Shown in pieces: positions 1 to 64,000 of a stretch of 64,000 bases of DNA. The stretch comes from Squalus acanthias. Taxonomy: Eukaryota. Numbering within the stretch: the stretch's first letter is position 1; the number at the start of each line of letters is the position of its first letter. Where the stretch lies: the NCBI GenBank assembly GCA_030390025.1, contig CM059431.1, positions 110,982,001-111,046,000 of the forward strand, written 5' to 3'. Both the position numbers and the translations under genes were made by a program. The notes under the pieces were generated by a model. The model did not search any database. It was given only the letters and a program-made list of their open reading frames with translations, and was not told where the DNA came from.

Positions 1-247
1 GGGAGTTCGGGGAGGGAGGTGTTCCTTTCTTTTTCCATCTTTGTCAGCTTCCAGGAGAGCAAGAGCTAAAAAGCTGCACAAGAGGGGACAGAGAATCAGC
101 GGTGAGTATTTCTACAGTATTTCTACATTCTAGTCATTAAAGTAAAAGTAAGGTCTCTCGTTTGGAGTAAGTAGTGTTTAAAGGGAAGTAAGGTCCCGAG
201 TGTATTTAATATTCTTTAATTTAAAGGGAGTAAATTAAGGGTAGGAC

Positions 248-1198
248 ATGGCAGGGCAGCTCAGCAACGTGGAGTGCTCCTCCTGTGCTATGTTGGAAGT
301 CAGGGACACTTTAGGTGTCCAGGGCGAACACATGTGCAGGAAGTGTCTCCAGCTGCAGCTACTCAAAATCTGCGTTTCGGAGCTGGAGCTGCGGTTGGAG
401 TCACTGTGGAGCATCCGCGAAGCTGAGATCTTCGTGGATAGCACGTTTAACAAGGTGGTCACACCACAGGTAAAGCGTGCACAGGCAGACAGGGAATGGG
501 TGACCACCAGACAGAGTAAAAGAACTAGGAAGGTAGTGCAGAAGTCCCCAGGGTCCATCTCCCTCTCCGACAGATTTTCCGTTTTGGATACTGATGGGGG
601 AGAGGGTTTCTCAGGGGAATGCAGCAAGAGCCAAGTCCGTGGCACTACGACTGGCTCAGCTGCACAGGAGGGGAGGAAAAAGAGTGGGAGAGCAATAGTG
701 ATAGGGGATTCTATCGTAAGGGGAACAGATAGACGTTTCTGTGGCCGCAGAGGTGACTCCAGGATGCTATGTTGCCTCCCTGGTGCCAGGGTCAATGATG
801 TCACTGAACGGCTGCAGGGCATTCTGAAGGGGGAGGGCGAACAGTCAGAGGTCGTGGTTCACATTGGTACCAACTACATGGGTAGAAAGAGGGATGAGGT
901 CCTGCAACAAGAATTTAGGGAGCTAGGTAGCAGATTAAAAAGCAGGACCTCAAAGGTTGTAATCTCTGGATTACTCCCGGTGCCACATGCTAGTGAGTAT
1001 AGGAATAGGAGGATAGAGCAGATGAATGCGTGGCTAAAGAGTTGGTGCAGGAGGGAGGGCTTTAGTTTCCTGGATCACTGGGTCTGCTTCTGGGGAAGGT
1101 GGGACCTGTACAAGTCGGACAGGTTGCACCTGAACCGGAACGGGACCAACATCCTTGCGGGGAGGTTTGCTAGTACTGTTGGGGGGGGTTTAAACTAA
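248..1198 (+). CDS. CR1 ORF1 protein, intact 316 aa (zinc finger/leucine zipper + SGNH/GDSL esterase domain)
   Basis: CxxC..CxxC (CSSC, CRKC), heptad Leu stretch (LELRLESL), esterase motifs IGDS, PGA, HIGTN, DxLHLN. Confidence 0.9.
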   Translation: MAGQLSNVECSSCAMLEVRDTLGVQGEHMCRKCLQLQLLKICVSELELRLESLWSIREAEIFVDSTFNKVVTPQVKRAQADREWVTTRQSKRTRKVVQKSPGSISLSDRFSVLDTDGGEGFSGECSKSQVRGTTTGSAAQEGRKKSGRAIVIGDSIVRGTDRRFCGRRGDSRMLCCLPGARVNDVTERLQGILKGEGEQSEVVVHIGTNYMGRKRDEVLQQEFRELGSRLKSRTSKVVISGLLPVPHASEYRNRRIEQMNAWLKSWCRREGFSFLDHWVCFWGRWDLYKSDRLHLNRNGTNILAGRFASTVGGGLN

Positions 1199-4126
1199 CT
1201 TGGCAGGGGGATGGGATACGGAGTGGAGCTATAGTAGGGGATGATGCACAGCCAAATATAGAGGAAAAAACAAGTCAGCCTGGAAGGCAGAGCAAATATG
1301 TAATGGCACAAAGGAGTATGGCAAGGCTGGATGGCATTTATTTTAATGCAAGGAGTCTTGCGAGTAAGGCAGATGAATTGAAGGTGTTGATGAACACATG
1401 GGAGTATGATAATGTTGCTATCACAGAGACATGGTTGAGGGAGGGGCAGGACTGGCAGCTCAATATTCCGGGGTATAGAATCTTCAGGCGAGACAGAGGG
1501 GAGTGTAAAAGAGGAGGGGGTGTCGCAATATTAATCAAGGAGTCAATTACTGCTGTAAGGAGGGATGATATCTTAGCAGGTTCCTCTAATGTGGCCATGT
1601 GGGTAGAACTTATAAACAAAAAGGGGGCAAGCACTTTGCTGGGAGTATACTATAGGCCCCCAAACAGTCAGGGGGAGATAGAGGAATAGATATGTAGGCA
1701 AATCTCAGAGAGGTGTAGAAATAATAGGGTAATAATAGTAGGGGATTTCAACTTCCCCAATATGAACTGGGATAGTCAGAATGTGAAAGGCTTAGAGGGT
1801 GCAAAATTCTTAAAGTGCATCCAGGAGAGCTTTTTGAGCCAGCATGTAGAAAGTCCTACAAGAGAGGGGTCGGTACTGGATCTAATTCTAGGGAATGTAG
1901 CCAGGCAAGTGGTAGAAGTGTTAGTAGGAGAGCATTTTGGTGACAGTGACCATAATTCGGTGAGATTTAAGGTAGTCATGGAAAAGGACAAAGATGGACC
2001 GGAGATAAAGGTTCTAAATTGGGGGAAGGCCGATTTTAATATGATAAGGCAGGATCTGGCCAAAGTGGACTGGGATCAGCTACTTGTAGGAAAATCCACA
2101 TCAGAGCAGTGGGAATCTTTCAGAAAGGAAATAGAGTATAACGGCAACATGTTCCCATAAAGGTCAAGGGTGGGACCAACAAGCCCAGGGAACCCTGGAT
2201 GTCAAGGGATATACGAGAATGGATTAGGAAAAAAAGGGAGGCTTTTGGCAGATACAAAGGACTAAAAACAGTGGAAGCCCTAGAAGACTATAGAAAGTGC
2301 AGGGGAGTACTTAAAAAAGAAATTAGGAGAGCGAAGAGGGGGCATGAAATGACACTGGCGGGCAAAATAAAGGAAAATCCCAAGGTGTTTTATAAGTATA
2401 TTAAGGGCAAGAGGATAACCAGGGAAAGAGTAGGGCCCATTAGGGACCAAAGTGGCAATCTGTGTGTAGAGCCAGAAGATGTAGGTGGGGTTTTAAATGA
2501 ATATTTTGCATCTGTGTTCACAATGGAGAGGATGATGTAGGCATAGAGATCAGGCAGGGGGATTGTGATATACTTGAACAAATTAGTATTGAGAGGGAGG
2601 AGGTACTAGCGGTTTTAGCAGGCTTAAAAGTGGATAAATCCCCAGTCCCAGACGAGATGTATCCCAGGCTGCTGTGTGAGGCAGGGGAGGAGATTGCAGG
2701 GGCTCTGACACAAATTTTCAGAACCTCTCTGGCCACAGGGGAGGTGCCAGAGGACTGGAGAACAGCTAACGTAGTACCATTATTCAAGAAGGGTAGTAGG
2801 GATAAACCAGGGAATTACAGGCCAGTGAGCCTAACATCAGTGGTAGGGAAATTATTGGAAAAAATTCTGCGGGACAGAATTAGTCTCCACTTGGAGAGGC
2901 AAGGATTAATCAAGGATAGTCAGCATGGCTTTGTCAGGGGGAGATCATGTCTGACCAATTTGATTGAATTTTTTGAGGGGGTGACTAGGTGTGTGGATGA
3001 GGGTAGTGCAATTGATGTGGTCTACATGGACTTCAGTAAGGCTTTTGACAAAGTCCCGCATGAAAGACTGGTCAAGAAGATAAAAGCCCATGGGATCCAG
3101 GGCAATTTGGCATATTGGATCCAAAATTGGCTTAGTGGCAGGAGGCAGAGGGTGATGGTCGAAGGTTGTTTTTGTGACTGGAAGCCTGTGTCCAGTGGTG
3201 TACCGCAGGGATCGGTGCTGGGTCCTTTGCTGTTTGTAGTGTACATTAATGATTTAGATATGAATGTAGGAGGTATGATCAGTAAGTTTGCAGATGACAC
3301 GAAAATTGGTGGGGTGGTAAATAGCGTGGAGGGAAGCCTTAGGCTACAGGACGATATAGACGGGTTGGTCAGATGGGCAGAACAGTGGCAAATGGAGTTT
3401 AACCCTGAAAAGCGTGAGGTGATGCATTTTGGGAGGACTAACAAGGCAAGGGAATACACAATGAATGGTAGGACCCTAGGAAGGACAGAGGATCAGAGGG
3501 ACCTTGGTGTGCATGTACATAGATCCCTGAAGGCAGCAGGACAGGTAGATAAGGTAGTTAAAAAGGCATATGGGATTCTTGCCTTCATTAGCCGAGGCAT
3601 AGAATATAAGAGCAGGGAGGTTATGATGGAGCTGTACAAAATGCTAGTTCGGTCACAGCTGGAATACTGTGTGCAGTTCTGGTCGCCACACTATAGGAAG
3701 GATGTGATTGCATTGGAGAGGGTGCAGAGGAGATTCACCAGGATGTTACCTGGGCTGCAGCGCTTCAGCTATGAAGAGAGACTGGACAGGCTGGGATTGT
3801 TTTCCTTAGAGCAGAGAAGGCTGAGGGGGGACCTGATTGAGGTGTACAAAATTATGAGGGGCATAGATAGGGTAGATAGAAAGGAACTTTTCCCCTTAGT
3901 AGAGGGGTCAATAACCAAGGGGCATAGTTTCAAGGTAAGGGGCAGGAGGTTTAGAGGGGATTTGAGGAAAAACTTTTTCACCCAGAGGGTGGTTGGAATC
4001 TGGAACTCACTGCCTGAAAGGGTGGTAGAGGCAGGAACCCTCACAACATTCAAGAAGCATTTAGATGAGCACTTGAAACGCCATAGCATACAAGGCCAAG
4101 GACCAAGTGCTGGAAAATGGGATTAA
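1195..4126 (+). pseudogene. CR1 ORF2 (APE endonuclease + reverse transcriptase), disrupted
   Basis: Endonuclease motifs FNARS, ITETW, GDFN, SDHN and RT motifs [28 protein letters not shown]. In-frame TAG at 1687-1689 and frameshifts near 2135 and 2535. Confidence 0.92.
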
Positions 4127-4221
4127 AATAGACAGGGCTTGATGGCCGGCGCGGACACGATGGGCCGAAGGGCCTCTTTCTGTGCTGTATAACTCTATGA
4201 CTCTATGACTGTATGACTCTA

Positions 4222-5453
4222 TGTAACCTTCCAGATATTATGATGGTCCGGAAAACCCCCCAGAATTCTGCAACTCCTTACAAAAGATTGTACAGAAATT
4301 GAGTTTGCGAGGTTGATACAAAAATACTCTGTGAGACAATTCTAAAAATATATAGATTTATTAAAGAACCGATATTCAGCTAACAGCTGTTGATTCAATC
4401 GCAACTTTAACATTTCAAAATACAAATAGCTTATATTTCTTATCAGAGATCCTTATTCTCAAATCTTAACTTCGTTACATTTCCACTCTTCTAGTTATTC
4501 TTAATCCAGAATATCCACCAAAATCAAATACCTTGATTACCCGAGACTCAAAGAGTTGTAGGCCTACAGAGTGGTTCTGAAGGCGAGAATCGCCCTGCCC
4601 CTTCCAGCGACTTCTGACTTTCCATCTGAAAAGCTCTATTTTTATACCTTTTTTTAGTGGTTTATTCTTTGAAGTTTTCTGCTGATGTAAGCTAATTATC
4701 TCTAGTGATACTTCTGTTGACTTCTTTCTATTCTTACTGTTAATTCAGCTGTTAGCTTGCAGAATTCTGTCTGCTGTATAGGTGTTTCAAAAACTTATCA
4801 TAAAATGGTTATTACAGATTTATCTCTTTGATGCCATTCTTTCGAAGGTCTTCAATTCAATTCTTAATATTAGCTTAACTGCTTGTATTACAGACTTCTC
4901 GTCTCCTTGTGTTCCAAGTTCAACACATAAACAATGTGATTGCTTGGTACATCTATTGATGTAATATTTTCAAAGTCTTCTGTAGGTATCTTTTACAACA
5001 TGTAAATTAAAAACACTTCATCTCGGGTGTTTGTTTTCCTAGCCATCTTAGTTGGTTATATATATAATCGTGTTTCCTGTTTTATTTGATGTTACTTTTA
5101 CAAAGGCACATGGTTTTTTAATGTTCTGTGTTCCTGTTCGAAGTGTTATTTTATAACACTTAACTTGTGCATTGCTATTGTGTTGGTTCCAAACTGCAGA
5201 CTCCTTGGAACCTACAACCCTCTGTTTCAATGAGGCCATTGTCTTAGTATTTACAACCATTTCCCATTTCAAAGCTTGTGTGGTGTTGACAACTTTTGTT
5301 AACAACTGATCTTATCTCAGAAGCCTGTGTTCTGTTTGCAGCCTGTGTCGTTGAGGCTTTTAGATTTTTAAACCCAGTTTTTCATGTTTTAATAAAGTCT
5401 GAATTCTGTTCATAGGATGGTGTATCTCTTGGAATATGGCTATTTCCTTTACA
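4222..5453 (-). mobile_element. Solo-LTR-like element (~1.23 kb)
   Basis: TGTAA...TTACA termini. On the minus strand TATAAA (4646-4641) precedes AATAAA (4362-4357) in U3-R-U5 order. No TSD is visible because the left end abuts a LINE tail. Confidence 0.5.
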
Positions 5454-7406
5454 AGAAGACACTGACAACATCCCAATAATGGATAATCAAGGGACCACAG
5501 GGAGGGGGGAACTAAAGACAACCTAGAAGTAAAGGGTATCAGGGGTTACGGGGAGCGGGCTGGAAATTGGACATGAGTTTGAGTTCGGATCGGTCAAGGC
5601 CCTGTGGGTGGCGGAGCGGGCCCAGGGGCCGAGTGGCCTGGTCCTGCTCCTACTTGTGTTCTTTAGAGTTGAGGTTGGATCAGATCAGCCATGATCTCAT
5701 TGAATGGCGGAGCAGGCTCGAGGGGCCGATTGGTCTACTCCTGCTCCTATTTCTTATGTTCTTATGTTCTTCTGTTCTTATGTAATCACTATCACTAAGG
5801 AAATAGTACTTGGTAAAATAATGGGACTAAATGATGACAAGTCCCCTGGGCCAGATGGCCTGCATCCCAGGGTCTTAAAAGAAGTGGCTGCAGAGATAGT
5901 GGATGCATTGGTTGCAATATACCAAAATTCCCTCGACTCTGGAGAGGTCCCAGCGGATTGGAAAACCGCAAAAGGAGGGAGACAAAAAGCAGGAAACTAT
6001 AGACCAGTTAGCCTAACATCTATCGTTGGGAAAATGCTGGAGTCCTTCATTAAGGAAGCAGTAGCAGGGCATTTGGAAAATCATAATGCAATCAAGCAGA
6101 GTCAGCATGGTTTTATGAAAGGGAAATCATGTTTAACAAATTTGCTGGAGTTCTTTGAGGAGGTAACGAGCAGGGTGGACAAAGAGGAACCAGTGGATGT
6201 GGTGTATTTGGATTTCCAGAAGGCATTCGATAAGGTGCCAGAAAAAAGGTTACTGCATAAGATAAGAGCTCACGGAATTGGGGGTAATATATTAGCATGG
6301 ATAGAGAATTGGCTAACTAACAGAAAGCAGCGAGTCGGGATAAATGGGTCATTTTCCGGTTGGCAAAAGGTAACTAGTGGGCTGCCACAGGGATCGGTGC
6401 TCGGGCCTCAACTATTTACAATCTACATTAATGACTTGGATGAAGGAACTGAGTGTAATGTAGCCAAGTTTGCGGATGATACAAAGATGGATGGGAAAGC
6501 AAGTTGTGCAGAGGACTCAAAGAACCTGCAAAGGGATATAGACAGACTAAGTGAGTGGGCAAACATTTGGCAGATGGAGTATAATGTGGGAAAGTGCGAG
6601 GTTATACACTTTGGCAGGAAAAATAAAAAAGCAAATTATTATTTAAATGGAGAGAGATTACAAAATGCTACAGTTCAGAGGGAACTGGGGGTCCTTGTGC
6701 ATGAAACACAAAAAGTTAGCATGCAGATACAGCAAGTAATCAAAAAGGCAAATGGAATGTTGGCCTTTATTTCAAAGGGGTTGGAGTATAAAAGCAGGGA
6801 AGTCCTGCTACAACTGTACAGGGTATTGGTGAGACCACACCTTGAGTACTGTGTACAGTTTTGGTCTCCTTATTTAAGGAAGGATATACTTGCATTGGAG
6901 GCAGTTCAGAGACGATTCACTAGGTTAATTCCAGAGATGAGGGGATTGACTTATGAGGAAAGGTTGAGCAGGCTGGGCCTGTACTCACTGGAATTTAGAA
7001 GAATGAGAGTTGATCTTATTGAAACATATAAGATACTGAGGGGGCTCGACAAGGTAGATGCAGAGAGGATGTTTCCCCTCGTGGGGAAATCTAGAACGCG
7101 GGGGCACAGTTTTAGAATAAAGGGTCGCCCTTTTAGAACTGAGATGAGGAGGAATTTCTTCTCTCAGAGGGTCATTAATCTGTGGAATTCTCTGCCCCAG
7201 AGAGCTGTGGAGGCTGGGTCATTAAATACATTTAAGGTGGAGATAGACAGATTTTTGCAAGATAAGGGAGTGAAGGGTTATGGGGAGTGGCCGGGGAAGT
7301 GGCTTTGAGCCCAAGATCAGCCATGATCTTATTGAATGGTGGAGCAGGCTCGAGGGGCCAAGTGGCCTATTCCTGCTCCTATTTCTTATGTTCTTATGTT
7401 CTTATG
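5454..7406 (+). mobile_element. 5'-truncated CR1 LINE (RT to 3' tail)
   Basis: RT reading frame within ORF 5704-7308 (true RT from ~5784; [13 protein letters not shown]). 3' UTR with (TTCTTATG)n tail. Confidence 0.92.
5523..5783 (+). mobile_element. Short CR1 3'-end fragment or CR1-tailed SINE with a duplicated tail, nested in the CR1 above
   Basis: Splits host ORF2 between 'actaaagaca' and 'atcactatcact'. Contains two tandem diverged copies of the 3' UTR and ends in (TTCTTATG)n. Confidence 0.75.
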
Positions 7407-8163
7407 CTGCTCTTGTCCTTCTAGGTGGGAGAGGTCGCGGGTTTGGGAGGTGCTGCCGAAGAAGCCTTGGCGAGTTGCAGCAGTGCATCTTGTAGATGGT
7501 ACACACTGCAGCCACGGTACGCCGGTGGTGGAGGGAGTGAATGTTTAAGGCGGTGAATGGGGTGCCAATCAAGTGGGCAGCTTTGTCCTGGATGGTGTTG
7601 AGCTTCTTGAGTGTTGTTGGAGCTGCACTCATCCAGGCAAGTGGAGAGTATTCCATCACACACCTGACTTGTGCCTTGTAGATGGTGGAAATGCTTTGGG
7701 GAGTCAGGAGGTGAGACACTCGCCGCAGAATACCCAGACTCTGACCTGCTCTTGTTGCCACAGTATTTATGTGGCTGGTCCTGTTAAGTTTCTAGTCAAT
7801 GGTGACCCCCAGGATGTTGATGGTGCGGGATTCGCTGATGGTAATGCCGTTGAATGTCAAGGGGATGTGATTAGACTCTCGCTTGTTGGAGATAGTCATT
7901 TCCTGGCACTTGTGTGGCGTGAATGTTACTTGCCACTTATCACCCCAAGCCTGAATGTTGTCCAGGTCTTGCTGCATGCAGGCATGGACTGCTTGATTAA
8001 CTGAGGAGTTGCGAATGGCACTGAACATTGTGCAGTCATCAGCGAACATCCCCACTTCTGACTTTATGATCGAGGGAAGGTCATGGATGAAGCAGCTGAA
8101 GATGGTTGGGCCGAGGACACTGCCCTGAGGAACTCCTGCAGTGATGTCCTGGGGCTGTGATTG
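7404..8163 (-). mobile_element. Non-LTR retrotransposon RT fragment (CR1/L2 group, a different family from the HER1-like CR1s)
   Basis: Minus-strand PQGSVLGP, MFADDCT, ILGVTID, YKAQVR..MEYS. Confidence 0.85.
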
Positions 8164-8729
8164 CTGACGCTAGACATGTATTCACCCGTAGCCAAACAGT
8201 ACCAGCCATATGATGGATGGAATCTGGAATTCACAACCTGTGCTCCATATTATCTCTGACTCCCCACTATACAGTATAACGATTTCATGACTGACAGAGT
8301 GAAGCTTGTGGAATGTCGAAGTAAACCAACATCATGTTCAATCCAGTTCAGCAAATGTCCTGTTTTAATACCTCAAAACTGCAGTTTCTGCTGTAGCTAT
8401 TTCTTGATTTCAACCCCAGACATGGGAGTGATAATGCTCCAAAGTGCTGGCTCCATCGACATCACTTACCTCACTGCACCTGTGACTTTGTAATAAAGTC
8501 TGATCTTCTGTTTAAAAATGTGCGAGGTTAGGTCCTGACCATGTCTCAGCAGGGGGAAAAAAAATTTCAGCTTTAGTCCAGTATTTATCCTTGGAAAACA
8601 TTTCAGTGAACCAATAATATATTTGTGTCACTTTTACTCTTGAAGTCAACAGCTGAATCTTTCAGGTAACTGTATTATGAACTGCTCCAGTAATAGATAG
8701 ATCCAGAGCAATTATACTGAGGTAAGTTA

Positions 8730-8917
8730 AAAGTGGTAGAGGCTGTATCATTATTTAAAATGGAACTAGATATTAATTGAAAAAGAATAATAGAAAAGCA
8801 ATATGAAAGCGATTGGAAAAGAGAATGGAAGTGGGACTACAGTAAGTAGCTCCAGCACTGAATGGGTGTGCTGGGCTGAACGCCCTCCTTCTGTGTTGTA
8901 ATCTCTATAATTCTATG
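8730..8917 (+). mobile_element. Old CR1 3' end fragment
   Basis: gggctgaacgccctccttctgtgttgtaatctctataattctatg tail motif. Confidence 0.55.
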
Positions 8918-9144
8918 AAACTTGTTGCCTATAATTATATTTGATGATGCAATGTTTCATGTTTCATTTTATATGCCATTCATTTTATTTATACTGTGGT
9001 GTCCAAATTGCCTTGTAGCTCGATATTTTACATTGGAGATGAGACATGGAAAAGTACCACTTTGACAGTAGGTAGCTCTTTGTATTTAAAAAACATAAGA
9101 GACCCCAGCGCATAAGAAAATGTTTCCTGCACAATACTCTTTAT

Positions 9145-9379
9145 GGGCGATTTTAACTCACCCCATCTGGTGCGGCGGGCGGTTAAAGTCATTGTAGAGA
9201 ACTTCGTTGTTCTGTCAGTGACTTCCTCCCTAATTGGCCTGCTGAGCCCGCAAGGCGGGCTTGACAAGCTCAATCAGGGGAAAATCCCTCTGGTTGGTCA
9301 GGCGAGGATGGAGGCGGGACATTGACACGACAAGCAGCAGTCCCGCCTCCAACTCGCCTCCATTCACAAAATCCAGTCC
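9145..9379. mobile_element. Degraded Harbinger-type MITE-like element
   Basis: Starts gggcgattttaac and ends aaaatccagtcc (imperfect TIR); GC-rich ccgcc/ggcggg subterminal motifs. Confidence 0.4.
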
Positions 9380-9389
9380 AATTTCTCCA

Positions 9390-9697
9390 ATGTTCCCCCA
9401 CCTCCAGCCTCCATAAACCTCAACGTGTTCCATATTTAGCTGCCCGTGTCCTGTCCGGCACTGAATGCTGCTCCTTTGGCTTCCTGTTCCCAACACATTT
9501 AAAATCACCTTCCTTATCTTCATATCCCTCCAGAGCCTTGTCCCACCCTATCACTGCAGTTTCCCCCAGCCCTACACACCTTCTTGCACCCTTCGGTCCT
9601 CTAACTCTGGCCTTTTATGCATTCCCTTAACCTCCTCTCATTTATCCTATCATTGTGGGCAGAGCCTTCAGCTGCCTTGGTCCTGCACCTGGAATTT
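9390..9697 (+). mobile_element. L2-like LINE 3' fragment
   Basis: Similar to the L2 copies at 10944-11848 and 32045-32526 (gccttcagctgcc..ctggaatt). Confidence 0.55.
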
Positions 9698-10800
9698 CTG
9701 AGTGGGTTTCTCCCGATCATCCATCATAAATTCAACAGAAGATTGGCAGAAAACCCGCGGAAATGTATTTCTCTGGGGTTTCTGCTGAAGTTACAGCAGA
9801 CAATCAGGAGAACCGCCACGGAGATTCTACTCTCTAATATCTGCAACTTCTTGCCCAAAACCAAACTGCTTCTCTCTCCACCCTTCAAAATATTATTTGT
9901 GCTGGCTACTGATTATAATCACTCTGGCATGCAGTCAGTGCTACCCGTGCTACTCATTGGCTGCACGCCTCTTTGGGGGGCTGGATATCACTTAAAGGCT
10001 ACCGGCATTTCTTAAAGGGGAGTGCACTCTGGCTGCAGAGAACAGAGAAACTCTTCTGAATTGGCCAAATGGCTGCTAGACCTACAGATCGTGCCCCCAG
10101 GTTCACTGATGCTGCCTTGGAGGTCCTAGTCCAGGCAGTATTCTTACTTTGACAACTCTAGTGAGGTCATTGATAGGAGGAGGGACATCCTCTTTACACC
10201 AGGGGGCAGGAAGCCCTCCAGGCATCAACTCCATCGACAGTGGGAAGTGGGGTGACAGAGCAAGTCAATGCCAGGAGCTTAGCTCCCAGGAAATGGCTGC
10301 AATGCCGAAAGAATATCAACAACCTCACTAGAGCTGTCAAGGTAAGAATGCTGCTTTCTTACTCTCTGCTCGCACCTCCACCACCACTAGCCTCACAATA
10401 CTCCCCTCCCCCACTTCCCTCCACTCTCCTATAATCACTGCACCACACTTCACTACACCTCACCACTACTGAAACCCTCACTTCCCCGTACCTCACAACT
10501 TGCACACTGCATACCAGCTATTGCACCATGACAGGCACATTCTCTGAATGCCTCACAAGACTGCCACTAACACACTCCCGGTTGAAGATATGTGCCATCA
10601 GATACAAGGATATCTGCAAGAAGACCTGCAAGGGCACCTGCACTGTCAGTGGCAGTTTAGGTCACCTCCTCCCTCAATGTTTTTGGCACTGCCTCATCAA
10701 GGGTAGCATTGGGGTTATCTGCCTTATCAGCCAATGTACTGCTTACATGAGTATTTAATACATGGTCAGTATTTTCATCTACTTTCCCAATGAATAGTAA
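9698..10800 (+). pseudogene. Harbinger relic with a decayed Myb/SANT exon
   Basis: Near 10070-10341 it reads RAPRFTDAALEVLV...WLQCRKNINNLTRAVK followed by gtaaga, homologous to Myb exon 1 at 57933-58169 with the same splice position. Confidence 0.65.
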
Positions 10801-11893
10801 CAGCAGCATGAAACGCATGCCCATTGTACCCACACTGCTGCATGTCACAGAGTAGAGAGATCATTAATTGTGGGCATATGGTCATCTGGCCATCTAAGGC
10901 TGGTGTTGGTAAGTAACCATGTATCATGCAGGTAGGTGCAGCAGCAACAACAACAACAACTTGCCTTTATATAGCGCCCTTAACATAGTAAAACATCCCT
11001 AGGTGCTTCACAGGAGCATTATCAAACAAAATTTGACACTGAGCCACATAAGGAGCTAATAGAACAGATGACCAAGATCTGGGTCAAAGAGGTAGGTTTT
11101 AAGGAGCATCCTAAAGGAGGAGAGAGAGGTAAAGAGGTGGAGAGGTTTAGGGAGGGAATTCCAGAGCTTAGGGCCTTGGCAGCTGAAGGCACGGCCGCCA
11201 ATGGTGGAGCGATTAAAATCAGGGATGCACAACAGGCCAGAATTGAGGGGCGCAGAGATCTCGGGGGGGTTGTAGGGCTGGACAAGGTTACAGAGATAGT
11301 GAGGGGGCGAGGCCAAGGAGGGATTAGAAAACAAAAATGAGAATTTTGAAATTGAGGCGTTGCTGGACCGGGAGTCAATGTAGGTCAGTGAGCACAGGGG
11401 TGATGGGTGAACGGGACTCGATGCGAGTTAGGATGCGCAGTTTTAGATGAGCTCAAGTTTATGTAGGGTGTAAGAGGGGAGGCCAGCCAGGATAGTGTTG
11501 GAATAGTCTAGTCTACAGGTAACAAAAGAATGGATGAGGGTTTCAGCAGCAGATCAGCTGAGGCAGGGGCGGAGTCAGGCAACAGAGGTGGAAGTAGACG
11601 GTCTTCGTGATGGAGCAGATATGTATTCAGATGCTCATATCAGGGTCAAATATGACACCAAGGTTGTGATCAATCTGATTCAATGTGACAAATCAGAGAC
11701 AGTGGAGGGGCCGAGAGAAGTGGTGGTGAAGTAGAGCTGGGTGTTGTCAGCGTACAGTTGAAAACTGATGTTGTGTTTTCAGATGACGTCGCCGAGGAGC
11801 ATGTTGATGAGAAATAGAAGGGGGCAAAGGATAGATTCTTGGGGGACTTGTAAGACTAGGCCCTTTACGGTATCCCGGTCTGACAGTTACTTA

Positions 11894-12731
11894 GGGGGAG
11901 AAATTCGGTGGCGCCCCCTTTGGGGCGCTAACGTCGCCAGGGCACTAATTTTAGCAACCCGAAAAAGTTAGTGCCCCGCACCATAAATTCAATGGTAGCG
12001 CCCCAAGAAGGAGGCAGGGCGCTACTGGAAGCGCTCCCCCTCCTTCCTGAGGCGCTGCCATTGAATATTGCGGCGCTACGTGCAACAGCGTCATGCGCAG
12101 TCGGCACGTAGCGCCGTGGTGCTACAGGCCTCCCTCCTCTGATTCAAGGGGAGGGGCCTAGCACAGTGCGCACCGGGGCCCTGCTGGACCACCGGGGAGT
12201 GGGTGCTGGGAAAGCAGCCCAGCACTCAAGAGGAGTGCCGGGCTGAGCGATCGCGGCCGGCACCCCGAATAAAAGAGGGGAAGGGGGCAGGTGCTGGCAG
12301 GCGGCCAGGAAAAAAATGGCCGCCCGACACCTGCCCCTTTAAATACCGCCGCTACGTCTGCAAAAACGCCACCCTGACCCTGTCGGACATATCGTCCGGC
12401 GATAGGTCAGAGGGTGCAACCCAAGTTTGCGGCCGGGGCGCGAGCGGAGCACTGCGCACGGTGATGACGTCATCGCTGCCGGCACAGTGCCGCGGGGTGC
12501 TACCGGCTACCGCCGCCACTAACCTCCCGTTGAATTTCGCGGGAGGAGTTAGCAGCACCGTGCCTAGCAATATCAGAAAAGATGACCTAATATTGGTAAA
12601 CTTGCAATGGATTGTTCCATGCAGGAGGCTGCAGCTTTGGGGACTTGTGCACTTTCTGGGAGTTTGGATGTGTCAGGGGGGATTGGGGGGGGGGGGAGAA
12701 AGGGTGCGGTTTTTAACCGAATTCCGCCCCC
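11894..12731. mobile_element. Non-autonomous PIF/Harbinger element (MITE), 838 bp
   Basis: TIRs GGGGGAGAAATTCGGT / GGGGGCGGAATTCGGT and 3-bp TSD TTA (11891-11893 / 12732-12734). The left end closely matches the right end of the autonomous element at 58526. Confidence 0.9.
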
Positions 12732-13247
12732 TTAGAGTTCGGTCTCGAACCAGAATGAAGACAATGAGACAAAGATTTCAGGGTAACTACTTCTTTACTT
12801 AAAATCAGTCAAGTTTACAAGCAAGCATAAAATCAAGTTTACATACGTGAGCTTCAATGAGCAAGAATAAGCATACATACGTACTAACACCAGCGAGTGA
12901 CCAGTTCAGCGTTGACTAGTAGACCCTTCTTTCTGTGCGACTGGTCAAGTTGCCCAACTCACTGGAGCAGTCACAAGCATTCCCTAACTGTTTCCTTTAT
13001 ACCCAAAACTTGGTAGGCCTCCCAATGCGTACGTGTCTCAGACCACGTTGACTATTGTTCAATCATTGGCATCTGTTCTGTCTCAGACCACGTTGATGAT
13101 TGATCAATCTTGGGTATCTCTTCTCCTTATCTGAAGTCAATGGGCCTCAAGGCTGCTTACGTCATGTCTGAAGGGGTTGCAGAAGTTCCTCATTGTTCAA
13201 TCAGCTTAAAGGCTTGTTTTGCAGAACTCTCGAGGTCCTGTCTGTTG

Positions 13248-13588
13248 AAACATAGAAACATAGAAACATAGAATCTAGGAGCAGGAGTAGGCCATTCGGC
13301 CCATCGAGCCTGCTCCACCATTCAATACGATCATGGCTGATCATCCAAATCCAGTACCCTGTCCCTGCTTTCTCACACAGAATCCCCACATCGTGCCTGC
13401 ACCTATCCCACCCTATCCCCGTAACCCCACATATTTAATTCCCCCCTAACATATCCCATTCTATCCCCATAACCCCACATATTTAATCCCCCCTAACACT
13501 AAGGGTCAATTTATCATAGCCAAATCAACCTAACCCGCACATTTTTTGGACTGTGGGAGGAAACCGGAGCACCCGGAGGAAACCCACG
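13248..13588 (-). mobile_element. V-domain SINE (HE1-like) with a CR1-derived 3' tail, 5'-truncated
   Basis: V-domain core tttggactgtgggaggaaaccggagcacccggaggaaacccac, CR1 tail with (TTTCTATG)n and an internal ~45-bp duplication. Nearly identical to 31011-31290. Confidence 0.85.
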
Positions 13589-13666
13589 GTTGCAGAAGTT
13601 AACTAAATCTGTAGAGAATGGGCCTCAAGGCCACTTCCACCATGTCATCTCTTCTCCTTTTCTGTA

Positions 13667-13829
13667 AATGTGAGAAGTCGCACAACACCAGGTTATAGTC
13701 CAACAGCTTTATTTGAAATCACAAGCTTTCGTCAGGTGAAGTGAAGAGATGCATATAGGCACAACATATATAGTCAGAGAACACTGCCAGATGATTACAG
13801 TTAATCTTTCTAACTGCCCTTTATCACAC
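13667..13829 (-). mobile_element. Penelope-like terminal-repeat fragment with the hammerhead stem II deleted
   Basis: Identical to the arm of the hairpin at 25668-25838 except that 'ttcggagcgctgctcc' is lost; flanked by a CTGTA duplication. Confidence 0.7.
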
Positions 13830-14604
13830 CTGTAGACAATGAGCTGCTTATGCCATGTCTAAAAAGGGTTACAGAAGTTAACTAAATCTGTTTAAAGATT
13901 TGTTTGCAGAACTCTCGAAGCATGCTGGTACATTAAATTCAGACAAGTCACAACGAACAGTGAATAATATCTTACAGACTCCAGAAGTAACGGTGCGGGA
14001 GCGGGAAGAGAAGCCATTGCAGGTGATTCTCTGGCTATGACTGAATAGATAAGAATGGAAGCAGCCGAGTGCAGTCCCACCCAACTGGACGACGGAGGAG
14101 AGGTGTTGGAGAAGGATGGTGTGGTCAACCATGTCAAGGTATGCAAACAGGTCGAGAAGGAGAAGGAGGAATAGCTTCCCATTATGAAGATTTTATGTAT
14201 AAAGCTCTTTATGGATATTAATATGCTAAGGGGGTGAGTTGGCAGCTGCAGCTTGAATTTGTCGCCTGCTGGGGTATTGATATGCATGATAAGTAATGAA
14301 AGAGCTGTAAGGGCTCACGTGTGGGCTTAGCATGGGCCAGCAGTAAATATGGAACAGATTGACAGGTCACACTTTGTGGCACACTTCAGCCATCTATTTG
14401 GTAAATGGTACTGTTAAACCGTCTTCCTGTGGCCAGCACAATATCGGTGAGCAGCAGCTGTGCTGCTCCATGGTCTTGACATTTAGTGCCCAGATCAGAA
14501 ACTTCACTCTGGTATGTTTGTGTAATAATGCTGTTGCAGACTTCAAAGACCTGAAAATATATCTGTCAGTTGGCGTGATTGTGCTACGCTTTGTATCAGT
14601 GACA

Positions 14605-15843
14605 TTGGCTGCGATTTCGCCTACCGAGGCGGGCTAAGTGCGGCCGAGGTAGGTGGCGGACGGCGACCCCGCTCCCGGTTCCATCCCGCTGTGTGAGAAG
14701 AATTTCCCGTTGATGGGGCCCGCTCAGCGCATTTCCCGGCCAATTAATAGGAAGCGGGTCTGATGACGTCATTTGATGACGTGCCATCAGCCGGTTTCCT
14801 TAAAGGGGCCATGTCCACATTCATTTTGACAGTTGAGCTGTCAGTGTTCTGCAGCATTGAGGTGCTGCAAACACTGACAAGCACTGCACAAAGGTGCACG
14901 GCTGCACCCAGGCTCTCCCATGACACCCTCCATATGCTTTTGGAGGGAGTCACAGGACGCAGGGAGGTCCTCTTCCCTTCCAATGGGCAGAAGAGACCTC
15001 CCCAGGACACCAACGCAGCCTGGTTGCACATTGCACAGGAGGGCACAAGCAGGGATGTCGTCAGGAGGACCAGGCTGCCGTGGCGCAAACCTTTCAATGA
15101 TCTCAGTAGATCACAAAACGTTACTGCAAAGCCACACTCACCCTCATCCTGCTGTGTCACTCATCACATCCCATCACTGTGCCTTCCCTATCCTACTCCT
15201 CCACATCCTTACTCACACCAACTTACCTTGCACCTCCATCCATCCCTCTCTATCTACATTATCACATTCCCATCTCACTAACCACCCCTCACACTCACCC
15301 TCATCCTTGTCCAAACATACCAACTAACAACACACAAGGGTAGGCACTTGGGTATGTTCGCCAATGTGCCAAACATTGAAATCTTTATTTTCCACACTTT
15401 GCGTTCTTGGACAGGTTTGTGTGCACTTTTGGAAGTGGCTTAGTGAAATGCAGTGAAGGGTGAGACATAACAGTACCCCCCGCAATGGTGATAAGTGTGA
15501 AAGGAATGGCTTGGACATTGTAGGGATGCTTTATGGTGCTGGTGTGGGGTGGTGCCAACTTCATGCATCTTCTGGCAGCCAGGGTGTACAGCATCAGGTG
15601 AAGTAAATCTGGCCATGGTGAGGCTATCCCTGGCCTCCCAGGCAGCAATGTGGTCGGATGCTGATGCCCTGTGTCCTGTGCAGCATCAGGTGATTGCGGA
15701 GCAGGTTGGTGTTGTTGTTGGTGATGCTGGTGTGCCAGGTGCTGCTGGTGTTGGGGCTGATCGTGGTGGGATTCTGAGGACCAAGGTGAGATTTTTTCAA
15801 GGGTACCGATGCTGCTGAAATAGATGGCAGGTGAGGTTGAGAT
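14605..15843 (+). mobile_element. Harbinger relic (separate family) with a decayed Myb/SANT exon
   Basis: GC-rich subterminal region with TGACGTCA. Peptide APRLSHDTLHMLLEGVTGRREVLFP...W..RRT..WRKPFNDL (ORF 14763-15281) is homologous to Harbinger Myb exon 1. Confidence 0.75.
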
Positions 15844-17082
15844 AAGAACACAAGAACATAAGAAATAGGAGCAGGAGTAGGCCATACGGCCCCTCATTCA
15901 CCATTCAATAAGATCATGGCTGATCGTTGACCTTAACTCCACTTTCCTGCCCGATCTCCATATCCCTTGATTCCCCTAGAGTCCAAAAATCTATCTATCT
16001 CAGTCTTGAATATACTCATACTAAGGCTCAGCATCACAGCCCTCTGGGGCAGAGAATTCCAAAGATTCACAACCCTCTGAGTGAAGAAATTTCTCCTCAT
16101 CTCAGTCTTAAATGGCCTACCCCTTATCCTGAGACTATGCCCCCTAGTTCTAGACACTCCAGCCAGGGGAAACAGCCTCTCAACATCTACCCTGTCAATC
16201 CCCTCAGAATCTTGTATGTTTCAATGAGATCACCTCTCATTCTTCTAAGCTCCAGAGAGTATAGGCCCATTCTACACAATCTCTCAATATAGGACAGCCC
16301 TCTCATCCCAGGAATCAATCTAGTGAACCTTCGTTGCCCCGCCTCCAAGGCAAGTATATCCTTCCTTAGATAAGGAGACCAAAACTGTGCACTCCAGGTG
16401 TGGTCTCACCAAGGCCCTGTACAATTGTAACAAGACTTCCTTACTCTTATACTCCAACCCCCTTGCAATAAATGTCAACATGCCATTTGCCTTCCTTATT
16501 GCTTGCTGTACCTGCATGCTAGCTTTCTGTGTTTCTTGCACGAGGACACCCAAAACTCTCTGAACACCATCATTTAAAAGTTTCTCACCATTTAAAAAAT
16601 ATTCTGTTTTTTATTCTTCCTAGCAAACCTCACATTTCCCTACATTATACTCCATCTGCCACCTTACTGCCCACTCACTTGGTCTATCTATATCCCTTTG
16701 CAGACTCTTTGTGTCCCATCTAGCTTTGCATCATCAGAAAACTTGAATACATTACACTCGGTCCCTTCATCTAGGTCATTAATATAGATTGTAAATAACT
16801 GAAGCCCCAGCACTGATCCTTGCGGCACCCCACTAGTTACAGCCTGCCAACTTGAAAAAGACCTGTTTATCCCTACTCTCTGTTTTCTGTCCATTAACCA
16901 ATCCTCTATCCATGCTACTATATTACCCCCAACCCCATGAGCCCTTATCTTGTGTAATTACCTTTTATGTGGCACCTTATCGAATGCCTTTTGGAAATCC
17001 AAATATACTACATCCACTGGTTCCCCTTTATCTACCCTGCTAGTTACATCCTCAAAAAACTCTAATAAATGTGTTAAACATT

Positions 17083-18936
17083 ATGATGTATGCTGTTCCC
17101 TGAGAGTGGCAAGAGGCCTTTGCCACGCGAGTTCAGAAGAGTGTGGAGGGAGGTGGCTCAGAGCGTCTCCTCCAGGAGCATGGTGCCCAGGACCCATACT
17201 CAATGCCGCAAAAAGTTCAACGACCTCACTCGGGTCGTCAGGGTGAGTGGCTTTTTCTCAATACCTCTCCATCCCTCCATCTCAACCTCACTCTATGGCC
17301 AGAGGGTCTTAAAACCCCAATGCACAACACTCATCCAACACCTATGGCCCTTTCATCAAACACACACACACATTCCACACTTTGCATACAGTAAGGGCTA
17401 TTCACCTATGGGAGGCACATCAGGCAAGACCATGGCTGTATACAGTAAGGGCTATTCACCTATGGGAGGCACATCAGGCAAGACCATGGCTGTATATTGT
17501 AAGGGCTATTCACCTATGGGAGGCACATCAGGCAAGACCATGGCTGTATATTGTAAGGGCTATTCACCTATGGGAGGCACATCAGGCAAGACCATGGCTG
17601 TATATTTACTCAGATGCTGTCCTTTTTCTTGCAGGCTAAGCTGGCTCATAATAGGAGACAGCAGCAACGGACAGGTGGAGGGCGGCCTCAGCTGCAACCC
17701 CTCAGCAATCTGGAGGAGCGCGTCCACAGGATTGTGGCAAGCCGGGTGATCGGTCCCGTCGCCACTGGAGACGCCGACCCCGTTCTGGACAGCAATGGTA
17801 AGGTCATCACCTTTTTGTCCTCTGTCCTTCCACTTGTCCCTCACAACACCAGCCTTTGACACTTTCAATCCAACTTGCTAACTCGCTGCACTTATTCCTC
17901 CCTTACTGTCACCCTGTCCTCACGCTAAAGCCACTCTTGTACCTCCCTGCTTTCAGATGGTGATTCACCAGCTGAGGAGACGGGCCCTGAAGCTGCCACT
18001 GGGAGTGATGCTGCAGCTGAGGAGGAACAGGAAGCCAGAGCATCAGTGCCACCCTCTCCCGAGGAAGCCCATGCCCACACTGGGAACACGCCTTCCCCGG
18101 AGGGGAGCAGGGGGGAAGGGGCTGATGAGGGTGAAGCTCCAGGACCCAGCGGGCTGCAGCAACGCCGTGGGGAGGGTAGGGAAGAACGGGGGCCTTCTCC
18201 CCAGAGGGAGAGTATGCCAGACACTCCTACTGCAATGGACGCAGAGGAGGAGCGGCTGATTGCAGAAATGAACACCCAGGCGGTGGGCATGCACACTGAG
18301 CTCATGGGTGCAGTGGGAAGGGTGCCCAAATGCATTGACTCACTGGCAAGGAGTGTGGAGCACTTCGCTGTAGCACAGGCGGATGCCACACTAACGCTTA
18401 GTGCTGCAATTCAGTCACTGGCTGCCGTGATCCCACCTCTGACTGCTCTCATACAGACTCAGATGGAGGCCACGCGAGCACAGACTGCTGACAACCTCGA
18501 TGGTTCGTGCACATGTCCCCGGGGCTGTCACCGCGCCGCAGCAGGCCAGCAATCTGTTCTCCGGCAGATTGCTCCGGATGCTGAAGTGCTGCCCCGTGGG
18601 AGTGCCAGTGTGTCGGGCGAGCAGGGAGTTGCTGTCCTCTCTCACGATGACAGCATTCCTGCTGCCAACACTGTCACTTCTCCACTGCACTTGCTACCGC
18701 CTGTAGGACAGACTGCTGCCGCCCATGCAGAGTTGGTGCAGTCTGCAGCCGGGCCCTCCAGGCCCAGAACTGTTCGAGGCCGTCCTTCAGGGGCATCTGC
18801 AGTGTCAGGGTCTGACGAGCAGCAGCCTTCCACCAGCCTTGCTGCAGCCACTGAGGTCTCATTACGGAGGAGCAGTAGGGTTAGAAGGGGGGAAGTGCGC
18901 AAGGGAAGGAGATCACCCTCGAAGGGCAAAAAGTAG
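17083..18936 (+). pseudogene. Harbinger Myb/SANT DNA-binding protein gene, 5'-truncated (exons ..17242, 17635-17797, 17957-18936)
   Basis: GT-AG introns with compatible phases (0 and 1); W..VA...RTHTQCRKKFNDL Myb motif; ATG and first ~27 codons absent. Confidence 0.85.
17387..17603 (+). repeat. 54-bp minisatellite, 4 copies, in Myb intron 1
   Basis: Unit tacagtaagggctattcacctatgggaggcacatcaggcaagaccatggctgta; only 2 copies in copy 2 (~57681-57789). Confidence 0.95.
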
Positions 18937-19229
18937 GAGGTGTGACAAAATGCTGGTCATTTTTTTATTAAAGGCCGAGGTTCATGGTCCAACTTTTGTT
19001 TAGTGTTTTGGACATTATCTCCAGGTTGTGAGAACCAGTTATGTTATTGACTGTTTTTTTGTGTTTATTTCTATGAGTTTGTCATGAGGAATTGACACAC
19101 ACAGAGTTTGTAAAATGAATAATTTCTGTATTCAAAATATACATGGCTGGTGGTTGGAATTATTGGTGCCTTGGCCGGCTTAGGGGTTGCGTGCTGGGTT
19201 CATTAATGTTGGTAGCAATGGCAGGGGCC

Positions 19230-20381
19230 CTAGAAGCGGCTTGCTATTAGCCGTTGATGGACGGCCCTTGCAGTTTGACCATTGTGGTCCGCCCTCCCGC
19301 CTTGGTGCTGCTGATGATCATCGTCCTCGTCCTCTTCCTCCTCCTCCTCTGGTGGTGCTACAAGGCCTGGTGGCATTGGCTGGGTCCTGAGGATTGCCAT
19401 GTTGTGCAACATGCAGCACACGACTACGAAGTTCGATACTTGCTCAGGCGAGTACTGCAGGGCTCCTCCGGAATGGTCCAGACAGCGGAACCGTTGTTTC
19501 AGCACGCCGATTGTGCGCTCAATAATGTTCCTGGTTGCTTGATGGCTTTCATTGTACCGCAGCTCAGCAGGGGTGTTTGGCGTACGGAGCGGTGTCATCA
19601 GCCAGGTGCTCAATGCATACCCCTTGTCCCCGAGAAGCCAACCAACTGGCTGATGCGGTGCCTCGAAAACTTCTGCCACAGTAGTCTGGCGCAGGATAAA
19701 AGCATCGTGGCAGCTGCCAGGATAGTGGGCATTGACAGCGAGTATCACCTGTCTGTGGTCACAGACCAACTGGACATTCAAGGAATGGAACCCCTTTCTG
19801 TTCCTGAATTCCTCTGCATTCTCATGCGGAGCACGCAAAGCCATATGCGTGCAGTCAATGGCGCCCTGCACCATGGGGAAGCCCGCTACCCTCGCAAAGC
19901 CCAGAGCACGGTCACGCTGCTTGTCTGGGGTCATAGGGAAAGAGATGAACTCTCGTCTCCTTCTGAAGAGGGCATTGGTGACCTGCCGGATGCAGCGATG
20001 CACCGCGAACTGGGAGATATTGGCGAGGTCCCCAACAGCAGCTTGGAATGAGCCAGTGGCGTAGAAGTTCAAAGCCACTGTGACCTTCACTGCCACCGAC
20101 AGAGACGTCCTGGACCTCAGTTTAGGCTGCAGATCTGGCTGCAGCAGGTGGCAGAGCTCAGTGACCACCTCCTTGCTGAATCGCAGCCTTCGCAAACACA
20201 GCTCCTCGGACATATGGATGTAGGAGAGCTGTTTACGATATACCCTGGGAGGGTAAGCTCTCCTGTACATGCGCCTGATGGCCCTCCTCCGTCTGGCCAT
20301 CATTGCCACTCTCTGTCTGCGTCTCTGTATCCTCCGATTCAGCTGGAGCAGGACGACGCCCCCAATCAGTGCAGCCCCCAT
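19230..20381 (-). CDS. Harbinger DDE transposase (HARBI1-like family), intact ~383 aa
   Basis: HTH region (ALNFYATGSFQ..VGD..ISQ) and catalytic motifs GAIDCTH, NRKGFHSLNVQLVCD, YPGSCHD, LGDKGY, RNIIERTIGVLKQRF. The ATG matches 54905 in copy 2. Confidence 0.93.
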   Translation of the reverse strand: MGAALIGGVVLLQLNRRIQRRRQRVAMMARRRRAIRRMYRRAYPPRVYRKQLSYIHMSEELCLRRLRFSKEVVTELCHLLQPDLQPKLRSRTSLSVAVKVTVALNFYATGSFQAAVGDLANISQFAVHRCIRQVTNALFRRRREFISFPMTPDKQRDRALGFARVAGFPMVQGAIDCTHMALRAPHENAEEFRNRKGFHSLNVQLVCDHRQVILAVNAHYPGSCHDAFILRQTTVAEVFEAPHQPVGWLLGDKGYALSTWLMTPLRTPNTPAELRYNESHQATRNIIERTIGVLKQRFRCLDHSGGALQYSPEQVSNFVVVCCMLHNMAILRTQPMPPGLVAPPEEEEEEDEDDDHQQHQGGRADHNGQTARAVHQRLIASRF

Positions 20382-20483
20382 ATTCTCTTTGCCAGAAAAG
20401 TAATGAGGGACAGCAACTAAAGTAGCAACAAAGTTAGGATGAATAGGCAAAACTACCTCACAAAGCGTTGAGTCAATGTAGAA

Positions 20484-20524
20484 GTCTCTCTCTCTCTCTC
20501 TCTCCGAATCTCTCTCTCTCTCTC
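20484..20524. repeat. (TC)n microsatellite upstream of the transposase (GA repeat at ~54753-54800 in copy 2)
   Basis: Seen directly in the sequence. Confidence 0.9.
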
Positions 20525-21299
20525 AGAACGAGTGGTGCATAAATGTCGACCACAGAAAAAGACAGGAAGAGGCCCCCTTTAAATAGCGCCCCCCCCAGCC
20601 CCACACCGATTGATAGCGTTCCAGTCTTCCGGTCGTTGGAAGCGCCAGGCGGTAAGGCAGGGGGCGCCACTCAATTTCCGCTCCGGGGCGCCCCAAGGGC
20701 GTTGCACCATGGAATGACGTCATAATCTGCGCGCGCAGGTGGTCGCAGCGGTAAGTTTTAGCGCCGCCGCACAATCTCAAGTTAAGTTCTCGAGCGGCGC
20801 AAACATCGCTGCGCCCGGGCGTTAGCGGCTTTGCGCCCCATTAGCGCCCTCTTAAGGCGCAAACGGGAGGCGCAACCAAGTGAATTTTTACCCCTATATC
20901 CCCTTCAAAAAACCATGTTGACACTCCCTAACCATAGTATGATTTTCTAAGTGCCCTGGTATCACTTCCTTAACAATAGATTCCAGCATTTTCCCGACGA
21001 CTGATGTCAGGCTAACTGGCCTGTAGTTCCCTGTTTGCTCCCTCCCTCCTTTCTTGAATAGCGGTGTTACATTTGTTACAAAACCGATCTGTCAATGATG
21101 AGTAAGGTTGCTCCAAGGAGGCGACAGTGGATAGAGAATTTACTCCAAACACTTCCAAACTGCATAAAGCTCAAAAGTGGGTTCCAAATCACGAAGGTTC
21201 CAGCTTCTAAGATTGGGAAATGAACAGCTGTGAAATGGTAGGTTTTATACCACTTTTTCATCTGTCACCTATTCACATCAATGGAGAGTCATTGAGAAC

Positions 21300-21593
21300 A
21301 CGACATACTTACCTGATGTGATTCCCGCTCTCTGGGAACCTCGTTAAAACCCTGGTAAAATGGTAAGAACATGGGAAAATGGTGCTTAACTACCTTTTAA
21401 CAAGCTTTTAACTATCTAAATTAGCTGACCGGTCGCTTCGTGTCGGGTCTGTTCAGGGATGCCAGCCCCGACACTTGGGAAACTGACAAGGAGGCGGGTT
21501 TACAGTGGGATACCGACCCGCTGTCAATTTTTGTGATTTTGACAGCAGACCCGCCTCCAAACCTGCACTCTGAGCGCCGGCAAAATTCCGGCC
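21300..21593. mobile_element. Terminal relic of a Harbinger-type element
   Basis: Ends in caaaattccggcc and contains ggcgggttt/cccgcc subterminal motifs. Confidence 0.4.
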
Positions 21594-22650
21594 ATTATGT
21601 GCAATTTATTAACTAGTTTGAAGTCCTGTAGGATTTGTTATGTACTGTAAAATGTATTAATTGTTTCAGCAATGTCTCTGGATTTGTTATTCACCCATTG
21701 CCTGCGATTCTTGTTGGAAAGCTTTTGGTAGTCTGAATCATATTTATTCCAAGTTTTTTAGGGGGGTATTCAATTTAATTTTGGGATTATGTTGGGAAAT
21801 TATCATTTTCAATATCAACCAATGAGGTAATGTCATCTCAGTAGCTTTGATTTGTTATAGCATAGATATCTGCTTCTTTTCATTTTGTATTTTATCACTT
21901 TTGTGATGGTTATTGCTTATTGTGTGTAGATTTGAGGTCTTATATGGGCTACAATGCTGAACTGTTTTGATTGTCTACTGCTGGCTGTTGCTATGATACT
22001 GGGATGCACCACAGGTCTGCAGTTTGTTGTATATAGTTGGCACAAGGGTGGACAGTTTAAAAGTCTGCAGTCATTTGTTATGCACCAGTGTGTATTACAT
22101 GAAGTGTTGCATGAATTCAGGAATGAGCAAAGTGGCATTTTCAAAAGTAATTCACGAGGCCACATATCTATATAATAAACTAATAAGCATAATTAAATAT
22201 GGTTGTATTTTTACAGATACTGGGAAAGAATTTCTGTGGGTATCTCCTGATCATCCACTGTGGTGAGACTGGAAAAGCTGGGATTGTTCTCATTGGAGCA
22301 AAGAAGGTTAAGAGGAGATTTGATCGAGGTGTTCAAAAGTATGAGGGGTTTTGATAGAGTAAATAAGGAGAAACTATTTCCACTGGCAGAAGGGTCAGTA
22401 ACCAGAGGACACAGATTTAAGGTAATTGGCAAAAGAACCAGAGGAGGGATGAAGAGAATTTTTTTTATGCAGCGAGTTGTTATGATCTGGAATGTGCTGC
22501 CTGAAAGGGTGGTGGAAGCAGATTCAATAGTAACTTTCAAGGGAATTGGATATATATTTGAAAATGAGAAATTTGCAAGGCTATGGGGAAACAGAAGGGG
22601 ATTGGGACTAATTGGATAGGAACATAGGAAAATAGGAACAGGAGTAGGCC

Positions 22651-24550
22651 AAGAAATTGATAAAGAAAGGGAAAATAGAATATGAGCACAAACTAGCGAA
22701 AAATATAAAAACGGATTGTAAAAGCTTCTATAGGTATGTGAAAAGGAAAAGACTGGCGAAGGTAAATGTAGGTCCTTTATAGTCAGAGACGGGAGAATTT
22801 ATAATGGGGAATGAGGAAATGGCTGAGAAATTAAATAAATACTTTGTTTCTGTCTTCACGGAGGAAGACACAAAAAACCTCCCAGAAATATGAGAAAACC
22901 AAGGGTGTGGCGAGAATGAGGAACTTAAAGAAATTATTATTAGTAAAAATACAGTCCTAGCAAAATTAATGGGACTAAAAGTCGATATATCCCAAGGACC
23001 AGATGACCTACATCCTAGGGTTTTGAAAGAGGTGGCCACTGGGATGGTTCTCATCTTCCAAAATTCTATAGATTCTGGAATGGTTCCTGCAGATTGGAGG
23101 ATAGCAAATATAACCCCACTATTTAAGAAAGGAGGGAGAGAGAAAACGGGGAACTACAGACCTGTTAGCCTCACATCAGAAGTTGGGAAAATGCTGGAAT
23201 CTATTATAAAGGATGCACTGAGCACTTAGAAACTAATAGTAAGATTGGGCAGAGTCAACATGGATTTATGAAAGGGAAATCCTGTTTAACAAACCTATTG
23301 GAGTTCTTTGAGGATGTAACTAGTGAAGTAGACAAAGGGGAACCAGTAGATGTGGTGTATTTGGATTTTCAGAAGGCCTTCGATAAGGTCCCACACAAGA
23401 GATTGGTGAACAAAATTAGGGCACATGGAATTGGGGGTAATATACTAGCATGGATTGAGAATTGGTTAACAGACAGAAAACAAAGAGTAGGGATAAACGG
23501 GTCTTTTTCAGGATGGCAGGCTGTGGCTAGTGGGGTACCGCAAGGATCGGTGCTTAGGCCCCAGCTATTCACAATCTATATCAATGATATGGATGAGGGG
23601 ACTAAATGTAACATTTCCAAATTTGCTGATGATACAAAGCTAGGGCAAGTGTCAGTTGTGAAGAGAATGTGAAGAGGCTTCAAGGGGATCTCGACAGGCT
23701 CAGTGAGTGGGCGAGAACATGGCAGATGGAATATAATGTGGATAAATGTGAAGTTATCCACTTTGGTAGAAAAAACAGAAAGACAGAGTATTTCCTAAAT
23801 GGTGAAAGATTGGGGAATGTAGATGCTCAAAGGGACCTGGGTGTCCTTGTACATGAGTCACTGAAAGTGAATGTGCAGGTGCAGCAAGCCATTAGGAAGG
23901 CAAATGGTATGCTGGCCTTCATTACAAGAGGATTTGAGTACAGGAATAAAGAAGTCTTACTCCAATTATATAGGGCCTTGGTGAGACCACACCTAGAGTA
24001 CTGTGTACAATTTTGGTCTCCTTACCTAAGGAAGGATATACTTGCCATAGAGGGACTGCAATGAAGGTTCACGAGATTGATTCCTGGGATGGCGGGACTG
24101 TCGTATGAGAAGAGATTGAGTAAACTAGGCCTGTATTCTCTTGAATTCAGAAGAATGAGAGGGGATCTCATTGAAGCATACAAAATTATTACAGGGCTTG
24201 ATAGGGTGGATGCTGGGAGAATGTTTCCCTTGGGGGGGAGTCTAGAACCAGGGGCCACAGCCTCAGGATAAAGGGTAGGCCATTCAGGACTGAGATGAGA
24301 AGAAATTTCTTCACACAGAGGGTGGTGAATCTTTGGAATTCTCTACCCCAGAGGGTTGTGGAGGCTCAGTCATTGGGTATATTCAAAACAGAAGTCGATA
24401 GATTTCTGACAAGTAAGGGCATCAAGGGATATGGCGATAGGGCCGGTGAATGGAGTTGAGGCAGAAGATCAGCCATGATCTCATTGAATGGCGGAGCAGG
24501 CTCGAAGGGCCGAATGGCCTACTCCTGCTCCTATTTCTTATGTTCTTATT
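22651..24550 (+). mobile_element. 5'-truncated CR1 inserted into the 3' UTR of the minus-strand CR1
   Basis: RT fragments (ORFs 22969-24271) and tail ending ttcttatgttctta. Splits the host at 'ggagtaggcc | tagcccctc'. Confidence 0.9.
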
Positions 24551-25624
24551 TAGCCCCTCAAGCCTGTTCCGCCATTCAATGAGATCATGGTTGATCTGCG
24601 ACCTAACTCCACATACCCGCCTTTGCCTCATATCCCTTAATACCTTTGGTTAACAAAAATCTATCAATCTCAGATTTAAAATTAACAATTGATCTAGCAT
24701 CAATTGCCGTTTGCGGAAGAGAGTTCCAAACTTCTACCACCCTTTGCGTGTAGAAGTGTTTCCTAATTTCTCGTCTGAAAGGTCTGGCTCTAATTTTTAC
24801 AGTATGGCCCCTGGTCCTAGACTCCCCAACCAGCGGAAATAGTATGTCTACCCTATCTGTTCCCCTTAATATCTTGAACATTTCAATCAAATCATCCCTT
24901 AACCCTTTAAATTCCAGGGAATACAACCCTAGTTTGCATAGTCTCTCCTTGTAATTTAACCCCTGGAGTTCAGGTATCATTCTAGTAAACCTACACCACT
25001 CCCTGCAAGGCCAATGTGTCCTTCCTAAGGTGTGGTGCCCAGAACTGCTCACAGTACTCCAGGTGTGGTCTAACTAGAGCTTTGTACAGCTGCAGCATAA
25101 CTTTTAATGATCCATGTACCTGGACCTCCCGAGTTTCTTTGGATCTCCACTGATTTTAGCTTTTCACCATTTGGAAGGTATGCTGTTCTATTCTTTTTAG
25201 GTCCAAAGTGAATGACCTCACATTTGCCACAGTTTTGCCCATTAACTTAACCTATCAATATCTCTGTAATTTTATGCTTTCATCTACACTGCCTACAATG
25301 CCGCCTTTCTTTGTGTCATCGGTAAATTTGGATATGTGGCTCTCTATCCCATAATCTCAGTCGTTAATAAATACAGTGAGTAGTTGAGGCCTCAACACAG
25401 ATCCCTGCCGGACACCACTGGTCACATTCTGCTAATTAGAGTACCAGCCTATTATCCCTACTCTCTGTCTCCTGCTGCTGGCTTCCTAACTAGGTCAATA
25501 ATTTGCCTTCAATTCCAAGAACTTCAACCTTAGTTAACAGTCTCTTATGAGGGATTTTATCAAATGCCTTCTGGAAATCCATATAAATAACATCCATAGA
25601 CATTCCCCTGTCCACTACTTTAGT

Positions 25625-25837
25625 GGCCATGTTGCGGAGATGCCGGTGTTGGACTGGGGTGGACAAAAGTGAGAAGTCGCACAACACCAGGTTATAGTCC
25701 AACAGCTTTATTTGAAATCACAAGCTTTCGGAGCGCTGCTCCTTCGTCAGGTGAAGTGAAGAAGGAGCAGCGCTCTGAAAGCTTGTGATTTCAAATAAAG
25801 CTGTTGGACTATAACCTGGTGTTGTGCGACTTCTCAC
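25625..25837 (-). mobile_element. Penelope-like terminal-repeat insertion with inverted duplication
   Basis: 78-bp arms (25668-25745 / 25761-25838, 1 mismatch), flanking duplication CACTACTTTAGT (25613-25624 / 25835-25846), hammerhead core followed by AATAAA. Confidence 0.75.
25718..25754 (-). ncRNA. Minimal type-I hammerhead ribozyme motif
   Basis: Minus strand reads ucac CUGACGA a GGAGC agc GCUCC GAAA G CUU guga: conserved core, 5-bp stem II, palindromic AGCU stem III, ucac/guga stem I. Confidence 0.7.
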
Positions 25838-28798
25838 TACTTTAGTCACCTCGTCAAAAAATTCAATCAGGTTTGTCAGGCATGACCTACCTTTCACAAA
25901 TCCATGCTGGCTCTCTCTGATCACTGAAAAATTTCAAGGTGTTCAGTCACCCTGTCCTTAATTATAGACTCTAGTAATTTCTCAACAACAGATGTTAGGC
26001 TAACTGGTCTATAATTCCCTGGTTTCCCTCTCTCACCAATCTTAAATAGTGAAGTGACATGCGCAATTTTCCAATCTAAAGGAACGGTTACTGAATCGAG
26101 AGAACTTTGGAAGATTATAGTTAGGGCATCTGCAATGTACTCACTTTCCTTTAAAACCCTGGGATGGAAACCATCTGGCCCTGGGGATTTGTCACTCTTT
26201 AGTGTCATTATTTTCTTCATTACTTTTATTTTGCTTACATTAATTTTGTTGAGTCCCCGTCCCTGATTCAACATTAGATTCCTTGGGATTTCCAACACGC
26301 TATCCTCTTCCTCTACTGTAAATACTGATGCAAAGTAATTATTCAACATGTCCACCATTTCCTTATCATTGACAATATCACCGTTATCAGTTTTCAAAGG
26401 GCCAACATTGCTCCTGACCACCCTCTTTTTCCTAATATAATGGTAAAAAAAAATTGTGTTGATTTTGATATCCCTTGCAAGTTTCTTTTCATACTCCCTT
26501 TTTGTACCTCTTATTAGTTGTGTTGTCACCCTTTGCTGTTCTTTGTATCTTTCCCATTCGCCAGGATCTGTGCTATTTTTTTGCATTTTTGTATGCTTTT
26601 TCTTTTAGTTTTATGTTGTCTCTTTCCTCTTTAGTTTTCCATGGCTTTTTTTTTGGCAAGTAGAGCTCTTGCCCCTCAGGGGTATAAATTGGTTCTGTAT
26701 CACATTAAATTCTTTTTTGAACACCTCCCACTGATCTTCTGTCGCTTCACCCATTAACAGATGTGCCCAGTTTACTGTGGACAGTCTCTGTCTCATCGCA
26801 TTGAAGTCGGCCTTACCTAAATCTAGAATCTTAGTAGTTGTTTTCGCGTTTCTCCCTTTCAAACGCTATGTTGAACTCGATCATGTTATGATCGCTATTA
26901 AATAAATGTTCACGCACAGTTAGGCTGTTAACTAAATCTGGCTCATTACTCATTACTAAATCTAATATGGCATGCCCCCTTGTTGCCTCTAGGACATATT
27001 GTTGTAGAAAACTATCCCAGACACACTCAAGAAATTCACTACCTTTCTGACATGTGCTAGTCTGCTTATCCCAATCTATATGAAAGTTAAAATCCCCCAT
27101 TAAAACCACACTGCCTTTACTACATGTTTGTCTAATCTCTGCATTTATACAATCTAGCACTTCACAGCTGCTACCAGAGGGCCTCTACACAACTCACACT
27201 CCAGTCTTAAATCTTTTCCTATTTCTTAATTCTACCCATAAAGTCTCCACTGCCTGCTTACCTCTCATTATATCCTCCCTTATCAGTGAAGTGATTTTAT
27301 CCTTAATCACTAAGGCTACTCCTCCCCCTCTGCCATTTTCCCTATCTTTCCTGTAGACCTTATAACTTGGTATATTTAGTTTCCAGTCCTGACCATCTTG
27401 CAGCCATATCTCAGTAATGGCTACCATGTCATACCCTCCAAGTTGAATTTGCGCCTGCAGTTCATTCAATTTATTCCTTATACTCCGTGCATTTGTATAA
27501 AGAACGTTTATTTGAGCCACAAACCCTAACCTGTCCTTCGGCTCTAATGTTTTACTCACATGTTTCTTATTTCTCTCTCCTGGTTTAATCACTTTACATC
27601 TTTTAGTTTTCCCTTTACCTGTAGTGCCTAAAGCACAATTTCTGACTGGTACTTTACTCTCTTCCCTTTCATTTGTTTTTGAACTATTATTTATACTACA
27701 TTCTCCACCTGAGCCCTCCCCCCATTTACTAGTTTAAAGTCCTTGTGACCGCCCTATTTATCCTTTCCGCTAGGACCCTGGTCCCAGCCCGGTTCAGGTG
27801 GAGCCTGTCCCAATGGTATAGTTCCTTCCTGTCCCAATGCTGGTGCCAGTGCCCCATGAAATGGAACCCCTCTTTCCCACACCACTCCTTTAGCCATGTG
27901 TTCACCTCCCTAATCTGCTTATCGCTACGCCAATTTGCACGTGGCTCAAGTAATAAACCAGTGATTTTTACCCTTGAGGTCCTGTTCTTTTATCTAGCTC
28001 CTAGTTCCTAGTACTCCCCAAACAGGACCGCTTGCCTACTCTTCCCTATGTTGTTGGTCCCAACATGGGTCACAACGATTGGTTTCCTCCCCCTCTCTCT
28101 CCAATATCCTTTCAAGCTAGTTTGAGCTGTCCCTCACCCTGGCACCAGGTAGGCAACATACCATCTCTCGATCTTGCTTACAAAGGATGCTATCTGTCCC
28201 CCTAATTATTGAATCCCCTACAACTACCATATTACGCTTCCCCTCCTCCTCCTCCTCCTCCCCTCTTTGGACAGACTCCTGATCTAAGGTGCCATGGTCT
28301 GCATTCTGGCTGTCCTTTCGACAGTCTTTACCCTTATCCTCACAGGTAGCAAGTACATTGTACCTGTTGAATAGGATCAGTTTCTGTGGATCCTCGTTCT
28401 CTATCTCACCTGAGTTCTCCTCACTCTGCACACTATTGGTCACACGAACCCTGATCTGAACCTGCACCTCTCTAGGAGGTGTTATTGAAGTCTGGAGCAA
28501 ACTGTCCAGAAACTGCTCCCCCTCCTTTATGTGTTGGAGTGTCTCCAACTCGCACTCCAGCTCAATGACTCTGAGCCAGAAAGATTTGAGACAGAGACAT
28601 CTACTGCAGATGTGTTCGCTCGGGACAGTCTCGCTGTCCACAAACTCCCACATACTGCAGTTCAGACACACAACCTGCTCTGCCATAACGTAATCTAGAT
28701 TATTTATATTACTTATATCTACTTAAGTTTTTTTTTCTCTTTCAAAGAGCTGGTAAAAGCACAATGGGCCGAATGGCCTCCTTCTGTGCTGTATGATT

Positions 28799-29195
28799 AG
28801 AACATAAGAATATAAGAACATAAGAAATAGGAGCAGGAGCAGGCCATTCAGCCCCTCGAGCCTGCTCCGCCATTTAATGAGATCATGGCTGATCCGATTT
28901 TGGCCTCAACTCCACTTTCCTACCCGCTCCCCATAACCCTTGACTTCCCTGTTGCTCAAAAATCTGTCTATCTCAGCCTTGAATATATTCAATGACTCAG
29001 CCTCCACAACCCTCTGGGGTAAAGAATTCCAAAGATTCACAACCCTCTGAGAGAAGAAATTCCTCCTCATCTCCGTCATAAATGGGCGACCCCTTATTCT
29101 GAGACTATGCCCCCTCGTTCTAGATTCCCCCACGAGGGGAAACATCCTCTCAGCATCTACCCTGTCCAACCCCCTCAGAATCTTAAATGTTTCAA
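28799..29195 (-). mobile_element. CR1 3' fragment inserted in the host CR1 tail
   Basis: ORF2 C-terminus (ORF 28906-29169), (TTCTTATG)n tail, ATGATT on both flanks. Confidence 0.85.
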
Positions 29196-29787
29196 TGATT
29201 CTATATTCTATATTCTATTTCAATATGACTCTATGAACTTCAGTGGAAGATCAGCAGCAACAATGGAGAAATGGTGAAATCCCATGGAAATTGCAGACAA
29301 CTGTGTTTACAAACTGTGTAAAGGGCATTGCATTACTTTTTAGCAAGAAGATATCGGCCTTACAAATCCCATGAAAGAGCGCAGAAGAAAAACTAAGAAT
29401 TGTGTTCATGTGGGATAAGTGCCTCCTCTCTCTGCCAACTGAAAGGGTCCTGATTGAAATCAATTTGGGTCGTTTCAACTCAATCCTCCTGGGCAAGAAT
29501 TCATTAAGTATTATTTACCAGTATTTGGCAGGCTCACTCAGAAATGTTACCAAGGTAGTTGGCACAGGATCTGAAAATGTCATTTAGTATTTGCCTAGGT
29601 TAGGATTAGAGTTAAGTTTAATTGTTCAGGCACTGTAGAGGTAATTTAACTCGCACCTAATCCAGGAAGATCTAGTTTTAGAGTACTTGATACTGACACT
29701 GGATACAACAAGTGCAAAGGTGACAATTTTCACCTGATTGAGCATAATTATTATTTTTGAAGAATTGAAATGATAGATGGGGTTTTC

Positions 29788-30120
29788 CTCAGTGCCTCAG
29801 CAGGTTAAGCCAAGGAATAGCTGAGCAATAGAGTTCAGAAAAAGTGCAAGGTTCAATTTCTGGTCTCACTGAATTAGTTAATCTCAGCTGAGGTGGTGAT
29901 ATTGGTATTATATTCGACCTTAGTTCCTTGAGTTGGAGAGGGAATCAGGTAGGCCTGTCACTCCTAATAGCTATACTGTGGCCTCCTGCTGAAAATGTGG
30001 ACAGGACTGGGCTCAGTGTGAGGACCTCAGTTGATCAATAGCCGGCTGTCTTTCATTGTTTAGACTGACAAATAAAGAATGACCACCTCAGCATGCCTAG
30101 TACCTATGGAGGCATTCCCC
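29788..30120 (+). mobile_element. LF-SINE-like ancient tRNA-derived SINE
   Basis: B-box-like ggttcaatttctggtc followed by tgaattagttaatctcagctg..gagagggaatcag..cactcctaatagcta..cctgctgaaaa..gacaggactgggctc, which matches my recollection of the LF-SINE consensus; not verified by alignment. Confidence 0.6.
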
Positions 30121-30228
30121 CAGCAAGGAGTCAATGCCTTTAGAAATGGAGTGAAGAAAATTTAGTTTAAAAAAATGCAGAGATGCATTGTATAGTAAAA
30201 CAGAGAAAAGAGGAGTTGCAGAGATATT

Positions 30229-30998
30229 GGCCCGTACTTTCCAGTGCCTATGGGTGTGTACGTGGTGTGTACGCGTCCGTAAGGGCCCCTGCAAGTTCCG
30301 GGTTTTCGCGTGCCAAACGCGTGCGTAAAAACCCGGAACTTGCGATTAGTCAAGAATCTTCTTGACAGATCATCCACATCCCCAGGAAATGGACATTTGC
30401 GGGCGGAGAGTTGGGCTATTTACCCAACTACTGCCCAGCGAATGCCCGTGAAATTCTTACACCTGGTAAAAGCAGGAGTAAGGCCTGCTTTTACCAGCGT
30501 AAGAGTTTAAATGAACATAAAAATAAATTTTTTTCAACTATTTAAACATTAAAACACCTGTAAAATAAGTTAAGGTTATTTTTAGCCCCTTTAAAACATT
30601 TAAAATTTATTTTTCAAAAAATTACATTTTTGTTTTAAATGTTTCATTAAATTGTATTTTAATTCATTTTAAATGTGTAATTTTTAAACATTTATTTGGC
30701 ATGTAAATGTGTTTTTTATGTGATCCCCATTCATGCTTATGGAGATTCAGTACGTGCGGAATTCCCATAATTATGAATGGGGATTCCCTTCTTTCATTGG
30801 TTGGGCTGGCCCACGTGATCCCAGGGATGCTTGCGAACTGCCTGCACCCCCGGGATACGTGGGCCTTCACACATGTCTACGCGTAGAGGCCCAGGAGCAC
30901 GAGTCTCCGTGGATCCCGAGGCAGAAGGTGGGCGGCGGCTTTATTTGCGGATCGGAAGCATTTCCCTGCGGGAAGCCTCCGACCGCAGATTCAAGCCC
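30229..30998. mobile_element. Non-autonomous Harbinger-like element
   Basis: 3-bp ATT on both flanks (30226-30228 / 30999-31001), weak TIR, GC-rich arms around a very AT-rich core (30500-30720). Confidence 0.55.
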
Positions 30999-31010
30999 AT
31001 TACAAGGTAG

Positions 31011-31290
31011 TTACATAGAAACATAGAATCTAGGAGCAGGAGTAGGCCATTCGGCCCGTCGAGCCTGCTCCACCATTCAATACGATCATGGCTGATCATC
31101 CAAATCCAGTACCCTGTCCCTGCTTTAATCCCCACAGTACACATATCCCACCCTACCCCCGTAACCCCACGTATTTAATTCCCCCTAACATATCCCATCC
31201 TATCCCCATAACCCCACATATTTAATCCCCCCTAACACTAAGGGTCAATTTATCATAGCCAAATCAACCTAACCCGCACATTTTTGGACT
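31011..31290 (-). mobile_element. V-SINE (HE1-like) 3' fragment
   Basis: Near-identical to 13248-13552. Confidence 0.85.
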
Positions 31291-31389
31291 AAAGGACTAA
31301 AGATTGTAGAAACTGAAAGGTTAGTTTATGGGCCTTTTATGTAATAAGGGTCATTTAGTAAGTAAATTATGATATAATCGGAAGTAGCA

Positions 31390-31875
31390 CCGTGCAGATT
31401 CACCAGAATGATACCAGGGCTTAAAGGATTAAATTACGAGGACAGGTTGCATAAACTTGGTTTGTTTCCCCTTGAGTTTAGAAGGTTGAGGGGGTGATCT
31501 AATCGAGCTCTTTAAAATGATAAGAGGAGTAGCTAGGGTAGATACAGAGAAACTCTTTCCTCTGGTGGGTGAATCAAGAACAAGGCGGCATAATCTTAAA
31601 ACAAGAGCTAGGCCGTTTATGAGTGAAAACAAGGAAGTACTTTTTCACATAAAGGGTAGTGGAAATGTGGAATTCTCTTCCCCAAATAGCTGTGGATACT
31701 GGGTCAATTAAAAATTTTAAGACTAAGATTAATAAACTTTTGTTAGTTAAGGGTATCGAGGGATATGGAGGAAAGGCGGGTAAATAGAATTGAGGTACAA
31801 ATCAAACATTATCTAAATGAATGGTGGAACAGGCTTGAGGGGCTGAATGGCCTACTCCCATTCCTATGTTCCTGT
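31390..31875 (+). mobile_element. CR1 3' fragment
   Basis: RFTRMIPGLKGLNYEDRL.., LFPLVGESRTR; tail cctactcccattcctatgttcct. Confidence 0.85.
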
Positions 31876-32044
31876 TGGTATCTTAATGAGCTCATCTAAG
31901 AGTTAATGAACCAGCCCTTGAAACTGGTACCAATAACAATTTGGAATAATATGGGGCGGGAGGGGGTTTCATAATTTAATTTCAGATACATCCAGTAGGC
32001 ATTCTTGTAAGAGACTGCGGATAAACTGTGTTCTTGAATACGCA

Positions 32045-32526
32045 GAATGTCCATATCCTAACTCACACCAAGTCCTGTTCACCCATCACCCCAGAGCTCG
32101 CTGACCTATATTGGATCCCAGTCTGGCAATGCTTTGATTTAAAAATATTTATCCTCGTGTTCAAATCTCTCCATGCCCTCACCCTTCCCTACCTCTGTAA
32201 CCTCCTCCAGCCCTAAAACACCTCGGATCACTGTGCTCCTCCAATTCTGGCCTTTTGCACACCCCGATTTTCGTCGCTCCACCATTGGCGGCCGTGCCTT
32301 CAGCTGCCTGGGCTCTAAGCTCTGGAATTCCCTCCCTAAACCTCTCTGCCTCTCTCTCCTCCTTTAAGATGTTCCTTAAAACCTATCTCTTTGACCAAGC
32401 TTTTGGTCACCTGTTCTACTATCTCTTTCTGTGGCTCAGTGTCAAATGTTTTCTGATAACGGTCCTGTGAAGCACCTTGGGACTTTTTACAATGTTAAAA
32501 GCGCCATATAAATGCAAGTTGTTGTT
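32045..32526 (+). mobile_element. L2-like LINE 3' fragment
   Basis: ITPELADLYW.., GGRAFSCLGSKLWNSLP; ends gcgccatataaatgcaagttgttgtt. Confidence 0.85.
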
Positions 32527-33234
32527 TTGTCGTCTGGTAGAAAGCTACTCTTGGGAGGGGAATAGTTGGTTTAATGGGCATCTCTACTGGCCAGCCCCTG
32601 GATTGGGAAGGAGTCAGTGTCAAACTGCCAAATGTCCTGTCCAGAGAGGCTACAAAAGAAATAAGACCCACATGTTCACGGTCAGTTGGTAATGTCTGCT
32701 GAGTGAGCCAGTTAAGGCTTAGGCCAGTCTACTTTAATAAGAGATCCAACCGAGCTCAGAGCAAGCCTTGGTCTTATTTAATGATAGGGCTGACCAAAAG
32801 AAAGTGTTACTTAGCCCACTAACCAGGGCAGGCTGGTTATTATTTTTCTTACATATGAGAATAAACTGAAGTTAAGTTGAAGTAAGGTGGCATTTGCTGT
32901 AGCTGTTGCTGTCTGAGTTCACTTACTGACTATTTAAATAAAGCAGTTTAATGATTTGTATTTGGTCCTGTCCCACTAAAGTGCTAATCAGTCCATCTTT
33001 TGGAAGTTTGGAGAAGCACAGGTAAAGACACATGCAGAGAATTACAGTATGCAGTCCATATAGCAAGGACATCTCTTTGTTATGTTTCAAAGCCCCCCTC
33101 TCCATGGTCATGCTATCATATGTAGGGAAAGTAAACCTCTGATTGTAAGAGACACCAGTCCACTTACTGCAGAGATCAGTGATTTAAACCTGAGAGAATA
33201 TGTAAGAAAGATTCAAATTTTGTAGCAAGGTGGT

Positions 33235-33747
33235 TGAAGTGGGGAAAGAGTTAAAATAACATCGCTGGCAGCTCACAGAATGGTGTAAGAGAGGCAGTTG
33301 CTGACATGAAAGACCACATCCATAAGGTGTGGTCAAGATAACCGACCTTTGAGACTAAAAACAATTCAGTTGAGACCTGATGTCTAGCACTTCAGCTGCC
33401 CTTAGGGTTTTATTATCTGGGTCACAATGCTTCCAAGTTATTTGTTAATCAGCGTTCAGCAGTTTGGGCTAATAATTGAGTATGCAGCTTACACATGTTT
33501 ACCTTAGGACATGTAACCCAATCCGTGAAGGTGCATGCAGGCCAAGATCCAATCAGGTTGCGGGAATGAATTGTGCATGAGGACCGCCATGCTTATTTGA
33601 ATGTATAAAAATGTAGTGCTTGTTGTAACAATTTGGAGAAGTCTGGCTAAGACAGAGCAGACTGTCTCCCCACCGGTGTAATAAAGACAACTTGACTATC
33701 GATCTGAAAACCTTGTGTCGAGTGTTGGTTTAAAATACTCCACAACA
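33235..33747 (+). mobile_element. Solo LTR, 513 bp
   Basis: TG...CA termini (TGAAGTGG / CCACAACA), 5-bp TSD GTGGT (33230-33234 / 33748-33752), TATAAA at 33604 and AATAAA at 33680. Confidence 0.75.
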
Positions 33748-34453
33748 GTGGTTCAGAAGAGATCAGGCTTGGGGCAGGTCTGATGGACCAGCTGGTCTTT
33801 TCCTGCCCAGCACTTTCGTATATTCGTTAGAACTGTGAGACCAAAACTTGAGATGGGACAATGTTTATTTTAAATGGATTAATGCCTTCATTGGACCATC
33901 TCAGTTCAAATGAATTTCACATGAAGTATTAGCAGGCTTATTATTAACACCACCCCCATGGGATTTCAAGCCAGAAGTGAAGGAATCACAAACAGAACAA
34001 CCCAGTTATCTGGGGACAACCAGCGATGATATCAACTCTTTTTGTTTATATGTGTGGCCCCATTCTGATATATTGTAATAATTTTGGAAGATGCATGAAT
34101 AAATCTATTCTGCAAATGAAACAAAGGAAAAATTAGCAAAATAAAATTGCCTCCCAAGTGAGCTATCGTTTGAGCCATTTACATATATGACTCAGCACAG
34201 CACAAGAATGTTTTAAAAAGTTTTCAAAGGCACAGGTTTTCCTCTGTGATGGTGTTTAAATCAGGTTTCCGGTGCACACGGACAATTGGAATCAGATGCT
34301 CTGTTGAGTACACGCCAGTTAGAAAATTGGAAATAAGTCTCTGGTCAATGTCATTCATACGCCATGCGATATACATTTAAAAAAAATAACTGTAAAGGGG
34401 TTGCAGTAATCAAGAATTAACGACATTGCTATTTCTTTTTTCATCTCACTCAG

Positions 34454-34560
34454 AAAGTGAATGACTTTGTAGAAGTGAAGGAGATGATTTTGCAGAATTC
34501 ATTAAAAGCAGTTGGATCTGATCCAAGAGTGATGTTGTGCAGGAAGTTGCCAAAGAACCT
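34454..34560 (+). other. Candidate host exon (107 bp)
   Basis: Pyrimidine tract + CAG acceptor and GTGGGT donor; one open frame (KVNDFVEVKEMILQNSLKAVGSDPRVMLCRKLPKN), not recognised. Confidence 0.3.
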
Positions 34561-34770
34561 GTGGGTTAATTGACTTTACACTGTTTATTCTATTTTACTA
34601 TGCAATACATGTTATGTGAAACAATGTCGAACTTCTATAAAGTGGATCTTTAATTAGGAGAATCCCACATCATCAAACCAATGTGAGAAACATGTTGCTT
34701 GCTATAGAAAATTACAAGTGCCTTTCTTGATAAACATTGGGGGCGATTTTCAAATGCTGCCCAGGGATTT

Positions 34771-35008
34771 CATAGAATCATAGAATCATACAGCACAGAA
34801 GGAGACCATTTGAAAGAGCTATCCACTCCCCTGCTCTTTCCCCATAGCCTTGCAACTATTTTCCCCTTCAAGTATTTATCCAATTCCCTTTTGAAAGTTA
34901 CTATTGAATCTGCTTCCACCGCCCTTTCAGGCAGCGCATTCCAGATCCTAACAACTCACTGCCTAAAAAAAAATTCTCCTCATCTCTCCTCTGGTTCTTT
35001 TGCAAATG
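34771..35008 (-). mobile_element. CR1 3' end fragment
   Basis: (CATAGAAT)n tail and the VVRIWNALPERAVEA coding remnant. Confidence 0.8.
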
Positions 35009-35638
35009 ATCTTAACTCCAGCCCTAAAGGATAATTTTCCAGCTTTGCAGAAAGTGCTAGGAAAATCGTGGGCAGTGTACGCCAGAACTTCTGATATGCA
35101 ATCTCAGCGAGCGAAGTTCCCCACCGGAATTGCAAGGTTAAAAATGGACCCTTTTAGCCTATTCTTAACAAATGGAACAGTGCGTGTGATCAGTTCTACT
35201 GTGAGGCTTGGTGAATATAATAGTCAGATACAAGCATAGTCCCATGAGGGGAAGCAAGCTAGTATTTTCTGGAACGCAGCAGCAAGACTACATTATACAC
35301 GTTAGTCAAATTAATTTTAATTGTTTTAAATAGTTTCACAGTATATGCAGCCATAAAGCAATCTATGGCCATGATCATGTTGAAGAAAAATGTTAATACA
35401 GCCTATAAAAGCCCCAAATCACATAACATTTCCCAATGGGACACAATCGCCACAAAAAAAAAACCCTTTTTCTCACATTCTTGGACTAGGCCAGTAACTC
35501 TGTCAAACCCAGTTTAGATTTCCAGAGCAGTCTTCGGTTATTCTTGACGACACAATGGTCAAGGGTTTTTATCTCCTCCTGTGACCTGACTATGGCATCA
35601 TGGGATTTTTTTCCCGACTGCCTTCTCTTTCTGCCCAG

Positions 35639-35768
35639 GGCTCCTGCTGCCAGTCTCTGCGAATAGTGAGGTCCACATTGCCAGAGGCAGCCAGGTGCAG
35701 TGTGCTGCTGACAGAAATAGCTTGCAGCAACCACAAGCCAAGGTCGAACTCAGCATCGTTTTGCCTAG
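35639..35768 (+). other. Candidate host exon (130 bp, GC donor)
   Basis: ccttctctttctgcccag acceptor and AG|GCAAGT donor; GC-richer than its flanks; product not recognised. Confidence 0.25.
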
Positions 35769-37509
35769 GCAAGTATTTTATGCGTAAAGAAAAAAAATAG
35801 CAATATATTTTTCAGTAGAACCATCTGTTTATTCCTTTTGGCAATAAGGGAGGTTCATGGAACAATCAGTACAATATTAATCCTTTCATCAGCTAACACT
35901 TCGATAATGAAATATGCTTATTTTGAAATTTTCTCTCCGTGTCTTTTTCTCCCACCTTCCTATCTTTGCTGGTTATAGTACTGAAGGGTATCCAAGCACA
36001 GTCTTGCTCAAAAAAAGCCCATGGATAAATGTAACTCAAATATTTATTTCTTGTCGTTTCCGCCAGCTTGTTTTAACCCGTGACGATTCCCAGATCAGTG
36101 CTGTCAGCTGTTCGCTGAGCTACCCATCTATCTGATATTCTGTATCCAACTGTCACTGAAATCTATAGAGATTTCATCCTGTCTATTTGACAGAACTGAA
36201 TACCGCTGGGTGAATATTCATTAAAAATGTATTCTGTTTCCTTTGACCAAGGCTGACAATGTATCTGCAATCTACTGATCTGATTAGTTGTGCCAGGAGC
36301 AAAATTGTTGGGTTAATGAGGCTGTTGGATTAATCAGATGCATTTTTGATTCAGATTAGATAGTACAGATTCTATAGACGTGATATGCATTTAGTGGAAG
36401 TGAATCTCGATAATAAAATTTCCGCTACTCAGGGTTTTCTGAATATATGTTTGTTTAGCCACATTATTGCATTTGTCCTCATACTGTGCTGTATATAAAG
36501 TATTCTAAGGAGTCCCATTGTAGTCCTGCAGCAATACTATTGTAGTACTGCCAGATTTGTACTCCAAGGAACTATAAAGCAGTATTATTAAATACTTTGC
36601 TGTATGTAAATGCCATAAAATTAAACCTAAAACATTTAAACAGTGCCCCAAAAATTTATCAAGCACCTATACTGTCAGAAAGCTCTGTAGAATGTACTAG
36701 TTCTGTATGATACTACACCACCTTGTCATAAAACTGTGGTACACACGAATACTCTATATCATCATTCTGGAATGCATAAAATAGTTGATCTCATACTTGT
36801 TCAATTAGTAGTAAATCTGCTTATTACATCAGTTACTACCAAAATCTTATTTGAATAACATGAATCTATGTCGCAAACATGTTTAACTAACGTTCAAAGT
36901 GGACTGGAGGGAGGGAATAATACACTCCAGGCAATATTGTTCACAACTATTTAAAATGCTCAAATTTAATTGTATCTTATTGACTTAATAAGGTTAGATT
37001 TTAGTAGCTCAGTCAAGTTAATGTACCTTTCCTTTCTTTGAAGGTACAGACATATTTTTTCTAGTTATTTTTCCCTGTCATTTCCCCCACCGCCCCCCGC
37101 CCCCCCACCCCCGCCCCCGCCCCCGCCATCTCCAGGCTACAAATCAACTGTGACCAAGAAGGAAGACAAGTGACCTCTTCCAGTGCCACTGTGGGCGAGC
37201 TGCTACCTGTGTGTGTGATTTGGTTTCTTGTTGATGCTCAATTGCCTTGTCGGGTCATGATAATTCATTTAAAAGGGCATCACTGTCCTTGAAAAATGTT
37301 TGGCAATATTTTCGGTAGAGATTACTACATGTAACATGAATGACGTCATCTACAATGTGACATTGGTTGTATCATCAAGTGCATCTCTGAAAAATGAAAA
37401 CAATTATTTTTTTAAGATCTCCGAACACATTTGTCCCTCAAACAGTGCAAAACACTGCAGCATTAATTTCCCAGTGGTCAGTATAATGAGGTATTATGAA
37501 ACCAGGGAC

Positions 37510-37896
37510 ACAGAATCATAGAATGATACAGCATAGAAGGAGGTCATTCGGCGCATTGTGCCTGTGCTGGCTCTTTGAAAGAGCTATCCAATTGGTCCCA
37601 CTCCTCATAGCCCTGCAAATTTTTCTCCTTCAAGTATTTATCCAATTCCCTTTTGAAAAGTTATTGTTGAATCTGCTTCCACCACCCTATCAGGCAGTGC
37701 ATTCCAGATCATAACAACTCGCTGTGTAAAAAAAATGTTTCCTCATGTCACTTCTGGTTCTTTTGCCAATTACCTTAACTCTGTATCCTCTGGTTACCGA
37801 CCCTTCTGCCACTGGAAACAGTTTCTCCTTATTTACTCTATCAAAACCCTTCAGGATTTTGAACACGTCTATCAAATCTCCCCTTAACCTTCTCTG
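37510..37896 (-). mobile_element. CR1 3' end fragment
   Basis: QRRLRGDLIDVFKILKGFDRV..; agaatcatagaat tail. Confidence 0.85.
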
Positions 37897-38344
37897 CCCT
37901 TTGTTTTGTGGGTCTGGAAGAAGCAGACAACTGGGAAGAATAAGAATGATGGAAGGCATGTAGGTCTGCTGCTAATGACCAAAACAAGCAGCAATAATAA
38001 ACCACGTGATATCTTATAATGTGAAGAACCAGTTCCTGTGAGCAAAGGTAAGGTACAAGTGTTAGCCTGCCCTATTGTCAATGCTTGGATTGTCCTGACT
38101 AACTATTCCTCTTACACCATGATTATGCTGTATTTCAGCAGTGGTATTGGACCTGAAATTGATCCAGAGCCATATATCACACAGTCCAAATTATTACTGG
38201 TGTAAACATGACCTGTCACAGGGAATGATGTCATGCTGGCTCTGATCAGGATGGGTGCCAGAATAAGCTGCTGGTAAAGTTAACGCCAAAGCTCATTTCG
38301 ACTACTCAACAAGCAAGTCTATTTTCACTGCCTGCATCACCCCT

Positions 38345-41300
38345 ACCAGTCAACAATACACCTGTCAGTCACCATTAAACCTGTCAGTCACCAGGACAGC
38401 TGTCAGTCACCAATTCACGTCTCAGTTACCAATTCACCTGTCAGTCAGCATTAAACCTGTCAGTTACCAATTCTTCTTTCAGTCACCAGTAGACCTGTCA
38501 GTTACCAAATCACCTGTCAGTCACCAATACACCCATCAGTCATCAATACAAGTGTCAGTAACCAACACACCTGTCAGTCAGCAGGACAGCTGTCAGTCAT
38601 CAATACACCTGTCAGTCACCAGTACACCTGTCAGTCCCCAACACAACTGTCAGTCACCAGGACACCTGTCAGTCACCAGGACACCTGTCAGTCACCAATA
38701 CACCTGTCAGTCCCCAATACACCTGTCAGTCACCAGTACACCTGACAGTCACCAGGACACCTGTCAGTCATCAGGACACCTGTCAGTCACCAGAACACCT
38801 GTCAGTCCCCAATACATCTGTCAGTCCCCAACACACCTGTCAGTCACCAGGACACCTGTCAGTCAGCAGCACAGCTGTCAGTCACCAGAACACCTGTCAG
38901 TCCCCAACACACCTGTCAGTCACCAGGACACCTGTCAGTCACCAGGACACCTGTCAGTCACCAGGACATCAGTCAGTCACCAATATACCAGTCAGTCCGC
39001 AAAACACCTGTCAGTCACCAGAACACCTGTCAGTCACCAGTACACCTGACAGTCACCAGGACACCTGTCAGTCACCAGGACACCTGTCAGTCACCAGTAC
39101 ACCTGTCAGTCACCAATACATCTGTCAGTCACAAATGCACCTGTCAGTGACCAGTTCAACTGTCAGTCAACAGTACACCTTTCAGTCACCAATTCACCTG
39201 TCAGTTACCAAAACACCTGTTAGTCACCAATTCACCTGTCAGTTACCAAAACACCTGTCAGTCACCAATACACCTGTCAGTCACCAGAACACCTGTCAGT
39301 CCCCAACATACCTGTCAGTCACCAGAACACCTGTCAGTCACCAGTACACCTGTCAGTCACCAATACACCTGTCAGTCCCCAACACTCCTGTCAGTCACCA
39401 GTACACCTGTCAGTCAGCAATACACCTGTCAGTCACCAATACATCTGTCAGTCACCAGGACACCTGTCAGTCTACAGGACACCTGTCAGTCACCATTACA
39501 CCTGTCAGTCACCATTACACCTGTCAGTCACCAGTTCACCTGTCAGTATCCAGCACAACTTTCGGTCACCAACTCACCTGTCAGCCACCAGGTCACCTGT
39601 CAGTCACCAATTCACCTGCGAGTCACCAGTACACCTGTCAGTCCCCAACACTCCTGTCAGTCACCAGAACACCTGTCAGTCACCAGTATACCTGACAGTC
39701 ACCAGGACACCTGTCAGTCACCAGTACACCTGTCAGTCAGCAATACACCTGTCAGTCACCAATTCACCTGTGAGTCACCAGGACACCTGTCAGTCACCAA
39801 AACACCTGTCAGTCACCAATACACCTGTCCGTCACCAATTCACCTGTCCGTCAACAATTCACCTGTCCGTCACCAGTTAACCTGTCAGTCACCAGTACAC
39901 CTGTCAGTCATCAGGAGACCTGTTAGTCACCATTACAGCTGACAGTCACCAGTACACCTGTCAGTCACCAGTCAAACTTTCAGTCACCAATTCACCTGTC
40001 AGTCACCAGGACACCTGTCAGTCACCAGTACACCTGTCAGTCATCAGGACACCTGTCAGTCACCAGTACACCTCTAAGTCAGCAGTGCACCTGTCTGTCA
40101 CCAGGACACCTGTCAGTCACCAGGACACCTGTCAGTCACCAGTACACATTTCAGTCACAAATACACCTGTCTGTCAACAATTCACCTGTCAGTCACCAGG
40201 ACACCTGTCAATCACCAATACACCTGTCAGTCACAAGGACACTTATCAGTCACCGGTACACCTGTCAGTCACCGGTACACCTGTCAGTCACCAATACACC
40301 TGTCAGTCACAAGGACACTTATCAGTCACCGGTACACCTGTCAGTCACCAATACACCTGTCAGTCACCAATACACCTGTCAATCACCAGAACACCTGTCA
40401 GTCACCAGTACACCTGACAGTCACCAGGACACCTGTCAGTCACCAGGACACCTGTCAGTCACCAATATACCAGTAAGTCACCAGGACACCTGTAAGTCAT
40501 CAATACAACTATCAGTCACCAGTACACCTGTCAGCAACAATTATAACTGTCAGACAGCAGGGCAACTGGCTGTCACCAATACACCTGTCAGTCACCAATA
40601 CACCTGTCAGTCACCAATACACCTGTCAATCACCAGGACACCTGTCAGTCACCAATGCATCTGTCAGTCACCGGTACACCTGTCAGTCACCAGTACACCT
40701 TTCAGTCACCAATTAACCTGTCAGTCACCAGTGCACCTGTCAGTCATCAGGACAACTGTCAGTCACAAGTACACCTGTCAGTCACCAATACCCCTGTCAC
40801 TTAGCAACATACCTGTCAGTCACCTGTCCACCTGTCAGTCATCAGACACCTGTCAGTCATCATTACGGCTGCAATAACCAGGACACCTGTCAGTCAGCAA
40901 TGCACCTGTCAGTCACAAATGCACCTGTCAGTCACCAGTACCCCTATCAGTCACCAATTCACCTGTCAGTCACCAGGACAGCTGTCAGTCACCAAAACAC
41001 CTGCCAATCACCAGTACACCTGTCAGTCATCAGGACACCTGTCAGTCACCAGTACACCTGTCAGTCACCTATAACCCTGTCAGTCACCAGTACACCTCTA
41101 AGTCAGCAGTGCACCTGTCTGTCACCAGGACACCTGTCAGTCATCATTACGGCTGCAATAACCAGGACACCTGTCAGTCATAAATGCACCTGTCAGTCAC
41201 AAATGCACCTGTCAGCCACCAGGACAGCTGTCAGTCACCAAAACACCTGCCAATCACCAGTACATCTGTCAATCAACAGTACACCTGTCAGTCACCATGA

Positions 41301-44300
41301 CACCTGTCAGTCACCGATTCACCTGTCAGTCACCAGTAGACCTGTTATTCATCAGGACACCTGTCAGTCATGAGTACCCCTGTCAGTCACCAATGCACCT
41401 GTCAATCACCAGTACACCTGTCAGTTATCAGGACACCTGTCTGTCACCAGTGCACAAGTCGCTCACCTATACCCCTGTCAGTCACCAGTACACCTTTCAG
41501 TCACCAATGCAGCTGTCAGTCACCAATTGACCTGTCAGTCGCCAGTACACCTGTCAGTGACCAGTACACTTGTCAATCACCAGGACACCTGTCAGTCATA
41601 AATACACCTGTCTGTCACCAGGTCATCTGTCCGTCACCAGTACACCTTTCAGTCAACAATTCTCCTGTCAGTCATCAGGACACCGGTCTGTCACCAATAC
41701 ACCTGTCCGTCAACAATTCACCTGTCCGTCACCAGTTAACCTGTCAGTCACCAGTACACCTGTCAGTCATCAGGAGACCTGTCAGTCACCATTACAGCTG
41801 ACAGTCACCAGTACACCTCTCAGTCACCAATTCACCTGTCAGTCATCAGGACACCTGTCAATCACCAATACACCTGTCAGTCACAAGTTCACCTGTCAGT
41901 CGCCAATACAGCTGTCCTTCACCAGGAGACTGGTCTGTCACCAGTAAGCCTGTCTGTCACCAATACACCTGTCAGTCACCAGTACACCTTTCAGTCAACA
42001 ATTCACCTGTCAGTCACCAGGACACCTGTCAATCACCAGTACACCTGTCAGTCATCAGTGAACCTGTCAGTCATCAGGACACCTGTCAGTCACCAGGACA
42101 CCTGTCAGTTATCATTACAGATGTCAGTCACCAGTATACTTGTCATTCACCAATGCACCTGTCTGTCACAAATTCAACTGTCAGTCACCAGTACACTTGT
42201 CAGTCACATTTACACCTGTCAGTCACCAGTACTCCTGTCAGTCATCAATACACCTGTCAATCACCAGCACACCTGCCAGTCACCAATTCACCGGTCAGTC
42301 ACAAATGCACCTGTCAGTCACCAGTACACCTGTCAGTCACCGGTAAAAGTTTCAGTCACCAATTCACCTGTCAGTCACCAGGACACCTGTCAGTCACCAG
42401 TACATCTGTCAGTCATCAGGACACCTGTCAGTCACCTATAACCCTGTCAGTCACCAGTACACCTGTCAGTCACCAATACACCTTTTAGTCACCAGTACAC
42501 CTCTAAGTCATCAATGCACCTGTCAGACACCAATTCACCTGTCTGTCACCAGGGCACCTGTCAGTCACCAATACACCTTTTAGTCACCAGTACACCTCTA
42601 AGTCAACAATTCACCTGTCACTCACCAGGACACCCGTCAGTCACCAATACACCTGTCAGTCACAAGGACACTTGTCAGTCACCGGTACACCTGTCAGTCA
42701 CCAATACACCTGTCAGTCACAAATGCACCTGTCAGTCACCAGTACACTTGTCAGTCACATTTACACCTGTCAGACACCAGTACTCCTATCAGTCATCAAT
42801 ACACCTATCAATTGACCAGCACACCTGTCATTCAAAAATGCACCGGTCAGTCACAAATGCACCTGTCAATCACCAGTACACCTGTCAGTCACCAGTCAAA
42901 CTTTCAGTCACCAATTCACCTGTCAGTCACCAGGACACCTGTCAGTCACCAGTACACCTGTCAGTCATCAGGACACCTGTCAGTCACCAGTACACCTCTA
43001 AGTCAGCAGTGCACCTGTCTGTCACCAGGACACCTGTCAGTCACCAGTACACATTTCAGTCACAAATACACCTGTCTGTCAACAATTCACCTGTCAGTCA
43101 CCAGGACACCTGTCAATCACCAATACACCTGTCAGTCACAAGGACACTTATCAGTCACCGGTACACCTGTCAGTCACCAATACACCTGTCAGTCACAAGG
43201 ACACTTATCAGTCACCGGTACACCTGTCAGTCACCAATACACCTGTCAGTCACCAATACACCTGTCAATCACCAGGACACCTGTCAGTCACCAATGCATC
43301 TGTCAGTCACCGTACACCTGTCAGTCACCAGTACACCTTTCAGTCACCAATTAACCTGTCAGTCACCAGTGCACCTGTCAGTCATCAGGACAACTGTCAG
43401 TCACAAGTACACCTGTCAGTCACCAATACCCCTGTCACTTAGCAACATACCTGTCAGTCACCTGTCCACCTGTCAGTCATCAGACACCTGTCAGTCATCA
43501 TTACGGCTGCAATAACCAGGACACCTGTCAGTCAGCAATGCACCTGTCAGTCACAAATGCACCTGTCAGTCACCAGTACCCCTATCAGTCACCAATTCAC
43601 CTGTCAGTCACCAGGACAGCTGTCAGTCACCAAAACACCTGCCAATCACCAGTACACCTGTCAGTCATCAGGACACCTGTCAGTCACCAGTACACCTGTC
43701 AGTCACCTATAACCCTGTCAGTCACCAGTACACCTCTAAGTCAGCAGTGCACCTGTCTGTCACCAGGACACCTGTCAGTCATCATTACGGCTGCAATAAC
43801 CAGGACACCTGTCAGTCATAAATGCACCTGTCAGTCACAAATGCACCTGTCAGCCACCAGGACAGCTGTCAGTCACCAAAACACCTGCCAATCACCAGTA
43901 CATCTGTCAATCAACAGTACACCTGTCAGTCACCATGACACCTGTCAGTCACCGATTCACCTGTCAGTCACCAGTAGACCTGTTATTCATCAGGACACCT
44001 GTCAGTCATGAGTACCCCTGTCAGTCACCAATGCACCTGTCAATCACCAGTGCACCTGTCAGTTATCAGGACACCTGTCTGTCACCAGTGCACAATTCGC
44101 TCACCTATACCCCTGTCAGTCACCAGTACACCTTTCAGTCACCAATGCAGCTGTCAGTCACCAATTGACCTGTCAGTCGCCAGTACACCTGTCAGTGACC
44201 AGTACACTTGTCAATCACCAGGACACCTGTCAGTCATAAATACACCTGTCTGTCACCAGGTCATCTGTCAGTCACCAGTACACCTTTCAGTCAACAATTC

Positions 44301-47300
44301 TCCTGTCAGTCATCAGGACACCGGTCTGTCACCAATACACCTGTACGTCAACAATTTACCTGTCCGTCACCAGTTAACCTGTCAGTCACCAGTACACCTG
44401 TCAGTCATCAGGAGACCTGTCAGTCACCATTACAGCTGACAGTCACCAGTACACCTCTCAGTCACCAATTCACCTGTCAGTCATCAGGACACCTGTCAAT
44501 CACCAATACACCTGTCAGTCACAAGTTCACCTGTCAGTCGCCAATACAGCTGTCCTTCACCAGGAGACTGGTCTGTCACCAGTAAGCCTGTCTGTCACCA
44601 ATACACCTGTCAGTCACCAGTACACCTTTCAGTCAACAATTCACCTGTCAGTCACCAGGACACCTGTCAATCACCAGTACACTTGTCAGTCAGCAATTCA
44701 CCTGTCAGTCATCAGTGAACCTGTCAGTCACCAGGACACCTGTCAATCACCAGTACACCTGTCAGTCATCAGTGAACCTGTCAGTCATCAGGACACCTGT
44801 CAGTCACCAGGACACCTGTCAGTTATCATTACAGATGTCAGTCACCAGTATACTTGTCATTCACCAATGCACCTGTCTGTCACAAATTCAACTGTCAGTC
44901 ACCAGTACACTTGTCAGTCACATTTACACCTGTCAGTCACCAGTACTCCTGTCAGTCATCAATACACCTGTCAATCACCAGCACACCTGCCAGTCACCAA
45001 TTCACCGGTCAGTCACAAATGCACCTGTCAGTCACCAGTACACCTGTCAGTCACCGGTAAAAGTTTCAGTCACCAATTCACCTGTCAGTCACCAGGACAC
45101 CTGTCAGTCACCAGTACATCTGTCAGTCATCAGGACACCTGTCAGTCACCTATAACCCTGTCAGTCACCAGTACACCTGTCAGTCACCAATACACCTTTT
45201 AGTCACCAGTACACCTCTAAGTCATCAATGCACCTGTCAGACACCAATTCACCTGTCTGTCACCAGGGCACCTGTCAGTCACCAATACACCTTTTAGTCA
45301 CCAGTACACCTCTAAGTCAACAATTCACCTGTCACTCACCAGGACACCTGTCAATAACCAATACACCGGTCAGTCACAAGGACACTTGTCAGTCACCAAT
45401 ACACCTGTCAGTCACAAATGCACCTGTCAGTCACCAGTACACTTGTCAGTCACATTTACACCTGTCAGACACCAGTACTCCTATCAGTCATCAATACACC
45501 TATCAATTGACCAGCACACCTGTCATTCAAAAATGCACCGGTCAGTCACAAATGCACCTGTCAATCACCAGTACACCTGTCAGTCACCAGTCAAACTTTC
45601 AGTCACCAATTCACCTGTCAGTCACCAGGACACCTGTCAGTCACCAGTACACCTGTCAGTCATCAGGACACCTGTCAGTCACCAGTACACCTCTAAGTCA
45701 GCAGTGCACCTGTCTGTCACCAGGACACCTGTCAGTCACCAGTACACCTGTCTGTCAACAATTCACCAGTCAGTCACCAGGACACCTGTCAATCACCAAT
45801 ACACCTGTCAGTCACAAGGACACTTATCAGTCACCGGTACACCTGTCAGTCACCAATACACCTGTCAGTCACAAGGACACTTATCAGTCACCGGTACACC
45901 TGTCAGTCACCAATACACCTGTCAGTCACCAATACACCTGTCAATCACCAGGACACATGTCAGTCACCAATGCATCTGTCAGTCACCGGTACACCTGTCA
46001 GTCACCAGTACACCTTTCAGTCACCAATTAACCTGTCAGTCACCAGGACAGCTGTCAGTCACCAAAACACCTGCCAATCACCAGTACACCTGTCAGTCAT
46101 CAGGACACCTGTCAGTCACCAGTACACCTGTCAGTCACCTATAACCCTGTCAGTCACCAGTACACCTCTAAGTCAGCAGTGCACCTGTCTGTCACCAGGA
46201 CACCTGTCAGTCATCATTACGGCTGCAATAACCAGGACACCTGTCAGTCATAAATGCACCTGTCAGCCACCAGGACAGCTGTCAGTCACCAAAACACCTG
46301 CCAATCACCAGTACATCTGTCAATCAACAGTACACCTGTCAGTCACCATGACACCTGTCAGTCACCGATTCACCTGTCAGTCACCAGTAGACCTGTTATT
46401 CATCAGGACACCTGTCAGTCATGAGTACCCCTGTCAGTCACCAATGCACCTGTCAATCACCAGTGCACCTGTCAGTTATCAGGACACCTGTCTGTCACCA
46501 GTGCACAAGTCGCTCACCTATACCCCTGTCAGTCACCAGTACACCTTTCAGTCACCAATGCAGCTGTCAGTCACCAATTGACCTGTCAGTCGCCAGTACA
46601 CCTGTCAGTGACCAGTACACTTGTCAATCACCAGGACACCTGTCAGTCATAAATACACCTGTCTGTCACCAGGTCATCTGTCAGTCACCAGTACACCTTT
46701 CAGTCAACAATTCTCCTGTCAGTCATCAGGACACCGGTCTGTCACCAGTACACCTGTCTGTCACGAGGACATATGTCTGTCACCAATTCACCTGACAGTC
46801 ACCAGTAGACCTGACATTCATCAGGACACCTGTCAGTCACCAGTGCACCTTTCAGTCAACAATTCAGCTGTCAGTCACCAGGGCACCTGTCAGTCACCAG
46901 TACACCTCTCAGTCACCAATTCACCTGTCAGTCATCAGGACACCTGTCAATCACCAATACACCTGTCAGTCACAAGTTCACCTGTCAGTCGCCAATACAG
47001 CTGTCCTTCACCAGGACACCGGTCTGTCACTAGTACACCTGTCTGTCACGAGGACATATGTCTGTCACCAATTCACCTGACAGTCACCAGTAGACCTGAC
47101 ATTCATCAGGACACCTGTCAGTCACCAGTACACCTGTCAGTCACCAGTACACCTGTCAGTCACCAATTCACCTGTCAGTCACCAGGACACCTGTCAATCA
47201 CCAGTACACCTGTCAGTCAGCAATTCACCTGTCAGTCATCAGGACACCTGTCAATAACCAATACACCTGTCAGTCTCCAGTTCACCTGCCAGTCAGCAGT

Positions 47301-47375
47301 GAACCTGTCAGTCATCAGGACACCTGTCAGTCACCAGGACACCTGTCAGTTATCATTACAGATGTCAGTCACCAG
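38345..47375 (+). repeat. 19-bp satellite array (consensus CACCTGTCAGTCACCA[G/A][T/G]A) with a higher-order repeat
   Basis: Hundreds of 19-nt units; variant blocks recur at offsets of 2638, 2714 and 2413 bp. Confidence 0.98.
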
Positions 47376-49030
47376 TGTAAAATTCGCAATTATCGCGATT
47401 CGAAATAACGAGATAAAGCAGATTCGTTTCATCAGTTTTATTTCAACGAAATGCTGTCATGATTAAACAGGACACAGAAGCCTGTAAAATGGCTGCCGCG
47501 CCTCGTGGCAGAAGCTTCCAGAATTTTCAGTTGGCAGACAAAATGGCGTTCGAATAAACATTTCAGTATAAGATTGGTTAATACGCAGCAAATACTGATA
47601 AATACAGGATGCAACCTGTCTGCATTCGACACAATAGCGAGAGATATAAGTGCTGGAATCATTTTCCATGCACAAGTAAGGACCATTGTACTGGGCAATC
47701 GAAGGCCCATCCAGATACATCAATACGCAAATTCCCCACGGCTCTACAATGAGAGAGCCATTTTCGGGTGATTAAGTCAGTATTCGAGGAGGCCCCAAAA
47801 CCAGTCAGGGAGACTCCTAGCCGGTTCGACAATGGGGAAAACATTAACGGATAGTTGGCCAGTTTAAGGTGCTACCGAAACCCATTACAAACAAGAATCA
47901 CCCCATACTGGGAATTCTGAGCGCCAAGATTTTACAAAGGATGAACATTAAGATTGGGCGGGAGATAAGGGAACACAGCACTATAACTATAGTGAACAAA
48001 CGTCCATCGCGCTCTTATTCCTCTGATCCTCCCGGGGCTGATTCGTTTGAACTGACTCTGGACGCGGGCTGAACTTTTATTCTCCTATGTTGGGTGGAGC
48101 TCAATTTGGAGCGAGCCGCCTCAACGAAGGCCAGTGACCGGGTGCACCATCCCGAGGGTCGGTAAACGGTGTTCTGGACCCGAAGGCCCGACGAGACGAG
48201 ATGAGAAGAGAAGAAGAAGAATCCACGTGCCACCGCGGTCAGTAAACCCCGACCGCGCCCGTAAATATAAAGACCATTTTTGAACTCTATCAGGTTGCTG
48301 CCGAACCAGTGGAAGACTCTCTTTCGAATTCTATCGACAACCGGTGTCAATACAGGAAGACTCTTCTTTGAATTTTTCCGGCTAACTGGTGTCGGTCCAG
48401 AAAGACTTCTCTTTGAGTTCTACAGCCGGGCCCGAGCACTGTCGAGTTCTTCATGACAACGGGGAGCCCAGCCTGCTTGTCGCAGCAGCGAAGATAAACA
48501 AGTGGGGTACAGAGACCCCTTCCAACACGTGACAGTCAGGTGTTGCAGCGAAACAAGCCGAGTGCCTCGTTTAAAATTCTCCGAAGTATCACGAGTGGTG
48601 AGCATGTTTCCCGATCCTACAAATCTAGATTAGTGTAGGTATTGATAGGGGAGGGTAGTTTTATTAAGGATAAATATAATGTGTTCCCCTTTTTACGATG
48701 TGCCGTGCGTTCCTCATTACCCCAGACCAAGTTTTATGAATGTATGTATACTTGTACTGTCATTAATTTGTGCCTATGACATGTACTTCATGATTTTGGA
48801 TGCTATGCAATAAAGATTTCCATTTCGTACTATTCAACCGAGTCTATTTGAGTTTTTCTCTGCATTACTGCTCTCACACCTAAGTCCAGTGTTAGAACCG
48901 TAAGGGCGAGTGGGTCGAACCACTCACAGGTGCTTATTGCAACAAGGCTGGCCGGAGACCAGAGAAAGCAATAGTATTAGGCAACGAAGGCCTAACCCCG
49001 CACAAGCACCCTGAACCAAAACCCCTTACA
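47376..49030 (+). mobile_element. Solo LTR, 1655 bp, inserted in the satellite
   Basis: TGTAA...TTACA termini and 4-bp TSD CCAG (47372-47375 / 49031-49034). The empty site is visible in paralogous units (~42121, ~44835). TATAAA at 48266 and AATAAA at 48809. Confidence 0.9.
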
Positions 49031-49459
49031 CCAGTACACTTGTCATTCACCAATGCACCTGTCAGTCACCAGTACACTTGTCAGTCACATTTACACCTGT
49101 CAGTCACCAGTACTCCTGTCAGTCATCAATACACCGGTCAGTCACAAATGCACCTGTCAGTCACCAGTACACCTGTCAGTCACCAGTAAAAGCTTCAGTC
49201 ACCAGTACATCTGTCAGTCATCAGGACACCTGTCAGTCACCAGTACACCTGTCAGTCACCTATAAACCTGTCAGTCACCAGTACACCTGTCAGTCACCAG
49301 TACACCTGTCAGACACCAATTCACCTGTCTGTCACCAGGGCACCTGTCAGTCACCAATACACCTTTTAGTCACCAGTACACCTCTAAGTCATCAATGCAC
49401 CTGTCAGTCACCAGGACACCTGTCAGTCACCAGTACACCTTTCAGTCACCGATACACCT
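49031..49459 (+). repeat. 19-bp satellite
   Basis: Same unit as 38345-47375. Confidence 0.97.
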
Positions 49460-50726
49460 TGTAGGCTTCACAAAATCCCCCAGAAACTCGAACAGAGCCC
49501 TAAAAGGGAGTGATTTTTGGACCTTTCATACAAACTTGGGAGGATGGGACCTAAGTGAAGTGATTTGATGTAAAAACCCCAGTTTTTGACATTTTAAAGA
49601 TCAGGGAAGAAAAACCCTGAGGAAAATGACTTTTGAATCTTACTGTTGGGAGAGACACCTTTCACAGATACAAGACAGGCTGCGGAGGGGCGTGGCCAGG
49701 CAGTGGACAGCTTTGGGTATTGGGGCCCAATCAAGCTGTCTGGGAATTGTTTGCACTGCAATCCTACCAAGGAGGAAGAGACAAACCCAAAGCCTCACAC
49801 ACACATCGAAATATGAATAATCCAAGACCCCCTTTTGAAATTCCCAGGCCCAAACAGGATACCAGAAGCCTGAAATCAATAAAACATTTAGTACTTCATC
49901 AAAAGCCAATCAACCAGGTATCCACAGGACAGATTTAAAAGCCCGCCAAAAGCCCTAGGACAATAGGGTTGAGATTTGGCGTGTAAATAAGGCTGTGTTT
50001 AAATCGGAAAACGATCAGGACATGTTTAACACTGAGCTAAAGCTATCGGAACTGGCAAGCCCGCCAAAACTAGACAATGGACTAAGCAAGGTTCATTTGC
50101 AACCTAAAGGAATCCGTTTTAGTAAGGGGTTTTTGGGCGCGAAAAAAGGATAGTATAATTGAAAGCCTGTCCCAAAAACTTTTTCTCTTTTTTGGACTCG
50201 CTGACAACGCCGGTACAGCTCTCCCCCTGCTCAAGCAAAACCACTACAAGCCACGACGAGGAAGGCCAGCAAACAGACCAACACACAAGAAGAAACCAGA
50301 GCGACTGCCTCAGTGACCATCGGACACCTCGCAGCAACAAGGGCCTTACAAAATCTTTCAATCAAAAGACTCTAAAATCCTGTCAAGGATTCGTTGGTGA
50401 GCATTATCCCTGATCTCCTGAAACCAAAAACCTAGCTAGATAGTGGGATCTTTGGGAGGGATAAGGTTTTTCTTTGGTATATTGTCAGTCTCCCTCGCCT
50501 GTACCGTGTGCTCCCCAATCTGTGTTTAAGTATTAAGTGTGTTTTAAGTTTGTTACCTTTTTCTTTTCATAAAGTAAAATTTATTTCATCAGAACCTGTT
50601 GTCTACTGCAATTTTGTTCACAACCCATAAATAAGTCCAAAGTCTAGGAACCAGAGGAGTGTGGGAGCGATTCGAACCGCTCACTGAGTCAGAAAGTGAA
50701 GGCTGACCCCATTACCACCCCCTACA
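49460..50726 (+). mobile_element. Solo LTR, 1267 bp, inserted in the satellite
   Basis: TGTAGG...CCTACA termini and 5-bp TSD CACCT (49455-49459 / 50727-50731). Shares short motifs with 47376-49030 in the same orientation. Confidence 0.88.
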
Positions 50727-51493
50727 CACCTGTCAGTCAACAATTCACCTGTCAGTCACCAGGACACCTGACAATCACCAATAAACCTGTCAGTCACAAG
50801 GACACCTGTCAGTCACCAATACACCTGTCAGTCACCAATACACCTGTCAATCACCAGGACACCTGTCAGTCACCAATGCATCTGTCAATCACCAGTACAC
50901 CTGTCAGTCACCAGTACACCTTTCAGTCACCAATTCACCTGTCAGTCACCAGTACATCTGTTAGTCACCAGGACAACTGTCAGTCACAAGTACACCTGTC
51001 AGTCACCAATACCCCTGTCAGTTAGCAACATACCTGTCAGTCACCTGTCCACCTGTCAGTCATCAGGACACCTGTCAGTCATCATTATGGCTGCAATTAC
51101 CAGGGCACCTGTCAGTCACCAATGCACCTGTCAGTCACAAATGCACCTGTCAGTCACCAGTACAACTGTCAGTCACCAGTATCCCTATCAATCACCAATT
51201 CATCTGTCAGTCACCAGGACAGCTGTCAGTCACCAAAACACCTGCCAATCACCAGTACATCTGTCAATCAACAGTACACCTGTCAGTCACCATGACACCA
51301 ACAGTCACCGATTCACCTGTCAGTCACCAGTAGACCTGTCAGTCATCAGGACACCTGTCAGTCATGAGTACCCCTGTCAATCACGAATGCACCTGTCAAT
51401 CACTAGTACACCTGTCAGTTATCAGGACACCTGTCAGTCACCAGTGCACCAGTCGCTCACCTATACCCCTGTCAGTCACCAGTACACCTTTCA
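50727..51493 (+). repeat. 19-bp satellite
   Basis: Same unit as 38345-47375. Confidence 0.97.
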
Positions 51494-54400
51494 TAGAAAC
51501 ATAGAAGATAGGAGCAGGAGTAGGCCATTCGGCCCCTCGAGCCTGCTCCGCCATTCGATGAGATCATGGCTGATCATCCAAACTCAGTACCCTGTACCTG
51601 CCTTCTCCCCATATCCCTTGATAGCTTTAGCTTTAAGAAATATCTCTAACTCATTCTTGAATATATTTAATGACTTGGCCTCAACTACCTTCTGTGGTAG
51701 AGAATTCCACAGGTTCACCACTCTCTGGGTGAAGAAATTCCTCCTCATTTCTGTCCTAAATGGCTTACCCCCTATCCTTAGATTATGACCCCTGGTTCTG
51801 GACTCTCTGACCATCGGGAACATTCTTCCTGCATCTAGTTTGTCCAGACCTGTCAGAATTTTATGTTTCGATGAGATCCCCTCTCATTCTTCTATACTCC
51901 AGCGAGTATAAGCCCAATCGACCCAATCTCTCCTCATATGTCATTCCTGCCATCCCAGGTATCAGTCTTGTGAATCTTCGCTGAACTCCCTCCATGGCAA
52001 GAACATCCTTCCTCAGATAAGGCGACCAAAACTGCACACAATACTCAAGGTGTGGTCTCACCAAGGCCCTGTACAACTGCAGCAGGACATCCCTGTTCCT
52101 ATACTCAAACCCTTTCGCTATGAAGGCCAACATACCATTTGCCTTCTTCACCGCCTGCTGCACCTGCATGCTTACCTTCAGCGACTGGTGCACAAGGACA
52201 CCCAGGTCTCGTTGCACTTCCCCTTCTCCCAATCTATTGCCATTCAGATAATAGTCTGCCTTTCTGTTTTTGACACCAAAGTGGATAACCTCGCATTTAT
52301 CCACGTTATATTGCATCTGCCACGCTTCTGCCCACTCACCCAACCTGTCCAAATCATCCTGGAGTTTCTCAGTATCCTCCTCGCAGCACACACTCCCACC
52401 CAGCTTTGTGTCATCTGCAAACTTGGAGATATTACATTTAGTTCCCTTATCTAGATCATTAATGTATATTGTGAATAGCTGGGGTCCAAGGACCGATCCC
52501 TGCGGTACCCCACTAGTCACTGCTTGCCACTCGGAAAAAGATCCATTAATTCCTACTCTTTGCTTTCTGTCCGCCAACCAGTTCTCTATCCAAGTCAATA
52601 CCTTGCCCCCAATCCCATGTGCCTTAAATTTACACGCTAATCTCTTGTGCGGGACCTTATCGAAAGCCTTTTGAAAGTCCAAATACACTACATCTACTGG
52701 TTCTCCCTTATCTATTTTCCCAGTTACATCCTCAAAAAATTCCAGTAGATTAGTCAAGCACGATTTACCTTTTGTAAATCCATGTTGACTTTGTCCGATC
52801 CTGTCACTGTTTTTCAAGTGCTCAGCTATTACATCCTTTATAATGGACTCTAGCATTTTCCCCACTACCGATGTCAGGCTTACCGGTCTGTAATTCCCCG
52901 CTTTCTCTCTACCACCCTTTTTGAATAGTGGGGCAACATTAGCTACCCTCCAATCCATGGGTACAGTTCCAGATTCCATCAAATGTTGGAAGATGATCAG
53001 CAATGCATCTACTATTTCTAGGGCCACTTCCTTAAGTACCCTAGGATGTAGATTATCAGGCCCTGGGGATTTATCGGCCTTCAATCCCGTCAATTTCCCT
53101 AACACCATTTCCCTACAAATACTGATTTCATTCAGTTCCTCCCTCTCATTAGACCCTATGTTCCCCGACATCTCTGGGAGGTTATTTGTGTCCTCCTTTG
53201 TGAAGACAGAACCAAAGTATGTATTTAATTGGTCAGCCATTTCTTTGTTCCCCATTATAACTTCCCCCGCTTCTGACTGCAAGGGACCTACACTTGATTT
53301 CACCAATCTTTTTCTCTTCACATATCTATAAAAGCTCTTACAGTCAGTTTTTATGTTCCCTGCAAGCTTACTTTCATATTCTATTTCCCCCCTCTTAATT
53401 AATCCTTTTGTCCACCTTTGCTGAATCCTAAACTGCTCCCAATCCTCAGGTTTGCTGCTTTTCCTGGCCAATTTATATGTCCTCTCCTTGGATCTTATGC
53501 TAGCCCTAAATTCCCTTGTTAGCCACGGTTGAGTCACCCTTTTTGTTTTATTCTTATGCCACACTGGGATGAACAAATTTTGTAGTTCATCCATGCAGTC
53601 TTTAAATGTTTGCCATTGCCTATCCACCGTCAACCCTTTGAGTGACATTCCCCAATCAATCCTACCCAATTCGCACCTCATACCATCGTAGTTTCCTTTA
53701 TTTAAATTCAGGACCCTAGTCTCTGATTCAACTACTTCACTCTCCATCCTAATGAAGAATTCTATCATATTATGATCACTCTGACCCAAGGGGCCTCGTA
53801 CAACAAGATTGCTAATTAATCCTTTCTCGTTACATAATACCCAGTCTAAGATGGCCTGATCTCTGGTTGGTTCCTCGACATATTGTTCCAGAAAACCATC
53901 CCGTAAACATTCTAGGAATTCCTCCTCTACAGTATTTTTACTAATTTGGTTAGCCCAATTTATATGTAAATTAAAGTCACCCATGATGACTGCTGTGCCC
54001 TTACTGCATGCTTCTCTAATTTCCCTTTTAATGCCATCCCCAACCTCCGTATTACCGTTTGGAGGTCTATATACCACTCCCACTAACGTTTTCTGCCCCT
54101 TGTTATTTCTCAGTTCTACCCATACAGATTCCGCATCATCAGAGCTAATATCCTTCCTTTCAATTGTGTTAATCCCCTCTTTAACCAGCAATGCTACCCC
54201 ACCTCCCTTTCTTTTTTGCCTATCTTTCCTGAATATTGAATACCCCTGGATGTTGAGTTCCCAGCCTTGGCCACCCTGGAGCCATGTTTCTGTAATCCCA
54301 ATCAAATCGTATTCATTTACCTCTATTTGCGCAGCTAATTCATCCACCTTGTTCCGAATGCTCCTTGCATTAAGACACAAAGGGGTAAAAATTCACTTGG

Positions 54401-54904
54401 TTGCGCCTCCCGTTAGCGCCTTAAGAGGGCGCTAATGGGGCGTTAAGCCGCTAACGCCCGGGCGCAGCGCTGTTTGCGCCGCTCGAGAACTTAACTTGAG
54501 ATTGTGCGGCAGCGCTAAAACTTACCGCTGCGACCACCTGCGCGCGCAGATTGTGACGTCATTCCATGGTGCAACGCCCTTGGGGCGCCCCGGAGCGGAA
54601 ATTGAGTGGCGCCCCCTGCCTTACCGCCTGGCGCTTCCAACGACCGGAAGACTGGAACGTTATCAATCGGTGTGGGGCTGGGGGGGGGCGCTATTTAAAG
54701 GGGGCCTCTTCCTGTTTTTTTCTGTGGTCGACATTTATGCACCACTCGTTCTGAGAGAGAGAGAGAGAGATTCGGAGAGAGAGAGAGAGAGAGAGAGAGA
54801 CTTCTACATTGACTCAACGCTTTGTGAGGTAGTTTTGCCTAGTTCATCCTAACTTTGTTGCTACTTTAGTTGCTGTACCTCATTACTTTTCTGGCAAAGA
54901 GAAT

Positions 54905-56052
54905 ATGGGGGCTGCAATGATTGGGGGCGTCGTCCTGCTCCAGCTGAATCGGAGGATACTGAGACGCAGACAGAGAGTGGCAATGATGGCCAGACGGAGG
55001 AGGGCCATCAGGCGCATGTACAGGAGAGCTTACCCTCCCAGGGTATATCGTGAACAGCTCTCCTACATCCATATGTCCGAGGAGCTGTGTTTGCGAAGGC
55101 TGCGATTCAGCAAGGAGGTGGTCACTGAGCTCTGCCACCTGCTGCAGCCAGATCTGCAGCCTCAGCTGAGGTCCAGGACGTCTCTGTCGGTGGCAGTGAA
55201 GGTCACAGTGGCTTTGAACTTCTACGCCACTGGCTCATTCCAAGCTGCTGTTGGGGACCTCGCCAATATCTCCCAGTTTGCGGTGCATCGCTGCATCCGG
55301 CAGGTCACCAATGCCCTCTTCAGAAGGAGACGAGACTTCATCTCTTTCCCTATGACCCCAGACAAGCAGCGTGACCGTGCTCTGGGCTTTGCGAGGGTAG
55401 CGGGCTTCCCCATGGTGCAGGGCGCCATTGACTGCACGCATGTGGCTTTGCGTGCTCCGCGAGAGAATGCAGAGGAATTCAGGAACAGAAAGGGGTTCCA
55501 TTCCTTGAATGTGCAGTTGGTCTGTGACCACAGACAGGTGATACTCGCTGTCAATGCCCACTATCCGGGCAGCTGCCACGATGCTTTCATCCTGCGCCAA
55601 ACTACTGTGGCAGAAGTTTTCGAGGCACCGCATCAGCCAGTTGGTTGGCTTCTGGGGGACAAGGGGTACGCATTGAGCACCTGGCTGATGACACCGCTCC
55701 GTACGCTGAGCTGCGGTACAATGAAAGCCATCAAGCAACCAGGAACATTATTGAGCGCACAATCGGCGTGCTGAAACAACGGTTCCGCTGTCTGGACCAT
55801 TCCGGAGGAGCCCTGCAGTACTCGCCTGAGCAAGTTTCGAACTTCGTAGTCGTGTGCTGCATGTTGCACAACATGGCAATCCTCAGGACCCAGCCAATGC
55901 CACCAGGCCTTGTAGCACCACCAGAGGAGGAGGAGGAAGAGGAGGAAGAGGACGAGGACGATGATCATCAGCAGCACCAAGGCAGGAGGGCGGCCCACAA
56001 TGGTCAAACTGCAAGGGCCGTCCGTCAACGACTAATAGCAAGCCGCTTCTAG
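54905..56052 (+). pseudogene. Harbinger transposase, frameshifted
   Basis: A 13-bp deletion (ccaaacacccctg) at ~55705 relative to copy 1 separates the catalytic Glu segment from the rest. Confidence 0.92.
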
Positions 56053-56346
56053 GGCCCCTGCCATTGCTACAAACACTAATCAACCCAGCACGCAACCCCT
56101 AAGCCGGCCAAGGCACCAATAATTCCAACCACCAGCCATGTATATTTTGAATACAGAAACTTATTTATTTTACAAACTCTGTGTGTGTCAATTCCTCATG
56201 ACAAACTCATAGAAATAAACACAAAAAAACAGTCAATAACATAACTGGTTCTCACAACCTGGAGATAATGTCCAAAACACTAAACAAAAGTTGGACCATG
56301 AACCTCGGCCTTTAATAAAAAAATGACCAGCATTTTGGCACACCTC

Positions 56347-58169
56347 CTACTTTTTGCCCTTCGAGGGTGATCTCCTTCCCTTGCGCACTTCCCCCCTTCC
56401 AACCCTACTGCTCCTCCGTAATGGGACCTCAGTGGCTGCAGCAAGGCTGGTGGAAGGCTGCTGCTCGTCAGACCCTGACACTGCAGATGCCCCTGAAGGA
56501 CGGCCTCGACCACTTCTGGGCCTGGAGGGCCCGGCTGCAGACTGCACCAACTCTGCATGGGCGGCAGCAGTCTGTCCTACAGGCGGTGGCAAGTGCAGTG
56601 GAGAAGTGACAGTGTTGGCAGCAGGAATGCTGTCATCGTGAGAGAGGACAGCAACTCCCTGCTCGCCCGACACACTGGCACTCCCACGGGGCAGCACTTC
56701 AGCATCCGGAGCAATTTGCCGGAGAACAGATTGCTGGCCTGCTGCGGCGCGGTGACAGCCCCGGGGACATGTGCACGAACCATCGAGGATGGCAGCAGTC
56801 AGTGCTCGCGTGGCCTCAATCTGAGTCTGCATGAGAGCAGTCTCAGATGGGTTCCTGGCAGCCAGTGACTGAATTGCAGCACTAAGCTTTAGTGTGGCAT
56901 CCGCCTGTGCTACAGCGAAGTGCTCCACACTCCTTGCCAGTGATTCAATGCATTCGGGCACCCTTCCCACTGCACCCATGAGCTCAGTGTGCATGCCCAC
57001 CGCCTGGCTGTTCATTTCTGCAATCAGCCGCTCCTCCTCTGCGTCCATTGCAGTAGGAGTGTCTGGCATACTCTCCCTCTGGGGAGAAGGCCCCCGTTCT
57101 TCCCTACCCCCCCCATGGCGTTGCTGCAGCCCGCTGGGTCCTGGAGCTTCACCATCATCAGCCCCTTCCCCCCTGCTCCCCTCCGGGGAAGGCGTGTTCC
57201 CAGTGTGGGCATGGGCTTCCTCGGGAGAGGGTGGCACTGATGCTCCGGCTTCCTCTTCCTCCTCAGCTGCAGCATCACTCCCAGTGGCAGCTTCAGGGCC
57301 CGTCTCCTCAGCTGGTGAATCACCATCTGAAAGCAGGGAGGTACAAGAGTGGCTTTAGCGTGAGGACAGGGTGGCAGTAAGGGAGGAATAAGTGCAGCGA
57401 GTTAGCAAGTTGGATTGAAAGTGTCAAAGGCTGGTATTGTGAGGGACAAGTGGAAGGACTGAGGACAAAAAGGTGATGACCTTACCATTGCTGTCCACAA
57501 CGGGGTCGGCATCTCCAGTGGCGACGGGACCGATCACCCGGCTTGCCACAATCCTGTGGACGCGCTCCTCCAGATCGCTGAGGGGTTGCAGCTGAAGCCG
57601 CCCTCCACCCGTCCGTTGCTGCTGTCTCCGATTATGAGCCAGCTTAGCCTGCAAGAAAAAGGACAGCATCTGAGTAAATATACAGCCATGGTCTTGCCTG
57701 ATGTGCCTCCCATAGGTGAATAGCCCTTACTGTATGCAGCCATGGTCTTGCCTGATGTGCCTCCCATAGGTGAATAGCCCTTACTGTATGCAAAGTGTAG
57801 AATGTGTGTGTGTGTTTGATGAAAGGGCCATAGGTGTTGGATGAGTGTTGTGCATTGGGGTTTTAAGACCCTCTGGCCATAGAGTGAGTTTGAGATGGAG
57901 GGATGGAGAGGTATTGAGAAAAAGCCACTCACCCTGACGACCCGAGTGAGGTCGTTGAACTTTTTGCGGCATTGAACATGGGTCCTGGGCACCATGCTCC
58001 TGGAGGAGACGCTCTGAGCCACCTCCCTCCACACTCTTCTGAACTCGCGTGGCAAAGGCCTCCTGCCACTCTCCGGGAACAGCATGCATCGTCTGCGCTC
58101 CACTGCGTCAACCAGAGCATCCAAGGCCCGCTCGGTGAAGCGATGAGCGCGTTCTCTCACCCTCTCCAT
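56347..58169 (-). CDS. Harbinger Myb/SANT DNA-binding protein, 3 exons (58169-57933, 57648-57486, 57326-56347), 459 aa predicted
   Basis: AGG|GTGAGT, TTGCAG|GCT, ATG|GTAAGG and TTTCAG|AT junctions give 237+163+980 = 1380 nt with no internal stop. RFTERALDALV..W..RTHVQCRKKFNDL Myb motif and a basic C-terminus. Confidence 0.85.
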
Positions 58170-58713
58170 GCTTGGCAGCAAAATGGATTACAGGTCTCTC
58201 CAGGCTGAGATTCAAGGCTGCAATGAGCAGGGTGTGGCTGGGGAGCAAGTGGCCCCCCCCGCTTTAAGAAGTGGCCGGCGCCAGTGTGTCTGTGTTCCCT
58301 CGCTAACTGGCAGCAGCTGCGCTGCGCTCGTGCGCTGAGTTAGCGCCTCACTCCTTGGCCTTTGCGCCTTAAGAGAGGTGTGCAGCGCCTAATTTAGCGC
58401 TCCACTCACCTCCCGGGGCGGTAAAAGTGAAGTTTCCTGTCAGTGCCGATAATTAGCGCCAGGCGCTAATATTTGCGTCCGGACGATATTTGCGCCCCAA
58501 ATGGGGCGCGACCTAATTTCTACCCCAAAGCCTTCAGGCTTGTTTTTTTAACGCTCTCAGACCTATATGAATTATTATTTACTGTGACCATGTTTGATTT
58601 AAACCGTTGAGTTCTTTGCCTTCTACTTTTGTTTTTCTCCTTCCTGTCTTTTGCTTTTATCCTTGTTTCCCTTTCCTCTGTCTCCCTGCTCAGGTTCCCA
58701 ACCCCCTGCCACT

Positions 58714-59664
58714 TTAGTTTAAACCCTCCCCAACAGCACTAGCAAACACTCCCCCTAGGACATCGGTCCCGGCCCTGCCCAGGTGCAGACCGTTCCATTT
58801 GTACTGGTCCCACCTCCCCCAGAACTGGTTCCAATGTCCAAGGAATTTGAATCCCTCCCCCTTGCACCATTCCTCCAGCCACGTATTCATTTGAAATATC
58901 CTCCTATTTCTACTCTGACTAGCACGTGGCACTGGTAGCAATCCTGAGATTACTACCTTTGAGGTCCTATTTTTTAATTTACCTCCTAACTCCCTATATT
59001 CTGCTTTTAGGACCTCATCCCATTTTTTACCTATATCGTTGATGCCTATGTGCACCACAACAACTGGCTGTTTGCCCTCCCCCTCCAGAATGTTCTGTAG
59101 CCGCTCTGAGACGTCCTTGACCCTTGCACCAGGGAGGCAACACACCATCCTGGAGTCTCGTTGGCGGCCGCAGAAACGCCTATCTATTCCCCTTACAATT
59201 GAATCCCTTATCACTATAGCTCTTCCACACTTTTTCCTCCCAGCCTGTACAGCAGAGCCACCCATGGTGCCAGGAAGTTGGCTGCTGCTGCCTTCCCCTG
59301 ATAAGTCATCCCCCCCAACAGCATCCAAAGTGGTATATCTGTTTGAGAGGGGGATGGCCACAGGGGACCCCTGCACTACCTGCCTGCACCTCTTACTCTG
59401 CCTGGTGGTCACCCATTCACTTCCTGCCTGTACACCCTTTACCTACGGTATGACCAGCTCTCTAAACGTGCTATCCACGACGTCCTCAGCGTCGCGAATG
59501 CTCCAATATGCATCCATCCGCAGCTCCAGCGCCACAATGCGGTCCATCAGTAGCTGCAGCTGGATACACTTCCCACACACATGGTCGTCAGGGACACAGG
59601 AAGCGTCCGTGATTTCCCACATATAGCAGGAGGAGCATATCACAGGGCGGAGCTCTCCTGCCAT
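58714..59664 (-). pseudogene. CR1 ORF1 (zinc finger + SGNH esterase), single in-frame TAG at 59445-59443
   Basis: ORFs 59443-59664 and 58714-59412 are in the same frame; total 951 nt, the same length as 248-1198. Confidence 0.92.
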
Positions 59665-60000
59665 GACTTACCCTTTAATTAACTAATTAAAATTAAATTA
59701 AATGAATCCCACCAATTTCACTTCAATTAAATGATATACTCAAGGGCCCTTGTTTAACAGCAGTCCCCACTACACCACAGAGACTCTAAAAACTATAAAC
59801 CACAGAATTTAAGTATGGAAAAAGGAGAAAGAGAGAAATACTCACCAACCAATCACTTACCTGCTTTCTGGTGACGTCACACTTCGATTACTTTTTACTT
59901 CTGTCTCCCGCTCTGAGATTGGTAAACCTACCTGCTCCCAGGGCTCGTTTTTATCCTCTGCCGCCGTCGCCGCTCCTCCTAGGTCTGCACCGCCGCTGCT

Positions 60001-63000
60001 GTCACCAATACAGCTGTCAGTCACCAATTGACCAGTCAGTCACCAGTACACCTGTCAGTGACCAGTTCACTTTTCAATCACCAGGACACCTGTCAGTTAT
60101 AAATACACCTGTCTGTCACCAGGTCATCTGTCAGTCATCAGTACACCTTTCAGTCAACAATTCTCCTGTCAGTCACCAGGGCACCTGTCAGTCACCAGTA
60201 CACCTGTCAGTCATCAGGACACCTGTCAGTCACCAATTCACCTGCTAGTCACCAGGGCACCTGTCAGTCACCAATACAGCTGTCAGTCACCAGTAAAAGT
60301 TTCAGTCACCTATTCACCTGTCAGTCACCTATTCACCTGTCAGTCACCAGGACACCTGTCAGTCACCAGTACACCTGTCAGTCATCAGGACACCTGTCAG
60401 TCACCAGTACACCTGTCAGTCACCTATACCAATGTCAGACACCAGTACACCTGACAGTCACCGATAACCCTGTCAGTCACCAGTACACCTGTCAGTCACC
60501 AATTCACCTGCTAGTCACCAGGGCACCTGTCAGTCACCAATACAGCTGTCATTCACCAGTACAACTTTCAGTCACCAATACAATTGTCAGTCACCAGGAC
60601 ACATGTCAGTCACCAATACACCTTTCAGTCACCAATACACCTGTCAGTCAACGATTCACCTGTCAGTCACCAGGACACCTGTCAGTCAAAATTCAACTGT
60701 CAGACACCAATTCACCTGTCAGTCACCAGTGCACCTGTCACTCACCTATACCCCTGTCAGTCACCAGTACACAATTCAGTCACCAATATACCTGTCAGTC
60801 ACCAGTACACCTCTGAGTTATCAGGACAACTGTCTCTCACCAGTGAACCTGCCAGTCACCAATATTCCCATCAGTCACCAGTACACCTGTCAGTCATAAA
60901 TACACCGGTCAGTCACCAGGACACCTGTCAGTCACCAGGACACCTGTCTGTCAACAGTAGACCTGTCAGTCACCAGTACCCCTGTCAGTCACCAGTACAC
61001 CTGTCGATCACCAATACACCGGTCAGTCAACAATTCACCTGTCAGTCACCAATACACCTGTCAGTCACCAGTACACCTGTCGATCACCAATACACCAGTC
61101 AGTCAACAATTCACCTGTCAGTCACCAATACACCTGTCAGTCACCAATACACCTGTCAGTCATCAATTCACTTGTCAGTCACCAGTACACCTGTCAGTCA
61201 ACAGTACACCTGTCAGTCACCAGTACACCTGTCAGTCAACAGTACACCTGTCAGTCATCAGTACACCTGTCAGTCACCAGGACACTTGTCAGTCACTGGT
61301 ACGCCTGTCAGTCTTCAATTCATCTGTCAGTCACCAGGACACCTGTCAGTCATAAATACTCCTGTCAGTCACCAGGATACCTGTCTTTCACCAGTACACC
61401 TGTCAGTCATCAATAAACCTGTCAGTAACCAGGACACCTGTCATTCATCAATACACCTATCAATCAGAGGACACCTGTCAGTCACCAATGCACTTGTCAG
61501 TCACAAATGCACCTGTCAGTCACCAGTCCACCTGTCAGTTACCATTACACCTTTCAGTCACCAATTTACCTGTCAGTCACCAGTCCACCTGTCAGTCATC
61601 AGGACACCTGCCAGTCATCATTACAGCTGCAATAACCAGGACACCTGTCACTCACCAATGCACCTGTCAGTCACAACTGCACCTGTCAGTGACCCGTACA
61701 CCTGTCATTCACCAATACACCTATCAAGCAGAGGACACCTGTCAGTCACCAATGCACCTGTCAGTCACATATGCACCTGTCAGTCAGAAATGCACGTATC
61801 AGTCACCAATTCACCTGTCAGTCACCAGTACACCTGTCAGTCATCAGGACAACTGTCACTCAGCATCTTACCTGTCAGTCACCAGTCCACCTGTCAGTCA
61901 CCAGTACACCTGTCAGTCACCAGTCCACCTGTCAGTCATCAGGACACCTGTCAGTCATCATTACAGCTGCAATAACCAGGACACCTGTCAGTCAGCAATG
62001 CACCTGTCAGTTACAAATGCACCAACAGTCACCAGTACACTTGTCAGTCACCAGTGCAACTACCAGTCACCAATTCACCTGTAAGTCAACAGGACGCCTG
62101 TCAGTCACCAATACACCTGCCAATCACCAGTACATCTGTCACTCAACAGTATACCTGTCAGTCACCATGACACCTGTCAATCAACAGTACACCTGTAAGT
62201 CACCAGGACACCTGTCAGTCACCAGTACACCTGTCAGTCATCAATTCACCTGTCAGTCATCAATTCACCTGTCAGTCATCAATTCACCTGTCAGTCACCA
62301 GGACACCTGTCAGTCACCAGGACACCTGTCAGTCATAATTACACCTGTCAGTTACCAGGACACCTGTCATTCACCAATACACCTGTCAAACAGAGGACAC
62401 CTGTCAGTCACCAATGCACCTGTCAGTCACATATGCACCTGTCAGTCACCAGTACACCTGTCAGTCACCATTACACCTTTCAGTCACCAATTCACCTGTC
62501 AGTCACCAGTACACCTGTCAGTTATCAGGACAACTGTCAGTCACAAGTACACCTGTCCGTCACCAATACCCCTGTCACTCAACAACTTACCTCTCAGTCA
62601 ACAGTCCACCTGCCAGTCATCAGGACACCTGTCACTCATCATTACAGCTGCAATAACCAGGACACCTGTCAGTCACCAATACACCTGCCAATCACCAGTA
62701 CATCTGTTAATCAACAGTACAACGATCAGTCACCATGACACCTGTCAATCAACAGTACACCTGTAAGTCACCAGGACACCTGTCAGTCACCGATTCACCT
62801 GACCATCACCAGTAGACCTGTCATTCATCAGGACACCTGTCAGTCACCAGTACCCCTGTTAGTCACCAGAACACCTGTCAATCACGAGTACACTATTCAC
62901 TTATCAGGACACCTGTCTGTCACCAGTGCACCTGTCGCTCACCTTTACCCGTTTCAGTCACCAGTACACCTTTCAGTCACCAATACACCTGTCAGTCACC

Positions 63001-64000
63001 AGGACACCTGTCAGTCACGAGTACACCGGTCTGTCACGAGTACACCTGTCACTCATCAGTACACTTGTCACTCACCAGTACACCTTTCAGTCAACAATTC
63101 TCCTGTTAGTCACCACGACCCCTGTCACTCAGCAGTACACCTGTCAATCACCAATACACCTTTCAGTCACCAATACACCTGACAGTCACCAATACACCTG
63201 TCAGTCACCAGGACACCTGTCAGTCACCAGGACAATTGTCTGTCGCCAGTACACCGGTCTGTCACGAGGACCCCTGTCTGTCACCAATACACCTGTCAGT
63301 CACCAGGACACCTGTCAGTCACCAGGACAATTGTCTGTTGCCAGTACACCGGTCTGTCACGAGGACCCCTGTCTGTCACCAATACACCTGTCCATCACCG
63401 GGACACCTGTCAGTCACTGGGACACCTGTCAGTCACCAGTACACCTGTCCGTCATCAATAAACCGGTCAGTAACCAGGACATTGTCAGTCACCAATACAC
63501 CTGTCAGTCATCAGGACAACTGTCAGTCACAAGTACACCCGTCAGTCACCAATACCCCTGTCAATCATCAACTTACCGAAAGTCACCAGTCCACTTGTCA
63601 GTCATCAGGACACCTATCAGTCATCATTACAGCTGCAATAACCAGGACACCTGCCAGTCACCAATGCACCTGTCAGTCACAAATGCACCTGTCAGTCACC
63701 AGTACACCTGTCAGTCACCAGTACAACTTTCAGTCACCAATACACCTGCCATTCACCAGTACATCTGTCAATCAACAGTAAACCTGTCAGTCACCAGGAC
63801 ACCTGTGAGTCACCAATTCACCTGACAGTCTCCAGTAAACCTGTCAGTCACTGGGACACCTGTCAGTCACCAGTACACCTGTCAGTCACCAGTACACCTG
63901 TCAGTCATCAGGACACCTATCAGTCATCATTACAGCTGCAATAACCAGGACACCTGTCAGTCAGCAATGCACCTGTCAGTCACAAATGCACCTGTCAATC
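60001..64000 (+). repeat. 19-bp satellite, more diverged, runs off the window end
   Basis: Same unit as 38345-47375 with more substitutions. Confidence 0.97.

Follow-up and report, generated by a model that had tools for sequence, protein, structure and literature searches.

LINEs of the CR1 group with an esterase-type ORF1, the dominant retrotransposons of many vertebrates, probably make an ORF1–ORF2 fusion protein by programmed −1 ribosomal frameshifting (rough probability 0.7). The junction between the two reading frames has a distinct anatomy, conserved across diverged lineages: a slippery heptamer in the ORF1 phase, a stop codon abutting it and a G-tract shortly downstream, with the endonuclease in the −1 frame. 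From this pattern we infer ribosome slipping and its efficiency, and the G-tract and the adjacent stop may act as stimulators.

The ORF1–ORF2 junction of copy A

The window (the whole 64,000-nt stretch of DNA that was analysed) contains three LINE copies of this kind, A, B and C. The features of copy A are:

248..1198, + strand: ORF1 of LINE copy A, 316 aa, ending ..GGGLN-stop
1189..1195, + strand: slippery heptamer T_TTA_AAC in ORF1 phase, present in 29/30 family-A copies and in diverged lineages
1196..1198, + strand: ORF1 stop TAA abutting the heptamer, read from sequence
1206..1215, + strand: conserved G-tract GGGGGATGGG, candidate frameshift stimulator, 10 nt after the heptamer
1195..1302, + strand: 36-codon linker without stops in the −1 (ORF2) frame, reaching to the first in-frame ATG; little conserved from family to family
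1303..4126, + strand: ORF2 (endonuclease then reverse transcriptase; PF03372, PF00078), decayed in copy A
4193..4223, + strand: 3' tail, roughly four CTMTGACT-like units of 8 nt, read directly from sequence

ORF1 combines a Cys-rich, coiled-coil-like N-terminal part with a C-terminal SGNH/GDSL esterase (Pfam PF13472, E 8.1e-13), and its nearest solved chain is PDB 4c1b, 'ORF1-encoded protein' (E 5.3e-27). The ORF2 frame of copy A is broken at 1687, 2158 and 2538; its reverse transcriptase domain matches PF00078 with an E value of 4.8e-34. The Exo_endo_phos match (PF03372) has an E value of 6.8e-4 in copy A, which is short of Pfam's cut-off, and of 1.1e-7 in copy C. The features found are an SGNH/GDSL esterase ORF1, an ORF2 with AP-type endonuclease and reverse transcriptase, and a 3' end of 8-nt tandem repeats, and 'CR1-group' is used here as a loose label for them rather than as a placement in a reverse transcriptase tree. 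An octamer 3' tail is given as typical of CR1 in the abstract of PMC2612034.

Since ORF1 of copy A ends in GGT (1187–1189) TTA (1190–1192) AAC (1193–1195) TAA (1196–1198), TTTAAAC at 1189–1195 has the X_XXY_YYZ phase and immediately precedes the stop, in agreement with the original prediction. The −1 frame (CTA ACT TGG CAG GGG ...) is open from 1174 to 1689, with the preceding stop TAG at 1171–1173, and its first ATG at 1303 lies 36 codons past base 1195 and 105 nt past the ORF1 stop; the 36-codon stop-free run leading into the endonuclease had been correctly read. The same holds for the G-rich tract announced shortly downstream, TGGCAGGGGGATGGGA, which begins at 1201. A restart AUG at or near the stop is absent in copy A. 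Of base-shuffled versions of the sequence that separates its endonuclease motif from its ORF1 stop, 2.9% kept the −1 frame open.

Conservation of the heptamer and the stop

Conservation was followed in 55 metagenome loci with an ORF1 alignment, retrieved by patterns far from the junction. Both the ORF1 tail and the endonuclease were present in 14 of them, and 11 of these 14 have a heptamer junction: nine with TTTAAAC, one (L073) with G_TTA_AAC and one (L074) with G_GGA_AAC, the two replacement heptamers being unchanged in place and phase. The remaining three consist of an in-frame fusion (L098), a deleted junction (L110) and a junction of another type (L103). Three more metagenome loci, covered up to the ORF1 end, finish ORF1 in TTTAAAC, so that the distant metagenome junctions with the heptamer number 14, at an ORF1 identity of 25–42%. 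With the window copy included, an in-phase heptamer was found in 17 lineage representatives (15 TTTAAAC, 1 G_TTA_AAC, 1 G_GGA_AAC). The stop follows it directly in 14 of the 16 tabulated representatives (TAG in 10, TAA in 3, TGA in 1) and is mutated in the decayed L112.

The heptamer and the adjoining stop are retained at synonymous sites in about ten lineages, while the 240 nt upstream are only 50–65% identical between most lineages; column conservation is 12.4 of 13 for heptamer plus stop versus 7.2 of 13 upstream. In ORF1 bodies, TTA accounts for 28/192 Leu codons, AAC for 21/67 Asn codons and NNT for 569/2179 of all codons. From this usage, the probability of NNT TTA AAC given x-L-N is 0.012 per lineage, with the lineages not strictly independent because of their common ancestry. 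Elsewhere in related ORF1s, 9 of 2369 codon positions carry an in-phase X_XXY_YYZ. The codon pattern shows that conservation of the heptamer acts at the nucleotide level and, with the same block recurring in diverged lineages, the heptamer junction is no chance occurrence. The slippery signal is not universal among esterase-bearing LINEs, since L103, which combines an esterase ORF1 with an L1-like endonuclease, has no heptamer; its spacer is AT-rich and 134 nt long, and it has an AUG start.

The open −1 frame

From the heptamer to the endonuclease, the −1 frame contains 0 stops over 39–90 codons in 11/11 lineages (those in which an endonuclease motif could be recognised within 130 codons). Over the same stretch, the 0 frame has 2–10 stops and the +1 frame 2–17, and the shuffle P for the open −1 frame ranges from 0.001 to 0.23 by lineage. 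The linker sequence itself is poorly conserved between families. Three of the 11 lineages (C, L075 and L097) lack an in-frame AUG anywhere from the ORF1 stop to the endonuclease motif, and in the others its position is not conserved; in families A and B one lies 14 and 22 codons ahead of the endonuclease motif, respectively.

L098, where a single 285-codon open frame covers esterase and endonuclease, shows that a relative tolerates the two as a fused polypeptide. A search for long fused proteins gave three matches, the only informative one being P0084, a Hypanus sabinus gene model, which is not translation evidence.

The test of synonymous sites proposed with the original prediction thus came out in its favour, the heptamer and stop being kept in about ten diverged lineages. 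Free synonymous variation and stops in the −1 linker, two of the patterns that had been named as contrary to it, were not seen in family-level sequences. The Gag-Pol-like fusion of ORF1 with endonuclease and reverse transcriptase that it put forward is favoured by the conserved heptamer together with the stop-free linker, as far as sequences can tell.

Other copies in the window

Copies B and C lie on the opposite strand:

58714..59664, − strand: ORF1 of copy B, ending GGT TTA AAC TAA, 65% aa identity to A
58723..58717, − strand: copy B heptamer, followed by AGTGGCAGGGGGTTGGGA; block also in 12/12 other family-B copies
54393..58519, − strand: Harbinger-type insertion of about 4.1 kb, splitting copy B between linker and endonuclease
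27729..28686, − strand: ORF1 of copy C, broken, ending ACT TTA AAC TAG, 36–48% aa identity to A
27738..27732, − strand: copy C heptamer, followed by TAAATGGGGGGAGGG, read from sequence

The junction block is common to three families in the genome, although the B and C ORF1s are only 36–65% identical to that of copy A; the Harbinger-type insertion is not part of the signal. Within family A, 29/30 copies have TTTAAAC and 28/30 have TTTAAAC plus the stop. The block is found in 12/12 copies of family B and 28/30 of family C. In the older family C, the −1 frame is still open in just 6/30 copies, and the −1 relation of its ORF2 is taken from the modal spacing, seen in 13 of 25 measured copies (7 at −1 nt, 3 at +1 nt). 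In copy C itself, the endonuclease lies in the +1 frame.

Contigs of four sequencing runs aligned over 900–1700 span the junction (e.g., records 6, 13, 21 and 29). Among the 40 substitution sites listed for the aligned contigs (153 further sites exist), none falls in 1186–1223, a weak hint that the junction block is kept in relatives.

G-tract and RNA structure

In 14/14 lineages a run of at least four G begins 7–12 nt past the heptamer, compared with 295 runs of this kind in 94687 nt of background, and the column conservation of the G-tract is 12.2 of 13. The usual spacer to a frameshift stimulator is 5–9 nt, which the 10-nt spacer of copy A exceeds. Over the 90 nt that begin with the stop codon, minimum free energy folding gave no extra stability relative to dinucleotide shuffles in the 14 lineages (z from −1.14 to +1.56), and no stable stem-loop or pseudoknot was predicted downstream of the heptamer in any of them. 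A two-tetrad G-quadruplex was predicted in just 4/14. L078, L084, L086 and L089 have a CCAGGC..GCCTGG-type hairpin, but at about 27 nt downstream it was set aside as too distant for a stimulator.

Transcriptional slippage at the G8 run ahead of the family-A heptamer was also considered, and was ruled out as a general mechanism because families B and C lack the run. Its length among the 30 family-A copies is 8 in 23, 10 in two and 11 in two, with none at 9; the three unscored copies are two with a substitution inside the run and one with an intact run but a mutated heptamer. A TURBS-like UGGGA was noticed by eye only in A and B, where it follows the stop; classical reinitiation would need it on the other side.

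Alternative explanations

An unlikely competitor is termination–reinitiation, or AUG-independent reinitiation, of the SART1/human L1 type, in which some subunits remain bound to the RNA after termination and resume translation in the ORF2 frame, heptamer, stop and G-tract being a tethering or restart signal rather than a slip site. It is among the mechanisms considered for LINE ORF2 in passages of two reviews (PMC5009743, PMC3894237). Reinitiation is possible in L078, L079, L089 and L096, since these four of 14 lineages have an in-frame AUG overlapping the stop or within 5 nt of it (TAGACATG in L078, TAGGTATG in L079, TAGCTATG in L089 and TAATG in L096). The linker AUG of A and B, and a G-tract without the predicted fold of a classical stimulator, also fit it. 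However, the other ten lineages have no AUG near the stop and three of 11 have none ahead of the endonuclease. Reinitiation also leaves unexplained the in-phase slippery heptamer before the stop, with its replacements G_GGA_AAC and G_TTA_AAC, the constant −1 frame of ORF2 and the 39–90 codons kept free of stops in all 11 lineages.

Two further readings treat the heptamer as a by-product, and both are less probable still. ORF1p might need a C-terminal Leu-Asn, with TTA AAC incidental and ORF2 translated independently from an AUG, by an IRES or leaky scanning. This pair indeed closes 54 of the 58 ORF1 proteins (from sharks, rays, Xenopus frogs, lizards and a turtle) that reach the C-terminal block, and the last esterase helix is nearby in the alignment to PDB 4c1b (ZfL2-1 ORF1p), which halts 2 residues short of the chain end. 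Yet TTA, AAC and the preceding NNT are fixed beyond what ORF1 codon usage gives; the residue before Leu-Asn varies freely, yet its codon ends in T in 14 of the 15 tabulated TTA lineages (plus the decayed L112). L074 ends in Gln-Gly-Asn, keeping the slippery heptamer rather than Leu, and a protein constraint explains neither the open −1 frames nor the G-tract, which makes this reading very improbable. It is equally hard to credit that the block is kept for a non-translational role, such as RNA packaging, an internal promoter or a protein-binding site: the G-tract would suit this as a linear motif without a clear fold, but such a role needs no codon phase, adjacency to the stop or open −1 frame, and two lineages altered the sequence yet retained the X_XXY_YYZ pattern.

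Proposed mechanism and significance

In the frameshift reading, the signal would be the block NNU UUA AAC, stop, about 7 more nt and G5 N2 G3–4 at the end of ORF1. The majority of ribosomes would stop there and release ORF1p, and a minority would slip one base back on U_UUA_AAC, with tRNA-Leu re-pairing to UUU and tRNA-Asn to AAA. Slipped ribosomes would then translate the −1 frame through the variable linker into endonuclease and reverse transcriptase. The predicted product is an ORF1–ORF2 fusion, reading ...G-L-N|L-T-W-Q-G... in copy A, at a Gag-Pol-like ratio.

A bolder version, to which we give somewhat less than even odds, is that these elements have made their endonuclease and reverse transcriptase solely as an ORF1–ORF2 fusion for several hundred million years, through −1 frameshifting at U_UUA_AAC-stop. 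What drives the shift would then be a novel type of stimulator, a linear G5-N2-G3 tract lying 10 nt downstream and acting through a bound protein or a weak G-quadruplex instead of a pseudoknot.

A literature search found no ORF1–ORF2 frameshift proposal for CR1; the original turtle, chicken and fugu CR1 papers, which were beyond its reach, may mention the frame relation. Passages of two reviews describe LINE ORF2 initiation as unresolved (PMC5009743, PMC3894237), the 2013 one (PMC3894237) presenting ORF2 translation from bicistronic LINE RNA as a long-standing open question, and a term search of the latter review did not return 'frameshift'. A conserved canonical slippery site would supply a simple, testable answer for the CR1 group. 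If this is true, the frameshift sets the ORF2:ORF1 ratio and physically ties the polymerase to ORF1p, bringing non-LTR elements nearer to retroviral Gag-Pol logic; in addition, the ORF2 'start codon' annotated in these families would have no meaning, and the G-tract would be a new frameshift stimulator.

Comparison with known systems

As in retroviral and LTR-retroelement Gag-Pol, an X_XXY_YYZ heptamer closes an upstream structural or accessory ORF, the polymerase ORF lies in the −1 frame and the fusion protein is expected at a low ratio. PEG10, a gene derived from Gag-Pol elements, has the heptamer G_GGA_AAC, which is also that of L074. Together with U_UUA_AAC, it is listed among the most shift-prone sites on mammalian ribosomes in a passage of PMC5009743. 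Unlike Gag-Pol elements, the CR1-group host is a non-LTR retrotransposon without capsid or protease, its upstream protein is a coiled-coil esterase and not Gag, the 0-frame stop abuts the heptamer, and a G-tract 7–12 nt downstream takes the place of a predicted pseudoknot or hairpin.

Coronavirus and arterivirus sites depend on a pseudoknot about 6 nt downstream, whereas no comparable fold is predicted at the CR1-group junctions. Protein-stimulated frameshifting is found in arteriviruses (nsp1beta/PCBP on a C-rich motif) and cardioviruses (2A), with a linear or weakly structured stimulator about 11–14 nt past the shift site. The 10-nt spacing of the G-tract is similar to this, but the tract is G-rich, in contrast to the C-rich arterivirus motif, and we know of no protein that binds it. 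The heptamer of copy A is identical to the 1a/1b site of the coronavirus IBV (U_UUA_AAC), and that of L073 is the arterivirus variant, G_UUA_AAC in equine arteritis virus (sites as given in part of PMC5009743).

As described in passages of PMC3894237 and PMC5009743, SART1 and human L1 resemble the CR1 group in having a bicistronic LINE RNA, with ORF2 expression coupled to the translation of ORF1, and the UAAUG stop-start of SART1 is the example of ORF2 reinitiation. Both make a separate ORF2p and need neither a slippery site nor an open overlap, and unlike SART1, the CR1 group has an AUG at the stop in just four of 14 lineages. Among LINEs, an ORF1–ORF2 frameshift has already been proposed for TRE5-A and TRE3-A of Dictyostelium, according to the literature search; these belong to a different clade and host and were compared by description, not by sequence. 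For the CR1 group, the argument is built on a canonical heptamer that is conserved among vertebrate lineages.

ORF1/ORF2 junction of copy A

Copy A is a LINE on the plus strand, with the following features:

248..1198, +, ORF1 (316 aa)
1189-1195, +, heptamer TTTAAAC in X_XXY_YYZ phase (ORF1 terminal codons GGT TTA AAC TAA)
from 1303, +, ORF2, decayed
4193-4223, +, 3' end repeats, about four 8-nt units

Pfam assigned a GDSL/SGNH esterase to ORF1 (PF13472, E 8.1e-13), an endonuclease past the linker (PF03372, a weak match in copy A and E 1.1e-7 in copy C) and a reverse transcriptase (PF00078, E 4.8e-34). Among solved chains, the closest to ORF1 is 4c1b (E 5.3e-27), whose deposited name is 'ORF1-encoded protein'. 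The stop codon TAA lies directly 3' of the heptamer, and ORF2 is in the -1 frame relative to ORF1. This frame is open from 1174 to 1689, with an upstream stop (TAG) at 1171-73 and its first ATG at 1303, 36 codons past base 1195. The original prediction had placed the heptamer in phase at the end of ORF1, followed by a -1 frame free of stops up to that ATG and on into the endonuclease; every detail it gave on this junction was correct as read from the sequence.

The linker is the family-specific, fast-evolving portion of the element. Contig depth (four runs, other organisms) falls 5- to 30-fold just past the G-tract (window 1217-1304) and recovers in the endonuclease, with loose contig ends at 1216. 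At ATGTAATG (window 1298-1305), a mini-ORF of one codon (ATG-TAA), in frame with ORF1, overlaps the first ORF2-frame ATG in a UAAUG-like arrangement 100 nt past the true ORF1 stop. A single contig, in one of the four sequencing runs aligned, accounts for all four contig insertions listed at 1299-1304.

Related copies in the same genome

Family A is very young, as 40/40 scored matches (of 1316 candidates) were 98-100% identical; for this reason, its copies alone are of little value for judging selection. Copies B and C, on the minus strand within the window, are two diverged relatives. ORF1 of copy B is 65% identical to that of A and ends GGT TTA AAC TAA, then AGTGGCAGGGGGTTGGGA, while ORF1 of copy C, 36-48% identical to that of A, ends ACT TTA AAC TAG, then TAAATGGGGGGAGGG.

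Table. Junctions in copies of families A, B and C
Family; copies; TTTAAAC; TTTAAAC + stop; -1 frame stop-free to endonuclease motif
A; 30; 29; 28; 23
B; 12; 12; 12; 7
C (91-94% alike); 30; 28; 28; 6

Of the five family B copies without an open frame, three have an insertion and two are frameshifted. In family C, the G-run after the stop has 6, 7 or 8 residues, and the distance from the heptamer to a fixed anchor further downstream, measurable in 25 copies, was 56 nt in 13, 55 nt in 7, 57 nt in 3, and 58 and 61 nt in one each. The 56-nt spacing places ORF2 in the -1 frame, free of stops from the heptamer on; in the window's copy C the spacing is 55 nt, and its endonuclease is accordingly in the +1 frame. 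Since the 55-nt copies are on different diagnostic backgrounds (judged by eye), they appear to be recurrent homopolymer losses and not a subfamily. The G8 run before the family A heptamer (window 1181-1188; L001-L030) also varies, with a length of 8 in 23/30 copies, 10 in 2 and 11 in 2. Homopolymer instability, seen in both runs, is therefore the main route of junction decay.

A Harbinger-type element of 4.1 kb (window 54393-58519) separates the linker of copy B from its endonuclease and has two ORFs:

54833-55771, DDE_Tnp_4 ORF
57537-58187, Myb/SANT-like ORF

Apparently the same insertion is found at the same point in 3/12 other family B copies (L064, L065, L066), so the composite is either copied as a unit or situated in duplicated DNA.

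Junctions in metagenome contigs

Metagenome contigs were scanned with patterns from an alignment of 37 ORF1 proteins; the patterns lie within the esterase core, well away from the junction. Of the 55 loci obtained, which are 25-42% identical to ORF1 of copy A, 14 contain both the ORF1 tail and the endonuclease.

Table. Junction types in the 14 metagenome loci
Heptamer junction; 11/14; L073, L074, L075, L077, L078, L079, L084, L089, L096, L097, L112
Esterase and endonuclease in a single open frame (285 codons); 1/14; L098
Junction deleted; 1/14; L110
Different arrangement; 1/14; L103

NNT TTA AAC followed by a stop was found in L075, L077, L078, L084, L089 and L096, and TTTAAAC is retained in the decayed copies L079, L097 (TGA stop) and L112 (stop mutated). 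L073 reads TCG TTA AAC TAG (G_UUA_AAC), and L074 reads CAG GGA AAC TAG (G_GGA_AAC); passages of a recoding review name both as frameshift sites (PMC5009743). Outside the 14, ORF1 likewise ends GCT TTA AAC in L082, L086 and L100, where the downstream DNA is too short.

L098, a distant relative, is a naturally fused form: esterase C-terminus, Pro/Ser-rich linker and endonuclease share one unbroken frame (1694-2546), and the heptamer is absent. L103 (273-2548) is a true counter-example to universality of the signal. Its esterase-type ORF1 is followed by a 134-nt AT-rich spacer, which has a stop in the frame of ORF2, and by an AUG-started ORF2 with an L1-like endonuclease motif (..LLQETH..). L103 is taken to be another clade; a LINE whose junction is conventional can thus have the esterase ORF1 module too. 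In L105 (232-1915), a tyrosine-recombinase ORF (Phage_integrase, E 1.9e-8) adjoins a GDSL esterase ORF, suggesting that this locus is a DIRS- or Ngaro-like retroelement and not a LINE.

Conservation of the heptamer and the -1 frame

Over the 240 nt 5' of the heptamer, most lineages share 50-65% identity with one another, with closer groups A/B, L077/L082, L078/L084/L086/L089 and L097/L100. Once these groups are discounted, roughly ten lineages remain in which synonymous sites are saturated. From codon usage in the ORF1 body (TTA 28/192 Leu, AAC 21/67 Asn, third-position T in 569/2179 codons), x-L-N would be encoded as NNT TTA AAC with a probability of 0.012 per lineage; the comparison of junctions for synonymous conservation, proposed in the original prediction, found the heptamer codons fixed. 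In-phase X_XXY_YYZ heptamers occupy 9/2369 other ORF1 codon positions. Column conservation among 13 representatives was 12.4/13 for heptamer and stop, 7.2/13 upstream, 6.3/13 in the spacer and 12.2/13 in the G-run.

The -1 linker, where stops would have spoken against a fusion, had none across 39-90 codons in 11/11 lineages whose endonuclease motif lies no more than 130 codons away, compared with 2-10 in the 0 frame and 2-17 in the +1 frame. Base shuffles leave the -1 frame open with P = 0.001-0.23 per lineage. Five lineages stand outside this count, the motif match being absent: L077 has one stop two codons ahead of a degenerate motif, the endonuclease of L096 is decayed, and L082, L086 and L100 have too little DNA. 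Between heptamer and endonuclease motif, Met is absent in C, L075 and L097, and its positions vary among the remaining lineages.

ORF1 C-termini in other organisms

A protein search gave 83 ORF1p homologues, 58 of which reach the conserved C-terminal block, and 54/58 of these end in Leu-Asn. The other four are a ..TIN end, a frameshifted tail, a ..NLNLNG end and a gene model continuing into ORF2. The residue preceding LN is G in 26, A in 9, T in 6, D and S in 3 each, E, C and Y in 2 each, and F in 1. Among the named sources of LN-ending proteins are sharks, rays, skates, Xenopus tropicalis, one turtle and two lizards. Gene models P0038 and P0084, both from Hypanus sabinus, have ..G-F-K-L-x-x-Q-G-A-G.. 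followed by ..LYLNARSVRNK... Since F-K-L is the translation of TTT AAA CTA, these annotations, which do not bear on whether the product is translated, indicate the heptamer and an open -1 frame in this species too.

Several ORF1 copies sit inside gene models named for host genes (P0020, P0067, P0084). P0007, a 294-aa homologue 60% identical to the copy A protein, carries the NCBI label of a Pseudomonas aeruginosa SGNH/GDSL hydrolase; it lies on a 4.2-kb contig and most likely reflects contamination of a bacterial assembly with vertebrate DNA.

Downstream G-tract

A run of at least four G begins 7-12 nt past the heptamer in 14/14 lineages (exactly 10 nt in 10/14), and 12/14 have a two-part G4+ N1-4 G3+ form; the background in the same loci (94687 nt) is 295 such runs and 26 two-part forms. 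No fold more stable than dinucleotide shuffles was found in the 90 nt from the stop in 14 lineages (z -1.14 to +1.56), and folding with quadruplexes allowed predicted a two-tetrad G4 in only 4/14. Because the run is always in the same phase of the -1 frame, where NNG GGG GNN encodes x-G-x, constraint on the RNA is inseparable from constraint on the peptide. The G-tract is a candidate frameshift stimulator.

Proposed mechanism and alternatives

The junction is best read as a tandem -1 frameshift at the end of ORF1, and the comparative evidence supports the ORF1-ORF2 fusion put forward in the original prediction. U_UUA_AAC would be the site of tandem -1 slippage, to which the G-tract and slow termination at the abutting stop may contribute. 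The predicted product is ORF1p-linker-endonuclease-RT, copy A reading ...G-L-N and then L-T-W-Q-G... across the junction.

Termination at the ORF1 stop followed by reinitiation is possible in lineages with an AUG at the stop, as with TAATG in L096 and an AUG at most 5 nt away in L078, L079 and L089, but it does not account for the phase locking of the slippery pattern, for the constancy of the -1 relation or for the open linkers. A purely protein-level requirement for C-terminal Leu-Asn is contradicted both by the fixed codons and by L074, which ends Gln-Gly-Asn and yet is slippery.

Comparison with known systems

ORF2 initiation in non-LTR elements is described as an open question in part of PMC3894237. 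Full-text searches found no published proposal of frameshifting for CR1 or L2 elements; a prior description is possible. By term search, the word 'frameshift' is absent from PMC13343379 (CR1-group diversity, 2026), PMC4120745 (Jockey-superfamily ORF1), PMC3905857 (esterase structure) and PMC3894237 (biogenesis of non-LTR proteins). Among non-LTR elements, the passages of the recoding review retrieved by term mention frameshifting only for HeT-A gag (PMC5009743). The idea has LINE precedent, since ORF2 expression in Dictyostelium TRE5-A and TRE3-A depends on a -1 frameshift, according to a section of PMC5911963.

The frameshift reading is directly testable by reporter assay. The sequence comparisons support a Gag-Pol-like -1 frameshift signal at a vertebrate non-LTR junction; its G-tract is unusual, and the stop abuts the heptamer. 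Protein-dependent frameshift stimulators occur in arteriviruses and cardioviruses, and the spacing of the G-tract resembles theirs.

Follow-up and report, generated by a model that had tools for sequence, protein, structure and literature searches.

How two-ORF LINEs translate their second open reading frame (ORF2) is described as an open and important question in PMC3894237. The question is raised here by a CR1 element on the minus strand of the window, i.e. the whole 64-kb, repeat-rich stretch of Squalus acanthias DNA that we analyzed, in which ORF1 ends at a stop codon abutting a slippery heptamer, while APE, the endonuclease, and RT, the reverse transcriptase, are encoded in the −1 frame relative to ORF1. 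CR1-group elements are given as 22–34% of shark and ray genomes (excerpt of PMC13343379) and 11.8% of the chicken genome (excerpt of PMC11835228). Keyword look-ups in the CR1 literature, including excerpts of PMC13343379, PMC11835228, and PMC4120745, returned no account of CR1 ORF2 translation. Frameshifting is not mentioned in the excerpt of PMC13343379, a CR1 frameshift is not described in those of PMC3905857, PMC5006619, PMC1925062, PMC4255032, and PMC6609765, and CR1 is not mentioned in that of the frameshifting review PMC5009743. Full-text literature searches likewise found no report of a CR1 frameshift; the original CR1 papers on chicken and turtle, as well as the Repbase reports, lay outside their scope and may mention the overlap. 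Here, our comparisons reveal that the CR1 ORF1/ORF2 junction holds a deeply conserved translational signal, with a −1 slip as the likely answer to how CR1-type LINEs produce their copying enzyme.

Architecture of the CR1 elements and their ORF1/ORF2 junctions

Three elements in the window, which we take to be CR1 from the first-pass annotation, the ORF1 type, and motifs of the group, retain the ORF1/ORF2 junction. ORF1 of element 2 (58714–59664, minus strand) encodes zinc-finger-like CxxC pairs, a coiled coil, and an SGNH esterase (PF13472, E 7e-12), carries a premature TAG at 59445–59443, and terminates in ...GEGLN*. Its ORF2 body (51861–54378, minus strand) lies in the −1 frame relative to ORF1 and matches PF03372, PF14529, PF00078, and L1 ORF2p, with APE preceding RT; the TAA that ends it at 51863–51861 looks premature. 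An ORF1 that combines a zinc finger and a coiled coil with an SGNH esterase, and an ORF2 in which RT follows APE, are the features of vertebrate CR1 elements with an esterase ORF1 (type IVB). The nearest named relatives of the window's LINE ORF1 are from sharks and rays (Pristiophorus, Mustelus, Hemitrygon, and others). In ORF1 alignment A1, the CxxC pairs are present and the terminal Leu-Asn (LN) is invariant. The predicted structure of element-1 ORF1 contains a helix at residues 31–71 and places the terminal GGLN beyond the last helix, in a block with a pLDDT of 58. Similarly, the match to the ZfL2-1 esterase (PDB 4C1B, E 6e-40) ends at the last helix, before the LN terminus.

At the junction of element 2, the minus strand reads GAG GGT TTA AAC TAA, as the first-pass annotation had described, with TTTAAAC at 58723–58717 and the ORF1 stop at 58716–58714. 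The U_UUA_AAC heptamer is in the ORF1 phase and abuts the stop, for which relatives use TAG, TAA, or TGA. An overlapping second heptamer, G_GGU_UUA (58726–58720), which that annotation did not contain, is also in phase and, among the 17 junctions compared below, is common to elements 1 and 2 only. Past the stop, the open −1-frame linker (58713–58527) is rich in Lys, Arg, and Glu and variable in its amino acids. The stop-free stretch of about 65 codons noted earlier was recovered as exactly 65 codons (FKLKWQG...TSLKA) from the heptamer to 58529, and the AUG placed about 42 codons in proved to be the sole in-frame AUG of the linker (58591–58589). The retention of phase, heptamer, and G-rich follower relative to element 1 was also borne out, since both elements carry the same GGT TTA AAC TAA and a G5 run.

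Element 1 displays its junction on the plus strand at 1186–1210 (GGT TTA AAC TAA at 1187–1198), with the overlapping G_GGU_UUA / U_UUA_AAC pair, TAA, and G5 at a 10-nt spacer. Element 3 (27117–28722, minus strand), a more distant and decayed CR1 missing from the first-pass annotation, reads ACT TTA AAC TAG at 27738 (junction 27738–27720); its G run lies 1 nt closer, and its APE lies in the +1 frame, which stays open across all 75 codons. A single 1-nt deletion would account for both the closer G run and the +1 position of the APE. The motif TTTAAACT[AG] occurs five times on the two strands of the window, including at all three of its ORF1 ends. In a single RNA run (X21), no reads matched the window.

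Element 2 is a dead copy and is thus useful as a witness of the family design. Between its linker and its ORF2 body lies a Harbinger-type DNA transposon of 4145 bp (54382–58526; match to PF13359, DDE_Tnp_4), flanked by a target site duplication (TSD) of TTT on the minus strand (AAA on the plus strand) at 58529–58527 and 54381–54379. The expected in-frame run into LCLNARS on removal of the Harbinger and one TSD was reproduced by in silico excision, which yielded 904 open codons in the −1 frame from the heptamer through LCLNARS, APE, and RT, whereas the other two frames contained five and nine stops within the first 72 codons. In addition, contigs of three organisms (runs X1, X6, and X14) part from the window exactly at 58526 and run on into the start of the APE; the Harbinger-free junction exists in nature.

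A second, close Harbinger-type copy is located at ~16930–20895 and, like the copy at 54382–58526, sits in CR1 sequence. The usual Harbinger TSD is TWA, and neither window copy shows it: the copy in element 2 is flanked by the TTT/AAA duplication, and TAT follows the other. A 49-bp unit inside these transposons (57700–57790 and ~17400–17600) is present in two copies in one and four in the other. Tandem copies of a GGTGACTGACAG-type repeat form long arrays at 38267–47400, 49000–51300, and 59990–64000, and one array adjoins element 2 on its 5′ side, at ~59990.

The junction codons are conserved at the nucleotide level

A metagenome scan with the ORF1 alignment, insensitive to the choice among synonymous codons, identified 41 loci, of which 14 span the junction, 26 stop short of it or lack a C-terminal match, and one is a decayed L2-like locus (L031) where the motif is missing. 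Together with the window's three elements, the 14 external junctions form a set of 17. We take 11 of the 14 to be amniote- or bird-like from their resemblance to such elements; the decayed locus L032 was placed in the amniote-type group for the fourfold-site comparison.

TTA AAC is present in 17 of 17 junctions and is preceded by T in 16, so that the 0-frame phase holds U_UUA_AAC 16 times and G_UUA_AAC once, in the canonical X_XXY_YYZ arrangement. In the same ORF1s, TTA encodes only 23 of 181 Leu and AAC 27 of 64 Asn, and T occupies ~27% of fourfold sites, giving TTTAAAC a joint chance of ~0.014 per independent lineage. Identity at fourfold sites is 0.11–0.38 between lineages, 0.48 between element 3 and elements 1–2, and 0.60 between elements 1 and 2, placing synonymous sites between lineages mostly near saturation. 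Given these identities and the relatedness of the 11 amniote-type copies, the set amounts to ~4–5 independent lineages. No single codon is fixed in any of 18 conserved control columns, and the fixation of TTA AAC while such columns vary points to a constraint on the nucleotides. The modeled position of the terminal GGLN outside the fold agrees with a constraint of this kind. Among the stop codons, TAA occurs three times and TGA once, alongside TAG. No variant lies inside 58726–58714 among the 40 of 119 variants listed. In summed contig depth, the bin holding the heptamer ranked first of 30 in run X1 and second in runs X6 and X14; this is a crude indication of conservation.

Beyond these junctions, two protein searches returned 217 ORF1 homologs, 162 of which reach the C-terminus: 107 end in LN, 10 in GN, 3 in KN, and 42 otherwise. 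The named LN-ending homologs include those of rays, sharks, Xenopus, lacertid lizards, and a turtle. The residue preceding LN lacks a U-ending codon in only 2 of 107, a suggestive figure but one confounded by similarly low values at positions −7 and −10. In a search with the GN group (31 proteins), 13 ended in GN and 3 in KN, and several carried FF or FL near the end. Leu, Gly, and Lys are chemically unlike, yet each would permit X_XXA_AAC, as FF and FL would U_UUU_UUN; judged from the protein sequences, the GN and KN termini would imply G_GGA_AAC and A_AAA_AAC heptamers. Other GN-group proteins end in RG, SG, GR, or SR (P0150, P0187, P0245, P0246, and P0247), compatible with no heptamer and suggesting another route to ORF2, such as stop read-through.

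No relatives of the shark-type ORF1 were found in prokaryote genomes, and no relatives were found in viral contigs. A GN-type profile produced 16 weak matches in prokaryote genomes, of which only one of the five inspected (L044) is a LINE junction. This locus, in a bacterial metagenome-assembled genome (L044:2440–3140), is a divergent esterase LINE whose ORF1 has a C-terminal extension and whose ORF2 overlaps ORF1 in the −1 frame by more than 100 nt, without a U_UUA_AAC-stop motif; its presence there is likely host contamination. P0007, a shark-type CR1 ORF1 ending in GLN but listed as an SGNH hydrolase of Pseudomonas aeruginosa, is probably a contaminant.

The −1 frame is open from the heptamer onward

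Among the 13 junctions with a recognizable APE start, 11 have the APE in the −1 frame, and in these the downstream ORF is open from the heptamer through linkers of 33–89 codons. The exceptions, element 3 and L032, are both decayed, and their +1 offsets would be due to 1-nt deletions. Over 561 linker codons, stops in the −1, 0, and +1 frames number 1, 43, and 49, respectively. The depletion of stops upstream of the first AUG, which the first-pass annotation had named as a check, was pronounced: the −1 frame of the 11 junctions contains 0 stops in 300 codons versus 16.3 expected from shuffles, or 1 versus 18.6 with the two offset-frame junctions added. An AUG is found somewhere in 9 of the 11 linkers, at positions from codon 1 to codon 86, while two junctions (L002 and L024) have none ahead of the APE start.

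Frame-breaking linker indels, which had been named as evidence against a selected linker, were absent at 3% of depth or above in three runs. In the linker, the open frame is kept, and none of the 13 linker variants among the 40 of 119 variants listed creates a −1-frame stop, but a constraint on the peptide was not seen, 11 of these 13 being nonsynonymous. In rays, two Hypanus proteins (P0038 and P0231) contain ...GFKL... continuous into the APE, via upstream shifts in the gene models, which shows that the same open frame is present there. A search for longer proteins returned one ORF1–APE read-through model and one unrelated chimera.

A G run lies at a fixed distance from the heptamer

In element 2, a G5 run (58706–58702, minus strand) starts exactly 10 nt past the heptamer, a fixed distance absent from the first-pass annotation. 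G5 at this spacer is present in 13 of 15 junctions, against a background of 7 in 1530, and the run also covers third-codon positions of the −1 frame. Folding for a stimulator of the hairpin or pseudoknot type 5–9 nt downstream gave nothing stable, and a local hairpin was rejected: the 15 followers fold no better than shuffles (z from −1.55 to +1.56, none stable) and share no distal partner, the long-range search having found no partner for the G run at a homologous place in 10 elements. A comparison of the junction with Rfam gave nothing at E ≤ 1. The check for a fold or G-quadruplex after the heptamer, proposed in the first-pass annotation, gave a predicted quadruplex in 4 of 15 followers and a local hairpin in none; as these quadruplexes are only two-tier and confined to the four, a general G-quadruplex was rejected. 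What the junctions do display is one feature of the arterivirus type, a conserved unstructured motif ~10 nt 3′ of the heptamer. Since its distance resembles that of the motif of the arterivirus PRRSV, we favor, by analogy and speculatively, a protein-bound or ribosome-contacting G element, which the adjacent stop might assist.

Frameshifting and its alternatives

Taken together, the heptamer, its phase, the open frame, the fixed G5, and conservation at synonymous positions support, at the level of sequence, a programmed −1 frameshift at U_UUA_AAC that would yield an ORF1–ORF2 fusion in the CR1 lineage, to which we assign a probability of roughly 80%. The frameshift interpretation of the first-pass annotation is thereby strengthened. 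In the proposed mechanism, a fraction of ribosomes would slip by −1 on U_UUA_AAC and produce an ORF1–linker–endonuclease–RT fusion, while the remainder would terminate at the stop and release ORF1p, presumably in a ratio like that of Gag to Gag-Pol; the variable linker of 33–89 codons could serve as a flexible tether. More speculatively, the G5 run, which would lie close to the mRNA entry channel when a ribosome sits on the heptamer, might act as a protein-bound, unstructured stimulator, and slow termination at the adjacent stop perhaps assists the slip. Against the frameshift we count the missing classical stimulator, the 5 of 17 junctions with an AUG beside the stop (in 4 of these it is in frame and 2 nt past the stop), the AUG somewhere in 9 of 11 linkers, the minority UAAUG variant in the family of element 2, the +1 position of the APE in 2 of 13 junctions, the seemingly unconstrained linker peptide, the small number of independent lineages, the 42 of 162 homologs that end otherwise, and the −1 overlap of L044 without the motif.

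The serious rival is termination followed by reinitiation, in which ribosomes would stop and restart nearby in the −1 frame at an AUG or near-cognate codon, either by a SART1-like UAAUG or by the AUG-independent initiation proposed for L1; on this view, the conserved letters would signal termination or reinitiation. Such a restart would account for a frame that is open from the stop onward and for the failure to find a classical frameshift structure, and it has precedents in SART1 (PMC3894237, in part) and L1 (PMC5009743, in part). Moreover, UAGnnAUG is found in L005, L006, L007, and L017, UAAUG in L023, and a minority variant that creates UAAUG occurs in the family of element 2 (three runs put its share of depth at ~10%, 2%, and 40%). 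However, the start is not conserved: 5 of the 17 junctions place an AUG beside the stop and 12 do not, the AUG wanders from codon 1 to codon 86, and two linkers have no AUG at all. Nine of the 17 contain a TURBS-like UGGGA, at positions scattered between −30 and −108, and the other 8 lack it. Reinitiation also leaves unexplained why X_XXY_YYZ is in phase and why distant termini swap LN, GN, and KN. On this balance, we consider it improbable, although reinitiation and frameshifting could coexist as routes in some lineages.

The remaining readings fit worse than either frameshifting or reinitiation. One would place the signal at another level, as a splice acceptor or branch point, a TATA-like internal promoter, or a packaging or dimerization site, with ORF2 made from a separate or processed RNA. 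TTTAAA with a following G run does resemble a TATA/GC arrangement, and many copies read ...AAACTAG|G, but some junctions have lost the AG (TAA in 3 of 17, TGA in 1 of 17), for which reason a splice acceptor was rejected, and no pyrimidine tract is present. The lock of the motif to the ORF1 phase and the openness of the −1 frame upstream of any AUG likewise speak against such signals, making them very improbable. Another would be a constraint on the protein combined with shared descent, the esterase needing its terminal Leu-Asn and the codons being inherited by chance. Although LN is invariant in alignment A1, the synonymous choice is fixed in 17 of 17 junctions while control columns vary, the terminus is modeled outside the fold, and neither G5 nor the stop depletion would follow; this explanation is largely refuted by the synonymous conservation, and we regard it as scarcely tenable.

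If the frameshift is real, the genuine CR1 ORF2p would be an ORF1–ORF2 fusion, ORF2 annotations started at an AUG would be truncated, and engineered CR1 retrotransposition assays would require an intact junction. The G5 element may in turn be a new type of stimulator. A bolder version, which we advance tentatively and hold somewhat doubtful, is that esterase-type CR1s, which dominate among the retrotransposons of sharks, reptiles, and birds, acquired a −1 frameshift of the Gag-Pol kind before sharks and bony vertebrates diverged and have relied on it since. The shift would be driven by G5 at the ribosome entry channel rather than by an RNA fold, and either a host protein that binds G runs or ORF1p itself would read G5. 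If so, the G5-driven shift would define a new stimulator class, and the RT would be tethered to a membrane-binding esterase.

Comparison with known systems

The ORF1/ORF2 layout is that of vertebrate CR1 subgroup 7, whose ORF1 is of type IVB (zinc finger/leucine zipper plus esterase) according to the excerpt of PMC4120745. Other LINEs solve the same bicistronic problem differently. L1 ORF2 is attributed to unconventional initiation in the consulted part of PMC5009743, and SART1 couples its ORFs through UAAUG in that of PMC3894237; as in CR1, a second ORF is expressed from a bicistronic LINE RNA, but there ORF2p is free, and stop-start coupling is seen in only a minority of CR1 junctions.

U_UUA_AAC is among the most shift-prone heptamers on mammalian ribosomes, as stated in PMC5009743, and the viral −1 cassettes treated there (IBV, with U_UUA_AAC itself, and the gag-pol of RSV and L-A) share with CR1 the heptamer class and phase, an upstream RNP protein, a polymerase in the −1 frame, and a stop soon after the site. 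The CR1 junction departs from them in its fixed-distance G5, in the lack of a predicted hairpin or pseudoknot-like stem, and in its host, a non-LTR LINE. A structured stimulator having been sought and not found, we do not class the junction as a canonical −1 cassette. Unlike viral gag-pol, no protease is seen in CR1, and the fusion is predicted to stay intact.

Closer in the position of its downstream element is the arterivirus PRRSV, in which, as set out in the same part of PMC5009743, nsp1beta and PCBP bind CCCANCUCC 11 nt 3′ of the shift site. Both systems possess a short, unstructured, conserved motif at a near-equal distance (that of CR1 starts at the 11th nt), but the CR1 motif is G-rich and that of PRRSV C-rich, making the analogy positional only. 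Among retrotransposons, ORF2 of the Dictyostelium elements TRE5-A and TRE3-A is stated in the excerpt of PMC5911963, which gives neither a heptamer nor a stimulator, to depend on a −1 frameshift; these elements belong to another family and have an unrelated ORF1, and they resemble the CR1 elements described here in being APE-type non-LTR elements for which a −1 frameshift is invoked.
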